Position numbers and translations under genes: made by a program | Assembly (NCBI GenBank): GCA_032718475.1 | Contig: JAUCBJ010006805.1 | Span: 1-64,000, forward strand | DNA length: 64,000 nucleotides | Direction of reading: 5' to 3' | Origin: Nemertoderma westbladi | Taxonomy: Eukaryota; Animalia; Xenacoelomorpha | Shown: positions 1-64,000 of the stretch, in pieces | How positions within the stretch are numbered: position 1 is the stretch's first letter | How the letters are laid out: each line of letters begins with the position of its first letter | The notes under the pieces: generated by a model | Databases searched by the model: none | Told to the model about the DNA's origin: nothing | What the model saw: the letters and a program-made list of their open reading frames with translations, nothing else

Positions 1-881
1 AACTGTTTATTTATGCAGTCTTGATTCTCCTGAATGTATTCCAATTCTAGTTGGGTGGTTTCTTCAGCCGCTTTCCGTTCTGCTTCTGCCACTTTTGCCT
101 CTGCCGCTGCCTCTGCCGCTGCCTCTGCCGCTTTTGCCTTGGCCGCTGCCGCCTTTCTTTCTGCTTCTGCCACTGCTGCTGCCAAGGCCGCTGCTATTTT
201 CTTTCTGTCTTCTATAAGTTTTTTCTTTACTTGCTCTTCTTGTACTCTAGTGATGCGGAGGAGTTCATCAAATTTAGCTTGGTTCGCAGCTAACATTTCC
301 GCATCGATTGCGTCCAGCACAAGCTTGGTTCCTTCACTATTAGGGCTAAGCCCCTCCAGCCTTCTCCTCAACTCTTCATCTCCTACAAAGCGTTGATAGT
401 CTGACAGATAGATGTCAATAGCATCCCTCTTATGCGGTTTCTCTGCTGTCACTTCGCTTTCTTCTTGAGAAAAAGTGGCGTCGGTTGATTCTTCATAGGT
501 TGGCTGCTCATCATAAACCTTATCCGCCATCTTCGCTCCGCGTTCGGGCGTCCGCTCAACAGTATCCGAACTACTGGAGCTATCGGGCCGTTGAGAAGTA
601 AGTTCTTGGCTCGCGGGTTGTTGCGGTTCCGCTGCTTCTTGGTCCCGCTTGACCTGAGCTCGAGTGCCTATGATAGACCTACGATGTTGGACTAGCCTAG
701 GGTCTGATACTACTACTTGAGGGATGATCTTTCGCACAGTAGGAGGGGACTTAGACTTTGGTCTGGGATGTTCCATACTTTGATCTTGGTCACAGATCCT
801 TTTAAGACGCTGTCTAAGTCTAATACTCATTCTAACACCCTCTAAGAGACTATCTGACAATGTTTGTTGTGAGTCAGACAT
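1..881 (-). CDS. gag: Gag N-terminus of A1 (partial, runs off the window)
   Basis: ATG at 881 (MSDSQQTLSDSLLEG...). Later AEKPHKRDAIDIYLSDYQRF matches the A2 gag ORF 30410-32287. Confidence 0.8.
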   Translation of the reverse strand, partial: MSDSQQTLSDSLLEGVRMSIRLRQRLKRICDQDQSMEHPRPKSKSPPTVRKIIPQVVVSDPRLVQHRRSIIGTRAQVKRDQEAAEPQQPASQELTSQRPDSSSSSDTVERTPERGAKMADKVYDEQPTYEESTDATFSQEESEVTAEKPHKRDAIDIYLSDYQRFVGDEELRRRLEGLSPNSEGTKLVLDAIDAEMLAANQAKFDELLRITRVQEEQVKKKLIEDRKKIAAALAAAVAEAERKAAAAKAKAAEAAAEAAAEAKVAEAERKAAEETTQLELEYIQENQDCINKQ

Positions 882-3143
882 GTTTGTTTACAGTTGAATG
901 CCTACGGCTATAAATACAGCTAAAGTAAGTCTAGTAATTCAGTATCACTGTTAGCCTAATAATTAATTACCGATACTGCTACCCAGTGTAGCGTGATATA
1001 TATAATATTAGAATACCGGTATGCTTATGGTATATATAAGTATTATTACAGACTAGGTTTTTCACAGAAACCGGTATATAAGTTTAGCACAAATATATAT
1101 AAATATATAATAGGCCTATCGAGGATACCGGTATGCAGTTTACACTTATAGTGTATATATATAAGTATAATTACAGACTAAAATTAATTACAGAATACCG
1201 GTATGATTTCAGCTTAAGTTTATGAAAATAAAGCTAATAAGCCTATTGTAAATACCGGTATATCAATTATTTTAAATAATTGAATTTCTGAATTTTAAGG
1301 GTTACTTGGTTACTTTAACTTACTGTATTACCGTTATTTAAGCAGTAGTCCAACTGATATTGAGACCTAATTGTTGTATGGCAGGCCTAGTATTTATAAA
1401 TCGTTTGAGTTGATTTATAATATATATATACCCGTTTTAATGGGTTTTGTCAATGTTTGAAATAAATGTTATTATTTCTGGGGAGTAATCACTACACAAA
1501 GCGGTGCGCTTTCAGTGAAGTGTTACTTATAGGACACTAAAACAAATAATTCTAATTTACCTAAGTTACTTAATACTACAAATTACGTACAATTTGGGTG
1601 AGATTACAATCTCTAAATAAACACAAAAATTTACAAAAACACAAAATACGAATTTTCAGGGTAATTTTACAAGAAGTCTACAAACCAGCCTAACAAAGGG
1701 TTAGAAAACTGGTTATTACAACGGACAGGGTACTGCGGTATTTGAAATAATAAGTAGTAGTAAATACACTGCATTGTCCAGATAGGAAAATACCACCGCC
1801 TGACGACCTATAGCCGTATCGCTATAGGTTCTACGTTATGTATCACGGAGTGTTCCTACCTAGAAGTTAATAGAGCTAATCGAACGTGCCTATCAACCAC
1901 TTTACAACACAAATATAATGCCTACTAATTACTTTCGGAAAGCACTGTACACTAAACCCTAAATTAGGTACGAGTACTTGTATAACAGATAATCAGTAGT
2001 TAAATATACTTGAACAGCTAAAAGAACCACGGCATCTGCTGGAGTGACCGATGCACAAAATCACCAGTCTTTACCTACGCCAAGCAGCCCGTGTAGTACC
2101 GGGGTTAATTTAACTATAGCGGTATGTATAACAAACACAATTACTGTAGGAACAAACTTGGGGAATGAATGTTGCGGATAATCGCATAAACTCTGAATAA
2201 TAAATATTACGCTACGCGTACAAACTACTCAAACAAAATGCAGACCGAACACTGACAGACTACTATCAAGCCTAAACAAACTACGGTATATGCAGACTCC
2301 GAAATAATTAGGTAGTATGTGTTCTAACCCAGTAGTACGACTTATTCTTTAATTGGGGGTTTACCTTACAGCATTCGCTGCCCCTACTTCCTAACCGTAC
2401 TTAATCGGACAAGTGATCTACACACGCTGCAATCCGCTCAGGCCCAACAACAGCCAGACAACTATCCAGCCTACAAATTATCTAAATAAATATTATACGC
2501 TACCCGTACAGACTTACACAAACAAAGTACAGACTAAACGATGGCAGACTACTCTCAAGCCTAAATAAACTACAGGACATGCAGACTCCGAAATGATTAG
2601 GGAGTATGCGTTCTAACCCTGTAGTACGACTTATTCTTTAGTTGGGGGTTTACCTTACAGCATTCGCTGCCCCTACTTCCTAACCGTACTTAATCGGACA
2701 GGTGATCTACACACACTGCAATTCGTTCGGACTTAACAGCAATCAGACAACAGCTCAGCCTACAAATCGTCTGTACAATCTGATCAGGTTTACACGCCTT
2801 CTGTTCAATACTGGCCTACAAACAAATAAAACTTGACAGAAATAAGTAAAATCTCAATAAAAAACCAGGGCGGGCCCTCCCTGATTAATTATTAAGGCCT
2901 ACCGGTATATAATTATCAAAATCGAATAATACTAATGTACTTATACGGGAAGTACCGGTTAGGACAGTTAGGCCTACGGACCTACAGAAGTACCGGTTCT
3001 GGCAGTTGGACCTACGGGCCTACAGCAGTACCGGTTCTGGCAGTTGGGCCTACTGACCTACAGATGTACTGTTCAGGTTTACCGGTTGACCGGTACTTTC
3101 AACTTTATTGCTTACTGCAATAAAGAAGACATATATCCGTTAT

Positions 3144-4395
3144 TGTTCGCGCTTTCAGACCTTTGGCAGTTTAACCCGCCAAATTAGGATGTCTTCTAGA
3201 TAATAAATCACCTTTAGTCTATGACAAGTATTTAATTCACTACACTAGTCGAAACCAATCTGTGCGCGATCATTCACCCGCTGGATATACCCGGGAGATT
3301 GGGTTCGACGGCTTAATTTTATTGCTATGTAAGCCTAATGTATTATTCGACTGACAGTATTATATAATCTCTGACAATATTATTCACCTTCGGGAAATAT
3401 TAACAGTTCCTTTAGGACGTGGCGCTCTATCTATATAAACAGAGTTATGACTTAAACTACTCACAACGATATGGCTTAGTTACAATTCACATATATGGCG
3501 CATTCTTTAGGAAATGCTTCGTTATCAGTCTCACTCATACACAATGCTGCACAATACTGCACACTGATCTGCCGATCTTCACTGATTTTAGTCACATATA
3601 AAAGGAACACGGACCGAATCAGGTAGGGTCTATCAAATAACATTAGATTCACTTCAAACCACTCAACATAGGTCGCAATCATTTATCTGTAACCCTTCTC
3701 TCTTACCTTCGGTATATCAAGAATATTGGGTTTTCGGGGTTATTTGTCGTTATTCCAAATATAATAATTCATCAACCATGTTATGAAGAACTGACAGTAA
3801 ATAGCAGTATAACAATATAAAAGTATGCACAGTGTTACACAGTATGCAGTGTATGCAGTACTGCAGTATGCAGTATGCAGATAACGGATATATGTCCTTA
3901 TAATTAAGCCTACTAGTGTAGGGCTAAAGCAGAAAAGCACAAAATACTCCAAAGCCGTTCTTCCTGGCTTAGAATCACCAACAACACTGATAAGAATAAC
4001 TATAAGAATACCAGCTACCCTTATTCCACGAAGCTCCCGTCCAACACAGAGAAAGAGCAGTGAGATAGGAAAATTCAGTTCAGTAGCTCTGTGATAGGTC
4101 AAAATCAAAGCCAACTCAAATCCTATTGGCAGATACAGAAAGCAGGGCTATGGGGCAACGTGGCAATATCAGCCGTTAGCCGTCGTCATGGTAGCGACAC
4201 TGTTTTCAAGAGTATCGAGCTTTTTACGTCACGAAATTACAGATTATGTCCTCTAAAGTACAAATACAGAAGAAATGGCTTTTATGTCCTCCAAAACACC
4301 AGTACAGCAAGGACACGGCCTTTTTATGCCTGGTAAACCAACCACAGAGTACTTTACGGGGATAATAACCAGCTAATTACGCAAAAGCTTTTACA
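3144..4395 (-). repeat. 5' LTR of A1 (~1.25 kb)
   Basis: Ends TGTTCGCGC...GCTTTTACA (TG..CA). Homologous to 22417-25228, 34469-35672 and 61252-62484. Confidence 0.92.
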
Positions 4396-4993
4396 GCTTT
4401 GGTTCAGGACATATTGCTAGAGATTGTACACGAATTCAGCCGTGCTATAACTGTAAGAGAACTGGTCACCATCAATCAATTTGTACAAGAGTACAACGTG
4501 GTCCAAGTGTCCAACAACCACAAGGTAAAGGTAGTAGTAGTCATAGTATGTTGGTTGGCACAAATCAGATATCCGTTAAGGGTGATCCAGAGTTTAATGA
4601 TATAAATGATTCAACAGGTTCAACAACATTGACCGTTCAAGTCGCCAGCTTGGACATAACAGTTAGTGGTATACTTCAAACGGCTGTAGTCAACTGTCAA
4701 CCGGGTCACAATACCACAACTTCATTTCAGGTAAACACATTTCTTGATCCTGGTAGTGAAAGATCATTCATTGTTCGGGAGACGGTACTGAAATATAAAT
4801 TACCTATAGTAGGGAAGCAAGTCATTAACATTAACAGTTTCCAAGGTCATGAAGTTAAAGAGAGAGATATTCAGTCTCTAGATATTGCGCAAATTACATT
4901 AATACTACGCAACAGCACAATTTTGGTTGTACAAGCATTAGTTGTAGGGGAAATTTGTAAACCATTACAAAGTAAGTTTTCAGCTGCATCTCT
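4396..4993 (+). pseudogene. Host BEL/Pao element C: gag zinc knuckles and aspartic protease fragment
   Basis: FGSGHIARDC..CYNCKRTGHHQSIC knuckles, then ILQTAVV and the FLDPGSERSFI protease motif. The frame resumes at ~20309 (GLSDCSLANP...LLIGSDFYW). Confidence 0.85.
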
Positions 4994-6470
4994 TCAGAAC
5001 CGTATTGGCTCATGTTTTCACTCACTCGGTGGGATAAATATTTCTCCATTTGACGCAACACCGCCGCGGCCGCTATGAGGGAGGTGAATACCGCGGCCGC
5101 TCCTAAAGCCGCAGGCCATCGCTAACTATATAGGTTAACTTGGGATTCTGGGGGACTTTTCGATGAAGGAACTGACCAAATTTTTTTATTTTCTCACCAG
5201 GGGAGCGGCTCGGAATTCTAAGATATTAGCAACTCTAACATGATTAAATCTAACCCTGCGACGGACACGGCGGACAAAAATCCGTCATTTTTTCGACAAT
5301 TTTAAAATTTTTTTGAAAGGCGCTCTACAGTGGCTCGAAAAAACCCTAGGTTATTGCTTAGCCGACGCCGGGATACGATAGAAGGGATTAATTAGTGAAT
5401 TCGTTTTTTTTTTCAAAAAAGATTACCACGCCTTTTTTCCGAAAATGTCCGTCAAAGTTGAAAAAACGGACAAAATGACTTTGCGGGATCCGCTATAACT
5501 CGGCTAATATTAATCGTACGGGGACGAAAGTAACGCGGTTGGAAAGGGGAAGAGTGGTACTACCTTCGTATCGAATGGGGGTAAGATATTTATTAAAATT
5601 TCGGGTGGAAAAAGGGGCTGTAAATTTGTACGTTTTTGTCCGTCTTTTTTGGAAAACTTATTTCCGAAATGTTTAATTCGACAACGCGGGTAGGAATCCA
5701 CTAATTCTTTTATGAAACTCGTAGAAGACCATTGGGGCTACGTTCCTATCGAATGGGGGTACAAAAAATATGTCGGCAATAGGGGCCAAAAAGGGCCAGA
5801 ATTTGTAAAGTAGTTTTTATCGAATAATTTTTTATTTTTAACTTTAGTTGGTTAAGGTACATTCTATACAGTCAATATCCATACGGGGAATTCAAATATG
5901 CTATCGGTTTTGCTCCAAGGATGATATTAAAAAAATGAGGGCCAAAATTATAATTTCGCGCTTCAAACTTGCTTCGCGGGAAATCGTCTAGCTCGAAAAC
6001 TACTTAACTTACGGGAGATTTGTTTACACAGACTTATAGTGCGTTAAATTATCTATCTAACAGCGTTAATCACAGCGCCGGAGGTATTATAAAACTGGAG
6101 CGGCAGGCGATCGTGTGAAATATAATATTTATAAAAAGGGACGAAAATTTTTTTTTTAACAAATCGCTATTCCATTATAATTTAGCGTATTGCGCCAAAA
6201 GTACCTGTAAAAAGTATCAAATTAACTCCGCTATCTTTTATCTTAACATATATAATTAAAATTACGAATTTTAAGGGTCGAAAAATATCGCGTTATTTTC
6301 GCCCTTTTTTTTAATTTTTTTGGGGCCAAAAATAACCCCTTTTCAAAAGATTAAGAAAAAAATTACGGCAAAGAATATACCAACTTTATTGAATTTGGAC
6401 CACCAGAACCGAAGTTAGAGCGATTTTAGTGAAAAAATAAAAATAATTTTTTTTGCAAAAAAATTAAGAA

Positions 6471-6549
6471 TGGTGAGGTCAATATTGGATTTCGAACCCG
6501 CGAACTTAGGTTTCATTAACGTGATTGATAACCACTAGACTATGTGACC
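6471..6549 (-). other. Degenerate tRNA-like sequence (pseudo-tRNA or SINE head)
   Basis: Minus strand reads GGTCACATAGTCTAGTGGTTA...GGGTTCGAAATCC...TTGACCTCACCA, with A-box and B-box motifs. The anticodon arm is poor. Confidence 0.5.
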
Positions 6550-7130
6550 AAGAGAATTTGAAATTTTCGAGTGACTATTTTTAAACATAAATAACTTCGG
6601 TTCTACAGAGCCGTTTAATCTGAAACTCTTTTCATTGGATAGAGGATAGATTGTCGTGTGTGAAATAGGATAAAACTTGGGAAAAGACTTATGTGCACTT
6701 AGTGCAAAATGCACTTAAATAGTGAACATTTTTTCGATATTTCAAACACTGTTATTTCCAGTTCTATTCATCGTAGAATGTTATTTTTTGGATTAAAATG
6801 TAGTTTGGAATGATTTCTAACTATAATCGTAACATTTGTTTAACTTTTTATGTCTATAAAGTGATTTAAAAATGTCCATGAATATGGTCCAAAATCGCAA
6901 ATCCAGATTTATTAAATTGGATTTTTGACACTTTTAGCGACTGACACTTGATCATACACCATCGTAGATCGGTAGAGGATAAACATAAGTTTGTTAAATA
7001 AGAGCCACCATTACGATCTGCTAAAGTGCATTTGTACAAATAAGTGTGCAAAAGTGCAAATTTTTTAATAAGGTCAAATTATATAGTATTGGGTTCTTTT
7101 CTTTGCAGATACTTTATTTTCATATTAATA

Positions 7131-7671
7131 TGTTAGCTTATTCAATCCCGCCAACACCCCATAAAGTTATAAGCCGATAAGCAATATTGGGAGCCACGAG
7201 ATTGGGCAATTAACCAACTCGTGCCATCCCAATAAGAGTGGGAAGGAAGCACACAATAGAGGGTCAGGGGCCAAACCCCTAACCCAGAGAGAACAGGTGG
7301 AGTGAACGGGAATACTCCACGGGGCGCCAACAAGGGTATTAACCAATCAGAGGGGGGAATGGCATCGATTGAGTAGCAGTAAGGCCACCGTGCAATATAA
7401 CCAATAACCTATTAATCAGTGATTCAGTTATCTCAGTGCAGCAGTGCTAGCGTAGGGTACAGTCAATTAGTTTAGTTAGGGGATCACGGGACTTTAGTTA
7501 CCGTATCCCGCCTTGTACACATTATACCTATATCTATATCCTATGTCCTATTATTATTATACACCGAACTTCAGAACTCAGTTACCTTTATTTCACCCTT
7601 ATACACGGCGGGGATGCGTGGACTAAATTACCACATCGGATAAATCGGGATCCCTCCTGGATCCCGTCACA
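7131..7671 (+). repeat. 5' LTR of element B
   Basis: Direct repeat of 18840-19380. CCAAT at 7343, TATAA at 7396, initiator-like TTCAGTT at 7423. Confidence 0.95.
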
Positions 7672-7751
7672 GTAACTAAATCCGAGCTGCCGCCCCAGTT
7701 AAACTCTGAGAACTACACTGCTTGCTAGTCGAACTCCACCGAGCAGACGAG

Positions 7752-10056
7752 ATGAGTGAATCGGGCGAGACACCGACGCGGACCCCGGACGAAGATCAAA
7801 CGATCTGCGAGGCCGCGACCAAGCGATACAGGCCCACGACGCCGGAGCCATCGATAACGGGCGAACCGGAAGTCCAGGACGAGGAGGGCCTGGAACCCGA
7901 AGTCGAGCCAAGAGAGAAAGAGAGCGAGATGGAGGGAGATGGAGACGAGTCGACACGAGAGGGAGAACGGCGCGCCGATGTCGCCGGCCAGCTACCGGCC
8001 GAGGGTGACGAGCGGCCCACCGAAACGGCGACGGTGGGGCCGACGGTGCGACGCCGGACGCGAAGAGACGGAGGAGAGATCGGTACCGATGTCGCCGGCC
8101 AGCTACAGGCCGAGGGCGACGGACGGCCCACCGGTACGACGTCGAACCCGGAGGGACGGAGGAGAGGTCGGCGACGAGGACGTCGGGGTTTCTGAGCGAC
8201 TTCGACGGGCCTACAACGCGACCCGGAAGCTGATAAACGACGCCAAGAAGGAAGGGGCGAAGGTAGACGAGGTGAGACTGAGAAAGCGACTAGGTGAGTC
8301 GGATAGACACTTAAATTACCTAATACGTTTTGGGCAGAGAGAACTGGCCGGGGAGAGAGCAGAAAGGATAGCCGGCGAATTGTTTGAACTATGGAAGTGT
8401 GGGAGTATGGAACCTAGTGTAGCGCCAGTGTACATAGGGCCATACTTGGTCGATGCCCGGGGAGTAAAACCAGTGGGTTGGAGGGGACTCGAAGGGGGCG
8501 AATCCGAGGTTAACCCCGAGGATTCGGCCTCGTCGGTCGGAGAAAGCTCCGGGAGGCCGGGGAAAGTTGGTAGGTCGGGAAGGCGGGGGAAGTCCGTCGT
8601 AACCGATAAGTCTGTTACATCCTCCGCGAAAGAAAGAGTGGTGAGAGAGATAGGTGCCGCATACCGCCTCGACGTGGCAGAGCAAGGTCAGAAGGAAATG
8701 GAGGAACGGCTAGAGGAGGGGAGAGCGCGGTTAGCGAGGGAAGCGGCATTGATTAAAGAGAACGGTGAGAGGGTAGAAAGGGCTTTGAGGAGCCTTAGGG
8801 AGAGTGACGAAATAGAGGAAAAGGAGTGTAGAGAGCGTGAGGCTAGGGAGGAAAGGGAACGCAGAGAGCGTGAGGCAAGGGAGGACGAGGAACGCGAGGA
8901 ACGTGAGACAAAAAGGGACGAGGAACGCGAGGAACGTGAGGCAAGAAGGGAAAAGGAACGCAAGGAATATGAGGCAAGAAGGGAAAAGGAACGCAAAGAA
9001 CGTGAGGCGAGATGAAGGGAGAGCGCTAGGAGTGTAGTAGAGTCGGCCAGACGGGACAGCCAGGAAAGTGAGGAGAGAGGGGCAAAGGCTGAGCGAGAGT
9101 TAAGGGAATTAGAGAAACGCCAAGGTGTATCGGCAAAAAATAAGATTAGACGGGCGCACGAGCTGGAATTGGTCCGAGTGTTGCCGTCTGAAAGCGGGGC
9201 CGGCTCGAGTATTTTTGAGGAGCCAGGAGCCGTAGACACGTTCATTAACACCCCACTGACAGGGACCGCACGACAGACCCAAAACTGGTGTAACCGTACG
9301 GGCGAGGGGGGTAATAATAATAATGGTACAGTAGACGTTGTTGATATTAATAGTACCGTATGGGATAACACTAATCAAACCTTTATTGCAGGAAATACTT
9401 TGCCTAGTGGTAGTAATTTAAATTTAAATCAGAACAATCCCAATACTAATGTAGAAAATAATCCTAATGTTGATGTAGTTACGCAAAATAATTCAAATAA
9501 TCAAAATAATAATCCGAATTCGGACCTACAAAATAACTTAAATAACGCAATTACACAGAATAATTCGAATAATTTAAATAATGATCTCAGCCCGAATTTA
9601 CAAAATAATTCAGATAACGTAGTCGCGCAGAATAATGCAAATGGTTTTGTTTCAAACGAGCAAATTGATTCCGTTTCTAATATGGGTGCTATTAATGTAA
9701 ACACGTCGGGCCTACATAACCAGGCGGAAGAGAGCCTGGTAGGCCACGTAGTTAGTAGACAGGGAGCAGAGGGCCTGGTAGGCCACGTAGTTAGTAGACA
9801 GGGAGCAGAGGGCCTGGTAGGCCACGTAGTTAGTAGACAGGGAGCAGAGGGCCTGGCAGGCCACGTAGTTGGTAGGCAGGGAGTAGAGGGTCTGGTAGGC
9901 CATGCAATAACAGAGGGAGAGGCGAGGGTGAACAGACCCGACTGTGATAGGGTTGATGTGTCGACTAGAGAGGTATATAATAGCGGGGAAAGAGGTAGCG
10001 AAGTTAGATGTAGCGAGTGGGGGGGGGGCTACGAGGGCCCCATAACAGAGAGTTAG
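7752..10056 (+). pseudogene. gag: N-terminal low-complexity/coiled-coil part of B gag (disrupted)
   Basis: ATG at 7752, apparent frameshift at ~8130, single in-frame TGA at 9013-9015. Contains an E/R-rich coiled coil, an Asn-rich tract and 39-bp repeats (GLVGHVVSRQGAE, ~9730-9903). Confidence 0.65.
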
Positions 10057-13000
10057 CGGCGAGAAGGGGGGGGCAGAGAGTGTCCCACAGCCGTCAGCAG
10101 ATAATGCGAGGGCCGAAATAGGTAAACCGCAACAACCAGCGACGGAAAGTAATAGGGGGATTACGAGTATCCCCAGCGACGTGCGACCGGGCAAGGAAAG
10201 ACAGGTTGACGTTGCGGGAGGGCGGACGAAGCGTCGAGCCCAATCAGAGGAGGAAAGAAGAACAGTGGGGTTTAACCGGGAGGTCGACGAGAGATCTCGC
10301 GAGCGGGAATATTCCACTGATACGAGAAGAAAGGAAGACAGTAGTAGAAGTATCGCCGCAAACGATAGAAGAGCGAGGACGGACAGCGAGCCGTCGGTAG
10401 TCGAGATGAGAACGGAGAGTCAGTGGGGTCGGACTCCGGGAGATTGCCGTCGCCCCGGAGAGATGCGACCCGGCGAGGCGCATTGCACGCCGAGAGAGGG
10501 GTACGCGATGTACCAGAACGAGGATGAGAACAGTAGAGAGGGGGGTCGGAGAGAAACTTTCCGACGGAATGTACCTACCGGACGAGATTACGGTAGCCGC
10601 AGGGAGGATTATTCGAGAAGAATAAACTTCGATCCCGAACAACACATGCAGACTGTAGGACATACTAGAGGCCTTACTGCACATACCGTAGGCCATACTG
10701 AGAGAGGCAATGTAGGCGATAGGATAGCGTGGACAACGGGATTAAACCCGGAAGTCGCGGAATACATACCGGCGGGTAGGCCAGAAGCTGATAGGCCTAT
10801 ACCGGTACCAGCACTGCAGTATGACTACAGCATGCAGGGACATAACATATACCCAGGGGAGGGGGGAATTATTGCGGATAGGTGCATGGGCCCCAACATA
10901 TTAACATCAACCCCAGTACCAGACATACCGGTGGGGGGGGGACAGGGTGACATTCCCCCATCACAATATCAACAATATACCCCGATGGTAGCAAGAACAA
11001 CGAGACCCTTGGACGAAAACAGATCGTGTGACACAGATATATGGAGGGGGCCGCTACCCCCAATGACATACCCAAGCCAGAGAAAGTCAAGAAATAGGAC
11101 AGACGGAACGCACCAGACAGGGGAAACTATACAGCACCCGTCGAATCCATTGGAAGCGCAGGCGATAGGGATGGCCACGTTGATCGATGCTTTGAAAACG
11201 AGGATCGAGTTACCACCCGTGGAACCATTCAAGTTCGACGGGAGTAGGCCGGAAGAATATTTACAATTTCGGCGAATGTATAGTAACGAAATACTAACAA
11301 AAAACTTGACGCAGGCGGAGTGCCTAAAGTATCTACAAGTGTACACGGGAGGCCCAGCATACGATATCGTGAGGCAATACCAAGGAATAGAGGGCGGCTT
11401 CACGACAGCATGGCGGGCACTGGATAGGGAATACGGGCACCCGGCCAAGATCATCAGGCAGACGCTGAGAGGCATAACATCGGGTGGCCTACAGGATAAC
11501 CCCGTTAGCATTAAGACGTTTGCTAACAAAGTCGAGAAGGCGCTGATCGTGCTGAAGACGCTAGACGCGCCATACGAGCTCAACGCATCCAATAACATCA
11601 CCACGATAGCGCAGGCACTACCGAGCTGGCTGCGCAACAAATGGAGGAAGATCGCTTTCTCCACTCGAGACAAGAAGGGTGCGGAACCGGGTTTAGAAGA
11701 AATGTCAAACTTCTTAAATTACGAGGCCGAACTAATAACGGACCCAGTCTATAGTGAAGACAGCCTGGGAAAGGGACCAAAGACAGACTACCATAGACCA
11801 AAACCAGAGCACAACACATCGAACGCGTTACCGAGACTCAGGCAATCATTGCCATATGCAGCGACGCAGGGGACTGCAAGTCCACAGACAAACGAAGATA
11901 AGACAACATCAAGGGACGGACAGGGGAACAATAACAACATGAATAAACATAACCCCAGTACGTCCAGTAGGCCAAACCCAGTCAATAAGAATAGTAGGGA
12001 CTTTGGTACGAATATAACTGCGATACGCAATGCATTGTATAAAGAGGGCTACGACCCAAAGAGCAAATGCCAGTTACACGCAAATGCGCTTCATAAAACC
12101 ATGAATTGCAGGTACTGGCAGGCGCTACCGAGGCAAGACCAGATAGATTACGCGTCGTGCAATAAAATCTGCTCGCGATGTGTGAAGAGTGGACACAAGG
12201 CCAGGGAATGCCAAGAGAAGCCGGTCAAGTTTGGCCAAAGGAGAGGCCAAACGATGGCAACGAGCACGGTAGGGGCGAAGAAAACAGGCACAGTGCTACT
12301 TGGAGTAGTACCAGTACGAGTGATCGGGGAAGGCAATCGATCAGTAACAACACTAATGCTGGTTGATAGTGGAGCTGCCTTCACATTAGTTGAGGAATGG
12401 GTAGCCGAAGAAATAGGGTTGAGAACGAGACCAAGCAGGATGGCGGTGACAACCATCTCTAGCAAAGACGAGATCCTAGAGATGAGGACAGGACGGTGCG
12501 CAATTGCAGCAGTGGCACCAGGATGCGATTATGGGGCAACCATCGACCCCATCCAAGTAATAGAGTCAATTAACATCAATGCCAGGCGGCCGACCAACAT
12601 CGAGGTCGAGCAATACAAATTCCTGGACAACATTGACTTCTCAATCCCAGACGTGGACGTTAGGAAGGTATCCATCATAGTAGGCATGGACTGCCCAACG
12701 GCCCACGAGAGAAAGCAAACGGTCTTCGGCGAAGACAAGCAGAGCGACCCGGTGGCCATATTAACACCATTCGGGTGGACACTGACAGGCCCAATTAAGA
12801 GTAATATACCATTCCATGTGTCCGAGAGTTCAGGATGCATGGTGCCAGGAACTGACGAGATAGAGGAGAGGCCAGAGATGGGCAATAGTGGTAGACAGCT
12901 AGAAGTAGAAGCAACACCAAGAGAGTGGGCGGAGGAGAATGGTATGGATGCAGAAGATCTAGAGACGATGGGTTGGAATAAGGGTCCCAGCAAGTATCGG

Positions 13001-13666
13001 TATGGAGATGGGGAGGAGCGGACGGTGGAGTGTCGGGAGGACAAACCGGAGAAGTGTCCGGTGGAGTGTCCAGAGGAGCGCCCGGAAGAGACGCCGGTCC
13101 GGTTGAGAGGCATACCGACAAGGGGGAAGCCGAGTAAGAATCCAAGATGGAAAGGGAGAAGATGTGAGACGATCAAACCAGGGGCAGAGAAGCCCATGAA
13201 TAAACATATGGTGGACAAAGGAGGCGGGAGAGTAGGAGGCGTGCTGCGTACGCACGCGGAACTGACAGAGTGCGAGGGGGCATTACATGGGCAGACATCG
13301 TGTATACCGAAGGACGAACGGGGGTCGTTGAAGCCTTTAATGCCAGCACACATATTAAGGGGGAGGCCAACAGAGGTGGCATCTAAGATTAAGGAGAAGA
13401 ACAGGGGCGGCATTATACCGCCGGGTGACACGTTGAAGGGTGGCACTTTGCCGCCAAGGGACGACCACGAGATCAGAAACATAAATAGAAGACAGCATTT
13501 CCAAAAACAGGAGAAAAGACCACCTATCGAATTGACAAGGAGAGCGGAGCGAAGAATTAGAGAACCTATAGGGGGGCAGTGGCAGAGTTGCCTGCTGGAG
13601 GAATCACCCCTTGGGTCGCTGAGTTGTCCAACAGGTTGGACTGGGATGGAAGAGTTAGATCCGTAA
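10046..13666 (+). CDS. BEL/Pao Gag core plus aspartic protease; RT, RNase H and integrase absent
   Basis: LPPVEPFKFDG..EEYLQF (DUF1759-type capsid region), CSRCVKSGHKAREC knuckle, LVDSGAAFTLV protease, AILTPFGWTLTGP. PLMPAHILRG resembles the end of BEL integrase. No YxDD motif. The frame is open from 10046. Confidence 0.88.
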   Translation, partial: QRVSGEKGGAESVPQPSADNARAEIGKPQQPATESNRGITSIPSDVRPGKERQVDVAGGRTKRRAQSEEERRTVGFNREVDERSREREYSTDTRRKEDSSRSIAANDRRARTDSEPSVVEMRTESQWGRTPGDCRRPGEMRPGEAHCTPREGYAMYQNEDENSREGGRRETFRRNVPTGRDYGSRREDYSRRINFDPEQHMQTVGHTRGLTAHTVGHTERGNVGDRIAWTTGLNPEVAEYIPAGRPEADRPIPVPALQYDYSMQGHNIYPGEGGIIADRCMGPNILTSTPVPDIPVGGGQGDIPPSQYQQYTPMVARTTRPLDENRSCDTDIWRGPLPPMTYPSQRKSRNRTDGTHQTGETIQHPSNPLEAQAIGMATLIDALKTRIELPPVEPFKFDGSRPEEYLQFRRMYSNEILTKNLTQAECLKYLQVYTGGPAYDIVRQYQGIEGGFTTAWRALDREYGHPAKIIRQTLRGITSGGLQDNPVSIKTFANKVEKALIVLKTLDAPYELNASNNITTIAQALPSWLRNKWRKIAFSTRDKKGAEPGLEEMSNFLNYEAELITDPVYSEDSLGKGPKTDYHRPKPEHNTSNALPRLRQSLPYAATQGTASPQTNEDKTTSRDGQGNNNNMNKHNPSTSSRPNPVNKNSRDFGTNITAIRNALYKEGYDPKSKCQLHANALHKTMNCRYWQALPRQDQIDYASCNKICSRCVKSGHKARECQEKPVKFGQRRGQTMATSTVGAKKTGTVLLGVVPVRVIGEGNRSVTTLMLVDSGAAFTLVEEWVAEEIGLRTRPSRMAVTTISSKDEILEMRTGRCAIAAVAPGCDYGATIDPIQVIESININARRPTNIEVEQYKFLDNIDFSIPDVDVRKVSIIVGMDCPTAHERKQTVFGEDKQSDPVAILTPFGWTLTGPIKSNIPFHVSESSGCMVPGTDEIEERPEMGNSGRQLEVEATPREWAEENGMDAEDLETMGWNKGPSKYRYGDGEERTVECREDKPEKCPVECPEERPEETPVRLRGIPTRGKPSKNPRWKGRRCETIKPGAEKPMNKHMVDKGGGRVGGVLRTHAELTECEGALHGQTSCIPKDERGSLKPLMPAHILRGRPTEVASKIKEKNRGGIIPPGDTLKGGTLPPRDDHEIRNINRRQHFQKQEKRPPIELTRRAERRIREPIGGQWQSCLLEESPLGSLSCPTGWTGMEELDP

Positions 13667-13821
13667 AAGGTGCGGGCAGAGGTGTTACCTGTCTTCTAGA
13701 AGGGGCACCTTAAATTGGAGTTAGAGTGGAGTTTAGTCGTCCAAGTTTTGGACTGAAGGGGGTGGGATTGAGGGCGAGACGCCCTTCCCACACAAATAAA
13801 ATAAAATAAAATAAAAATAAA

Positions 13822-15096
13822 AGTTAGTTAGTTAGTAGGTACGTAGTACCTAGAGTTAGTTAGTTAGTAGGTACATAGTACCTAGAGTTAGTTAGTTAGT
13901 AGGTACGTAGTACCTAGAGTTAGTTAGTTAGTAGGTACGTAGTACCTAGAGTTAGTTAGTTAGTAGGTACGTAGTACCTAGAGTTAGTTAGTTAGTAGGT
14001 ACGTAGTACCTAGAGTTAGTTAGTTAGTAGGTACGTAGTACCTAGAGTTAGTTAGTTAGTAGGTACGTAGTACCTAGAGTTAGTTAGTTAGTAGGTACGT
14101 AGTACCTAGAGTTAGTTAGTTAGTAGGTACGTAGTACCTAGAGTTAGTTAGTTAGTAGGTACGTAGTACCTAGAGTTAGTTAGTTAGTAGGTACGTAGTA
14201 CCTAGAGTTAGTTAGTTAGTAGGTACGTAGTACCTAGAGTTAGTTAGTTAGTTAGAGGGTACGTAGTACCGTTAGTTAGAGTTAGAGTTAGAGGGTACGT
14301 AGTACCGATAATTAGAGAGTTAGAGGGTACGTAGTACCAATAGTTAGTTAGAGTTAGAGGGTACGTAGTACCGATAGTTAGAGAGTTAGTAGGTACGTAG
14401 TACCTAGTTAGAGTTAGAGTTAGAGGGTACGTAGTACCGATAGTTAGAGAGTTAGAGGGTACGTAGTACCAATAGTTAGTTAGAGTTAGAGGGTACGTAG
14501 TACCGATAGTTAGAGAGTTAGTAGGTACGTAGTACCTAGTTAGAGTTAGAGGGTACGTAGTACCGATAGTTAGAGAGTTAGTAGGTACGTAGTACCTAGT
14601 TAGAGTTAGAGTTAGAGGGTACGTAGTACCAATAGTTAGTTAGAGTTAGAGGGTACGTAGTACCGATAGTTAGAGAGTTAGAGGGTACGTAGTACCAATA
14701 GTTAGTTAGAGTTAGAGGGTACGTAGTACCGATAGTTAGAGAGTTAGTAGGTACGTAGTACCTAGTTAGAGTTAGAGTTAGAGGGTACGTAGTACCGATA
14801 GTTAGAGAGTTAGAGGGTACGTAGTACCAATAGTTAGTTAGAGTTAGAGGGTACGTAGTACCGATAGTTAGAGAGTTAGTAGGTACGTAGTACCTAGTTA
14901 GAGTTAGAGGGTACGTAGTACCGATAGTTAGAGAGTTAGTAGGTACGTAGTACCTAGTTAGAGTTAGAGTTAGAGGGTACGTAGTACCAATAGTTAGTTA
15001 GAGTTAGTAGGTACGTAGTACCTAGTTAGAGTTAGAGTTAGTAGGTACGTGGTACCTAGTTAGAGTTAGAGTTAGGGGGTACGTAGTACCATTAGT
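13822..15096 (+). repeat. Tandem array of ~39 units (28-36 bp) with core GGTAC-GTA-GTACC and TTAG/TTAGAG linkers
   Basis: 13 near-identical 32-bp units followed by ~26 units in a higher-order pattern (hand count). Confidence 0.95.
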
Positions 15097-15594
15097 TAGA
15101 GAGAGAGAGTGAGAGATAAAAGGGGTAAATAGGATATAGATATTAGTTAGCAGTAAGTAGAGTTAGTAGCGAGAGGGGGGCATATGAGTACAGCTGGATA
15201 AATCGTGTGGCCACACGACGCATACTGCTGTACTGCATGGGCCCACAGAGTAGGCCAGAATATGGATCAGAGAATAGAATAAATCCATAGGCAGTAGTAG
15301 GTAGTAGGACAGTAGGATCAAAACAAACAAATAAATAGAATAGGGCTAAAAATCGAAAAATAGTGGCAACACAAGGAAAGTCGTTCTAGAACATAATAAA
15401 AGTAACGGACGGAAATTGTAAATTAGGCTGATTTACTAGCTCCGAAATTAATTAGGTTAAATTAAGCTTGAAAGGCGCAATTAAGTAGAAAGTAGGCCAT
15501 TATCGAACTGTACGAAACATCTTAAATACTTCACTCATCTGTATTGCGCCTTGGTAAGGCACCACCCTGCAGGTGAGCGAGTGTAGTGTTCGGA

Positions 15595-16998
15595 ATGGCG
15601 AGTAAGCTGATCAGGAAGAGAAAGGCGGAGTCAGGAGGAAAAGAAATATTGGTGGATTTCACCGAAAGACACCCGGAAGAGAAGACAAGAGGATACTACG
15701 AGCGGTTGGAAAGGGGTCACGCGGCACGAGCGCTGCAGGATCACTTCCGGGAGGCGCACGGACAGCGGTTGGTCGGGACCTACGGGACCCCGTCACTAGA
15801 CAACGCGATCTTCCAACACTTCCACTACGTGGTGAAAGGGGACGAAGCGAAGTTCGGGATTCCGAAATATCCGAGGGAATCACCGAGGAAGGACTGGAAA
15901 AGATTCATAGAGTCCGTCAACAGAGGAGGATATATGATCCTAGATGACGAGGGAACCGTGGAGGACGAAGCGGGTTCGAGACGAGGAACGGCAGGGTCGG
16001 CCAGGACCATACTCCTACATTTGGCCGCGCCGAATGGGGACATCTTCTTATTCGACCTAGGGACGTATAGGAAGAAGGACGGGCCGAAATTAGACCGGTT
16101 GCCGAAAGCGGTACAAGTCTTAGTAAGAGAGAAGTCGACGACGAAAGTGGGATCGGCGATTCGCGAGGACGCGGAGAGGATCATCGGTCCGGACGCCACC
16201 AACCTCCTGGATATGCAGAAAGTCTTTATGGCTATGACGGCACCGGATGGATTGGGGGTGGTCGAGAACTCAGGCCAATGCGGGGCGGTGGCGATGGGCC
16301 AATTATTGGGGCTCGTATGCCACAAACCAATGGATTGGGGGAAGTTTAGGGAAGAATACGGAGCAGAACTAGCGAACTCGCTGAAGTGGGGAGCGAGACC
16401 GGGAAAGCAGGAGGTATATCAGTTTCGCAGAGGAGCGATAAAGGTATATCAGAAGCGATATATCCTGCAGGAGGACTGGATGATGATAAGTTTGCTTAAC
16501 TTATTCATGACCGTAGTTATCGAAAGGGAACCAGGGGCATTTCTGTTATCGGGATCACCCCTAAGCTACAGGAGAGCCTTTAAAGTGGCCTTTGACGGTC
16601 TGGCAGACCACCCGGGGCTGAAGGGCGAGTCGGTGTACTACAACAGCCGACATCTGGTAGACGGGGAGACAGATACACCGTATCAGAGATGGGAGCAGCT
16701 AGAGGCGGACAGACGAGAAGCAAAGCGACTGGAAGAAGTCGCTAGACGGGAGAGGATAGAAGCAGAGGAGAGGGAAGAGGAGGCCAGGGCACAGAGTTAC
16801 GGCTTCGGGGAGCAGGCGGGCCTAGACGAACTTCATTGGACTTCGTCAGGGAGTTCGGGGGAGTCTCTAGGGCGAGAATTGGGATGGACGGTGGGATCGC
16901 CGAAACAGTCGACGTCGGGGTTGCAAACGATGCCCATACCAGCGGGCGCCGAGGGCGACCAACCGCCAAGGAAGTTAAGGGAGCTAGAGGGATGGTGA
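15595..16998 (+). CDS. DnaQ-like DEDDy 3'-5' exonuclease domain protein (WRN-exo/EXD/RNase D-like) carried by element B
   Basis: ExoI-like ILDDEG; LLHLAAPNGDIFLFDL; LPKAVQVLVREKSTTKVGSAIRED (ExoII-like); LLDMQ; QLLGLVCHKP; YQKRYILQED (ExoIII-like). Confidence 0.7.
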   Translation: MASKLIRKRKAESGGKEILVDFTERHPEEKTRGYYERLERGHAARALQDHFREAHGQRLVGTYGTPSLDNAIFQHFHYVVKGDEAKFGIPKYPRESPRKDWKRFIESVNRGGYMILDDEGTVEDEAGSRRGTAGSARTILLHLAAPNGDIFLFDLGTYRKKDGPKLDRLPKAVQVLVREKSTTKVGSAIREDAERIIGPDATNLLDMQKVFMAMTAPDGLGVVENSGQCGAVAMGQLLGLVCHKPMDWGKFREEYGAELANSLKWGARPGKQEVYQFRRGAIKVYQKRYILQEDWMMISLLNLFMTVVIEREPGAFLLSGSPLSYRRAFKVAFDGLADHPGLKGESVYYNSRHLVDGETDTPYQRWEQLEADRREAKRLEEVARRERIEAEEREEEARAQSYGFGEQAGLDELHWTSSGSSGESLGRELGWTVGSPKQSTSGLQTMPIPAGAEGDQPPRKLRELEGW

Positions 16999-18129
16999 GC
17001 TACGGGCGAGAGCCAAGGTGGGAAGGGACATAGTGGATCCATCGGGATACCGGGATTGGAGACACTACCGGAAGAGGAGGACGACGACGACGAATTCGGA
17101 GAGATGCCGCCCATCGAGAGGATAGGCCACTCGGACACGGACTGGGTTGGCGGAAGGGTGGTGACGGCCAGTGGGGCGAGGGCCTTCTGGAACAGATCCG
17201 GCAAGCGGACCTGGGTGCACGAGGAGCCGGTGATGGATTTCGCGGGGAGCACCATCAGGTTGGGCGAGCAACCGGGGACGGCACCACGGATAGTATTCGG
17301 GGAGACGATGCCCGAGAGGGGCGGAGAGATCGACGTAAACAGGGAGAGCAACGTAGAGAAGTTCGCCTACCAGCGACTCCATAGACCGCGGAGATCGCTT
17401 GGGACGAAGGACGAGGTGGGACGGGAGACATTGGTACTCGGCTGCGACTACTGTGGGAGACAGACCCATCGGGAAAGCAGCTGCCTGTACCGGTTCCAAC
17501 GGGGAACCTTTTGTCTCTACTGTAGAGAACCAAGTCACAGGATGGGGGCGTGTCCACGGTTGCATAACCGATGTCCAAAGTGCCACTTTCGGGGGCACTA
17601 CGGACGCGAGTGCGACTGGATGAGCGACGAGGAGAAGTTCACGAGGTTCGAGGAGTGGGCCGACGTCGGGGCCATGACGCGCCAGCGCATGAAGGCCCAA
17701 GAGTTCAAGTGGGGTTTCTTCCTTATAAACCAGGAGACCCACATGGAAATCATAAAGCGAAGGTTACCGTTTACCTATCAAGAGGTAGCTACGGCGGCAT
17801 CGTTCGCCGGAGTTATAAACACGCAACGGTACCTGGACAGGTGGACACCAGAGAACCTGAGGGAGTTTAGGGATTTCTTGGCGGAACACGTACCAAAGGC
17901 AATGAAAATGATCCTATGGGACGCCACACGAGGGAGACAACCAGGCCATTCTGAGGGGCCACCGGCGAAGCGGTATCGGGCTTTAATAACACCAGCGCCC
18001 AAGGAGCCGACAACCGGGATCAGCAAGGAAGTGGCAGCGAAGGTCCGGAAGCAGAAAGCGGATGATGCCAGAGGAGCGGTGATAACCAAGAAACGGGCCA
18101 GGGAAGAGGACGTGAGGAGGTACAGATGA
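16999..18129 (+). CDS. Triple CCHC zinc-knuckle protein; same frame as the exonuclease ORF, separated by one TGA
   Basis: CDYCGRQTHRESSC, CLYCREPSHRMGAC, CPKCHFRGHYGREC, followed by a basic NLS-like C-terminus (PPAKRYR, KKRAR). Confidence 0.8.
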   Translation, partial: ATGESQGGKGHSGSIGIPGLETLPEEEDDDDEFGEMPPIERIGHSDTDWVGGRVVTASGARAFWNRSGKRTWVHEEPVMDFAGSTIRLGEQPGTAPRIVFGETMPERGGEIDVNRESNVEKFAYQRLHRPRRSLGTKDEVGRETLVLGCDYCGRQTHRESSCLYRFQRGTFCLYCREPSHRMGACPRLHNRCPKCHFRGHYGRECDWMSDEEKFTRFEEWADVGAMTRQRMKAQEFKWGFFLINQETHMEIIKRRLPFTYQEVATAASFAGVINTQRYLDRWTPENLREFRDFLAEHVPKAMKMILWDATRGRQPGHSEGPPAKRYRALITPAPKEPTTGISKEVAAKVRKQKADDARGAVITKKRAREEDVRRYR

Positions 18130-18801
18130 GTTCCCGGAGACGAGGGAATGAGACTGAGACTGGGAAGTGGTGCGCCTGGAAGGCGCCGCATGTAACGCAC
18201 GAACTATTAAGTATAAATTTAATTAATGCAAATAATCATATAAGTGCAATTTGTATGTACGTACGTAGTGATTAGCAGTAAAATACATACGTTTGGAGTA
18301 AGTACTATAGTCATACAACCTTTCTCAACTAGCTAGTGGGACTGGGGGGAATAACTGACTATGGCACTATGGACGAGACAACTGACAATTTCACACTTCT
18401 CGAGTGCGACGGCACGAGAGGGGGGGAGGTTCGTCAGGAGAGATAAAACAGTCAAAGTGGAGTTGAGGATCGGAATAAGAGTGCGAAGTGCGGAGAGAGT
18501 GCGAACGCAATTCTAGTGTGGGGGGGGGGAGAATGAGAGGCTGAGTAAGGGACGAGGAGGTCCGGGGGTATGAGAAAGTTAGGGTGAGAGTGAAGGTGAG
18601 ATAGGGCGAAAATGTTGGGGAAACAAAGGTCGTGTGAAGAGGTGAGCGCGATCGGCCCGACATGAGACGCCAGGCACACAGGGTAGCGTTATCATACCCA
18701 TAGGGGGCGGCCTGGAAAGCCGGCTCCTAGAGAAAAGAATTCCACCCCACACCCGATATTAGATCGGGATCCAGCGGGATTGTAACGCACTTTTTTGGTT
18801 G

Positions 18802-18839
18802 ATGCTATCTTCTTACCGGGAAGATAGCATGGGGGGGAG
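18802..18839 (+). other. 11-bp hairpin followed by the polypurine tract of element B
   Basis: ATGCTATCTTC-N7-GAAGATAGCAT, then GGGGGGGAG abutting the 3' LTR. Confidence 0.85.
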
Positions 18840-19380
18840 TGTTAGCTTATTCAATCCCGCCAACACCCCATAAAGTTATAAGCCGATAAGCAATATTGGG
18901 AGCCACGAGATTGGGCAATTAACCAACTCGTGCCATCCCAATAAGAGTGGGAAGGAAGCACACAATAGAGGGTCAGGGGCCAAACCCCTAACCCAGAGAG
19001 AACAGGTGGAGTGAACGGGAATACTCCACGGGGCGCCAACAAGGGTATTAACCAATCAGAGGGGGGAATGGCATCGATTGAGTAGCAGTAAGGCCACCGT
19101 GCAATATAACCAATAACCTATTAATCAGTGATTCAGTTATCTCAGTGCAGCAGTGCTAGCGTAGGGTACAGTCAATTAGTTTAGTTAGGGGATCACGGGA
19201 CTTTAGTTACCGTATCCCGCCTTGTACACATTATACCTATATCTATATCCTATGTCCTATTATTATTATACACCGAACTTCAGAACTCAGTTACCTTTAT
19301 TTCACCCTTATACACGGCGGGGACGCGTGGACTAAATTACCACATCGGATAAATCGGGATCCCTCCTGGATCCCGTCACA
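18840..19380 (+). repeat. 3' LTR of element B
   Basis: Direct repeat of 7131-7671. Confidence 0.95.
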
Positions 19381-20308
19381 TAATATGTTGTTTGAACCTT
19401 ACTGAGCGCATTAGGGAATATGCGTACAAATAACCGGCCCTTATGAGGCTTCGATTGGGTAAATTAATAAAACATAAGGTTGTATAGTATAATATTCTAA
19501 AAACCAGTGTGATATTAAATGCACTTTAAATAATAAATAGAAATCAAATAACAATTGGACCACACAATTAAAAACTCGCACAATTTTGTACTTATTATAT
19601 CGCTTCAAATTAATTTAACAGTGGATATTTGTGGGAAGGGGGAAGTTACAGTGTGCATTCGGGGGAAGTTTGGTGAACTGCATTTATGCAGTGAATCCAA
19701 ACTTCCCCCTTTGATATATCATATACTTAAGACATGCTAGGGTGACGGGAAAATATTTGTTACTGTCACACTTTGCTTCCATTTATCCTATCCTTTATTA
19801 TTACCCCAGTCAGATAAGAGATAATAAATCAGTAAAAACTAAACTAAACTGTCTTTCATGCAAACAAATTTCTAACTAAAGACGGGTGAATGACCATGAC
19901 CAAGAAATAATTTTAAATATAATTGTATATCAACTATTTGGGGAGGCTTCCAAGTTAAACCCGAAAACAATTATTTTGTTACATATCTAGTAAATAACGT
20001 TGTATGTTCTTCTTCCTCTCATAATAAAATATATATGAAATATCTCTGATCGCTGTGCCCTGAACATTTCACAACCAAAATGTTTCAGTGTGAAAAGTGT
20101 AGGCCTACCACACCCCGCCCAAACAGCCGCAAACGCATAGCCAACAAATTTATCAAAAGTTTACATACATGTTGTGTTCATGACGAGATGAGTGAAAATT
20201 GATCGCGTAATATAAACTAAAAAATTGAGAGTCGGGCCTGGCTCTTCTCCACTTTCTTACCCAATGGAAATGTTGTTGTTATAATCTAACATTGGGGCGG
20301 CTTTCTCT

Positions 20309-21934
20309 CGGTCTTTCTGACTGTTCATTGGCTAACCCAGACAAGGATCAAAGACACGACTTTAGTGTAAATCTATTAATCGGTTCAGACTTCTATTGGG
20401 ACATTGTAACAGGAAAGACATTCCGTTGTTGGTTGGCTACTTTCTGGGAAAGTGCAACAAAGTTACGAGTTCTCAAATTATGACAACAATTTGCAAGACA
20501 ACACGTGTATGCTAATCAGTTCCACTTGTCAGAAGCTGAAAACGACAATTTTCAAGACATACTCAAAGGCTTTTGGGCAGTAGAAAGTTTGGGTAACGAG
20601 CAAATGGAAAGTGATGACACGTTTATACCAGTTCTAAACATAATGTTTAAAAGTAACGGACATTATTCTGTAAGTTTGCCTTGGAAATTAAATCCGACAA
20701 ATTTGACTGACCATTATTCATTGTGTTATAAACAATTATACTCTTTAATCCGCCGTTTACAAAAAACTGGTTTGCTTGTAAAATACGACAGTGTAATCCG
20801 GGATCATATAGCAAAGGGGTATATTGAACCAGTAAGTTGTGATCAAACGGGTTCAGTAATTCATTACATTCCCCATCATGGTGTAGTACGGGAGGAACGG
20901 GAATCCACTAAGCTTAGGGTGGTATTCAATGCCTCAGCACGCGCACATTGCAAAGATATATCATTAAATGAATGCCTTTTAAAAGGACCAAATCTCATCC
21001 CACATTTATTAGATGTGTTACTAGGTTTTAGGGATAAACGAATAGCTATAACAGCAGATATTGAACGGGCATTCTTACAATGCGAAATTAATGATTCTGA
21101 CAGGGATTGCCTTCGATTTCTGTGGGTACCATCATTAGATAATATCAATATAGATAATTTAGTTATTCAAGGGTACAGGTACACACGAGCTCTGTTTGGA
21201 TTGATATGCTCACCAAAAATACTTGCAGAGACTTTATCTCATCATCTAGAATTGGAAAAGAAGAAAACTGTAACCAGTCTCAACTGGTTACTGTCAAGAA
21301 GTTACAGAAGTTGTATGTAGACGACTTAGGAACAGGAGTAAATACCGTAGAGGAAGGAGTACAATTCATGAAAGAGGCCTGCTCAATCATGAAATCAGGT
21401 GGATTTAACATACGTAGAAGGGTTTCTAACTCATTACAATTACAGACAGAATTTGATAAAGAAACACTCAACAAATGTAACCAAGTTTTGGACATAACAA
21501 AATTTCAGGAGGAAGATCAGACATACGCAAAGTCTTCTCTGTACCTGCCGCTGGTTCAACCAGCCCAGGTGAAACGAATCTTAGGACAATGCTGGCATGT
21601 GGAAAACGACACATTTGGGTTTGACGTGACGTCAGTATACGACTATGTAAAATTGTTACCCAAGAATAAAAGAGCAGTGTTACAGTTATCAGCACGCCTA
21701 TATGACCCATTGGGCGCTCTGATACCATTCACAAGCCAAATGAAAGCCGAATTCCAAACATTATGTAAAACAACAAAAAATTGGAATGAACCACTTTCGT
21801 TGGCTTTAATTGAAAAATGGCAAAGATGGGTTGACAGTTTATTATCCCTCAATAAAATTTCATTTCCGAGATGCGTGTTTAACAAAACAAATACTATTAA
21901 AGATTTTGAATTGCATGGTTTTTCAGATGCCAGC
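20309..21934 (+). pseudogene. pol: Host BEL/Pao element C pol: reverse transcriptase and start of RNase H (frameshifted, truncated)
   Basis: HYIPHHGVVREERESTKLRVVFNASA, SLNECLLKGPNL, ADIERAFLQ, LYVDD, RLYDPLG, LHGFSDAS. Frameshifts at ~20430 and ~21260. Confidence 0.92.
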
Positions 21935-22947
21935 AGTAGTAGAGGAAGAGGGTCCCCCCACCCACTCCTCCCTAGCTTGGGCTTTGGGCGATATCTCGGA
22001 GGACTATTAAAAATGCCAAATTCCGGTGCTAAATTGCGGTGTTTAATTGGCCAGTTGCCACCATCAGTATTGATTCGCGTCGTTGCCATCAACCAATCAT
22101 CGATATTCACCTACGCGTAGCCTAACCTCGCGATGCCCGCCTTACTCGACAGCTGTTACCACCCATCAGTATTGATTCGCGTCGTTGCATCAACCAATCG
22201 TTGCATATTCATCTTCGCGTAACCTAATTTCACGATGCATGGCTAGCCCCCACATACCCAACCCATCGCTACTCGACTGCTGTTACCAACCAACTAACCA
22301 ACCAAACAACCAACCAACTGCCATGCTTGCCTAGCCCTCCGGTTACTCCCCTTTTCCCCACGCTACCGCATACTGTATACGATGACAACGATAGAGTCAG
22401 TCACGGAGGACGTGGCTGTTCGCGCTTTCAGACCTTTGGCAGTTTAACCCACCAAATTAAGATGTCTTCTAGATATTAAATCAGTTTTTAGTCTATGACA
22501 AGTATTAGATTCACTACACTAGTCGAAACCAATCCGTGCGCGACCATTCACCCGCTGGATATTCCCGGGAGATTGGGTTCGACGGTTTAATTTTATTGCT
22601 ATGTAAGCCTAATGTATTATTCGACTGACAGTATTATATAATCTCTGACAATATTATTTACCTTCGGGAATATTAACAGTTCCTTTAGGACGTGGCACTT
22701 TATCTACATAAACAGAGTTATGACTTAAACTACTCACAACGATATGGCTTAATTATAATTCACATATATGGCGCATTCTTTAGGAATGCTTCTTTAACAG
22801 ACTCACTCATACACAATGCTGCACAATACTGCACACTAATCTACCGATCTTCACTGATTTTAGTCACATATAAAAGGAACACAGACTGACTCATGTAGGG
22901 TCTATCAAATAACATTAGATTCACTTCAAACCACTTTAACATAAGTC

Positions 22948-24544
22948 TACTACTACTACTACTAGGATCGGCATGCTGCATTGCAGCTGCATTTTTAAGA
23001 ATGCTGTGCCGGCTTGTCAACAAAATTGCACCGCCACAACTCCCTATCACCCATGACATTTGCTAGATCATCCGCATCTTTAAGGCCAGTGTCCATTAAT
23101 ATGCGTCTCAAGAAAGTCATGGGCTGTCCACTATGCTTATTCACTCCATGAGGCTGCCAAAGTACAAGATTATGCACTGGCTGGTCCTCACGGCGAAAGC
23201 AATGTCCTGCAAAGCGGAGGCGATTTTGTTCTAGTGTCAAGCTTGGGGAAACCAATGAGACACCTCCAATGTTATATAGTGTCTGGTTGGAGATGTGTGC
23301 ATTGTACTTGACACAATGAACCCGGCGTAGCATTCTTGTGAATGTGCCATCCAGAGATTTGGTGTCCTCAGCAGTTAGAGCCCAGCATGGACTCCCGTAG
23401 AGGAGTACTGGAACTACTGCTGCTCTAAATAATCGGACCTTAAGTTTCCGATTAATTCTCGGTGACTTCCAAATCCTGGAAAGCCTATTCAAGGCTGCCC
23501 ATGCCTTTCCCTTACGTATTCGAAGGTCCTCACCTGACTTCCGGATCCATGATCCCAGGTAACAGAAGTCGTCGACATGCTCAAGCATACCATCCTTTGA
23601 GCTTATGCTCATCCGATCAGAGACTTGCTGAGGACTTTCAAAGTTAACTGTCAGAATTTTGGTCTTTCTGGAGTTAATAAAAAGACCAACACTAGAAGCA
23701 GCATGTTCTAATGAGCTGAGGAGCCGTTGGGCTCCCTCTAATGATTCTGAGAGTACTCCTAAGTCATCAGCAAAGTCTAGATCAGTTAGGTACTTGGCAG
23801 GATTTCCTCGACTTCTGGAGCCAGTAGGTGGAGTTATCATCACCCCATCATCATTATGATGATCTAAGGACATGCGTAGAACATAGTCAACCACAATAAT
23901 GAATAAGAATGGTGCAAGTGTGTCTCCTTGGAGGACGCCCCATAACACTTCGAATGGTTCTGTGTCACCGTCAACAGTAGACACAAATGTTGTCGAACCA
24001 TCGTATACTGATCTGATTGCTGCAATAATTTCATCAGGAATCCCATATAATGAAAGTATGCTGAACATACGTGAGCGAGAGACTGAATCAAAGGCCTTGA
24101 AGAAGTCAACAAAGATAACAGCCAGATGCCTGTCTTTCTTTTTTGATAATTCTTCAATTATCCTTCTAAGTGCCAAAATGGGCTCCATGGTCCCACGACC
24201 TTTACGGAACCCATTCTGATTTCCACGGAGCAGTCTCTCAATGGGATCCCTGATGCGATTTAATAGAATCCTATTGTATAGCTTTGCAGCAATTGAGATC
24301 AATGAGATTCCCCGAAAAGAACCATAGAGTGTTAGGTTGCCCTTCTTGGGAACTGGCACCAACTTATTTGTTTTCATTTCTTGTGGGACTCTTGTTGTAC
24401 GGTACATGTCTACTATGATGGGATAGATAAGCTTTAAACACTCAGGTATTTTAAAGACCTCAGGGGGAACACCATCTACTCCACTGGCACGATTGGTCTT
24501 AATGCTCTTTGCAGCAGCCTTCACTTCTGCAAAGGAGATATAAG
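22948..24544 (-). mobile_element. 5'-truncated RTE-clade non-LTR retrotransposon (family 1)
   Basis: 11-bp TSD TAACATAAGTC at 22937-22947 and 24545-24555. (TAG)n 3' tail. RT ORF present. Confidence 0.93.
22995..24539 (-). CDS. RTE reverse transcriptase (partial, open frame)
   Basis: KASGVDG-like motif, QNGFRKGRGT, FVDFFKAFDSV, GVLQGDTLAPFLF, LDFADD, FCYLGS, RLRFAGHCFR. Confidence 0.92.
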   Translation of the reverse strand: MSFAEVKAAAKSIKTNRASGVDGVPPEVFKIPECLKLIYPIIVDMYRTTRVPQEMKTNKLVPVPKKGNLTLYGSFRGISLISIAAKLYNRILLNRIRDPIERLLRGNQNGFRKGRGTMEPILALRRIIEELSKKKDRHLAVIFVDFFKAFDSVSRSRMFSILSLYGIPDEIIAAIRSVYDGSTTFVSTVDGDTEPFEVLWGVLQGDTLAPFLFIIVVDYVLRMSLDHHNDDGVMITPPTGSRSRGNPAKYLTDLDFADDLGVLSESLEGAQRLLSSLEHAASSVGLFINSRKTKILTVNFESPQQVSDRMSISSKDGMLEHVDDFCYLGSWIRKSGEDLRIRKGKAWAALNRLSRIWKSPRINRKLKVRLFRAAVVPVLLYGSPCWALTAEDTKSLDGTFTRMLRRVHCVKYNAHISNQTLYNIGGVSLVSPSLTLEQNRLRFAGHCFRREDQPVHNLVLWQPHGVNKHSGQPMTFLRRILMDTGLKDADDLANVMGDRELWRCNFVDKPAQHS

Positions 24545-25239
24545 TAACATAAGTCACAATCGTTTATCTTTAACCTTTCTCTCTTACCTTCGGTATATCA
24601 AGAATATTGGGTGTCGGGGTTATTTCTCGTTATTCCAATATAATAATTCATCAACAAATATAATGAATAACCGACAACAAATAGCAGTATAAAACAACAA
24701 CTGAACACTGATTGTTATGAGTTTGCAATGTTTCAGCAGTCAGTATGTATGATTAGTTAGCAGTGATTCCATGAGTTAAAGGATATATGCCCTTTATAAT
24801 TAAACCTACTAGTGTAAGACTAAAAACTAAAACACGGAGGTGCCAAAGCCGGTTCTTAGGCTCTGGGCAAAAACATAACACTGAACTACTGAGTTTCTGT
24901 ATATACCTCCAACACAAAGACAACAAACGCTCTGATTGGTCAACCTGAACAACGAGAGAACAGAGAAACAAAGAAACGTCGACGTGGCAATATCAGCTGC
25001 TAGCTGTCGTCATGGTAGCGACACTGTTTTCAAGAGTATCGAGCTTTTACGTCACGGAATTACGGATTATGTCCTCTAAAGTACAAATACAGAAGAAATA
25101 GCTCTTATGTCCGCTAAAACACCAGTACAGCAAGGACACGGCCTTTTTATGCCTGGTAAACCAACTACAGAGTACTTTACGGGAAAAATAAGGAAAAATA
25201 ACCGGACAATTCAGTAAAAGCTTTTACACCGCTCCCAGA

Positions 25240-26591
25240 AAATGGGATTTTCAGTCTATAAAATATAAAAATCACAGTTTCTAAAACATAAAGATACTCT
25301 AAACAGTTAGTCTTTCTTACGCAGACGGCGTTTACGCAGTTTTTTGAGGCTAGCAAGAGTCTTTTTCTCTTTGGGGGGAGCCACTTTACTAGGAGGGCCA
25401 TAACTCCTGGGTGAAGGGTGCAATATGATTGCATCAGAAGGTGTAGGTTTATGGTCGAGGTATCTGCTGTTTCGATATGCTTCTCCTCGAGCTGATTTTC
25501 CTCCGCTCGTAGCTGGATACGTTCATCCAAAACTCTCGCAGAGAATAGGATCGTCCAAGTTCGATAACTTCTTAGAGATTCTGGATTTCCCAATCGAATT
25601 GAGATAAGGCCAATTCGTTTATCGATAGGACTTACTGTTATAACTTACGTTTATCTGAACAAACGCAGGTTTCTTTTTTGATCTTTATAGAATAGCGTTT
25701 AACTCGTTTCGTACAACGCTCTCCTTTACCTTGATGAGGGGTTGTATCGCGTTAAACGGGGACGACCATACGGTTGGATAGTGATATTAGGTGTCCGCGT
25801 CACAATCCGGCTAGGTAAGATGGGCGGCTAGCTAGAAATCACTGGCGGAGTGTTACCGATTAATTGTTAGGGTAGCACTAGATCTTTGAACAGTGAATAC
25901 AGTCCGCGAGGATCCGCGACACCACCAGGATCGCAGGTCTGAGGTCCAACTAAGGAATGAGGAGGTTTGACCGAGTATTCCGGGACTCTGATCGTAGGTT
26001 TACTCCAGGATCGTTCGAGCCGAGTGAGCATAGGTGATACGTCAACAAGTTTCGGTTTACGTGGATGTTTATGTCTTTCCGTTTATTAGTTGGGTCTAGG
26101 GCATTTATCGTAATAATACCAAAGACGCACGTCTGGTAGGGTAAACGCGGGCGACATCCACCTGTTGTTACAATGCTTCTATCAAGAATTCCAAATATAC
26201 GTTGGAGTTACCGCGTTTATTTGTTTCTTTAGTGTCTTTTCTTTCGAGTCGATTTCGAATAGAATTTTCGCATTCGAATTTCAGTTTATGGTTCCGACTC
26301 CGCTGGGCAGGATATATAGTCGACATAGTCCGTATTGTGTAAATTGATAGAATGACCAGTAGTTAAGAAGCCCATATACGTACCATTACGCTGCGTATAT
26401 CGAGCAGCGAATTTTCTATAGTCCAACTCTCGCGAGAGCTGCACTTGGGACATTGTCGGTTCGATATAACGACCATCGTCCTCCGCAGCAGTTGGACTAA
26501 CGTCGCCGCGTATTAAGCTATCAACAAACGCTTGTAAAAGTAGAGTATATCGCTCCCCGATACCAAGACCATCTTCTATCAACTCCGTCAT
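25240..26591 (-). pseudogene. Cluster of short accessory ORFs or exons of unknown function in the 3' region of A2 (degenerate)
   Basis: Homologous to 62511-64000 (RELDYRKF.ARYT.RNGTYM.FLTTGH; RLWYY...CPRP; RVPEYSV.PPHSLV). Stop codons fall at equivalent positions in both copies. Confidence 0.6.
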
Positions 26592-28248
26592 ATCTGCTAT
26601 ATATGAGTTTATCCATATTATAAGGAGTTTATATTTAGGCTAGCGAGCGTCGCTGCCTACTCCAATTAACCCCCGGACAGTACGAGATCCTCAGCGCCGA
26701 TGTGTCGTCGCCGCTGTACTTTCGCCAACGACGTAGCCGCACAACGACAACGACAACCGGCACAAGTCACTCAACTGTCCGTCCCAAAGGCTTAGACGTA
26801 CTTCAGGTTTTCCTTGGAGAGTTAGGTTACTTTTACGATTGCGACTGGCTACTGTAAACACACCTTAGCAGTAACATTCACCTATCAACTCACAAATACC
26901 ACACACACAACTTGTCACAAATTACACACATTCGGGCCATTTGTCCGTTAGTCAATGCCTTCCAGAATGTCACTGTATTAGTATGTATCCTTGGATACTA
27001 GCAGTGCGCTATTTATTCCCTATGCTATTCAATGGGACAAGCTTTCTATTGTTCTTTTAACTCAATTCTAATTCTAGCGTGGTTGTTGCTATGGTGACAT
27101 TATGCAAAGCTAGCGGTAGAATTAGGGTAGTTCTAATGCATACAGATCTGGGATGTTATTTAATAGTATTCTTTAATAGTCAATGTTCTGTTTTATACAT
27201 AACTTTATGAATTTTATCGGCTATTGACTATGTTTGGGAGACTTTCACACTCTCATACGCATGATAAGATAAATCTCCGCTCCCTTGATCTATTAATTAA
27301 TGGAATTTTGGGAACTTTATAAATTGCGTAAAAATGGCAATTTATTAAATTCATTAAAAGGCATGAATTTAAATTTATTCCCTGAAATTTTATTATTTGA
27401 TAATTAAATGGACATATTTTGATTCTAGAACATGTCTAGGGACACAAGATCCTTAATTCTATGACAATTGTCTTTTTAAGAATATCGGTAAATGCTACGA
27501 TATCTTAATTGACTAGAATTGTTGAAGGATCTGAATTTTACAAATTTTGATTTATTAGATTTGCAAATATTAAATAATTAATATTTGAGATGGGCACCGA
27601 TTTATTCCAGAACTGGTCTGGGGACGTTAACCACTGATTCTATAATTTGTCTTTCAAGTATATCGGTGGGTGCCACGATATCTTAATCGACTAGAATTAC
27701 AGATGGTCAAAGGGTTTAACAGATTTATTTTGCGTTATACGCTACTGTTAAAGGGACATCACGCTACTATATGTATTATTTAATATACGGTATGAGAGCA
27801 ATATCGCACGAAGCAATGTCAGTGTGAAGAGGCAAGTCGTTTCCAAGGTCTACCCAGAGCTTGGTTTAGCCGAGACACGAGGATCTGAACTTTGCATTCC
27901 TAATACTCTGCCTACCAATAATACTTAAATATAGTAGTGGCTTTATTGTACTTTAATAAGTACGGACATTTCATCTTACTGTAGTTACGTATTTGTAATA
28001 TAATACGGACAGTAAGGAAGGAGAAAAAGAATTATTTCTTGCCGTCGCATTAAATATAATATATACGTAATTAAGTAATAAACGCGAATATATATTGCAC
28101 TAATCTACTAAATAATCGCTAAAATAACATTCCACTGAATAAAATTAAAGAAAACGATTATAATAAAATTACATAGTAATACATACAGAAATATAAAAAT
28201 AATAAAATAATATAAAATAATAGAGTCACACACCCACTCCATATGTTG

Positions 28249-30455
28249 TTACGTTATGGAGTCCCTAGATGTTTGAAGGATTAGGGAGGTGGTCGTGGGA
28301 AGAGAATCTTGCCTTCCACAGTTTCCGGAGAGTCCTCCATTCCCTTCCGATAAACACAAACGACCGACTGGGTGATTGAGTCGCTGTATCCTGAATACAA
28401 TTCCAGGTTTCCTCTTCGTCCTGGAATAGTGACGATAGAAACATCGCTCAAAGTATATGACGGCGTCACAAAGCCGATTCCAGGAGCTATAGTGGTCCGT
28501 CGCTCTCTGCAGGAGAGGTGAGAGTCCCTGCGAGACGTCTGATGTTCCAGAGCTCCAATCGCTCTCTCTGATCTTCATGAAGGATCCACTCGCGGAGGGG
28601 AGGCCCAGATCCACGGCGTCGTCCCTGGCAACATGTAATACCGACAGATCTATCCCGGGTTCAAATAACTCCGCTCCACCCGCCCGGGTTTTAGGTTTAA
28701 CTTTCTCCGCTCCCTTGGCTGGTCTAATCTCAGTCGGAGTAAGATGGGGAGGCCATTCATCCTCCTTACTCAGGAAGTCGGGTTCACCTAACCGGTCTGT
28801 AGTATCTGTCAGTTCTTGAGGAGTTACTCCTCTGGAAGCGATGTCCGTTGGATTAAACTTCTTGGGACAATATCTCCATTGATCTAAATTGGAGCTAATA
28901 TCGTCATTATCTGAGGAGTATGGTGTTCCCTCAGTTGGGTCGTCTCCCTCACTAGTATCATCTTCCCATTTACTCCGCTGGCAGACGCGATCTTGAAGCA
29001 GTCTTTCTCTGAGCGTTCTACGGGAAGGTCCAGTAAGGTACCAACCTACTCTAGTTCTTACCGCATAGGGCTGAAGTGGTTGCGGTTGAGCAGGTCGTTT
29101 CTCTAATGTCTCCAGCGCCTCATGCGCGTTTTGGCCGATGAGTATTTGCACTCCAGGATAATCAGTCTGGAATCGAGGTATGTTAAGATGTTGGATGCTC
29201 TCATCCTCGTCCCAATTATAAAGGTCTGCTTGAGTAGTAGCGAAGTTCTTTATAGCCACCATTTTCACTGACCTGATGCTATGTTCTCCTAGTTCGTCCT
29301 GGGGGGTGGACAACTCACATATATAATAGTCGGCAGCTACAGTAGAATTCCAAACCTGCATGATCCCTGACAGGTTTAGCTTGGTTCGGAACTTGGGTTG
29401 TCCAGCAAAGATGACTTCGGCTAGTTCCCTATCGATGAATGTTCCTGTGCTACCGGAGTCCAAGAGGGCGTTCACTATATAGCTCTTCTGAGGTCCGTGG
29501 ACCCGTAACTGGACTACAGGAAATTCTCGGATTCCTATATTGGAAGTTGGCGCTTTCCAAGATGGTTGTTGATCGGAAGTAGTTAAGGTAAGGTCGCTGT
29601 CTGTGTCTTTCTCATACACGAGTGCTCGATACACTGCGGTGGTGTTTATTAGGTAACAGGATTCGTTTTGGTCGGAGAACTCGTCCGTATAGAATCCTTC
29701 CATCTCAGATTGATCAGTGTCGTTCACATCACTGAATTGGACATGTAGTTCGGACTCACTTACCTGACTCGGGCTGTTTCGTTCGAATTCCGTGTGCAAC
29801 AAGATATGATGTTTTGCGCCGCACTTTGCACACCTTGCGTCGGAGTTACAGGTTCGCCGTTGGTGTCCTCGTCTGAGGCAATTATAACACAACCGCTTAT
29901 CCCACATGACTTCACGTCTATCCTCGAGTGATTTCCTCAGGAATTTATCACACGCATTTAAACGGTGGGGCCCGTCGCACAGCACACATTTCGGCTTGAT
30001 GTTACTTACTTTAACCTGTGCTATGTGGTGCACACTTGTTCTTTCCTCGGGCTTTCTCACCTGAATTCTTTTAGGAGACGTAGGAAGGGTTTTTTGTACC
30101 GGTTCCCTTCTGTCATTGGGTCGAGACTCGGATTTACTTACCTGATCTTTAGGCATTTTATTGACATAATAAGGCCTGTCAGTGTCTTTCCCGCTGTCCT
30201 CTCCTTGAGAGGTTTGGCTTTCACCGTCGTCGGTATAACATACTGGTGTTACCCTTCTCCTAGAAACGGGTTTCTCACTTACCTTGTTTTCCAATGTCTT
30301 CTCTCTGGACTGCCTTAGGAGCTGTAATTTCACTTCTCTATCTAAGAATGACATGAGATCAGTCATGGTAGGGTCTCGTCGTTGTTGTTCCATCATATAT
30401 AACACCTTCTTATCCCAGCGTGTACCTACTCCACCCTTGGGCAAAGCAGATGCTT
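28249..30455 (-). CDS. A2 Gag C-terminus, zinc knuckles, aspartic protease and RNase H C-terminal remnant
   Basis: CVLCDGPHRLNAC, CYNCLRRGHQRRTC, CAKCGAKHHILLH; ALLDSGSTGTFI; PYAVRTRVGWYLTGP; QWRYCPKKFNPTDIASRG. No RT or integrase motifs. Confidence 0.88.
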
Positions 30456-32287
30456 AAGGCTCTTACAACCATAGAATTCTGGTATTCATGAGACTTACCT
30501 AGCCAATCTAATTGTCTACAGATCTCCTGAATCTCATCGGAAAACTCTATAATCCCGCTGCTAAGAAACTTTCGGGGCGCCATTAATTTTGCATACAAAT
30601 ACCCAGCTATGTCATTCCTATTACCATACCTGATGTTTAGTGTATCCCAAACTTGTCTTAATCCATCTGGATGTCCAATAAATTTTAACGCCATTGACTT
30701 GGGAGGTCCTTCCAAACATTCGATGAGGAATCTAAGTTTCTCTCCGTTAGATAGTACAGAGTTCTGTATGTTATCTTTGTAATATTCATTAAAAGGTAAC
30801 CATTTCATCTCATCTCCATTGAACTTGACAATCTCTCCAACCTTTACCGCTTGCCGGGCTTCGGTTCTAGCCATTTGACGCGTAAAACTTTCTTGGGCCA
30901 TCGTGCTATTTAATATCGAGTTATCGGTATATAAATTTCTCGGATTATGATCAGTTCTATAGGGAATATCATGATCAACAGGTCTATAATTACCCTTAAT
31001 AGGGTTCACTATAGGAGTTTCTACTTCGCTAGCAGTATAAATGCGTGTAGGCTCCACACCTTGCGCATGAGATACTTCAGACCTAACAGGTTGACACATT
31101 GTTACAGAGGGTGGTGGTATACCCTTTTTTAAGTTTACTAATTTATCGCGTTCTAACGCGATACTTTGCTGCACTTCTTGCAACTCTAACTTACTTTCCC
31201 TTACTGTGCCCTTGAACTGCTGGACAGTCTCCTGCATCTGTCCGAGCAGGATATCCATCCCCCGCCGTCTCTCGTCCACCCATTCGACCGCCGAAGCGGG
31301 AGTCGCCAACGTTGTAGCGGGCGGACGAGGGACAACGGGAGACAAATCTGGAATATTTCGCTCGGGGTCCAGGACCTGAACTGTCTCCTGGGCAGTTCTA
31401 CTGGGCACAGGTAGCTTAGTGCTATGTAGAGGGAATTTAGAGGTAGCTTCAGGGAGCACAGGTGTCTCTATCACCGAAGGGGTGATTTCAAGAACAGGTC
31501 CAATTATTTCAGGCTCATCTACTATAGTAGGGAGTCTTTCTACTCTAATTGGGTCTGAAGGCTCAGGATTACTTAGATCTACACTAGCTAGTTGCCTTCT
31601 CACGGCTGTAGGCAAATCAGGCAATTTCTGCCGATGTAGCGCCCTTCTACGTCCGTTATAACGAGATTTATTTCTTCTGCCTTCAGGATCTGTTGTATCT
31701 CCTTCATCAGAGGATGTAAATCCCTGTCTCTTGGAAGTAGTCCGACTTATCAGCTGCATATCACTAGCCGTTATCTGCTTATTTAAGTAATCGTGCTTCT
31801 CTTGAAGATTCTCCAACTCTAGTTGGACCTTTTCTTCAGATGCCCTCCGTTCCGCTTCTGCCACTGCCATTGCCGCTGCTGCTTTTGCCTTTGCCTCTGC
31901 TTCTGCTGCTGCCGCTTTTGCTTTTGCCTCTGCTTCTGCTGCTGCCGCTTTTGCCTTTGCCGCTGCTATTGCTGCTGTCTTTCTGTCTTCTATCTGTTTT
32001 TTCTTCAACTGTTGTTCCCATTCTCTAACGATGCGGATTCTTTCATCAATTTCCGCTCTATTCGCTGCCAACATTTCCGCATCTATTGCGTCCAACACAA
32101 ACTTGGCTCCTTCGCTATTAGGGTTAAGTCCCTCTAACCTTCTCCTCAATTCGTCATCACCTAAAAAACGTTGATAGTCTGACAGATAGATATCAATGGC
32201 ATCCCTCTTATGCGGTTTCTCTGCTGTCGCTTCACTCTCCGTTGTATCTAGTAGACTGTCTGACAGGTTCTGCTTTGCGTCAGACAT
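30410..32287 (-). CDS. gag: A2 Gag N-terminal and capsid region (joined to the next ORF by a 1-nt frameshift at ~30455)
   Basis: Ala/Lys/Glu-rich coiled coil; IVKFNGDEMKWLPF...EKLRFLIECLEGPP...LNIRYG (DUF1759-type). Confidence 0.88.
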   Translation of the reverse strand: MSDAKQNLSDSLLDTTESEATAEKPHKRDAIDIYLSDYQRFLGDDELRRRLEGLNPNSEGAKFVLDAIDAEMLAANRAEIDERIRIVREWEQQLKKKQIEDRKTAAIAAAKAKAAAAEAEAKAKAAAAEAEAKAKAAAAMAVAEAERRASEEKVQLELENLQEKHDYLNKQITASDMQLISRTTSKRQGFTSSDEGDTTDPEGRRNKSRYNGRRRALHRQKLPDLPTAVRRQLASVDLSNPEPSDPIRVERLPTIVDEPEIIGPVLEITPSVIETPVLPEATSKFPLHSTKLPVPSRTAQETVQVLDPERNIPDLSPVVPRPPATTLATPASAVEWVDERRRGMDILLGQMQETVQQFKGTVRESKLELQEVQQSIALERDKLVNLKKGIPPPSVTMCQPVRSEVSHAQGVEPTRIYTASEVETPIVNPIKGNYRPVDHDIPYRTDHNPRNLYTDNSILNSTMAQESFTRQMARTEARQAVKVGEIVKFNGDEMKWLPFNEYYKDNIQNSVLSNGEKLRFLIECLEGPPKSMALKFIGHPDGLRQVWDTLNIRYGNRNDIAGYLYAKLMAPRKFLSSGIIEFSDEIQEICRQLDWLGKSHEYQNSMVVRALSICFAQGWSRYTLG

Positions 32288-34468
32288 GTTTGTGTGTACA
32301 GTTGAATGTCTACTGCTGTATTACAGTCTGAGCAAGTCTAGTAACTCAGTATTAACTGATAGCCTAGTAATTAATTATCGGTACTGCTACTCAGTGTAGC
32401 GTGATATATATAATATATTAGAATACCGGTATGCTTATAGTATATATAACTATATAAGTATTATTACAGACTAGGTTTATCACAGAATACCGGTATAATT
32501 TTAGCACAAATATATATAAATATATAATAGGCCTATCGGGAATACCGGTATGCAGCTTACAGTTTGTAGTATATATAATTCTGAAATAGAATTAATTACA
32601 AGTACCGGTATAATTTCAGCCTAGATTTATAGAAATAAGATAATAGGCCTATCGGAAATACCGGTATATCAATTATTTTGGAATAATTGAATTTCTGAAC
32701 TTTAGGGTTACTTGGTTACTTTAACTTACTTTATTACCGTTATTTAAGCAGTAATCCAACTGATATTGAGACCTAATGGTTTTATGGTAGGCCTACTATT
32801 TATAAATCGTTAGATTTGATTTATAATGTATTTATACCCGTTTTAATGGGTTTAGTCAATGTTTGAAATAAATGTTATTATTTCTGGGGTAATCACTACA
32901 CAAAGCGGTGCGCTTTTAGTGAAGTGTTACGTATAGGACACTAAAACAAATAATTCTAATTTACCTAAGTTACTTAATACTACAAATTACGTACAATTCG
33001 GGTGAGATTACAATCTCTAAATAAACACAAAATTTACAAAAAACACAAAATACGAATTTTTAGGGTAATTTTACAAGAAGTCTACAAACCAGCCTAACAA
33101 AGGGTTAGAATACCGGTTATTACAACGGACAGGGTACTACGGTATTTGAAATAATAAGTAGTAGTAAATACACTGCGTTGTCCAGATAGGAAAATACCAC
33201 CGCCTGACGACCTATAGCCGTATCGCTATAGGTTCTACGTTATGTATCACGGAGTGTTCCTACCTAGAAGTTAATAGAGCTAATCGAATGTGCCTATCAA
33301 CCACTTTACAACACAAATATAATGTCTACAATAATTACTTCGGAAAGTACTGTACACTAAACCCTAAATTAGGTACGAGTACTTATATAACAGACAATCA
33401 GTAGTTAAATATACTTGAACAGCTAAAAGAACCACGGCATCTGCTGGAGTGACCGATGCACAAAATCACCAGTCTTTACCTACGCCGAGCAGCCCGTGTA
33501 GTACCGGGGTTAATTTAACTATAGCGGTATGTATAACAAACACAATTACTGTAGGAACAAACTTGGGGAATGAATGTTGCGGATAATCGCATAAACTCTG
33601 AATAATAAATATTACGCTACGCGTACAAACTACTCAAACAAAATACAGACCGAACACTGACAGACTACTATCAAGCCTAAACAAACTACGGTATATGCAG
33701 ACTCCGAAATGATTAGGGAGTATGCGCTCTAACCCAGTAGTGCGACTTATTCTTTAGTTGGGGGATTACCTTACAGCGTTCGCTGCCCCTACTGCCTAAT
33801 CGTACTTAATCGGACAGATGATCTACACACGCGGCAATCCATTCAGACCTAATAACAGCCAGACAACTATCCAGCCTACAAATTATCTAAATAAAATGAT
33901 ACGCTACCCGTACAGACTTACACAAACAAAGTACAGACTAAACGATGGCAGACCACTCTCAAGCCTAAATAAACCACAGGACATGCAGACTCCGAAATGA
34001 TTAGGGAGTATGCGCTCTAACCCAGTAGTGCGACTTATTCTTTAGTTGGGGGATTACCTTACAGCGTTCGCTGCCCCTACTGCCTAATCGTACTTAATCG
34101 GACAGGTGATCTACACACACTGCAATTCGTTCGGACTTAACAGCAATCAGACAACAGCTCAGCCTACAAATCGTCGGTACTATCTGATCAGGCTTACACG
34201 CCTTCTGTTCAATACTGGCCTACAAATAAATAAAACTTGACAGAAATAAGTAAACCATATAAAGGTATAAGGGGTGATCAATCCCTAATCCCTTAAACAG
34301 CCTACCGGTATGCAATAATCAAATCGAATAATACTAGTGTACTTATACTGAAGTACCGGTTAGAACAGTTAGGCCTACTGACCTACAGAGTGTACCGGTT
34401 CAGGTTTACCGGTTGACCGGTACTTTCAACTTTATTGCTCACTGCAACAAAGAAGCTATATCCTTTAA

Positions 34469-35672
34469 TGTTCGCGCTTTCAGACCTTTGGCAGTTTAAC
34501 CCACCAAATTAAGATGTCTTCTAGATATTAAATCAGTTTTTAGTCTATGACAAGTATTAGATTCACTACACTAGTCGAAACCAATCCGTGCGCGACCATT
34601 CACCCGCTGGATATTCCCGGGAGATTGGGTTCGACGGTTTAATTTTATTGCTATGTAAGCCTAATGTATTATTCGACTGACAGTATTATATAATCTCTGA
34701 CAATATTATTTACCTTCGGGAATATTAACAGTTCCTTTAGGACGTGGCACTTTATCTACATAAACAGAGTTATGACTTAAACTACTCACAACGATATGGC
34801 TTAATTATAATTCACATATATGGCGCATTCTTTAGGAATGCTTCTTTAACAGACTCACTCATACACAATGCTGCACAATACTGCACACTAATCTGCCGAT
34901 CTTCACTGATTTTAGTCACATATAAAAGGAACACAGACTGACTCATGTAGGGTCTATCAAATAACATTAGATTCACTTCAAACCACTTTAACATAAGTCA
35001 CAATCGTTTATCTGTAACCTTTCTCTCTTACCTTCGGTATATCAAGAATATTGGGTGTCGGGGTTATTTCTCGTTATTCCAATATAATAATTCATCAACA
35101 AATATAATGAATAACCGACAACAAATAGCAGTATAAAACAACAACTGAACACTGATTGTTATGAGTTTGCAATGTTTCAGCAGTCAGTATGTATGATCAG
35201 TTAGCAGTGATTCCATGAGTTAAAGGATATATGCCCTTTATAATTAAACCTACTAGTGTAAGACTAAAAACTAAAACACGGAGGTGCCAAAGCCGGTTCT
35301 TAGGCTCTGGGCAAAAACATAACACTGAACTACTGAGTTTCTGTATATACCTCCAACACAAAGACAACAAACGCTCTGATTGGTCAACCTGAACAACGAG
35401 AGAACAGAGAAACAAAGAAACGTCGACGTGGCAATATCAGCTGCTAGCTGTCGTCATGGTAGCGACACTGTTTTCAAGAGTATCGAGCTTTTACGTCACG
35501 GAATTACGGATTATGTCCTCTAAAGTACAAATACAGAAGAAATAGCTCTTATGTCCGCTAAAACACCAGTACAGCAAGGACACGGCCTTTTTATGCCTGG
35601 TAAACCAACTACAGAGTACTTTACGGGAAAAATAAGGAAAAATAACCGGACAATTCAGTAAAAGCTTTTACA
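34469..35672 (-). repeat. 5' LTR of A2
   Basis: TG..CA ends. On the minus strand: CCAAT at 35379-35383, TATATA at 35344-35349, TCAGT at 35324-35328. Confidence 0.95.
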
Positions 35673-35965
35673 GTGGCCATCTACGCGCACCATGCATATA
35701 CCACGCCGTTATATTATATTATATCGTTTGCCAACTCATCGATTTACGCAGAACCCAATAATTTTCAATTGTACTGTATTTCCCTACCAACTAATCAACC
35801 AACCAATAAACCGAATTTAGGCTATTTCTCAGTTTAAGACCTGTATTATTTTTGAAAATATCTTATATATAATCTCTTGCTTTAATCACAATTAATCATT
35901 TATAATGGTTTTAGTTTAAAAGTTTTTACTTTGTTTGTTTGATTTACAATACAATAAATTAAATA

Positions 35966-36409
35966 ATGTCTTCTGATTCCGATATGGTTATGCCTGTAGT
36001 AAGGCATTCATTTTTTGCAGAAGATGGTGAAGCCTATATTGTTATTGATTATACAATTTACTGTCGAGGAGATGATAAATATAAAATCGATTTTTCTGAA
36101 AAAGCTAGGAAAGTTTTAAGCTCCATTGATATTGATGCTTCTGAAAATAGCATTCATCTCTTAGATTACAACCTAAAAGTTGATCATGTGGGAAAATTAA
36201 TCAACATCTTACTATTATCCATGATAGAGGGGTTAATTGTTATTACACAATACAACGAAGCTGGTGAAAAGTTTGAAATACGGCTAAATCGGCATAACCC
36301 CTACGAAATTATGACATTCTTTATTGTAATGATTTCAAAAGAATCCTTTGTCGAAACTGAAGAATCAACAGATAATGTGGAATTTGTTGAAAATATCATT
36401 GATTCTTGA
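35966..36409 (+). CDS. Hypothetical 147-aa Polinton-associated protein (copy 1)
   Basis: Clean ATG-to-stop ORF in AT-rich context, upstream of the RING and ATPase genes. Confidence 0.6.
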   Translation: MSSDSDMVMPVVRHSFFAEDGEAYIVIDYTIYCRGDDKYKIDFSEKARKVLSSIDIDASENSIHLLDYNLKVDHVGKLINILLLSMIEGLIVITQYNEAGEKFEIRLNRHNPYEIMTFFIVMISKESFVETEESTDNVEFVENIIDS

Positions 36410-36589
36410 CTTTTCCCCCTATATTATAAATATTTTATGATTATTTTTAAAATTTTGATCTTTTTAATTATGAAAAAAAATCAAATTTTAAATAATCGAA
36501 AATTGTAGTAGTATTTGTATATACAGTATATCAGATTTGTTTGTTGTGTATTGAGGTAATTATTTTCAATTTACTTTAAAATTTGGAAA

Positions 36590-37039
36590 ATTGATATTTT
36601 AAATGAAAAATGTCCAGTTTGCTATTCTAAGTTATTGCAACATCGAGATTATTATAAATGTGAAAATAAACATGCAACTTGCGTACGATGTATTGTACAA
36701 TATTCCGAAATGAATAATTATTGTTCTAAAATTTGTCCTATTTGTCGCGCACCCATATCTAAGTTAAATATAAAATTGGCGAGATACCAACCCTATTATT
36801 GGAAAGAACTACGAAATATAACTTATAGTTTCTGCGGAAAGTAATGATCCTGGAGATTTATTTACAATATTGGAGAATATTTTTTATAGAAATGTAGTAC
36901 GACAGTGTTGCTATTATGTTCCTTATTTTTTTAGCAGCAAACATAAAAAAATCATTAGCGCAAAATTCCCGGGAAGTGATTTCCAATCCGCTGATGTTAC
37001 CTATCATTATTTCGCGTATAAAGATGCTCACGATGCTTG
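36590..37039 (+). pseudogene. RING-finger (C3HC4) protein, copy 1 (start codon lost; probable frameshift at ~36838)
   Basis: CPVC..CENKHATCVRC..CPICR. ATT replaces the ATG seen in copy 2. An alternative frame continues open to 37039. Confidence 0.7.
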
Positions 37040-37264
37040 AAATTACATTGAAAATGAGTCTATACTATAATTGGAAATAGTACCTTTTGTTGCAGCGAGC
37101 GTCACATACTGTAGTTGCGTCATATGTTAATTAAATATACAGTACTCTAATATTGTAGTTGCATCAATTATTGTTATATACATAGTAATGGTGATGGTTT
37201 ATTGATATTTATATTATATTATATTATATTATATTGTATTGTTGATATATCTTAATAATAATAA

Positions 37265-37900
37265 ATGGCTGACTTTAATTCAGGTCCATATAATTTAAAC
37301 TTTCAAATGGGAACGAGTATGATAATTTCTGGCCCATCTGGTTCCGGAAAGTCTACATTTGTCGGTAATTTAATTAAACACAAGAATGGTTGTTTTAACG
37401 AACCCCCCTTGCGAGTATTCTATTGTTACGGGAGCAATCCCCCGACTATTCCCGGTATTACACACCTTTACAAAGGTTTGCCTGAAAATATAGAGAGTTT
37501 AGTGAATAGTCGAGATTTATTAATTATAGATGATTTATTAACAGAAACTGAGTCCAGTACAGCTTTAACTGTATTGTTTACTAAGGTAGCTCATCATTCC
37601 AATATATTTATTTGTTTTATAACACAAAACATGTTTTACGGTGGGAAGCATAACCGCACAAGATCAATTAATAGCCATACCTTAGTATTAATGAAAAATC
37701 TGCGAGACAGTTTATCGGTTTTAAATTTCGCGAAGCAGATGTTACCAGGGCAGACCAAATTTTTAGTAGATTCCTATCAAGATGCGACTATTGAACCATT
37801 TTCACATTTCTTAATTGATTTACGACAGGAAACACCCGAACATTTAAGATTTAGATCGCTCAAAAAAAGTCTATCACTGCACTTGAATGCTCGTACATAA
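37265..37900 (+). CDS. Polinton/Maverick A32-like (FtsK/HerA) DNA packaging ATPase, C-terminally truncated (copy 1)
   Basis: Walker A GPSGSGKST, Walker B LLIIDDL, LFTKVAHHSNIFICFITQNMF, LMKNLRD, FLIDLRQETPEHLRFRS. Confidence 0.88.
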   Translation: MADFNSGPYNLNFQMGTSMIISGPSGSGKSTFVGNLIKHKNGCFNEPPLRVFYCYGSNPPTIPGITHLYKGLPENIESLVNSRDLLIIDDLLTETESSTALTVLFTKVAHHSNIFICFITQNMFYGGKHNRTRSINSHTLVLMKNLRDSLSVLNFAKQMLPGQTKFLVDSYQDATIEPFSHFLIDLRQETPEHLRFRSLKKSLSLHLNART

Positions 37901-39264
37901 TAGTTCGCATGGTGGAAGGCATGGTTTCGTGTTTCCATTTTGTATATTTAACGGACCAAAATTAGTCTATGTTAGTAGAATGGTACGGTGTATGTTAATT
38001 AAAACAGAAAAGTTAAGTCCTGAAATTAAATGACCAAATACAGATGCTTTTCAAATTTCCCACCAATTAGTGTGCCATAGAATCATTACTAAATTTGCCA
38101 TTACAGAGAAGGGACAGTCCCTCACTGTAATGGCATCTGGGACAATTACAGGGTCATTACATGGAGGGACAAATTGATCTTGATATTGAATGTGTAGGGA
38201 TCACACTTTAATATTGAAGTTGGAAGTACAATGTAACAATGGCTGTATTGCCCATGTTTTAATCTGCTATAATAACTTTACTTTGTTAATTCAAAATGTT
38301 ACATGCAAATTTATATGCAGAATTAGTAATGGGAAACATGGGACAAAACATCTTGAACATACCGGGTTTGTCACATATAGATGTTAAAATCTCGGCAACT
38401 ACTGGATCGTTTTCAATAAGGTTTTTTTTATTGTGTTCTGTAATAATTGAGGCTGGATTTGCGCATCATCATACCGACTGATAACTTCTTATAGCTTCTT
38501 TCGAACCTCTATTGAACATTTGGGACATTACAGGGGTCATATTGAAATTTAATAATATTTTATGCTGTTACTGGAACGGAAGTATTTGTATCCTCCAAAA
38601 ACTGATCTGGGAATGTAGGAAATTTTTCAAGCTTCCGAATGATATATAGTTTGTACACCAAGGACCATAATGGGGTCATTCTACTGCTCTCTAAATGTTA
38701 TGCAAATTCTTTAAACAAGTGTTAAAAATGCTATTTTTTTAGCGTTTGACAGAGAAATATGGTAATATGCAGGGATTTTTCAACCCTGAAAACATGATGA
38801 GCAGAATTTTCAGGCCTAGTTTCATATATAAAACATTTTACCGTTTAAAAATTCACCAATCTAAACTGAAATTACGTTCCGGACAATTTCTAAGTCGGGC
38901 TTGGCCACTTTTGTTGAGAATGACCCAATTGCATTTTCGATATTAGGCCCGCCTCACATGACACAACTTTTGTTGGACATAAAGGCTCCTATCCCAAATA
39001 GATTTAAAAAATGTTGATTAATCATCTTAACCCAACAGACGTTACCCCGTGTGAGGAGGAGGGCCTTAGAATCTTTGTATCATTTTACTAAAATACTCAT
39101 GTCAAATTATCAAATTAACAAGATGTAATAATTAAATATAAGATAATAATTATATAAATTTAACACGTAGCACCATTGTTAAATAATAGTCAAATATAAG
39201 ATAATATTATATAATTTTAACATGTAGCACCAATGAGAAATAATATTTAAATCAAAGATAATAA

Positions 39265-40139
39265 TTAGGAGCCCGCTCGACAGCGGTATACTTACTGTAA
39301 AAATCTCAGGTTATATAACACTGTGACTGACTGACTGACTCACTCACTCACTCACTGATAATAATCCAGGTTCAGGCACTTCCTGCCTGACGTTTTTGAT
39401 GAAATTTTGCAAGTACATTGCTTTGGTGGTTCATAATCGCGTTACAAAATTTCAGATCGATTCTATGTGTGGTATTCAAAATATTTCGTTTTTTTTTGAC
39501 ATTATTTTGTCGCGAAATTATATTTATTTAGACACTTAACTCAACTTAATTTAGACAATTAACAGCTGTGGCAAAGGAATACATAGAGAGTTGGCTTTAG
39601 GAGTATTATTGGTGGGCCGACCTGACCCATTAGAATACATCAAAGGCAGCCTTATTAATTAAGTAGAAAAGCCATCAAGCTGGCTATAAGAAGACCGCCC
39701 ATAGACAAACGTAGTGTAGTCGGTTCCCTTCACAATGAACAGCTTTGCTTACAATCTGAGAGAGTAATCCCAGCCCCTAAATGTCATTATAAACCTAACA
39801 TTTAAACGACCCTGTGCTTAATTTAATCAGCTGGCCTACTACCTAACATAGCAGTGAGTAACCTTGTAGATATTCACATAGGATTCACTGGGAAGAGATA
39901 TTCATCTAACGGGGTAATACATTTAGAAGGAAACTAAATTTATTATTTGGCTCTATTCGTTGTTATTTATCTGGTTGAGCATCACGGGCATTTTTTCATA
40001 AATATTCGGTAATTCGGTAAACGCATTTGATATAATACAATTATTTGCATCATATTATATTTTTGTTAGTGGTAGCAAAGTTTAATTTCTTATTATGTGG
40101 GACGAGCCACAAAGTCAGATAGCCTCACGCCTAACTAGT
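39265..40139 (+). mobile_element. Non-autonomous Helitron/Helentron-like element (copy at 46123-46997)
   Basis: (CTGA)n(CTCA)n microsatellite near the 5' end and an ACTAG|T 3' end. Interrupts a ~53-bp AT-rich repeat (AAGATAATAATTATATA..ACGTAGCACCA). Confidence 0.5.
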
Positions 40140-42823
40140 TTAGACAATTATTGTTTAGTTTACTTACTGCTGACTGACATAGTTCATTTGTAATAAATAG
40201 TCTTGGCTAGGATTATTCTCCCGGGCTCCTTCCAGCCAGCTTGCTGGCTTTCTACTTATAGATATATTTGATAAGTAGCACCTTATAAAGTAGCACCGAT
40301 AAATAGTACTTTAACATAAAAAAGGTAATGATTATATAAAAAATTTGGACACGTAGCACCAATGATAAATAATACTTTGAAACAGAAAAGAACAAGTAGT
40401 GCGATTTGAAAAAAGAATAATTTCGTTTCTTAACGTTTCGTTTTCGGAACGTTTCTTATAATGAAATACCTCTTCAGCAAAAAAAACAACTAGGTACAAA
40501 TTACATTAATTACTGTATTATAATTACAGAAAATAACCTAAATTAAAATAAAGGCAAATGTAAACAAAATTAACAAATAATATGCGAGAGATAATTACGT
40601 ACTAGAATAAATAGGAAATATTAGATTATATATGAAATAGTTAGGCAGACAGCTAATTTTACTAAGTATAGTACAATAAAGCAAAATATCTGAAAAAAAT
40701 ATAGAAAAATTATGGTACCGGTAGCAAAGCAGAGACAGTAGGTAGGGTGTATAGTGCTGTAGTAAGAATAGATACAGTACAGTATAATATAGTAGATAAG
40801 ATGATATTATAACTACTGTAAAATAGATGTAGAGGGAAGGAAGTGCCGTGTACATTTAGTGAAGGTCTTAAATCAGCTGGCCGAGGTTTTTTTTACTACT
40901 AAAGTTTTTTTACTTTTTTTTAAATAGTATTTTAACATAAGATAATAATTATATAATTTTGACACGAAGCACGGAAACACGAGCACCAATGATAAATAAT
41001 ACTAATTATGTATAAGATAAGAATTGTATAATTTTACAGAATTTTATGAATAAAATTAGGCCAAAAAATATTAATACGACTTATAAAAGATATGTTATAT
41101 GAAATTGATGTTTAAACTTCTGTGCCCAACACAATTACCAGATACTATATTTGTATGTTGATTTAATTATTATTGCGTACCCAACATTTAACGATCAGGA
41201 ATTCAGGCACATTTAATCTATTAATATACTATGATTTATGCTATTAAAATTATTTAAGATTGTGCAGGTGTTAATAATATTTGTTTCGATTTGGTATTTA
41301 TACTTGTACATAGATAATGGCAGAATAAACCCAAACAAAATCGAAACTCAACCTTCATTTTCATAAATCATCTAACTACTACTTCTACTATTCACAAAAT
41401 TATGGAACAAGATCAGTAACTGAAAATAAGTTTCAACACCCTCTGTGAAATTAAATGTAGCCATTTCGAACTTCATTAACGATTAATATACGGAACTGAT
41501 GTATCTATGTACCTTGTAATAGTCCCTTCTGATTATTTTTAACAGGAAAAAAACCGATGGTACTACCATGTGAACTATATTAAAAAACTGAATAAACTTC
41601 CAATTTTGTGACAATTTGAAAAAATGTGATTCCCTCTCCCCAGACGCATTCCGTATCATTGTGGCCAACTCTATGGCTGGGATCGGGAACCCATGGATAA
41701 GCGCGATTTCTTCTGGGCAGATAAGCTTTCTATTAGCGCAGTGGGTATTCAAGAGCACCGAATGCATACTGGACAGACTGACGAGGTTCTGATAAAGGAA
41801 ATGGGGGGCGGTTGGCGACTCGCTACGAAGCTACAGTGAACGATCAATCATGGCGCAGTTTCGGTCCGGTGTTTTGCCGTTGGGTATTGAAGTGGGTCGA
41901 TATCAGGGCAAACCCTTAGAAGATAGAATATGTTGTCTATGTAAGTCGGGCGAAATTGAAGACGAAAGTCATTTCTTGTATAAATGTGACGCCCTAGATA
42001 GGAGTCTCTTCCCACAAGATTTTTATGATGTTGAGAATAGCCAGAAGTTGAAATTTATAATTATTTATTGATTATATAATTAATTATTGTTATATTTATA
42101 ATTAAACCTACTAGTGTAAGACTAAAAACTAAAACACGGAGGTGCCAAAGCCGGTTCTTAGGCTCTGGGCAAAAACATAACACTGAACTACTGAGTTTCT
42201 GTATATACCTCCAACACAAAGACAACAAACGCTCTGATTGGTCAACCTGAACAACGAGAGAACAGAGAAACAAAGAAACGTCGACGTGGCAATATCAGCT
42301 GCTAGCTGTCGTCATGGTAGCGACACTGTTTTCAAGAGTATCGAGCTTTTACGTCACGGAATTACGGATTATGTCCTCTAAAGTACAAATACAGAAGAAA
42401 TAGCTCTTATGTCCGCTAAAACACCAGTACAGCAAGGACACGGCCTTTTTATGCCTGGTAAACCAACTACAGAGTACTTTACGGGAAAAATAAGGAAAAA
42501 TAACCGGACAATTCAGTAAAAGCTTTTACAGTGGCCATCTACGCGCACCATGCATATACCACGCCGTTATATTATATTATATCGTTTGCCAACTCATCGA
42601 TTTACGCAGAACCCAATAATTTTCAATTGTACTGTATTTCCCTACCAACTAATCAACCAACCAATAAACCGAATTTAGGCTATTTCTCAGTTTAAGACCT
42701 GTATTATTTTTGAAAATATCTTATATATAATCTCTTGCTTTAATCACAATTAATCATTTATAATGGTTTTAGTTTAAAAGTTTTTACTTTGTTTGTTTGA
42801 TTTACAATACAATAAATTAAATA

Positions 42824-43267
42824 ATGTCTTCTGATTCCGATATGGTTATGCCTGTAGTAAGGCATTCATTTTTTGCAGAAGATGGTGAAGCCTATATTGT
42901 TATTGATTATACAATTTACTGTCGAGGAGATGATAAATATAAAATCGATTTTTCTGAAAAAGCTAGGAAAGTTTTAAGCTCCATTGATATTGATGCTTCT
43001 GAAAATAGCATTCATCTCTTAGATTACAACCTAAAAGTTGATCATGTGGGAAAATTAATCAACATCTTACTATTATCCATGATAGAGGGGTTAATTGTTA
43101 TTACACAATACAACGAAGCTGGTGAAAAGTTTGAAATACGGCTAAATCGGCATAACCCCTACGAAATTATGACATTCTTTATTGTAATGATTTCAAAAGA
43201 ATCCTTTGTCGAAACTGAAGAATCAACAGATAATGTGGAATTTGTTGAAAATATCATTGATTCTTGA
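42824..43267 (+). CDS. Hypothetical 147-aa Polinton-associated protein (copy 2)
   Basis: Identical translation to 35966-36409. Confidence 0.6.
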   Translation: MSSDSDMVMPVVRHSFFAEDGEAYIVIDYTIYCRGDDKYKIDFSEKARKVLSSIDIDASENSIHLLDYNLKVDHVGKLINILLLSMIEGLIVITQYNEAGEKFEIRLNRHNPYEIMTFFIVMISKESFVETEESTDNVEFVENIIDS

Positions 43268-43447
43268 CTTTTCCCCCTATATTATAAATATTTTATGATT
43301 ATTTTTAAAATTTTGATCTTTTTAATTATGAAAAAAAATCAAATTTTAAATAATCGAAAATTGTAGTAGTATTTGTATATACAGTATATCAGATTTGTTT
43401 GTTGTGTATTGAGGTAATTATTTTCAATTTACTTTAAAATTTGGAAA

Positions 43448-43702
43448 ATGGATATTTTAAATGAAAAATGTCCAGTTTGCTATTCTAAGTTATTGCAACA
43501 TCGAGATTATTATAAATGTGAAAATAAACATGCAACTTGCGTACGATGTATTGTACAATATTCCGAAATGAATAATTATTGTTCTAAAATTTGTCCTATT
43601 TGTCGCGCACCCATATCTAAGTTAAATATAAAATTGGCGAGATACCAACCCTATTATTGGAAAGAACTACGAAATATAACTTATAGTTTCTGCGGAAAGT
43701 AA
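43448..43702 (+). CDS. RING-finger (C3HC4) protein (copy 2)
   Basis: MDILNEKCPVC..C..H..C..C..CPICR. Confidence 0.75.
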   Translation: MDILNEKCPVCYSKLLQHRDYYKCENKHATCVRCIVQYSEMNNYCSKICPICRAPISKLNIKLARYQPYYWKELRNITYSFCGK

Positions 43703-44122
43703 TGATCCTGGAGATTTATTTACAATATTGGAGAATATTTTTTATAGAAATGTAGTACGACAGTGTTGCTATTATGTTCCTTATTTTTTTAGCAGCAAAC
43801 ATAAAAAAATCATTAGCGCAAAATTCCCGGGAAGTGATTTCCAATCCGCTGATGTTACCTATCATTATTTCGCGTATAAAGATGCTCACGATGCTTGAAA
43901 TTACATTGAAAATGAGTCTATACTATAATTGGAAATAGTACCTTTTGTTGCAGCGAGCGTCACATACTGTAGTTGCGTCATATGTTAATTAAATATACAG
44001 TACTCTAATATTGTAGTTGCATCAATTATTGTTATATACATAGTAATGGTGATGGTTTATTGATATTTATATTATATTATATTATATTATATTGTATTGT
44101 TGATATATCTTAATAATAATAA

Positions 44123-44758
44123 ATGGCTGACTTTAATTCAGGTCCATATAATTTAAACTTTCAAATGGGAACGAGTATGATAATTTCTGGCCCATCTGGT
44201 TCCGGAAAGTCTACATTTGTCGGTAATTTAATTAAACACAAGAATGGTTGTTTTAACGAACCCCCCTTGCGAGTATTCTATTGTTACGGGAGCAATCCCC
44301 CGACTATTCCCGGTATTACACACCTTTACAAAGGTTTGCCTGAAAATATAGAGAGTTTAGTGAATAGTCGAGATTTATTAATTATAGATGATTTATTAAC
44401 AGAAACTGAGTCCAGTACAGCTTTAACTGTATTGTTTACTAAGGTAGCTCATCATTCCAATATATTTATTTGTTTTATAACACAAAACATGTTTTACGGT
44501 GGGAAGCATAACCGCACAAGATCAATTAATAGCCATACCTTAGTATTAATGAAAAATCTGCGAGACAGTTTATCGGTTTTAAATTTCGCGAAGCAGATGT
44601 TACCAGGGCAGACCAAATTTTTAGTAGATTCCTATCAAGATGCGACTATTGAACCATTTTCACATTTCTTAATTGATTTACGACAGGAAACACCCGAACA
44701 TTTAAGATTTAGATCGCTCAAAAAAAGTCTATCACTGCACTTGAATGCTCGTACATAA
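44123..44758 (+). CDS. Polinton packaging ATPase (copy 2)
   Basis: Identical translation to 37265-37900. Confidence 0.88.
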   Translation: MADFNSGPYNLNFQMGTSMIISGPSGSGKSTFVGNLIKHKNGCFNEPPLRVFYCYGSNPPTIPGITHLYKGLPENIESLVNSRDLLIIDDLLTETESSTALTVLFTKVAHHSNIFICFITQNMFYGGKHNRTRSINSHTLVLMKNLRDSLSVLNFAKQMLPGQTKFLVDSYQDATIEPFSHFLIDLRQETPEHLRFRSLKKSLSLHLNART

Positions 44759-47700
44759 TAGTTCGCATGGTGGAAGGCATGGTTTCGTGTTTCCATTTTG
44801 TATATTTAACGGACCAAAATTAGTCTATGTTAGTAGAATGGTACGGTGTATGTTAATTAAAACAGAAAAGTTAAGTCCTGAAATTAAATGACCAAATACA
44901 GATGCTTTTCAAATTTCCCACCAATTAGTGTGCCATAGAATCATTACTAAATTTGCCATTACAGAGAAGGGACAGTCCCTCACTGTAATGGCATCTGGGA
45001 CAATTACAGGGTCATTACATGGAGGGACAAATTGATCTTGATATTGAATGTGTAGGGATCACACTTTAATATTGAAGTTGGAAGTACAATGTAACAATGG
45101 CTGTATTGCCCATGTTTTAATCTGCTATAATAACTTTACTTTGTTAATTCAAAATGTTACATGCAAATTTATATGCAGAATTAGTAATGGGAAACATGGG
45201 ACAAAACATCTTGAACATACCGGGTTTGTCACATATAGATGTTAAAATCTCGGCAACTACTGGATCGTTTTCAATAAGGTTTTTTTTATTGTGTTCTGTA
45301 ATAATTGAGGCTGGATTTGCGCATCATCATACCGACTGATAACTTCTTATAGCTTCTTTCGAACCTCTATTGAACATTTGGGACATTACAGGGGTCATAT
45401 TGAAATTTAATAATATTTTATGCTGTTACTGGAACGGAAGTATTTGTATCCTCCAAAAACTGATCTGGGAATGTAGGAAATTTTTCAAGCTTCCGAATGA
45501 TATATAGTTTGTACACCAAGGACCATAATGGGGTCATTCTACTGCTCTCTAAATGTTATGCAAATTCTTTAAACAAGTGTTAAAAATGCTATTTTTTTAG
45601 CGTTTGACAGAGAAATATGGTAATATGCAGGGATTTTTCAACCCTGAAAACATGATGAGCAGAATTTTCAGGCCTAGTTTCATATATAAAACATTTTACC
45701 GTTTAAAAATTCACCAATCTAAACAGAAATTACGTTCCGGACAATTTCTAAGTCGGGTTTGGCCACTTTTGTTGAGAATGACCCAATTGCATTTTCGATA
45801 TTAGGCCCGCCTCACATGACACAACTTTTGTTGGACATAAAGGCTCCTATCCCAAATAGATTTAAAAAATGTTGATTAATCATCTTAACCCAACAGACGT
45901 TACCCCGTGTGAGGAGGAGGGCCTTAGAATCTTTGTATCATTTTACTAAAATACTCATGTCAAATTATCAAATTAACAAGATGTAATAATTAAATATAAG
46001 ATAATAATTATATAAATTTAACACGTAGCACCATTGTTAAATAATAGTCAAATATAAGATAATATTATATAATTTTAACATGTAGCACCAATGAGAAATA
46101 ATATTTAAATCAAAGATAATAATTAGGAGCCCGCTCGACAGCGGTATACTTACTGTAAAAATCTCAGGTTATATAACACTGTGACTGACTGACTGACTCA
46201 CTCACTCACTCACTGATAATAATCCAGGTTCAGGCACTTCCTGCCTGACGTTTTTGATGAAATTTTGCAAGTACATTGCTTTGGTGGTTCATAATCGCGT
46301 TACAAAATTTCAGATCGATTCTATGTGTGGTATTCAAAATATTTCGTTTTTTTTTGACATTATTTTGTCGCGAAATTATATTTATTTAGACACTTAACTC
46401 AACTTAATTTAGACAATTAACAGCTGTGGCAAAGGAATACATAGAGAGTTGGCTTTAGGAGTATTATTGGTGGGCCGACCTGACCCATTAGAATACATCA
46501 AAGGCAGCCTTATTAATTAAGTAGAAAAGCCATCAAGCTGGCTATAAGAAGACCGCCCATAGACAAACGTAGTGTAGTCGGTTCCCTTCACAATGAACAG
46601 CTTTGCTTACAATCTGAGAGAGTAATCCCAGCCCCTAAATGTCATTATAAACCTAACATTTAAACGACCCTGTGCTTAATTTAATCAGCTGGCCTACTAC
46701 CTAACATAGCAGTGAGTAACCTTGTAGATATTCACATAGGATTCACTGGGAAGAGATATTCATCTAACGGGGTAATACATTTAGAAGGAAACTAAATTTA
46801 TTATTTGGCTCTATTCGTTGTTATTTATCTGGTTGAGCATCACGGGCATTTTTTCATAAATATTCGGTAATTCGGTAAACGCATTTGATATAATACAATT
46901 ATTTGCATCATATTATATTTTTGTTAGTGGTAGCAAAGTTTAATTTCTTATTATGTGGGACGAGCCACAAAGTCAGATAGCCTCACGCCTAACTAGTTTA
47001 GACAATTATTGTTTAGTTTACTTACTGCTGACTGACATAGTTCATTTGTAATAAATAGTCTTGGCTAGGATTATTCTCCCGGGCTCCTTCCAGCCAGCTT
47101 GCTGGCTTTCTACTTATAGATATATTTGATAAGTAGCACCTTATAAAGTAGCACCGATAAATAGTACTTTAACATAAAAAAGGTAATGATTATATAAAAA
47201 ATTTGGACACGTAGCACCAATGATAAATAATACTTTGAAACAGAAAAGAACAAGTAGTGCGATTTGAAAAAAGAATAATTTCGTTTCTTAACGTTTCGTT
47301 TTCGGAACGTTTCTTATAATGAAATACCTCTTCAGCAAAAAAAACAACTAGGTACAAATTACATTAATTACTGTATTATAATTACAGAAAATAACCTAAA
47401 TTAAAATAAAGGCAAATGTAAACAAAATTAACAAATAATATGCGAGAGATAATTACGTACTAGAATAAATAGGAAATATTAGATTATATATGAAATAGTT
47501 AGGCAGACAGCTAATTTTACTAAGTATAGTACAATAAAGCAAAATATCTGAAAAAAATATAGAAAAATTATGGTACCGGTAGCAAAGCAGAGACAGTAGG
47601 TAGGGTGTATAGTGCTGTAGTAAGAATAGATACAGTACAGTATAATATAGTAGATAAGATGATATTATAACTACTGTAAAATAGATGTAGAGGGAAGGAA

Positions 47701-48684
47701 GTGCCGTGTACATTTAGTGAAGGTCTTAAATCAGCTGGCCGAGGTTTTTTTTACTACTAAAGTTTTTTTACTTTTTTTTAAATAGTATTTTAACATAAGA
47801 TAATAATTATATAATTTTGACACGAAGCACGGAAACACGAGCACCAATGATAAATAATACTAATTATGTATAAGATAAGAATTGTATAATTTTACAGAAT
47901 TTTATGAATAAAAATAGGCCAAAAAATATTAATACGACTTATAAAAGATATGTTATATGAAATTGATGTTTAAACTTCTGTGCCCAACACAATTACCAGA
48001 TACTATATTTGTATGTTGATTTAATTATTATTGCGTACCCAACATTTAACGATCAGGAATTCAGGCACATTTAATCTATTAATATACTATGATTTATGCT
48101 ATTAAAATTATTTAAGATTGTGCAGGTGTTAATAATATTTGTTTCGATTTGGTATTTATACTTGTACATAGATAATGGCAGAATAAACCCAAACAAAATC
48201 GAAACTCAACCTTCATTTTCATAAATCATCTAACTACTACTTCTACTATTCACAAAATTATGGAACAAGATCAGTAACTGAAAATAAGTTTCAACACCCT
48301 CTGTGAAATTAAATGTAGCCATTTCGAACTTCATTAACGATTAATATACGGAACGGATGTATCTATGTACCTTGTAATAGTCCCTTCTGATTATTTTTAA
48401 CAGGAAAAAAACCGATGGTACTACCATGTGAACTATATTAAAAAACTGAATAAACTTCCAATTTTGTGACAATTTGAAAAAATGTGATTCCCTCTCCCCA
48501 GACGCATTCCGTATCATTGTGGCCAACTCTATGGCTGGGATCGGGAACCCATGGATAAGCGCGATTTCTTCTGGGCAGATAAGCTTTCTATTAGCGCAGT
48601 GGGTATTCAAGAGCACCGAATGCATACTGGACAGACTGACGAGGTTCTGATAAAGGAAATGGGGGGCGGTTGGCGACTCGCTAC

Positions 48685-49030
48685 GAAGCTACAGTGAACG
48701 ATCAATCATGGCGCAGTTTCGGTCCGGTGTTTTGCCGTTGGGTATTGAAGTGGGTCGATATCAGGGCAAACCCTTAGAAGATAGAATATGTTGTCTATGT
48801 AAGTCGGGCGAAATTGAAGACGAAAGTCATTTCTTGTATAAATGTGACGCCCTAGATAGGAGTCTCTTCCCACAAGATTTTTATGATGTTGAGAATAGCC
48901 AGAAGTTGAAATTTTTAATGTGCAATGACCAAGTAAATAGTGCACGGTTGTCGAGGGGTTTGTACAATTGTAGGTGCGAAATAATAAATGGAATAATTTA
49001 ATTTGATTTGTATCTAATTTGTGATGTAAA
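48685..49030 (+). mobile_element. 3' fragment of a non-LTR retrotransposon ORF2 (C-terminal zinc finger); truncated copy at 41827-42056
   Basis: AQFRSGVLPLGIEVGRY..R.C..C....EDESHFL..C motif. Confidence 0.75.
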
Positions 49031-49185
49031 TTGGTTAATTGTGTATTATTTGGTAGTTCAGTATTCGGTATTCTGATGGATATTCAGTATAAAATAATTT
49101 ATTTCCGAAAAAGGACACAATGAGAAGCTTTTAACCGCAATTCTAATAATATGAAACAACATTATTTAAAATTTGACTGAATATG

Positions 49186-49282
49186 TTATTGTGGGGCGAG
49201 CCACGAAGTTGGCGGAGCCTTAGCGAATTGACACTGTTAGGGGGTGGGTCAATTTATGCAAATAGTTGTCGTCGTCGTCGTT

Positions 49283-49369
<87 letters not shown>

Positions 49370-49762
49370 GTCGTCGTTACGATTTTGACATGCTAATAAC
49401 TTTGTCGGATTTAAAGCTGCCAAGTTGAAAATTTGAAGGTATCAATATGAGCAAAAGTTGAGATTTTTGAGAGACTTTCAGACACCATCAGTGCAATGGT
49501 CTCCCGCTAGAGGGCCACATGTCTAAACATTAAATGCCCTCCCATTTCTTTGCTTTTAATCCGTTTAAGCTGAAACTTGGCAGATATGTATCAGACCATT
49601 AGCTGTGACTTTCAAAGGAGGCGAATCCATCTGCAGTTCTCCAGTCTGCCGCTAGAGGGCCAACGTGACTATTTGCATAAATTGACCTACCCCCTAACAG
49701 TGTCAATTCGCTAAGGCTCTGCCAACTTCGTGCTGCGCGAAGTCCCCACTTCGTGTATTGTT
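49186..49762 (+). mobile_element. Non-autonomous Helentron/DINE-like element or MITE with ~65-bp subterminal inverted repeats and a (GTC)n microsatellite
   Basis: CACGAAGTTGGC...GCAAATAGT (49202-49266) is inverted at 49668-49732. (GTC)n at 49268-49376. 3' hairpin CGAAGT-CCCC-ACTTCG. Confidence 0.7.
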
Positions 49763-49959
49763 TTGTATGTTAGGTTGGGGGGGGGGGGGGGGGGGGGGGG
49801 GGGTGGCATAGAAGGTTCATGGTAGAAATTACAAAATTTTGGGCTCACAAACCTTCACGGCGCCGGGGTCTACAACAACAACGACAGTCCGGCCGCTGCC
49901 ATTATTCTGAGTGGGACTAACATTGCGGCTTCTAATACTTGCGGTGCTTGTTTACATAT

Positions 49960-50540
49960 CGCAGCACTTCCAATAGTAAATGAGGTGGCACATTTCCCAG
50001 CATGGTTGCGGTTCTAAATAGTACATAAGGTGGCACATTTCCCAGTATGGTTGCGCTTCTAAATAGTACATGAGGTGGCATATTTCCCAGCATGGTTTTG
50101 GCTTCCAATAGTACATGAGGTGGCACATTTCCCAGTATGGTTGCATATACTAATAGTACAAAAGGTAGCAGACATCCCAGTGTTTCTAATAGTAAATGCG
50201 GTGACATATTTCGCGCAGTATGGTTGCGGTTTAATAATAGTACACAAGGTGGCATACATCCCAGTATAGTTTCGGCTTCTAATAGTAAATGAGGTGGCAT
50301 ATTTCCCAGCATGGTTTCGGCTTCTAATAGTACATAAGGTGGCAGACATCGCAGTATGGTTTCGGCTTCTAATAGTAAATGAGGTGGCATATTTCCCAGC
50401 ATGGTTTCGGCTTCTAATAGTACATAAGGTGGCAGACATCGCAGTATGGTTTCGGCTTCTAATAGTAAATGAGGTGGCATATTTCCCAGCATGGTTTCGG
50501 CTTCTAATAGTACATGAGGTGGCAGACATCGCAGTATGGC
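49960..50540. repeat. 45/90-bp minisatellite in the kinase tail
   Basis: Units of GGTGGCATATTTCCCAGCATGGTTTCGGCTTCTAATAGTACATAA and variants. Confidence 0.9.
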
Positions 50541-50602
50541 TGCCACAGTTGGTAGTTGACTCAGTTTCTTGGAACCGGGTCGACCCCCATCGAGCTTGGA
50601 GT

Positions 50603-50900
50603 GACCCGGTTCCGCGGATCCACCAGCGGGGGAGCGACCCGGTTCCGCGGATCCACCAGCGGGGGAGCGACCCGGTTCCGCGGATCCACCAGCGGGGGAG
50701 CGACCCGGTTCCGCGGGTCCACCCGCGGGGGAGCGACCCGGTTCCGCGGATCCACCCGCGGGGGAGCGACCCGGTTCCGCGGATCCAACAGCGGGGGAGC
50801 GACCTGGTTCCGCGGATCCACCAGCGGGGGAGCGACCCGGTTCCACGGATCCACCAGCGGGGGAGCGACCCGGTTCCACGGATCCACCCGCGGGGGATCT
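50603..50900. repeat. 33-bp GC-rich minisatellite (PGRSPAGGSAE, ~9 units)
   Basis: GACCCGGTTCCGCGGATCCACCAGCGGGGGAGC repeated. Confidence 0.92.
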
Positions 50901-52617
50901 AGCCGGGTTCTGGTCTGACGAGGAGCAGGAAACGGTATAGTACGATAACGATAGGGATTCTCTAGCTGGTTTATTGTCGACAACGGGTGGGGGGACTACT
51001 TGGGTAATAGGTGTGGTATAGGATTCGGTGGGGCAGAGATCCCGTAACTTCTTCAGACAATCAACGACCTCGGTCATATCCATGCGGTCTCCAGGTTTCT
51101 GGGCCCAGCACTTTGTGAAGATGTTGACTGCGCCAGGGGGGGGCAGTCCTCGACGTAGTAGCCACTAGTTGTATCAGGCCTCCGTTCCTTGGCGTAGGAA
51201 TCCATTATTTGGTACGCAGTGGTGCGTTCCGGGAAGGGTTAACACGCCCCACATAATAACCCCGAAGGAGAAACAGTCGGCCTTTTCGTCGTATTTCTTG
51301 CCCTTGATCACCTGATGGAGAGAAATAAAGAGCTGTAAAGTGACATGATAAGGCCTCGTTGGGTGTAAACGTTACGCCGACAGCTGACAACCGACAGCAG
51401 ACAACCGACGGTTGTCACTTTTCGGTCGATATACTGTATTATATATTATACTACTGTATATATGAAGAATTTGTATTTGTTTTAAGAATATGGTGTATTT
51501 ATTAAATATAATAAAATAGCCTAGCGCTGATGCAAAACCATGCAACTTTTGAAAGCCCGCCTCAGCTATTTCTCAACGAAATTCAGGTTGTGCTACATAT
51601 TTGGAATCCGTGCATGGCCAGCTTTCTAGCAATACCAACTACAGTAACAGCTAGTAAGAATAACTGCGGTGTAACTGGTGCAATATCGCTGGAGAAACTT
51701 TTTTTAAACGCTTGTAGCTAAAGATTGAAAGCAAAATATAAAAAATTCTGGCTCACCCAGTCAGTGGTCGGGAGGTGAAACTATCCCTGTTTCAAATTTC
51801 ATGCAATCTCATTAAGATTTGTAGAAAAATTAGGGGGGCGGTTGGGGGGGGGGGGGGGGGGGGGTGTCACTGAATTACGACACTATATTCCGGGACATGG
51901 TGTACTGACTGTGTGACATTTTTTTACATTGCTACCCTTCTTATGCAGTACAATTGAATGACATTCAATAAGTAGTCCCATAAGGGCCCAATTGGAAAGT
52001 TAACGTCATTGGCGGGTTGTGGTGTTTTAGTAACCATAGTAACAGGAGCATGTTACAAGCAAAGTAATACAATGCTTAACCGTGCCAGTCTGTTTCGTTA
52101 GGCAGCTAGTGCTATGGAGGGAGATGGGCAGAGGGGGCACTATAATGCGTATGGTAGAGTTCGGTGCACGAACCGGAGCAGAACCGGCAGACACATTCAT
52201 CGGAGAGATTATGAAACGGTGTAGCGGTGGAACAGATCTTATGGTGGAAGCCGTGGGCAGTTAGACCAAAAAATGTACTATTAATAATTGGACCATTTCC
52301 AATTATATTGGAAGTGTAAAGAAGGTTACTTACTAATACCACTGCTATATTATGGATAGCCAGTAATCGTCACGCAACATGACCTTCCAATAAACTCTGC
52401 TGTGTTATGGATAGTCAGTATTCTTTAAGTATCGTCATGGGTGACCTTTAAATTATTGGTAGTGTCTTTGATAAGATAGTTCATTACCTTAAATAATGTA
52501 GGATTAATTTATTTTATAAGTATAGAGTTTAAAAGAACACAAGGCTCAATTTCGTTTAGAAATGATTACTTTTATTGTTGTTATTTAATTACCGTTAATA
52601 ATGGTTTTCGGATTTGG

Positions 52618-52746
52618 TTGTCGGCTGTCGGTTGTCGGCTATCGGTTGTCGGCTCTCGGTTCTCGTTTGTCTGCTGTCGGTTGTCAGTTGTCTGCTGTCA
52701 GTTGTCGGCTCTCGGTTGTCTGCTGTCGGTTGTCTGCTCTCGGTTG
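52618..52746. repeat. Degenerate 7-bp microsatellite (TGTCGGT/CTGTCGG)
   Basis: Direct inspection. Inverse units also occur at 51377-51410. Confidence 0.8.
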
Positions 52747-52754
52747 CTTGGGGG

Positions 52755-53010
52755 TAAAGTAAAGCAAAGTTTTTCTTCGGCCATTAGGTCAGGACTATAC
52801 ATCAGAACTATACTCCCCAGAGGAAACTCCAGTACTCATTTACAGTAGCTACCACTTAAGGATGCAAGGCAGAGATGAGCCCTGACCAGTACCTTTAAAG
52901 AATTCGTTACGCAACGAAAATTACCCTGGCCCAATGCGGGGATCGAACCCACGACCTCCGGAGAGAGGTGAATTAAATGAAAGGTATTTAACCACTACTC
53001 CAAGGAGAGG
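52755..53010 (-). mobile_element. tRNA-derived SINE in the kinase intron
   Basis: Minus strand: A box TGGAGTAGTGG, B box GGTTCGATCCC, central CTGTAAATGAGTACTGG core, (TTTAC)n tail. Confidence 0.75.
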
Positions 53011-53901
53011 TTAATCTTGAGTAATCTTTAGAGTAGTTTGGGAGTAATCAGCTGTTATTCTCATCGTGCCACATGCAATAAAATATGCAATACAAAATGT
53101 ACAGCGCAAGCTAGGGAAAACACCTTGACCCATGAACCCACCCTAAAGTGCGTTAGTTAAAGGGTCTTGCTAGAGCTAGACAAAAATTTAAACTTTTCAA
53201 TATGAGTTTTTTGACATTCGTAATCAGTTTGAAACAATTCACTGAGATTTGACGGTGTTATTAACGTTCAAATATTTGGAGGGACAAACGACATATTGAT
53301 TAATGATACACCTATGTTAAGGGACACCTTACTAAATGGCTCGCTCCACAATAAGTCCTTGATAGTAGTATTTGAGTAGCACGCAATATGCCTAAAGTTA
53401 AATTTAAGATGAATTGAACATATTTAAGGAGAATATGTATATTTATTTACGCATAAAATACAAGTACAATTTGGAAAATACGGGTGTTAAGTGAAAGCAT
53501 TCAGTACTGTGTTATGGTTTATGCCCCTGCCCTATATCCACAACATAGGATATAATAAAACTTTAGATTTATACTGTAGGTGTAGACCTACTAACTAGAC
53601 TTAGTCAGTTGTAACTATTAAACAATATCGTACAGTAATTATCCTAAGGCCTCAGGGGGGTAGCGGGTGGGTGGGGTTGGTAACAAGTGCATACTCTCAT
53701 TAAATACTTTAGTTTAATCGTGTTAGGTATAGGTTTAGATTTATTACATCACTATATTGGATATTATACGAGTCCTATGGGCTCAATCAATCAATCAATA
53801 GATTTAATTTGAAATGGAATTAAAACATGTAAGACTGTATAAGGTAATTACCATTATTTATGATAAATACCATTATGTTTTAGTATCGATGCAACACATA
53901 C

Positions 53902-54459
53902 CTCGGGTGACATCCAGGCATATGTCCCCCGGTCGGGGGTCATCGTTGTAGTTTCTGATACATCGCGAGCTGTACCGAAATCCGCGATCTTAAGCAACCG
54001 CCCTTCATTCAACAGTAACAGATTGCCGGGTTTTAGGTCTCTGTGGATCATCGGTTTGGGTTTCATCGAGTGCAGATAGGCCACTCCCTTGGCGCATTGT
54101 AGCAGCCAACTCAGCCCCAAACCTAAACCGTAAGTGTAATACGGTTTACCAGGTCTAGGGTGGAGTACTTTCTCTAACGACCCGTTCTCTGCGAACTCCA
54201 TCACTAAAATGTTGGACTCGCAGTCGAACGCAAATAACTTAATGACATTGAGATGGTTGAGCTTCATGAATTGTTCTTTTTCTAAGAGAAAATGTTTATC
54301 AACTTCGAAGCATTTGATGGCCACTTTGATAGAACCTTGGTAAGTTCCTCTAAATACCTTGCCGTAAGTTCCTGAATTCACGAACTCTTCCCTTGTTAAC
54401 ATTGATTCATTTATACGTTCCGAAACGACGCAATTGATGGGTGATTTAATGGCCATCAT
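53902..54459 (-). CDS. Exon 1 of a TAK1/MAP3K7-like (TKL) protein kinase, subdomains I-VIII
   Basis: SGTYGKV, VAIK, LVMEFAENGSL, QCAKGVAYLHSMKPKPMIHRDLKPGNLLL, KIADFGTA, GTYAWMSPE. Donor site GAG|GTATGT at 53902/53901. Confidence 0.9.
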
Positions 54460-55080
54460 GGCTATAATGCAAACCGTAAACGACCAGTGGATGATGGTAG
54501 CTTCTCCTTCTGTGATAACATATCAGCTCTCTTCTATCAGTCTATACAGTCCACAGAGCAGATAATGCAAATTATCAGTTTGAGTTAAGTTACTGTATTT
54601 ATCTTAGTGAAATAAACCTTGAAGGCTACCGTACAACGCAATGGAGATCAGAGATGGTGAGAGGGAGTCAACGCATAGGCCTACTGCTGTACTGGTCAGC
54701 CATGGTATATGTAGGGGTAGGGCAGGCCTAACAAAAATTTACTATTGTAAAGCAACATTCTATTTGCTACAAAAAAGACAAAGAAATAAATTATAATATT
54801 CCATGTATAATGTGAAATGTGCCGCCTTGTAAAGCAGTAAAACTATCAGGTAAGTTTTGTATTTCACGAAACAACTTGCAAATTGTATAAACCATGCAGT
54901 ATACTGGTACACACAGTTACAGGTCATATTCTATTTATCATAGGCATGCAGTGCTTTGAACAGCATCGTACGAGGATGAAGACATAAGATGGACTGAAAA
55001 AAACAATGTAAATTTGTAATATTATTTCATATTAAGGAATGTTAGATTACATACAGTACAGCAGTAGGCCTATATTAATA

Positions 55081-57905
55081 TTACTACTACTAGGTCGAGC
55101 GAACTCGGACAGTGGAAATGAGATCCTTCCAGGCTTCCCGATTCTCCATAGTTGTCGCAATTTCGTTTTTCCCAAGTTCAGTATCCCTTTCAAGTTGATT
55201 TATATATGTTATGGCCGGTCGTCCACGACTACGCGTTCCATGAGTTGGTTGCCAGAGAAGTAGATCTGGTATGACCTCGTCTTTACTTCGCCAGCAGTGC
55301 CCACTGAATCTTAATCTGCGTTCACGGAGGGTGGTTGATTTGATACAGGTGGTATTGTACCATAAAGCTCGGCGTTTGTCATGTGTTGTCTCCAGCTGAT
55401 GTTTAGGGCTGCCCTTAGTAGTCTTGTGTAGCAACCATCAATTCGTTGTTCAAGTGATTTAGTCAGTGTCCAGGTCTCACCCCCATATAAAAATACACTT
55501 TCCACTGTGGCTCGAAAGAACTTAGTCTTCAGGTGCCTGGAGAGATCTGATTTCCAGATGGTATCCATTTTTGATAGAGCTACCCAAGCCTTTGCTTTCC
55601 TAACTTCTATGTCCTTTTTGCTACTCTTACTCTCTATCCATGATCCAAGGTACTGGAAGTCGTCGACCTTCCTTAGTTGATTATTATCAATGGTTGTCAA
55701 GTTTCCATCAACATTAAAGGCCATGAATTCGATCTTGGTAGCATTTATATGCAATCCAACCTCCTTAGCAGCCCTCTCCACTTTATTTAGTAGAAGCTGT
55801 GCATATGCTAGCGTATTAGAGAGCAGGACGATGTCATCCGCAAAGTCGGTGTCTGTGACTGTACTACTAGGATCGGCATGCTGCATTGCAGCTGCATTTT
55901 TAAGAATGCTGTGCCGGCTTGTCAACAAAATTGCACCGCCACAACTCCCTATCACCCATGACATTTGCTAGATCATCCGCATCTTTAAGGCCAGTGTCCT
56001 TTAAGATGCGTCTCAAGAAAGTCATGGGCTGTCCACCATGCTTATTCACTCCATGAGGCCGCCAAAGCACAAGATCATGCACTGGCTGGTCCTCACGGCG
56101 AAAGCAATGTCCTGCAAAGCGGAGGCGATTTTGTTCTAGTGTCAAGCTTGGGGGAACCAATGAGACACCTCCAATGTTATATAGTGTCTGGTTGAAGATG
56201 TGTGCATTGTACTTGACACAATGTACCCGGCGTAGCATTCTTGTGAATGTGCCATCCAGAGATTTGGTGTCCTCAGCAGTTAGAGCCCAGCATGGACTCC
56301 CGTAGAGGAGTACTGGAACTACTGCTGCTCTAAATAATCGGACCTTAAGTTTCCGATTAATTCTAGGTGACTTCCAAATCCTGGACACCCTATTCAAGGC
56401 TGCCCATGCCTTTCCCTTACGTATTCGAAGGTCCTCACCTGACTTCCGGATCCATGATCCCAGGTAACAGAAGTCGTCCACATGCTCAAGCATACCATCC
56501 TTTGAGCTTATGCTCATCCGATCAGAGACTTGCTGAGGACTTTCAAAGTTAACTGTCAGAATTTTGGTCTTTCTGGAGTTAATAAAAAGACCAACACTAG
56601 AAGCAGCATGTTCTAATGAGCTGAGGAGCCGCTGGGCTCCCTCTAATGATTCTGAGAGTACTCCTAAGTCATCAGCAAAGTCTAGATCAGTTAGGTACTT
56701 GGCAGGATTTCCTCGACTTCTGGAGCCAGTAGGTGGAGTTAGCATCACCCCATCATCATTATGATGATCTAAGGACATGCGTAGAACATAGTCAACCACA
56801 ATAATGAACAAAATCTGTGACTGTAGTTGCCGGATATCTACTACTTCTGCGTTCTTAAAGTGTGAATCCCAGATCTTCACCCTTTGTGGCAGTCCTCATT
56901 GCGTAATCCAGCACAATTACAAATAGTAATGGTGCTAATGTGTCACCTTGCAGTACGCCAGCCAGGATTGAGAAAAACTCAGTTTCACCATCTGGTGAGA
57001 GTACCTGCGCTTCTGTGTCACAATATAGCAATCCAATGCCAGCCACAATTACTTCTGGTATTCCATAAGCTCTTAGGATTTCAAGCATTTTACCTCTATG
57101 GATGGAGTCGAATGCCTTTTTGAAGTCCACAAAAGGCATGACTGCGGGGAGATTTTTTGACTTAATTCCTTCAATCAGTCTCCGTAGTGCAAGTATCTGA
57201 GCTATTGTTGATCTACTTGGTCGAAATCCGTTTTGGCTCTTACGCAGTAATTTCTCATGTGAGGCCTAATCCTATATAGAATCATTTTATTGTATATTTT
57301 GGCAGCTACCACAAGCAGACAGATCCCACTATAGTTTGTTGGTATGCCGAGGTCTCCTTTCTTGGAGAGGCTTTAGTTGACCTTTAGTCCAAATTGGTGG
57401 TGGCTTTTCCCCTTTTAACATCCGGTTGCAAACATTCAATAATGGTCTGTTCGTCTGTTTAGCACTCCTGTTTTCCATACCTCCGCTGGGATTTAATCTA
57501 TAATCCACTCGCTTTATTATTGGACATGCTCTTAATGCTTCTTTGGAGTTCGGCAGGTGTGAAGTCCCCTGTTTCTATAGGTAGTGTCTTGTCATATATT
57601 TTCCTTGTAGGGCTGACCTCGATGTTTGGTGGCTGCCCAAGCAAGTTGCTGAAGTGATTTTTCCACTTCCCAACACGTTCTTCAGGACTATCAGCTTTGA
57701 GGCGCCCCTTTGCACAACTTTTCCGACCAGATACCTCATTTACAGTTTCCCAGGTAAGTCTTGATTGTTGCTGTATGGTATGTGAGCGGTTGTAATTGCT
57801 TCAATTTTATCCTGTATGTACTTTTCCTGGCTGATGCTGTAGGCCAATTCGAGATCGTCCTTAGCTTTCTCAACCTTGTTAATGTTTTCGGTTGTTGGTT
57901 GTGGC
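55081..57905 (-). mobile_element. Decayed RTE LINE (family 2), interrupted by a family-1 RTE
   Basis: FVDFKKAFDSI, GVLQGDTLAP, TDFADD, FQYLGS, RLRFSGHCWR. Frameshifts present. (TAG)n tail at 55081-55092. Confidence 0.9.
55864..56813 (-). mobile_element. 5'-truncated RTE family 1 copy
   Basis: Nearly identical to 22955-23905. 12-bp TSD TCTGTGACTGTA at 55852-55863 and 56814-56825. Confidence 0.93.
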
Positions 57906-57954
57906 TGGGGACCTGATCGCGTCCAGTCCCCCCCCCCCCCCCCCCCCCCTATTA

Positions 57955-58139
57955 TAAATAGTACATATTTATAACTAATAATATATCTAAGTAACTGGAA
58001 TAGGCATGGTCTATTACTTTCAGTTTCTTACAATAGTAGTATTTAATTAATAGTTAGTAACGAAAACTAACTGAAAGTAATAGGCCATGCCTATTCCAGT
58101 TACTTAAATATATTATTAGTTATAAATATGTACTATTTA
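57955..58139. repeat. Inverted repeat with ~71-bp arms and a ~43-bp spacer
   Basis: 57955-58025 versus 58069-58139, 2 mismatches. Confidence 0.9.
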
Positions 58140-58179
58140 ATAAATAAAAAATAATTCCTTGACCATCTCATTATCTATT

Positions 58180-60242
58180 ATTAGGTTTAACGTTATCAAC
58201 TTATTTTGCCATAAAGAGGACCATCAGTTAGATGCATCTTGGCATTTCTTTGCTTCATGCCATGGGAAGGGACCATGTGATGGGATTGGTGGGACAACGA
58301 AAAGGGAAATATCTAAAGTCTCCAGCGTCCAGTTAAAAACCAAATATGCTATGCAGCCCATACCAAATGTATGAAGTTACATGTGAAAGATTGACAGGGA
58401 TTCAGTGAGTATATAACTATATATATATAGAAGCGGATCCACAACAAAATCTAATCATAAAAAATATGTTTCAGTATCTTTAGGCAAAGCTGCATGTTGA
58501 TTAATCTTTTTCCTTTATTTAAAACATTTCATTGCTGTATCACAATAATTCTGATTTCATTTTATCTTGATATTCACATTGCATGTCACAGTTAAGTCAA
58601 GTCACAAATATTTTATCACATTCATCACGCAATTATTATATATATGAATTACGTTCTGGTAACATTCGGGTAACATTCTAAACAGGTACATTTGGATTTC
58701 AAAAGAAGAAGTTGATACCCAAGGAAGCTGAGCTGGAACCACGTTTCGCTAGAGTTTTGGAGTTGTTGCTCGAGTCCCCGGTATAAGAAGCTATCATAGG
58801 TTTGGTGCTTCACCTGAACATAAACTTGTATTCAGGGTTACCTCAGGATCTGAAGTGAATCAGTATCGCAAAGTTATGAGAGAGAGAGATAGATACCTGT
58901 CCGTCCACAAACCAGCTACAGTTGTTCCTTCTACTGTATATCTGCATCTTCTGATATTGAGGACTATTGCTATAACTGTAGGAAATCCTGGGAATCAGAC
59001 ACACACATAAATAAGAATCTATAGGTGCTCTGTGATAATTGTGACGTATCATGGGCATGCACTTATTGTTTGCCCAAGAACTTCAATTATGATTTAGACT
59101 TCATTTGTAATAAGTGTGGTTGAAAAATTGAGATATAAGTACAATATGCAATAGACTTCATCATCAATAAAATACTACTGTACCAAACTCAAATTGCTAA
59201 CTATTGAACTACCCAACTCACAGTCATACCTTATACTATAATAATACAACATGTACAAATACCTTAAGTAATTACTCACTATACCTTATCTATCTCGCAG
59301 TTCGCTTTTGATTCATAACTTGAAATAGGGCCTACCATACTGCCATATACAATATACTGTATATATGTATAGTCAATAAATTAATGGGAAGGGCACTTCA
59401 CGTCGCACGTGAGTGACCTCCACTGGTAACTAAATATATGCACATTTATTTCAGTTCCCCACAGTTTCTGACTAGGGCCTATTCGTTTTGGGAATATAAT
59501 TTAAAATTTAGTAATTTATCATAATATCTCACAAAAAAACTTATATTAATGCAAAAACTCATCATCAGAACTTCTTACGGAACATTGGAATGGAATCCAC
59601 CCGCCTCTGAAAATTTTTAGTTTTCTTTGTTGAGGTGCACATACTCAACCATTCCCAGTTTAGACTTCAAATTTTGACAGGGCACGCAGGGTGTACACTT
59701 CATATCAATGATGACAGGGTTAAAAGATCATGAGCATATCATTAATCAGATTGCATCACCAATGTCAGAATGTCGTCAAAGTAGCCCTTTTTCACGTTTT
59801 TGCAATTCTTCGCAAATATAAACATTCACAGTTCACACTGGGATGTCATGGATGTAGAATATGTTATAAAAATGGCATTTTTCAAAATTTCAATTTTTTA
59901 GAGGATTTTAATGTCTCATTGTCGCTTTCTGACAAATAGTTTACTAATTTCATTACTAAAATATGGACATTTACAGATTTATGTCTCCAATTGTTAAAAT
60001 CAAGCACAATTAATACAAAACTGATAATCAGAGCAAGTTTTAGACTCCACCATAAATAATGTGCTTCACTGAATTTTGAAAATAAGCGATAATTCAAACA
60101 GCGATATCTCGAGAACGAACCAATGAAATAAGCTGAAATTTTCAAAATACCATTTTTCACAAGTATCAACAAATGGTGAAAATTTCATCGAAAATCTCCG
60201 ACCCTTGCCACACCCATTCGTCGAGCTTGAATGGAATGACCC
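58180..60242 (+). mobile_element. Decayed DNA transposon 3' part (probably Sola2-like)
   Basis: Transposase remnant WHFFASCHGKGPCDGIGGTTKR. Ends in ...TGGAATGACCC, which resembles a TIR. The superfamily assignment is from memory. Confidence 0.6.
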
Positions 60243-61251
60243 TAGTCAGCTAGTACCGGTACAGTCTGACAGTAGCACTAACTGACTAACAGACTAAATA
60301 TTTCAGTTTAGGTCAGGTCATGCAGCTTTCGAAATGCAAGCAGAGTAAGCAGACATAAGCGAAGGTTTTACAGTAGGCCTAGGCAGGTAGGCCGTAGGCG
60401 TAGGCAGTAGGGCCTACCGGAAGTCAGGTAGTGCTGTAGTCAGGTAGTGTTTAATCTGTTAATATGGTAAGGTAATACACATTACTGCAGTTTGGCGTAC
60501 TGCCAACTTAATACATTACCGTACATATTACCATATTAGTATACCTGTATACCGCTGCGCTGTACCGGTCATCACGGTCAGATAGTACATTTAATGGCAA
60601 CTTGTGAATCAGTAATAATGCTGTAATGTATGGTCAGACCAGCATACAGCTGTGCAGCACACTTCAGCATAACAAATATTGGGTAAATCTTTTCGACCTA
60701 CGCGTAGGCCTACGCGTAGTTTGTAACTTCCATTCCTGTCATTTACCGGTAGGGCCAGACTTACTGCCTTTTTAACAACTACGCGTAGGTGTTTTAAAAC
60801 TACGCATAGTTATTTTGGAACTATGCGTAGGTGCTGCGCGTAGCAGTCCTGATAACAATGATTTTTCATTTCAGGTCCGGTAGGGTTGAGTTGTTAGGCA
60901 AGTATCGGTATGTCAGGTACCTACTGTATCTGATTATCACACAAATGGAATAACAGAATCGGAAACTCATTTCTCTACATACAGCACTGGTAATAAATAA
61001 TATTCGGCTCTTTCACATACAAACACGTTGTGGGGTCTTCGAGCAGCACGTGTTCAAATGTTCAATGACTGAGCAGCGACTAATTAACAAATTTATGAAT
61101 TCGTTTGACCAGCTACTGACAGATCAATATTGTGACATATATTTTAGTTTAATGTTTGATTCAATTAAAGGCACAAATTAAAAAGGCTACAAATACTGAA
61201 ATATATAGGGGTGAATAATTAAATTAGTCACCCATTAAAAGGTAGCCAAAT

Positions 61252-64000
61252 TGTTCGCGCTTTTACACCTTTAGCAGTTTAACCTGCCAAATTTAGGTGT
61301 CTTCTAGGTTATAAATCGACTTTAGCCTATGACAAGTATTTGATACACATAAAGCTACATTAGCCGAAGCCAGCCTATGCGCGATCATTCACCCACGGTT
61401 AAGGGAGACTGGATTCGGATGCTCTGACCTTATTGCGGTGTAGGCCTACTGTACTATTCGATTGATCGTTAATATATAATCTCTGACAAATATTATTCAC
61501 TTTCGGGAAATATTAACAGTTCCTTTAGGACGTGGCGCTCTAAGTATGTAAACAGAGTTATGACTTACACTAAACACAACGGGATGGCTAATGATTTACG
61601 TATAAAGCGCATTCTTTAGGAAGTGCTTTGTTATCTATCACACTCATGCACAATACCGCACACTGCTGCACACTGATCTGCCGACCTTCACTAATTTTGA
61701 TCATATGTAAGGAGAACAGCAACTGACACATGTAGGGCCTATGAAATAGCATTCAATTCACTCCAAAACCACTATAATGTAAGTCACAATTGCTATATGT
61801 AACCGGTCTCTCTAACCTTCAGTATATCAAGAAGATTGGGGTTTTCTGATTATTTATCGTTATTCTCCAAATATAACAATATTCCATCAACTGATACAAT
61901 TAATAACCGACAGTAAATAGCAGTAAAATAATGCGGTGTTTGTATGTGATCAGGTTTGACAATATGAGCAGTTTGTGATGTACTGGTTTGATAACAGTTA
62001 TACGTTTCTATGATCAAAGCCGTTCTAATGTTTGGCTAAAGTCTGAAACACAGAATAATTCCACAGCCGGTGTTCTGGGCTTAGGAAAAAAGGTAAACAA
62101 AGACCATAATGCATTGCACGATTTCCCGGAGGCTTCTGTGCAAATAAAATGAAAATCGCTCTGATTGGTCGAGTGAGTGAGCCTGAATAAAGAAAGCCAA
62201 AAGCTACACGTCGACAGTTCAGCTGATAGATGTCGTCATCTGAACTACACTGTATTAAGAGTATTTTGGTGCATTGCGGCATAAAATTGCTAGTTATGTC
62301 CGCTAAAGTACACATACAGAAGAAATGGCTTTTTATGTCCACTAAAACACCTGTACAGTAAGGAAACGGCTTTTTATGTCCGCTAAAACACCTACAGTAA
62401 GGAAACGGCTTTTTATGTCCGCTAAAACACCTACAGAGTACTTTGCGGGGAAAATAACCAGCTAAATCCGCAAAAGCCTTTACACCGCTCCCAGAAAATG
62501 GGATTTATTTCTATAAAATATAAAAAATCACAGTTTCTAAAATATAAAAATACTCTAAACAGTTAGTCTTTTTGCGTGGATGGCGTTTACGCAGTTTTTT
62601 GAGGCTAGCAAGAGTCCTTTTCTCTTTGGGGCGAGCCACTTTACTAGGAGGGCCATAACTCCTGGGTGAAGGGTGCAATACAATTGCATCTGAAGGTTTA
62701 GGATTACGGTCGGTGTATCCGCTGGTCGAGGTACCTGGTTGATCGATATCAACCTCAGTGGAGCGAGGTCTAACGGCTTTGAGAGCGCGTTTTAGGACAG
62801 CAGCTCCTACTGGTCCCTGACGATTCGTCTGAACGATAGCGGTAGGTGGACCGTGTGTAGTGAGAAATTTCCTCGGTTTGATGATTCCTTCCAACTCGAG
62901 TTCTCGGGCTCTGTCGAAATCGATATGCTTCTCCTCGAGCTGATTTTCCTCCGCTTGTCGTTGGAAGCATTCGTCTAAAACTCGTTTAGAGTAGAGTCGT
63001 CCAAGTTCGATATCTTCTTAGAGATTCTGGATTTCCCGATCGAACTGATATAAAGCTAATTCGTTTACCGCTTGGACTTGTTGCTGCAATTTACGTTTTC
63101 TAAGCAATCGTAGGTTCCTTTTCCCATCTTTTATAGAAAAGTGTCTAACGCGTGCGTACAATTTTCTCCTCCACTTTGGTGACAGATTATATCGGGTTAA
63201 ACAGGGACGATTATACGGTTGAATGGCGATATTAGGTGTCCGCGTCCCAATCCGGCTAGGTAAGATGGGCGAATATCTAGGGAGCCCACAACTGGAGTGC
63301 CACTGACTAACTGTTCGGGTAACACTAGATCTTTGAACAGTGAGTACAGTTCGGAAGGATCCGTGATACTATTAGGATCAAGAGTCTGAGGTCTCACTAG
63401 GGAGTGAGGAGGTCTGACCGAGTATTCCGGAACTCTGATCATAGGTTTATTTAAGGATCGTTTGAGTCGAGCGAGCGTAGGTGATACATCGAACAAGATA
63501 CGCTCGAAACTCCCGTAAATATAGCGAGTAAAACTGTGTTTAGAGCAACGTTTCCGCGGATGTTTATGTCTTTCCGTTTGTTGGTTGGGTCTTGGGCATT
63601 CATCGCAATAATACCAAAGACGCACGTCTTGTAGGGGAAACGCGGGTGATATTTATTCGGTTTTACAATGTTTCTCTCAAGAATTCCAAATATACGTTGG
63701 AGTTACCGCGTTTATCAGGTTCTTTAACGTCTTCTCTTTCGAGTCGATTTCGAATATAATTTTCGCATTTGATTTTCAGTTTATCGTTCCGACTCCGCTG
63801 GGTAGGATATTTAAATAGGACCATTTCCCTTTCGGTGTCGACATCGTCCGTATCGTGTAAATCGATAGGATGGCCAGTAGTTAAGAAGTCCATATATGTA
63901 CCATTACGATGCGTATAGCGAGCGGTGAATTTTCTATAGTCCAATTCACGCGTAAGTTGCTCCTGGGACATCGGCGGTTCGATATAACGACCATCGTCCT
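61252..64000 (-). mobile_element. Family A copy 3 (diverged subfamily): 3' LTR 61252-62484 and accessory ORF region; continues off the right edge
   Basis: TGTTCGCGC...CCTTTACA LTR, the same PPT-like segment as A2 at 62485, and ORFs homologous to 25240-26591. Confidence 0.9.

Follow-up and report, generated by a model that had tools for sequence, protein, structure and literature searches.

Primer-binding sites complementary to the elements' own LTRs in BEL/Pao-type retrotransposons: candidate self-priming with a predicted helical scaffold

Which RNA primes minus-strand DNA synthesis when the primer-binding site (PBS) of an LTR element does not resemble a tRNA site and instead matches a piece of the element's own LTR? 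The question is raised by a stretch of 64,000 nucleotides of Nemertoderma westbladi DNA, termed the window in the following. The LTR elements in the window are nested. For Belpaoviridae, priming by a host tRNA is described, with an 18-nt PBS for tRNA-Arg or tRNA-Gly, and BEL/Pao replication is termed poorly understood (PMC8742986). The original prediction for this locus was that two insertions, A1 and A2, are BEL/Pao retrotransposons which prime with their own RNA. Self-priming is the best reading of the family-A signature and, judged from the sequences, self-priming in some form is probable. The family-A insertions, with the PBS and the complementary LTR segment (P), are:

3144..4395, minus strand: 5' LTR of A1, 1252 bp, TG...CA; the element is read on the minus strand
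3128..3143, minus strand: PBS of A1, flush with the LTR, no TGG
3881..3896, minus strand: segment P of A1, the candidate self-primer, 16/16 complementary to the PBS
22417..35672, minus strand: A2, a non-autonomous element present in full, flanked by a 5-bp target-site duplication and carrying a polypurine tract
34469..35672, minus strand: 5' LTR of A2, 1204 bp
34457..34468, minus strand: PBS of A2, 12/12 complementary to P
35220..35235, minus strand: segment P of A2; the PBS match spans 35220-35231
22417..25228, minus strand: 3' LTR of A2 with an inserted LINE fragment (about 22948-24544)
61252..62484, minus strand: A3, a diverged family-A 3' LTR with 72-79% identity to A1/A2; helices H1-H3 (see below) kept with changed letters, PBS outside the window

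The pairing was recovered as predicted. Positions 3128-3143 of A1 are the exact reverse complement of the LTR-internal segment 3881-3896, and the same is true in A2 for 34457-34468 and 35220-35231. Both sites are flush with the CA which ends the 5' LTR (minus strand), neither has the initial TGG of a tRNA site, and P occupies the same aligned place in the two LTRs. The compensatory substitutions were also found: PBS positions 1 and 5 differ between A1 and A2, and the complementary change is present in P, giving two matched transversions. This covariation is based on two copies and two positions; given two changes per side, the chance of the same 2 of 12 positions changing with complementary letters is 0.0017. 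Compared with 2/12 differing positions in the PBS, the following leader up to position 60 differs by 2 substitutions and a 2-nt gap. The P:PBS duplex reaches 18 bp with one G.U pair in A1, where it extends 2 bp beyond the 5' end of P, and continues past a bulge in A2. Under an order-1 model of the LTR, the expected chance counts are 6e-7 (A1), 3e-4 (A2) and 4e-3 for a further element, B, described below. In a sliding null over the window, 12 or more complementary bases were reached at 4 of 3000 random sites. Complementarity, flush position and matched changes are a real feature of these elements.

Searching the A2 LTR plus leader against the contigs of four runs returned 10,751 contigs from one run, and the family is very abundant. 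Among the 40 variants listed of 110 obtained by comparing these contigs with A2, none lies inside the PBS or P.

Control loci were taken from 26 loci of prokaryote genome bins, found with a BEL/Pao alignment, plus 17 stretches from three of those genomes. Of these 43 loci, 28 were excluded (27 without a readable LTR pair and one duplicate), and the LTR ends of the others were set by hand. All 15 loci with readable LTR pairs carry TGG 0-7 nt from the LTR, and in all 15 the site has at most 6 self-complementary bases; with 5 sources behind them and 5 near-copies of a single family among them, they amount to fewer than 15 independent cases. The signature is thus not general to BEL/Pao LTRs, and the premise that BEL/Pao elements are generally tRNA-primed agrees both with these controls and with PMC8742986. 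No tRNA genes were found in the window. No paper on self-priming in BEL/Pao elements was found in a search outside subscription journals, Repbase entries and GyDB pages, so that an earlier remark is possible. Sources marked 'in part' here and below are cited from partial texts. PBS, primer, tRNA or self are not mentioned in the available part of PMC3118150, the only primers in that of PMC554778 are PCR primers, and the supplements of PMC6317226 (in part) give PBS types for plant elements only.

A second family in the window has a similar site:

7131..19380, plus strand: element B, a second non-autonomous BEL/Pao-type family, with 541-bp LTRs differing by 1 base and a 5-bp target-site duplication
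7672..7680, plus strand: PBS of B, flush, no TGG, 9/9 complementary to its own LTR
7493..7501, plus strand: segment P of B, LTR positions 363-371

The BEL/Pao-type gag of B is only about 25% identical to that of family A. The complementarity of its flush site comes to about 12 bp past a bulge, and 9 complementary bases were reached at 17 of 3000 random sites in the sliding null over the window. The signature of B is weaker evidence than that of family A, being read from the sequence of one insertion. Duplexes of the pretzel type discussed below are weak and competing when B is folded. An extra ORF of B gave no PDB sequence match, and its single-sequence fold, with a mean pLDDT of 32.7, carries no information.

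The coding capacity of the elements was considered next to their priming sites, and the ORFs of A2 are as follows:

30410..32320, minus strand: gag ORF of A2, BEL/Pao-type DUF1759 (PF03564), E 1.7e-12
28249..30453, minus strand: second ORF of A2, with zinc knuckles, a protease-like region and then a post-RNase H remnant

The DUF1759 gag domain is present in A2 and also in B (E 8.1e-11). The second ORF of A2 can be aligned with full-length BEL/Pao polyproteins over their zinc knuckles and protease, then skips about 560 residues of the full-length relative and resumes briefly after RNase H. By this alignment, the ORF lacks reverse transcriptase (RT), integrase and the greater part of RNase H; RT, RNase H and integrase are also missing in B, and the pol region of A1 lies outside the window. 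The Pao peptidase domain PF05380 was found in 9 of the 10 long top matches of the second ORF that were scanned. The assignment to BEL/Pao retrotransposons made in the original prediction therefore stands for the gag and protease type, and it had overlooked that A2 is missing RT, RNase H and integrase. Like Belpaoviridae, the elements have a DUF1759 gag, zinc knuckles, a protease region, TG...CA LTRs, a short target-site duplication of 5 bp and a polypurine tract. Unlike Belpaoviridae (PMC8742986), they have no 18-nt tRNA PBS, and A2 and B have no RT, RNase H or integrase. Because pol and the tRNA PBS, two Belpaoviridae features, are not present, A2 and B are filed as non-autonomous BEL/Pao derivatives, and by its sequence A2 is such a derivative.

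The LTR pair of A2 differs at 3 positions when the LINE insertion in the 3' LTR is set aside. The LTR pairs of A2 and B are almost identical although neither element has RT, RNase H or integrase, so that a helper presumably must copy them, and A2 was probably copied recently by a helper's RT. A homologue search with the gag region of A2 gave no match among long proteins. Scanning metagenome contigs with the 16-letter pattern returned 119 stretches, none of them a relative, and viral contigs scanned with a BEL RT piece and the BEL alignment contained no relative either.

What lies on the 5' side of P bears on the kind of primer that P could be. In the 40 nt directly 5' of P, three nested helices (H1-H3) are possible with R/U5, and a fourth (H4) would connect the leader with the arm that holds the poly(A) signal. 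The arms are:

3902..3929, minus strand: A1 arms 5' of P; H1 core 3924-3929, H2 3912-3920, H3 3902-3910
3212..3318, minus strand: A1 partner arms in R/U5; H1' core 3212-3217, H2' 3241-3249, H3' 3310-3318
3318..3334, minus strand: A1 poly(A)-signal arm with AATAAA, predicted to pair with the leader (H4)
3110..3124, minus strand: A1 leader arm just 3' of the PBS, partner in H4; a local hairpin is also possible
3147..3183, minus strand: U5 end of A1; hairpin 3162-3183, and an end arm 3147-3161 which can pair with 3257-3269
35242..35272, minus strand: A2 arms of H1-H3, 5' of P; partners 34535-34546, 34567-34575 and 34636-34644
34644..34660, minus strand: A2 poly(A)-signal arm (H4); partner 34437-34451

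The helix arms were selected after inspection, and H1-H3, H4 and the junction described below are all predictions. The pairs of H1 are kept at 7/11 positions in A1, 11/11 in A2 and 10/11 in A3, those of H2 at 9/9, 9/9 and 7/9, with a C-G pair replaced by U-A in A3. H3 is kept at 9/9 in all three LTRs; a C-G pair is replaced by U-A in A2, and A3 has several changes, two G.U pairs among them. Going by these alignments, H1-H3 appear to covary across the three LTRs, with double changes in H2 and H3. Among 200 dinucleotide shuffles, the nested H1-H3 chain was matched once for A1 and never for A2 or A3, and none of the other LTR windows matched it (0/92, 0/87 and 0/90, in the same order). In a cofold test, windows equalling H1-H3 numbered 22/175 in A1, 0/165 in A2 and 0/170 in A3. 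In constrained folds A1 formed none of the three helices, A2 formed just H1, and A3 was the one LTR with all of them. Several other covarying helices occur in the LTR-leader region, so that covariation alone is no proof of priming.

H4 would consist of 14 bp between the AATAAA arm and the leader immediately 3' of the PBS. Its energy is about -16 kcal/mol in both A1 and A2, and a local leader hairpin competes with it; the two G.U pairs of H4 in A2 are due to minority letters among the contigs compared (34440, 34448). The H4 arm runs directly into the H3 arm. When primer strand, leader and arm were folded as three strands, P:PBS, H4 and H3 met in a three-way junction, which was the minimum-energy structure for A1 as well as for A2, with a linker of 3-5 nt between H3 and P. 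The third strand was equalled by 0/366 (A1) and 0/349 (A2) other LTR windows.

The P:PBS pairing is a pseudoknot relative to H1-H3. Whole-leader folding with a model which cannot hold pseudoknots gave P:PBS probabilities of 0.81-1.0 in A1, 0.0 in A2 and 0.16-0.18 in B.

In the Tf1 'pretzel', three duplexes are formed, two of which join PBS-adjacent sequence to the LTR downstream of the primer, in addition to the primer duplex (PMC10085805, in part). The corresponding PBS-flanking duplexes here are H4 and that of the U5 end. Both appear in the constrained fold of A1 (p 0.68-0.94); in A2 the arms are present, and neither duplex is part of the constrained minimum-energy fold. The U5 hairpin is kept in 3/3 family-A LTRs. 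On these predictions, P:PBS would lie within a three-way junction similar to the Tf1 pretzel; as modelled features, H1-H3, H4 and the junction are new here.

Where transcription starts decides in which part of the LTR P lies, and two candidate sites were located in A1:

3983..3993, minus strand: upstream candidate start (TCAGT), the promoter proposed in the earlier work; weakly conserved
3359..3369, minus strand: downstream candidate TATA box, conserved in 3/3 family-A LTRs

A motif scan gave these two candidate promoters, neither of them at P, and according to PMC3601003 (in part) the borders of U3, R and U5 need RNA data. A start about 95 nt upstream of P had been proposed. In its favour, TCAGT is located at P-94 in A1 and P-93 in A2; against it, A2 alone has a clear TATA box further upstream (P-114), and TCAGT is missing from this place in A3. 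No part of the LTR is less conserved than this upstream candidate promoter region. The upstream start is nevertheless favoured, because a cut after P would be harmless in the 5' R copy and template-breaking in the 3' U3. No conserved cleavage signal was found 3' of P.

Self-priming as originally inferred keeps its support in the flush non-tRNA site, the matched changes, the second family, the 15 tRNA-type controls and the predicted Tf1-like structure; the upstream start is the part that is not established. The further proposal that P is internal to its RNA, unlike the primer of Tf1, gains support from the covarying H1-H3, which continue off the 5' side of P: if P is continuous with its 5' arms, it should not be the 5' end of the RNA.

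From the sequences and the modelled structures, we give a probability of roughly 0.5 to the reading that RT-less BEL/Pao-type elements prime minus-strand DNA with P, an internal piece of the LTR transcript which is cut by a helper and held by a scaffold. Transcription would start upstream of the H1-H3 arms, with the candidate about 94 nt before P. P:PBS, H3 and H4 would meet in the three-way junction, while H2 and H1 would extend the grip, and the primer would keep a 5' extension of at least 36 nt. By analogy with Tf1, the RNase H of the helper element's RT may cut just 3' of P, and RT would then extend the primer from the LTR edge. Plus-strand synthesis would copy the primer into the PBS; how it halts at 12-16 nt despite the 5' extension lies outside the model. 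Since the primer would be copied into the PBS, PBS and P should change letter for letter, with no second mutation awaited. H4 may also mask the poly(A) signal, and would do so solely in the 5' LTR.

A more far-reaching form of this proposal is put forward tentatively. The primer would be an LTR-encoded RNA of about 110 nt which evolved as a substitute for tRNA, being cut internally, with its 3' end on the PBS in the three-way junction and its 5' part gripping U5 via three covarying helices. The PBS would be rewritten in each cycle and drift with the primer, free of host tRNA, and the RT-less families would borrow the enzymes of helpers.

The same pairing could be used with P in U3, which is rather unlikely in our estimate. 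Transcription starting at the downstream TATA box, about 195 nt before the LTR end, would produce a short R; P and H1-H3 would then be contributed by the 3' LTR copy, in the same RNA or in a second one that is packaged, or by a short LTR transcript produced separately, and the cut RNA would be sacrificed as primer. The TATA-like box is indeed found at P+530 in 3/3 family-A LTRs and is followed by AATAAA after 43 nt in 2/3, the partner arms H4, H3', H2' and H1' and the PBS all lie within the last 191 nt plus the leader, which is the span of such a 5' end, and short R regions are common (PMC3601003, in part). A cut in the 3' U3 would, however, break the template after the first strand transfer, so that a second intact RNA would be needed. 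A splice-donor-like motif at P+188, recognised by motif alone, suggests transcription from upstream of the downstream TATA box, and in B the stretch 69-150 nt ahead of its own P contains CCAAT, a TATA-like box and TCAGTT at canonical distances; both speak against this version.

It is improbable that the pairing is structural or regulatory, covering the PBS as a packaging, translation or poly(A) switch, and that the primer is a different RNA, for instance a small RNA or a fragment of a host tRNA. The other covarying helices of the LTR-leader region would fit such a role, and internal tRNA fragments prime other elements (PMC6317226, in part). With a host primer, however, the PBS would return to the primer's sequence in every cycle, yet two of the first five PBS positions distinguish A1 from A2, both changed in step with P. 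In both families, which are unrelated, the match stops precisely at the LTR edge, and its core is free of G.U pairs.

A plain Tf1 mechanism was likewise judged improbable. In this case the transcript would begin at the first base of P, the primer would consist of the first 12-16 nt, and H1-H3 would be 5'-3' circularising helices between the end of the 3' U3 and U5. The perfect match of A1 ends at exactly 16 nt, as it would if a short primer had been copied to its end, folding of A1 predicts duplexes of the pretzel type, and the first five PBS letters of A1 are those of Tf1 (PMC11042837, in part). On the other hand, none of the three family-A LTRs has a TATA box at -25 to -30 of P, the linker of 3-5 nt from H3 to P in the junction is simplest with both on one strand, and the A1 duplex can run 2 bp past the 5' end of P.

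Chance, or a functionless inversion or conversion at DNA level, is very improbable despite only three insertions with a PBS having been examined in A+T-rich sequence, given the expected counts and sliding-null results above, the flush position common to two families and the matched changes.

Other candidates for the primer and its origin were rejected. For a splice-built primer, no intron junction lengthens the match in A2 or B, and A1 gains 2 bases with non-conserved donors. A primer at the poly(A) site is not compatible with the nearest AATAAA being 573-586 nt downstream of P. No primer copy was found next to the 3' LTR, the 3' flank of A2 being a plain target-site duplication. Nor did Rfam point to a ribozyme or to a tRNA-like element within the LTRs: no hit in the window reached the gathering score, and A1 and B have one sub-threshold hit each.

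The reading preferred here, priming by an internal piece of the LTR transcript, was compared with known systems. The primer of Tf1 is the first 11 nt of the mRNA, released by RNase H between bases 11 and 12 (PMC7175516, in part), and the Tf1 PBS is copied into the cDNA's 3' end (PMC11042837, in part). Like Tf1, Tf2, Tj1 and the Tf1/sushi group, the elements have no tRNA site and a PBS complementary to their own LTR; further duplexes flank the PBS in Tf1 (PMC10085805, in part) and are predicted to do so in A1, and the PBS of A1 begins with the same five letters. By analogy, the family-A system would work like Tf1/sushi self-priming, yet it is outside that group: Tf1/sushi elements are Ty3/gypsy chromoviruses, whereas gag and protease are of BEL/Pao type here. 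In contrast to Tf1, the match is 12-16 nt long and located about 740 nt before the LTR end, three predicted covarying helices lie 5' of P, which is impossible for the primer of Tf1, and A2 and B encode no RT or RNase H.

In HIV-1 (PAS/anti-PAS) and in Ty1 (extended primer and CYC pairings), a part of the primer 5' of the priming end pairs with U5 upstream of the PBS. The primers of both are host tRNAs. This topology is that of H1-H3, with the arms here encoded by the LTR and covarying with U5. In the TAR lineage of plant Ty1/copia elements (Houba, Osr-1) and in Tcn1, a self-complementary PBS was likewise predicted from sequence; these belong to other superfamilies and hosts, and no 5' scaffold is described for them in the available part of PMC6317226.

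If this is true, reverse transcription without a tRNA would have arisen independently in these elements, in a third LTR superfamily, and internal priming with a structured 5' extension would be without counterpart in Tf1. The finding bears on whether hairpin or self-priming is ancestral or re-evolves, a question raised in PMC3601003 (in part), on annotation pipelines which require a tRNA PBS and, possibly, on the escape of elements from control via tRNA supply. The mapped arms give exact predictions for RNA ends and structure.

The dinucleotide AG adjoins the candidate self-primer segment within the LTR (P) on its 5' side in all three family-A LTRs, where it is preceded by T-rich sequence and also lengthens the duplex with the primer-binding site (PBS). 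As judged from sequence, this AG could act as a splice acceptor; a conserved splice donor for it was not found. Donor-like and acceptor-like motifs, spaced by about 125 nt, were located downstream of P within the LTR of family A.

3897-3898 (A1), 35236-35237 (A2) and the same place in A3, minus strand: AG directly 5' of P
3700-3712, minus strand: splice-donor-like sequence in the A1 LTR, motif only
3577-3589, minus strand: splice-acceptor-like sequence in the A1 LTR, motif only

A1, A2 and the non-autonomous element B appear to have inserted into a third BEL/Pao element, which is represented in the window by fragments that include neither its 5' LTR nor its PBS. A tandem duplication of 6.8 kb begins within the A2 5' LTR, two bases from P. 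A short A+T microhomology and filler mark its joint, and fragments of RING-finger and P-loop type occur within it. The duplication may be genuine or an assembly artefact. One of two LINE reverse transcriptase (RT) copies sits in the A2 3' LTR and carries a short-repeat tail. Two inverted-repeat pairs are possibly miniature DNA transposons, and a protein kinase domain is probably a host-gene exon.

4377-7130 and 19381-22416, plus strand: pieces of the third BEL/Pao element, carrying domains for RT and Pao peptidase
35237-42061 and 42095-48919: units of the tandem duplication, 99.9% identity
22948-24544 (in A2) and 55862-56895: LINE RT fragment, copies 98% identical
49202-49732 and 57955-58139: inverted-repeat pairs, arms of 65 nt and 71 nt, 97% complementary
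53854-54522, minus strand: protein kinase domain

Outside the window, 26 BEL/Pao loci (L120-L145) were contained in prokaryote genome bins, mostly metagenome-assembled, and are likely animal host DNA that was binned in. For a BEL/Pao-related family in another genome (L154-L159, G003), the 11-15 kb examined revealed no direct repeat on the flanks. Since L154 and L155 share 97% identity across 11.5 kb, this family may have its LTRs at a greater distance or lack them.

Element B contains a repeat array, an extra ORF and a cysteine/histidine-rich ORF.

13726-15109: tandem repeat array, 1.4 kb
15577-16998, plus strand: extra ORF with 3'-5' exonuclease-like features
16999-18129, plus strand: cysteine/histidine-rich ORF, weak zinc-knuckle matches

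The first ORF gave an atlas score of 0.94 to a cluster in which 34% of the members carry PF01612; it had no match in Pfam or PDB, and its predicted fold was uninformative. No similar ORF was found in family A. By its features the product resembles a 3'-5' exonuclease. LTR elements of rotifers are known to carry DEDDy ORFs (PMC5408684). In element B, such an exonuclease-like protein could trim a primer end.

Follow-up and report, generated by a model that had tools for sequence, protein, structure and literature searches.

BEL/Pao LTR retrotransposons (Belpaoviridae) are described as replicating with a host tRNA; the ICTV profile gives them an 18-nt primer binding site (PBS) for tRNA-Arg or tRNA-Gly and calls their replication poorly understood (PMC8742986). 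Members primed by tRNAs have been described (PMC8742986 and PMC4580426). Self-priming, in which the PBS is complementary to RNA encoded by the element's own LTR, is known from Tf1, Tf2 and Tj1 of the Tf1/sushi group of Ty3/gypsy chromoviruses (PMC7175516, PMC4600332 and 10.1101/2022.12.06.519325). The Tf1 primer is the first 11 nt of the RNA, pairs over 11 nt, and has its end made by RNase H. Self-priming has likewise been inferred from LTR-PBS complementarity alone for the plant lineages TAR (Ty1/copia) and Tcn1 (Ty3/gypsy), which belong to other superfamilies and another kingdom than the element studied here, and for which PMC6317226 gives a rule of 10 bp. In fungal copia elements of the GalEa type, which have a Conserved Hairpin Site and no tRNA PBS, the LTR is followed directly by a short, conserved segment whose complement is found further downstream, in the internal region (PMC5445492).

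No report of self-priming or of splice-junction primers in BEL/Pao elements was found in a literature search that lay mostly outside subscription journals, Repbase Reports and bioRxiv supplements. This negative result spans PMC6934838, PMC7472051, PMC5443660, PMC3286476, PMC6238403 and PMC13524379. Term searches found no match in PMC554778 and PMC2774666, and four short PBS-region motifs were absent from seven supplementary files of PMC13524379, which is a weak test.

Here we describe a BEL/Pao element of Nemertoderma westbladi, termed B, at 7131–19380 (+) of the window, the 64-kb stretch of DNA analysed. The element is recognized by an LTR pair, a polypurine tract, a target site duplication (TSD) and a Gag/protease frame. 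The 541-bp LTRs (TG...CA) occupy 7131–7671 and 18840–19380, the ends of the first being set by the second copy, and are identical at 540 of 541 positions; the sole difference is T at 7615 and C at 19324. The TSD copies TAATA lie at 7126–7130 and 19381–19385, and the polypurine tract at 18832–18839 is flush with the 3' LTR. With this LTR identity and its TSD, B is a young element, recently copied with its present PBS.

The open frame at 10046–13666 (+) encodes a BEL/Pao-type Gag (DUF1759, E-value 8e-11) and an aspartic protease (Asp_protease_2). Three full BEL/Pao polyproteins match B solely at 11066–12805, with 21–25% identity and E-values down to 1e-34. Reverse transcriptase (RT), RNase H and integrase (order PR-RT-RH-IN) were absent from B, with no Pfam or tblastn match beyond position 12805, and a tandem array of a 32-bp unit (13822–15090, about 1.27 kb) occupies the expected place of pol. 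B thus resembles the Belpaoviridae of the ICTV in its TG..CA LTRs, polypurine tract, 5-bp TSD, DUF1759 Gag and aspartic protease, and differs from them in having no tRNA PBS, RT, RNase H or integrase. Since these enzymes are missing, B is a BEL/Pao derivative of the non-autonomous kind and needs a helper for its movement. A broken BEL/Pao pol fragment without a recognized LTR lies at 20484–22120 (+); it covers the RT to RNase H region and a Peptidase_A17 match, and its link to B's helper is a candidate one. The window also contains a protein kinase fragment at 53857–54522 (-) and an imperfect palindrome of 190 bp at 57952–58143.

The initial annotation of this locus held that the PBS position of B is complementary to B's own LTR, flush with the LTR end and devoid of a TGG. 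These readings are correct: positions 7672–7680 are the exact reverse complement of 7493–7501 at offset 0, and the first TGG past the LTR is at 7891, some 220 nt further on. Two other TGG triplets, at 7619 and 7658, were rejected as PBS candidates as both are inside the LTR. The putative self-primer segment spans 7489–7501 (+), where 7493–7501 is perfect and 7489–7491 would extend the pairing over a bulged C7492 to the far end of the PBS position (7681–7683 of 7672–7683), giving a predicted primer 3' end at C7501 in the context TTAC^C. In contrast to GalEa, the partner segment of B is in the LTR. No Rfam family matched positions 7100–7800 up to an E-value of 1, so there is no ribozyme or tRNA-like insert there, and no tRNA genes were found in the 64-kb window.

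Taken by itself, the 9-bp match is modest evidence, as had been conceded from the start: among the 18 perfect duplexes examined, that of B ranks last in both length (9 nt) and stability (-7.3 kcal/mol), and a competing fold is predicted. With the extension the duplex energy is -12.3 kcal/mol, within a range of -11.2 to -24.5 kcal/mol. The nine perfect nucleotides are one short of the 10-bp rule set out in PMC6317226, against which B offers 9 nt plus three over a bulge; they are also fewer than the 11 nt reported for Tf1. Of the dinucleotide shuffles, 71 of 20000 made from B's LTR reached 9 nt at offset 0 (p=0.0036), and complementarity of at least 9 nt was found at 28 of 11138 internal positions of B.

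The secondary structure proposed around the match is also predicted by folding, with varying probability. In the fold of 7426–7760, the PBS helix has a probability of 0.50–0.57 and the 3-bp extension over C7492 a pair probability of about 0.4; across 28 choices of fragment, folded at two temperatures, the helix probability varied from 0.0 to 0.72. The bases just past the primer (7502–7512) are predicted to form a stem with 7607–7618, the arm containing the only LTR difference, with a core probability of 0.84–0.88, and the GGGATCC/GGATCCC hairpin is predicted as 8 bp at 7646–7666, 5 nt before the LTR end, with a probability of 0.86–0.94. A competing helix between 7493–7498 and 7622–7627 is predicted at about 0.3; the latter segment is also a possible weak variant of a poly(A) signal. 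Whole-fold stability was discarded as evidence for the PBS pairing, as the leader folds no more stably than its shuffles (z -0.57 and -1.17; 26 of 100 and 28 of 200 fold as well).

CCAAT, TATA and TCAGT-type motifs are generic promoter elements. In the LTR of B they comprise a CCAAT-box-like motif at 7342–7352, a TATA-like element at 7394–7400 and an initiator-like TCAGTT at 7424–7429. The TATA-like element, whose function is presumed, is about 30 nt upstream of a start predicted near 7426 from a consensus match only; further such matches occur at 7416 and 7433. The predicted start would be about 67 nt before position 7493, and the primer would be about 76 nt long. No canonical poly(A) signal was found in B; only variants are present near the LTR end, at 7622 and 7639, both downstream of the primer segment. 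The initial annotation had pointed to a CCAAT/TATA/TCAGT layout shared by B and a second element, family A. The motifs are indeed present in both (in A at 35384, 35349 and 35336/35328, respectively), but the layout is absent from a diverged A copy and from all 15 relatives scored, and we rejected it as evidence for a common lineage.

Family A is represented on the minus strand by an element at 35672–22417 with 1204-bp LTRs (5' LTR at 35672–34469), the TSD GCCAC, a gag split over two frames and no RT. Its primer segment (35220–35231) is complementary over 12 nt to the PBS position 34468–34457 at offset 0. A diverged copy, with its LTR at 4395–3144 (-), has a primer segment at 3881–3896 complementary over 16 nt to 3143–3128. 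Within the 12 nt shared by these copies there are two primer differences, and both are matched by compensatory changes in the PBS. The two families had been called unrelated. This holds for their LTRs, which have no DNA similarity, but not for the elements as a whole: both belong to BEL/Pao, with 23% identity over 331 aa of Gag-protease, and because of this kinship A and B are not independent origins of the self-complementary PBS.

Several further features accompany family A. In both copies, a 7-nt segment just past the primer can pair just past the PBS (approximately 35211–35204 with 34445–34439, and 3875–3869 with 3119–3113); the letters of these pairings differ between copies, and they resemble one arm of the Tf1 pretzel. 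A third, more diverged A-type LTR at 62484–61252 (-) is a 3' LTR with no PBS in the window; its primer-homologous segment has different letters, so that a PBS matching these would be expected at another place in the genome. A LINE-like RT insertion at approximately 22948–24545 breaks up the 3' LTR of the A element. Part of its 5' LTR is included in a 6858-bp tandem duplication with 99.9% identity (35237–42061 and 42095–48919), which also carries a 211-aa P-loop ATPase-like frame with weak Pox_A32/AAA matches below the cut-off.

No close relative of B was identified among 2824 representatives at E-values up to 0.001, the best 150 of which have 23–35% protein identity, with 30–35% for those at the top, and none of 293 candidate stretches in viral contigs was a BEL/Pao relative. 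The survey of distant relatives was built on 86 BEL/Pao loci obtained by alignment of the three polyproteins, 6 of them located in genome contigs and 80 being the best of 300 confirmed loci in metagenome contigs; it samples proteins that match motifs of these polyproteins, and not every clade of BEL/Pao is represented in it. None of the 86 loci has a DNA match to B's LTR. Some of them (L001, L002, L004, L005 and others) are in contigs filed as bacterial MAGs, probably as a result of host contamination. Candidate ends in both LTR copies were found for 22 loci and 15 of these were kept; family duplicates (L022, L060, L064, L072) and loci with unclear ends (L018, L019, L066) were dropped. Three families with ends fixed across loci (L015/L018, L020/L025, L019/L081) were added, giving a total of 18. 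Another 13 loci with a 5' LTR only, of which eight gave at least 10 nt and five none, were left out of the counts because the LTR end had been chosen by the match itself.

In the strict test, which considers contiguous matches and matches spliced at consensus sites only, 14 of the 18 families have 10–15 nt of own-LTR complementarity at the PBS position, versus 7 of 420 mismatched PBS/LTR pairs reaching at least 10 nt, 6 of the 7 being between families with near-identical PBS. The match is contiguous in two families and crosses a predicted splice junction with the consensus GT(A/G)AG..(C/T)AG in 12 (L007, L012, L020/L025, L023, L029, L044, L046, L052, L055, L063, L075 and L078). The 5' LTR copy of L075 lacks exactly the predicted 117-nt intron, with one mismatch in 214 nt, in a contig that may be derived from RNA or DNA. 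The families below 10 nt are L015 (9 nt), L059 (6), L019 (5) and L079 (4). L015 reaches 14 nt once its GTAGG donor is allowed; the LTR end of L059 is probably miscalled and the donor of L079 looks decayed, and both are still counted as misses. Pairing in the relatives starts 0–5 nt from the LTR end, and L055, like B, is flush with it (offset 0) and starts with GT. The predicted primer end is highly conserved in the 15 relatives with a match: A at -2 and C/T at -1 are present in all 15 and C at +1 in 13, and the TTAC^C of B is the same as in L075. No aberrant long primer copies were seen in the 86 loci.

The initial annotation had suggested that the trait is lineage-wide and that BEL/Pao libraries be surveyed for it. 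The distribution is in fact wider than was proposed, although most families, unlike B, form the complementary segment via a splice junction. Canonical tRNA sites, which would have spoken against that suggestion, are scarce, with a TGG at most 5 nt from the LTR end in one of the 18 families (L015/L018), and B's nearest placed relatives show the trait. In that one family (L018:82–100 with L015:6700–7110) the PBS starts with TGG and would be annotated as a tRNA site, and it pairs from offset 2 over 14 nt with its own junction; AATAAA is inside the primer.

A Gag-protease tree was built from 28 of 53 rows, after removal of near-duplicates and of those lacking a PBS call. B is placed on a long branch with P0002, L007, L009 and L010 (95/94). 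Junction primers are present in three of these neighbours: L007 and L010 (which has its LTR in common with L012), where the ends are fixed, and L009, where the end is inferred. Four changes are needed on the tree for the contiguous primer forms, which is not below the number for shuffled labels; intron-free primers are thus scattered over it. B is an intron-free form of a design that most of the sampled relatives make by splicing. Its PBS/LTR match is contiguous and not of the splice-junction type; the best splice-made primer for B (11 nt, offset 1, donor GTGAAC at 7302) was rejected, its donor being non-consensus and its end context wrong. A TTTAG within 7493–7501 looks like the 3' splice sites found ahead of the primer ends of relatives; a GTAAG is at 7379, 119 nt upstream of this TTTAG. 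B may pair in the unspliced form of its RNA, because splicing between these two sites would destroy the PBS match. The self-complementary PBS position of B is a real feature, modest as a single case and convincing through its context in family A and the relatives. The pattern in the BEL/Pao lineage is strong and apparently unpublished.

We consider it probable that B primes minus-strand synthesis with its own leader segment 7493–7501 in place of a tRNA, an interpretation drawn by analogy with Tf1. The alternative that the 9-nt match is a chance product or a decayed relic, with some host RNA such as a tRNA half as the actual primer, is unlikely. When offsets of 0–3 are allowed, 1.3% of the shuffles of B's LTR do reach 9 nt, and 18 of the 420 mismatched pairs reached at least 9 nt in a permissive search (offsets 0–5, spliced matches allowed); however, the offset in B is exactly 0, and 9 nt together with the A(C/T)^C end context of the relatives occur at no more than 2 of the 11129 positions inside B. 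Priming by tRNAs is what has been described for BEL/Pao elements (PMC8742986; PMC4580426), and half-tRNA priming works without a TGG (PMC6317226), but the PBS of every relative differs and tracks its own LTR, a pattern that a single host RNA could not produce. Against both versions stand the nearest placed relatives of B, which carry the trait, though the placement rests on a long branch.

Alternatively, the pairing could be real but structural, with 7622–7627 and the PBS competing in a switch for translation, dimerization or packaging, and the segment neither cut nor used for priming. We regard this as quite unlikely, since the pairing always ends 0–5 nt from the LTR end, which is the required starting place of minus-strand synthesis, its end has the conserved A(C/T)^C context, no other primer site is present, and the exon-junction complementarity suggests that the PBS was copied from spliced RNA. 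The two alternative helices predicted for 7493–7498 would fit such a switch, as would the absence from B of the Tf1 pretzel arms, the cut of the segment being a prediction. A search of the 45 nt after the predicted cut in B gave no arms of the three-duplex Tf1 type, with 273 of 300 and 250 of 300 shuffles being as good; a 22-nt downstream pretzel-type arm beats 97% of shuffles in just 3 of 18 elements (A', L012 and L075). Priming by the 3' end of the transcript itself, created by cleavage at a poly(A) site whose place in the 3' LTR corresponds to 7501, is very unlikely. It would need no new nuclease, and B lacks a canonical poly(A) signal that would place the end somewhere else, but both variants near its LTR end are downstream of the segment. 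In family A a TATAAA is found 23 nt before the primer end, but the A[A/T]TAAA signal is 570 nt downstream of it. Among the 15 relatives A[A/T]TAAA is 17–128 nt downstream of the primer end in nine, absent in five and inside the primer in one (the AATAAA of L015), and in the scanned part none has it 10–40 nt upstream. Moreover, such a transcript would have no R region in common with the 5' end beyond the primer end, unless strong-stop synthesis crosses the primer segment.

Under the self-priming that we favour, transcription would start near 7426, as predicted from the consensus, and the stem 7502–7512/7607–7618 together with the hairpin 7646–7666 would fold 7489–7501 onto 7672–7683. The leader RNA would then be cut between C7501 and C7502, by analogy with Tf1, probably by the RNase H of the helper's reverse transcriptase (cf. 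Tf1 in PMC7175516). The 3'-OH at C7501 would be extended into U5, starting at the LTR end, and the strong-stop DNA, presumably spanning 7671 back to 7502, would jump to the 3' LTR copy, which would make 7502 the first position of the working R region and leave the 3' LTR to supply the primer segment again. In retroviruses, plus-strand synthesis copies the primer and thereby renews the PBS. In B such copying would rewrite the PBS and keep it complementary to the primer, which would explain the matched changes in family A and the exon-exon junction complements in the relatives. Alternatively, B could start just before 7489–7493 and use a short, Tf1-like primer; the spliced relatives would have to start upstream of their donor.

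By this reasoning B would work like Tf1 but is not a member of the Tf1/sushi group, whose proteins are of the Ty3/gypsy type, in contrast to the BEL/Pao-type Gag of B. Compared with Tf1, the predicted end of B's primer is at about nt 75 of the RNA and not after the first 11 nt, B depends on a helper for RT and RNase H, and B's relatives build their primer across a splice junction. We lean, with some reserve, towards a broader scenario in which a large marine-invertebrate-type branch of BEL/Pao dropped tRNA priming entirely in favour of an internal leader cut at A(C/T)^C, yielding a long capped primer that the host's splicing puts together in most families, and in which the intron-free, non-autonomous B is mobilized in trans by the same machinery.

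If true, this would be a second, independent origin of self-priming, in a whole superfamily of animal LTR elements, and this form of priming would use an internal cut site and, for most of the families sampled, depend on splicing to make the primer. The sequence rule predicts the primer end, the intron and the LTR end for elements that are missed by PBS-based annotation, and it makes a directly testable prediction for B, namely RNA ends at 7501/7502. Retrotransposition in this lineage would be tied to host RNA processing, and the target site of tRNA fragments would be removed.

Follow-up and report, generated by a model that had tools for sequence, protein, structure and literature searches.

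A predicted DEDDy exonuclease gene with three zinc knuckles in a BEL/Pao element that lacks reverse transcriptase

Introduction

The window analysed here, a stretch of 64,000 nucleotides from Nemertoderma westbladi, contains an LTR retrotransposon whose third gene (ORF3) resembles a 3'-5' exonuclease in its N-half and carries zinc knuckles in its C-half. Two questions arise: what does such a gene encode, and what use could an element make of it? The initial annotation had described a DEDDy-fold and triple-CCHC accessory gene lying between LTRs in an env-like position. Both LTRs and a flanking TAATA duplication have now been located, and results from Pfam, ESM Atlas, profiles, HHalign and a guided model support such a gene within an LTR element of the BEL/Pao type.

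The carrier element

The element spans 12.25 kb and encloses ORF3 between its LTRs (Table 1). The two LTRs differ at 1 of 541 positions, the 5-bp duplication TAATA flanks the element on both sides, and the insertion is recent. The 5' LTR contains CCAAT, TATAA and Inr-like motifs which we take to be a promoter. Within the gag region, no Pfam family reached the cut-off in the low-complexity 5' part. The gag-protease frame, according to the Pfam scan, contains DUF1759 (aa 397-535, E 8e-11), a marker of BEL/Pao, and an aspartyl protease (aa 756-812, E 3e-5), together with a zinc knuckle at 12170. Three AATAAA at 13795-13816 precede the tandem array.

In general terms, the following BEL/Pao features are present: (i) LTRs; (ii) a target duplication; (iii) a polypurine tract; and (iv) a DUF1759-type gag with a knuckle and an aspartyl protease. 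Two others are missing: a pol with RT, RNase H and integrase, and the 18-nt primer-binding site (PBS) complementary to tRNA-Arg or tRNA-Gly of the Belpaoviridae (PMC8742986). As described in PMC8742986 and PMC3118150, Belpaoviridae share with the element the gag type, the protease, TG...CA LTRs in the 0.2-1.2 kb range, the polypurine tract and a third gene position; unlike them, the element lacks RT, RNase H and integrase, measures 12.25 kb, has no tRNA-type PBS, and its third gene is exonuclease-like instead of env-like.

Across 12 frame translations of the element, RT, RNase H and integrase gave zero matches, a point that the initial annotation did not mention. The element is a non-autonomous derivative from which pol is absent, and an RT phylogeny is thereby impossible. 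No tRNA or Rfam family was found within it.

Table 1. Features of the element, in coordinates of the window
Feature	Position	Strand	Remarks
Target-site duplication, left	7126..7130	+	5 bp
5' LTR	7131..7671	+	541 bp, TG...CA
CCAAT 7343, TATAA 7396, Inr-like TCAGT 7416-7433	inside 5' LTR	+	sequence motifs
LTR segment complementary to first 9 bases past LTR	7493..7501	+	candidate self-primer
Primer-binding-site position	7672..7680	+	no TGG start; pairs with own LTR
Low-complexity 5' part, gag reading region	7752..10056	+	three pieces; frame changes and stop 9013-9015
Gag-protease frame	10046..13666	+	1206 aa
Tandem array	13822..15101	+	32-34-bp unit, ~39 copies
Pyrimidine-rich stretch ending CAG/G at 15572	15508..15580	+	candidate splice acceptor; overlaps donor-like sites at 15554 and 15573
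ORF3, whole frame	15595..18129	+	ATG to TGA, one internal stop
ORF3, N-half	15595..16998	+	467 aa; ATG context G(-3)/G(+4)
Predicted DEDDy/DnaQ-fold domain	15865..16524	+	aa 91-310
In-frame TGA, codon 468	16996..16998	+	overlaps weak donor-like G/GTGAGC at 16995
ORF3, C-half	16999..18129	+	376 codons, same frame; first ATG 17104
Three CX2CX4HX4C zinc knuckles	17443..17613	+	aa 617-630, 640-653, 660-673
Polypurine tract	18831..18839	+	adjoins 3' LTR
3' LTR	18840..19380	+	541 bp
Target-site duplication, right	19381..19385	+	5 bp

The reading frame and its expression

ORF3 runs through 844 codons in one frame, in agreement with the approximately 845 first reported, and is interrupted by a single internal TGA. 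The longest open frame in 1000 base shuffles of the region had 315 codons (0/1000 reached 376), and over the same stretch stops number 15 and 49 in the two alternative frames, versus one in that of ORF3. The N-half consists, in this order, of the exonuclease-fold domain, a charged helix and a low-complexity linker.

In the present copy, the TGA most likely removes the knuckles and leaves the nuclease domain whole. Two ways around the stop were considered and rejected: (i) splicing from the donor-like site at 16995, since no good acceptor lies downstream and the frame is open directly past the stop; and (ii) programmed read-through, as the base following the TGA is G, a context not known to be leaky.

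ORF3 would be expressed separately, from a spliced or internally started message with its ATG at 15595. As to the splice donors proposed just upstream, at ~15554 and ~15573, both GT sites exist and are overlapped by the pyrimidine-rich stretch, which before 15572 ties for the richest within 13700-18839. Their reading as donors is weak because GTRAG is so frequent (28 times in the 12 kb of the element), and the CAG/G at 15572 would fit a splice acceptor at least as well as a donor.

The exonuclease-fold domain

Pfam, NCBIfam, PHROGs and PDB sequences gave no direct match for the exonuclease domain, and an HRDC domain, which follows the exonuclease in Rrp6/RNase D, was likewise without a match in Pfam scans, which the exonuclease domain itself also escapes. 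In the ESM Atlas (a language model), the best scores for the domain are 0.94-0.95; 24 of 30 matches fall in clusters in which 34% of the members carry PF01612, and 174 of 256 features are common. With a profile built from 26 bacterial DEDDy domains, the domain reaches 13.7 bits, while the best of 1000 shuffles has 6.4 (0/1000 as high); the profile ranks it first among the 126 ORFs of the window and first among 642 six-frame chunks. With HHalign it scores 33.1 versus at most 20.3 in 100 shuffles, the significant local alignment spanning ExoI-ExoII only. Two of five home-made profiles (NrnC-only and RNase D-only) fail to separate the domain from shuffles (120 and 118 of 1000, respectively).

Alignment-guided AlphaFold yielded a model with pLDDT 75 and pTM 0.75, from an input that included 33 exonucleases, so that the fold matches of this model are partly circular. 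Among the Foldseek matches listed for it, all 21 at E<=0.001 are DEDDy-type, including EXD2 and Trypanosoma brucei RNase D. When AlphaFold was given the single sequence, pLDDT was 34, and both model and fold search were uninformative. The DnaQ fold foreseen by the initial annotation is, in short, predicted by a guided, partly circular model and by profile and HHalign scores above all shuffles; we regard it as very probable that the N-half of ORF3 carries a DEDDy/DnaQ fold.

The narrower assignment to a WRN/EXD/Mut-7-type nuclease is ambiguous: structural Z-scores of the guided model fall within a narrow range (11.3-12.9) for RNase D, WRN, EXD1, Nibbler, NrnC and PolA. Among HMMs built from single groups, the WRN-like one performs best (1/1000 shuffles, versus 118 and 120 for others); in HHalign, the RNase D profile leads (20.1 versus 14.1).

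Nibbler/Mut-7 and EXD1 have this same fold, and the protein might act in counter-defence, degrading or sequestering host small RNAs or their precursors against piRNA silencing. A silencing-related role is discussed in passages of PMC5408684, and the fact that an RT-less element keeps the gene would suggest a benefit beyond replication chemistry. However, neither Mut-7 nor EXD1 stands out in the structural ranking, and those same passages report no unambiguous link between rotifer ORF3 and copy number (PMC5408684); we consider counter-defence unlikely.

Catalytic residues

Candidate residues are D117 (15943), E119 (15949), D192 (16168), W265, Q286, Y289 (16459) and E293/D294 (16471-16476). Of the ExoI, ExoII and ExoIII motifs initially reported, the first two hold: D117 and E119, forming a D-x-E at the end of strand 1, and D192 align with DEDDy enzymes by profile, HHalign and MAFFT. 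ExoIII is non-canonical. In the MAFFT alignment it reads Y289-x3-E293, with Glu where 33/33 reference proteins have Asp; D294 adjoins E293 and a 12-residue insertion precedes the motif. In the global HHalign alignment the motif falls on non-catalytic residues. A count of invariant columns was discarded as evidence: 6/9 matched, but 10/100 shuffles equal that.

Since the last catalytic Asp is either replaced by Glu or missing, activity is uncertain, and the predicted enzyme may be weak or dead. A catalytically dead domain could, together with the knuckles and the charged helix, bind the RNA of the element and act as an adaptor for its transport or packaging, in the way of EXD1 or Egalitarian, both of which are among the fold matches of the guided model; inactive DEDD derivatives that retain RNA binding are noted in passages of PMC5408684. 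Even with the ExoIII Asp replaced or missing, we judge such an adaptor quite improbable, given that D117, E119, D192 and Y289 are kept, that acidic E293 and D294 stand at the last site, and that rotifer ORF3s, which also swap one Asp for Glu, are read as possibly active (PMC5408684).

Zinc knuckles

The three zinc knuckles annotated in the C-half are confirmed as exact CX2CX4HX4C motifs (17443-17484, 17512-17553 and 17572-17613) in which 12/12 zinc ligands are kept. They lie ~300 residues from the exonuclease domain, beyond the stop. ESM Atlas matches of this region to zf-CCHC clusters score <0.9 and are a lead only.

Relatives and origin

A 5.8-billion protein set, which is mostly microbial, contained no relative whether the query was the N-half, the read-through frame or just the domain. 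Among 1.84 billion representatives, also mostly microbial, a search found 0 at E<=0.001. The domain had none in metagenome and viral contigs, nor the gag-protease in metagenome contigs, all of these being mostly microbial collections; plasmids and phages gave only one chance match (E 2) and exact look-up 0/6. Because the collections are mostly microbial, these blanks say little on animal genomes. Capture from a giant virus was set aside, as viral proteins match no more closely than cellular proteins do (at most 20% identity).

Since no relative is detectable, we infer that ORF3 has long travelled with its lineage instead of having been captured from the host of late; it is probably a long-standing accessory gene of the element lineage. 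The copy in hand is single, with an internal stop and a broken gag region, and its element has no pol. These traits, along with relatives not found in the (mostly microbial) collections searched and the variation of env-like and GDSL ORF3s inside one rotifer genome, which looked neutral (passages of PMC5408684), would fit a passenger without present function, either a captured fragment or a decayed gene of a dead lineage. It is, nevertheless, a very improbable one: 844 codons contain one stop versus 15 and 49 in the other frames, and motifs and zinc ligands are kept despite divergence past detection from any cellular exonuclease, which would be unexpected for a fresh host capture.

Comparison with known systems

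Nematode Cer elements have extra downstream ORFs and springtail Daidara elements have accessory ORFs. The initial annotation did not know the nuclease as a standard BEL/Pao component. No paper on an exonuclease ORF in BEL/Pao was found in the literature searched; the word "exonuclease" has 0 occurrences in the BEL/Pao texts PMC8742986 and PMC3118150. The implied novelty was, on the other hand, overstated, for DEDDy ORF3s have been published for the bdelloid rotifer LTR retrotransposons Juno and Vesta, which share them with Athena/Terminon elements (Rodriguez, Kenefick and Arkhipova, 2017, PMC5408684).

As described in passages of that paper, Juno and Vesta likewise have a separate ORF at the env position with an RNase D-like DEDDy domain and one Asp->Glu change. 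They differ in that (i) the carriers have a complete pol and are listed as the Juno and Vesta clades, not as BEL/Pao (in the text of the paper, "Pao" occurs solely as part of an author name); (ii) the changed residue gives DEED, whereas in the MAFFT alignment of the BEL/Pao ORF3 it is the last Asp; and (iii) the triple CCHC array, present here, is not among the features given for Juno and Vesta in those passages (PMC5408684). Roles in 3'-end processing and silencing were proposed there for the bdelloid proteins, with activity undemonstrated (PMC5408684). The new points are that the host belongs to BEL/Pao, that the carrier has no RT and that the knuckles are three; the DEDDy ORF3s of bdelloid Gypsy-like elements were already in print (passages of PMC5408684).

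Among cellular enzymes, T. brucei RNase D (TbRND, 7c42) also has a DEDDy exonuclease followed by tandem CCHC fingers (passages of PMC7797062), and its fold matches the guided model with Z 12.4, rmsd 3.5, 181 aligned residues and 18% identity. TbRND is, however, a mitochondrial enzyme with four fingers and a linker of ~30 residues (PMC7797062), while ORF3 has three knuckles ~300 residues off. The likeness of the two nuclease parts is one of fold, as predicted by the model. DEDD exonucleases also occur as accessory domains in the mobile elements Dada and KolobokD; both are DNA transposons, in which DNA ends are the proposed target of the domain, and that of KolobokD is DEDDh (passages of PMC3706591 and PMC9587614).

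The gene widens the range of DEDDy accessory genes, known from Gypsy-like and Penelope-like elements of bdelloids, to include BEL/Pao. It adds a new architecture (exonuclease, long linker, three knuckles) in an element that dropped pol and kept this gene nearly whole, a sign that retroelements have recruited RNA 3' trimmers more than once.

Proposed function and self-priming

The explanation we prefer, with about an even chance of being right, is that ORF3 is the third, accessory gene of an RT-less BEL/Pao element and encodes a likely DEDDy-fold 3'-5' RNA exonuclease that trims with the help of its knuckles. The three knuckles would grip single-stranded RNA for the exonuclease, which would shorten RNA from the 3' end, the most likely target being the transcript of the element itself. 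The substrate would be RNA by analogy with trypanosome RNase D, because the CCHC fingers of that enzyme raise RNA binding and cleavage (passages of PMC7797062). Mobilisation would take place in trans, by an autonomous partner. That active trimming of element RNA is the main job of ORF3 is a tentative proposal. Proofreading for RT, suggested at first, is a weak candidate and was set aside, since the element encodes no RT.

Could the trimmed end serve as a primer? The PBS pairs with the LTR of the element itself and is in register with the end of that LTR, a Tf1-type self-priming feature: the complementarity is exact over 9 nt and starts immediately past the LTR, and complements anywhere in the LTR exist for 12 of 6000 internal 9-mers. 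The predicted fold of the region contains this pairing (z -1.9; 3/200 shuffles as good). The paired LTR segment lies ~70 nt downstream of the TATA/Inr-like set, whose promoter-like motifs suggest that transcription would start about that far upstream of it. A PBS complementary to the own LTR is also found in Tf1/Tj1, of a different superfamily; in Tf1, the primer is the mRNA 5' end, released by RNase H (passages of PMC4600332), whereas in the BEL/Pao element, which lacks RNase H, the segment seems to lie inside R.

Exonucleases acting on 3' ends, when of such a type, stall at duplex. The exonuclease could accordingly trim element RNA back to the PBS-paired LTR segment and yield a 3'-OH for reverse transcription: the segment, unlike that of Tf1, would not be the 5' end, so that its 3' end would have to be made with precision, and stalling at the duplex would give such an end. 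Several observations weaken this proposal, which came from the initial annotation. In family A, which also lies in this window, PBS and LTR match exactly over a longer stretch (12 nt, same register), and the family has, as initially stated, no visible equivalent of the gene, a six-frame scan for an exonuclease signal being blank. Furthermore, Tf1 makes its primer by RNase H, according to a title cited in PMC4600332, the focal PBS duplex energy is unremarkable (86/300 shuffles as good), and bdelloid elements with DEDDy ORF3s are not described as self-priming in the passages of PMC5408684. Self-pairing in family A occurs without a detectable exonuclease, and hence a priming role is possible, not supported; we hold it to be doubtful. 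Equally doubtful is the wider scenario in which a self-priming BEL/Pao lineage would have recruited a knuckle-guided exonuclease, making an RT primer without tRNA or an RNase H cut, with RT-less elements keeping the gene and supplying its product in trans. In any case, because the element appears to self-prime, it offers a concrete substrate for testing the long-proposed 3'-processing role.

Host element

The exonuclease-like frame (ORF3) lies in a BEL/Pao LTR element, the focal element, whose two LTRs differ at 1 of 541 positions on self-comparison of the window. These near-identical LTRs, the TAATA duplication on both sides of the element and the polypurine tract before its 3' LTR indicate a recent insertion. 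Its gag-protease frame combines three BEL/Pao marks, namely DUF1759, a zinc knuckle and an aspartyl protease domain; at the end of this frame, short stretches are reminiscent of the pol and integrase-tail motifs of BEL/Pao, although Pfam gave no match there, as would be expected had pol been lost while the frame remained open. The 5' part of gag is split into three pieces, and between gag-protease and ORF3 lies a 1.3-kb tandem array whose core, GGTACGTAGTACC, is palindromic. Twelve frame translations of the interior, minus the array, gave no match to RT, RNase H or integrase; in consequence, the element is non-autonomous, and it was most likely copied in trans.

Coordinates of features in the window
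Feature	Position	Strand	Remarks
Gag-protease-like piece	4377-5078		related piece
Focal element LTRs	7131-7671; 18840-19380		
Focal promoter-like motifs to PBS-complementary segment	7343-7501		
Focal PBS-complementary segment	7493-7501		
DUF1759, knuckle, protease frame	10046-13666		
Stretches presumed pol-like	12900-13720		
Tandem array	13822-15101		
ORF3, ATG to TGA	15595-18129		internal TGA 16996-16998
Pao-type pol fragment	20484-22120		Peptidase_A17, E 1e-21; outside focal element
Family A	22417-35672	minus	LTRs, 5-bp target duplication, gag (DUF1759) and protease frames
LINE-type RT insertion	22948-24563		interrupts family A 3' LTR
Family A promoter-like motifs to PBS-complementary segment	family A LTR 290-453		
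6.8-kb tandem duplication	35237-42061; 42095-48919		99.9% identical
Protein kinase exon-like frame	53854-54522		Pkinase, E 1e-28

Reading frame and predicted fold of ORF3

The coding frame is real. The initial annotation had described some 845 codons broken by one TGA, with three zinc knuckles in the C-half, and both points were confirmed: ORF3 has 844 codons with a single internal TGA at codon 468, the other two forward frames over the same interval contain 49 and 15 stops, and an open frame of 376 codons, the length of the C-half, arose in 0 of 1000 shuffles. The knuckles are three exact CX2CX4HX4C motifs (aa 617-673); CCHC-type motifs, with 3 or 4 residues permitted before His, number only seven across the window's six frames.

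Judging from profiles and models, the N-half very probably adopts a DnaQ fold. Direct scans of its domain (aa 91-310) against Pfam, NCBIfam, PHROGs and PDB sequences were blank. ESM Atlas gave top scores of 0.95 in unnamed clusters, a value that shuffled proteins attain about once in 100 according to the tool's own note, and 0.94 in clusters where 34% of members carry PF01612; PF01612-bearing clusters made up 24 of its 30 matches. Five profiles were made from 40 bacterial PF01612 domains: (i) with the mixed profile (26 sequences) and the full profile (all 40), the domain outscored 1000/1000 shuffles and ranked first among 126 window ORFs; (ii) with the WRN-like profile, its score was matched by 1/1000 shuffles; and (iii) with the NrnC-only and RNase D-only profiles, it was not separated from shuffles (120/1000 and 118/1000). 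HHalign with the mixed profile scored 33.1, and the best of 100 shuffles scored 20.3. AlphaFold fed 33 of the collected domains reached pLDDT 75, and fold searches with this model returned DEDD-family enzymes, a line of evidence made partly circular by the exonuclease input. The DnaQ fold expected from the initial annotation is in line with the Atlas matches, the mixed and full profiles, HHalign and the guided model; the unguided AlphaFold model gave no usable fold.

The proposed ExoI/II/III-like motifs hold in part. D117, E119 and D192 align consistently to DEDDy enzymes, and the significant local profile match stops near aa 216. For ExoIII, MAFFT places W265, Q286 and Y289 on invariant columns and E293 on the last Asp, an invariant-column count equalled by 10/100 shuffles and not significant alone; global HHalign places the motif on non-catalytic residues. 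On the WRN/EXD/Mut-7 label the methods diverge: the HMM points to WRN-like enzymes, HHalign to RNase D, and structural Z-scores lie close together.

Known systems and origin

Accessory genes of this kind are known; the carrier and the architecture are new. Juno and Vesta are described as carrying DEDDy ORF3s, putative nucleases acquired at least twice and shared with Athena elements (Rodriguez et al., 2017; PMC5408684); Dada and KolobokD carry DEDD domains (PMC3706591, PMC9587614). In T. brucei RNase D, the DEDD domain is followed by four CCHC fingers that raise RNA binding and cleavage (PMC7797062); ORF3 has three knuckles. Of the roles considered, the likeliest for the putative ORF3 enzyme would be knuckle-assisted trimming of the 3' ends of the element's RNA. 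The ICTV profile, in which Belpaoviridae are a metazoan family (PMC8742986), mentions no exonuclease, nor do the consulted passages of a BEL/Pao survey (PMC3118150), and no BEL/Pao case emerged from the literature searched, older nematode papers and Repbase aside.

No relative was found in the protein and contig collections searched, which contain few animal repeats. A gene freshly captured from the host should still match cellular exonucleases; hence, ORF3 is probably an old accessory gene that has long resided in a lineage of fast-evolving elements.

Stop codon and expression

Flanked by two long halves that share one frame, the lone internal TGA is most simply a lesion in the present copy, like the gag-region breaks. 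It most likely leaves the predicted nuclease domain intact and cuts off the knuckles. Splicing past it was considered and rejected: a donor-like site overlaps the TGA, but no good acceptor lies downstream.

Upstream donor-like sites had been taken as a hint of separate expression. GTRAG is common in the focal element (28 in 12 kb), and CAG|G at 15572 is a candidate acceptor; a subgenomic ORF3 message would require an acceptor ahead of the ATG. This site follows a pyrimidine-rich stretch (28/45 bases, joint highest in 13700-18839) and falls outside the top 13 of 619 YAG sites. AATAAA signals past gag-protease would also allow an internal promoter.

Priming

The first 9 bases after the 5' LTR, the primer-binding-site (PBS) position, exactly complement an LTR segment; a complement anywhere in the LTR exists for 12 of 6000 internal 9-mers. 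Folding of the region includes this pairing (z -1.9), and the duplex energy alone is ordinary (86/300 shuffles as good). The sole LTR mismatch (7615/19324) lies inside a predicted stem adjoining the pairing, and the 5' copy retains the pair.

Family A, the second gag-protease LTR element, has 1204-bp LTRs and an exact 12-nt complement in the same register with the LTR end (5/300). As initially annotated, it has no visible equivalent of ORF3, and no exonuclease signal was found for it in 642 six-frame chunks. Given this longer match without an exonuclease, self-priming is probably a trait of these BEL/Pao elements, and it does not need an exonuclease in cis. Neither element has an RT (no RT match in the long ORFs of family A) and both rely on partners, so supply in trans may occur. 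In both families, the PBS-complementary segment is preceded, at a distance of 70-100 nt, by CCAAT, TATA-like and TCAGT motifs, an arrangement that would place the putative primer inside R, unlike in Tf1.

Neighbouring features

In the family A 3' region lie broken, unassigned frames with 78% similarity to 62920-64000. Each 6.8-kb unit of the tandem duplication carries a 211-aa P-loop ATPase frame with a weak Pox_A32 match (E 0.002), and the duplication is possibly Polinton-like or an assembly duplication. The kinase frame probably belongs to a host gene.
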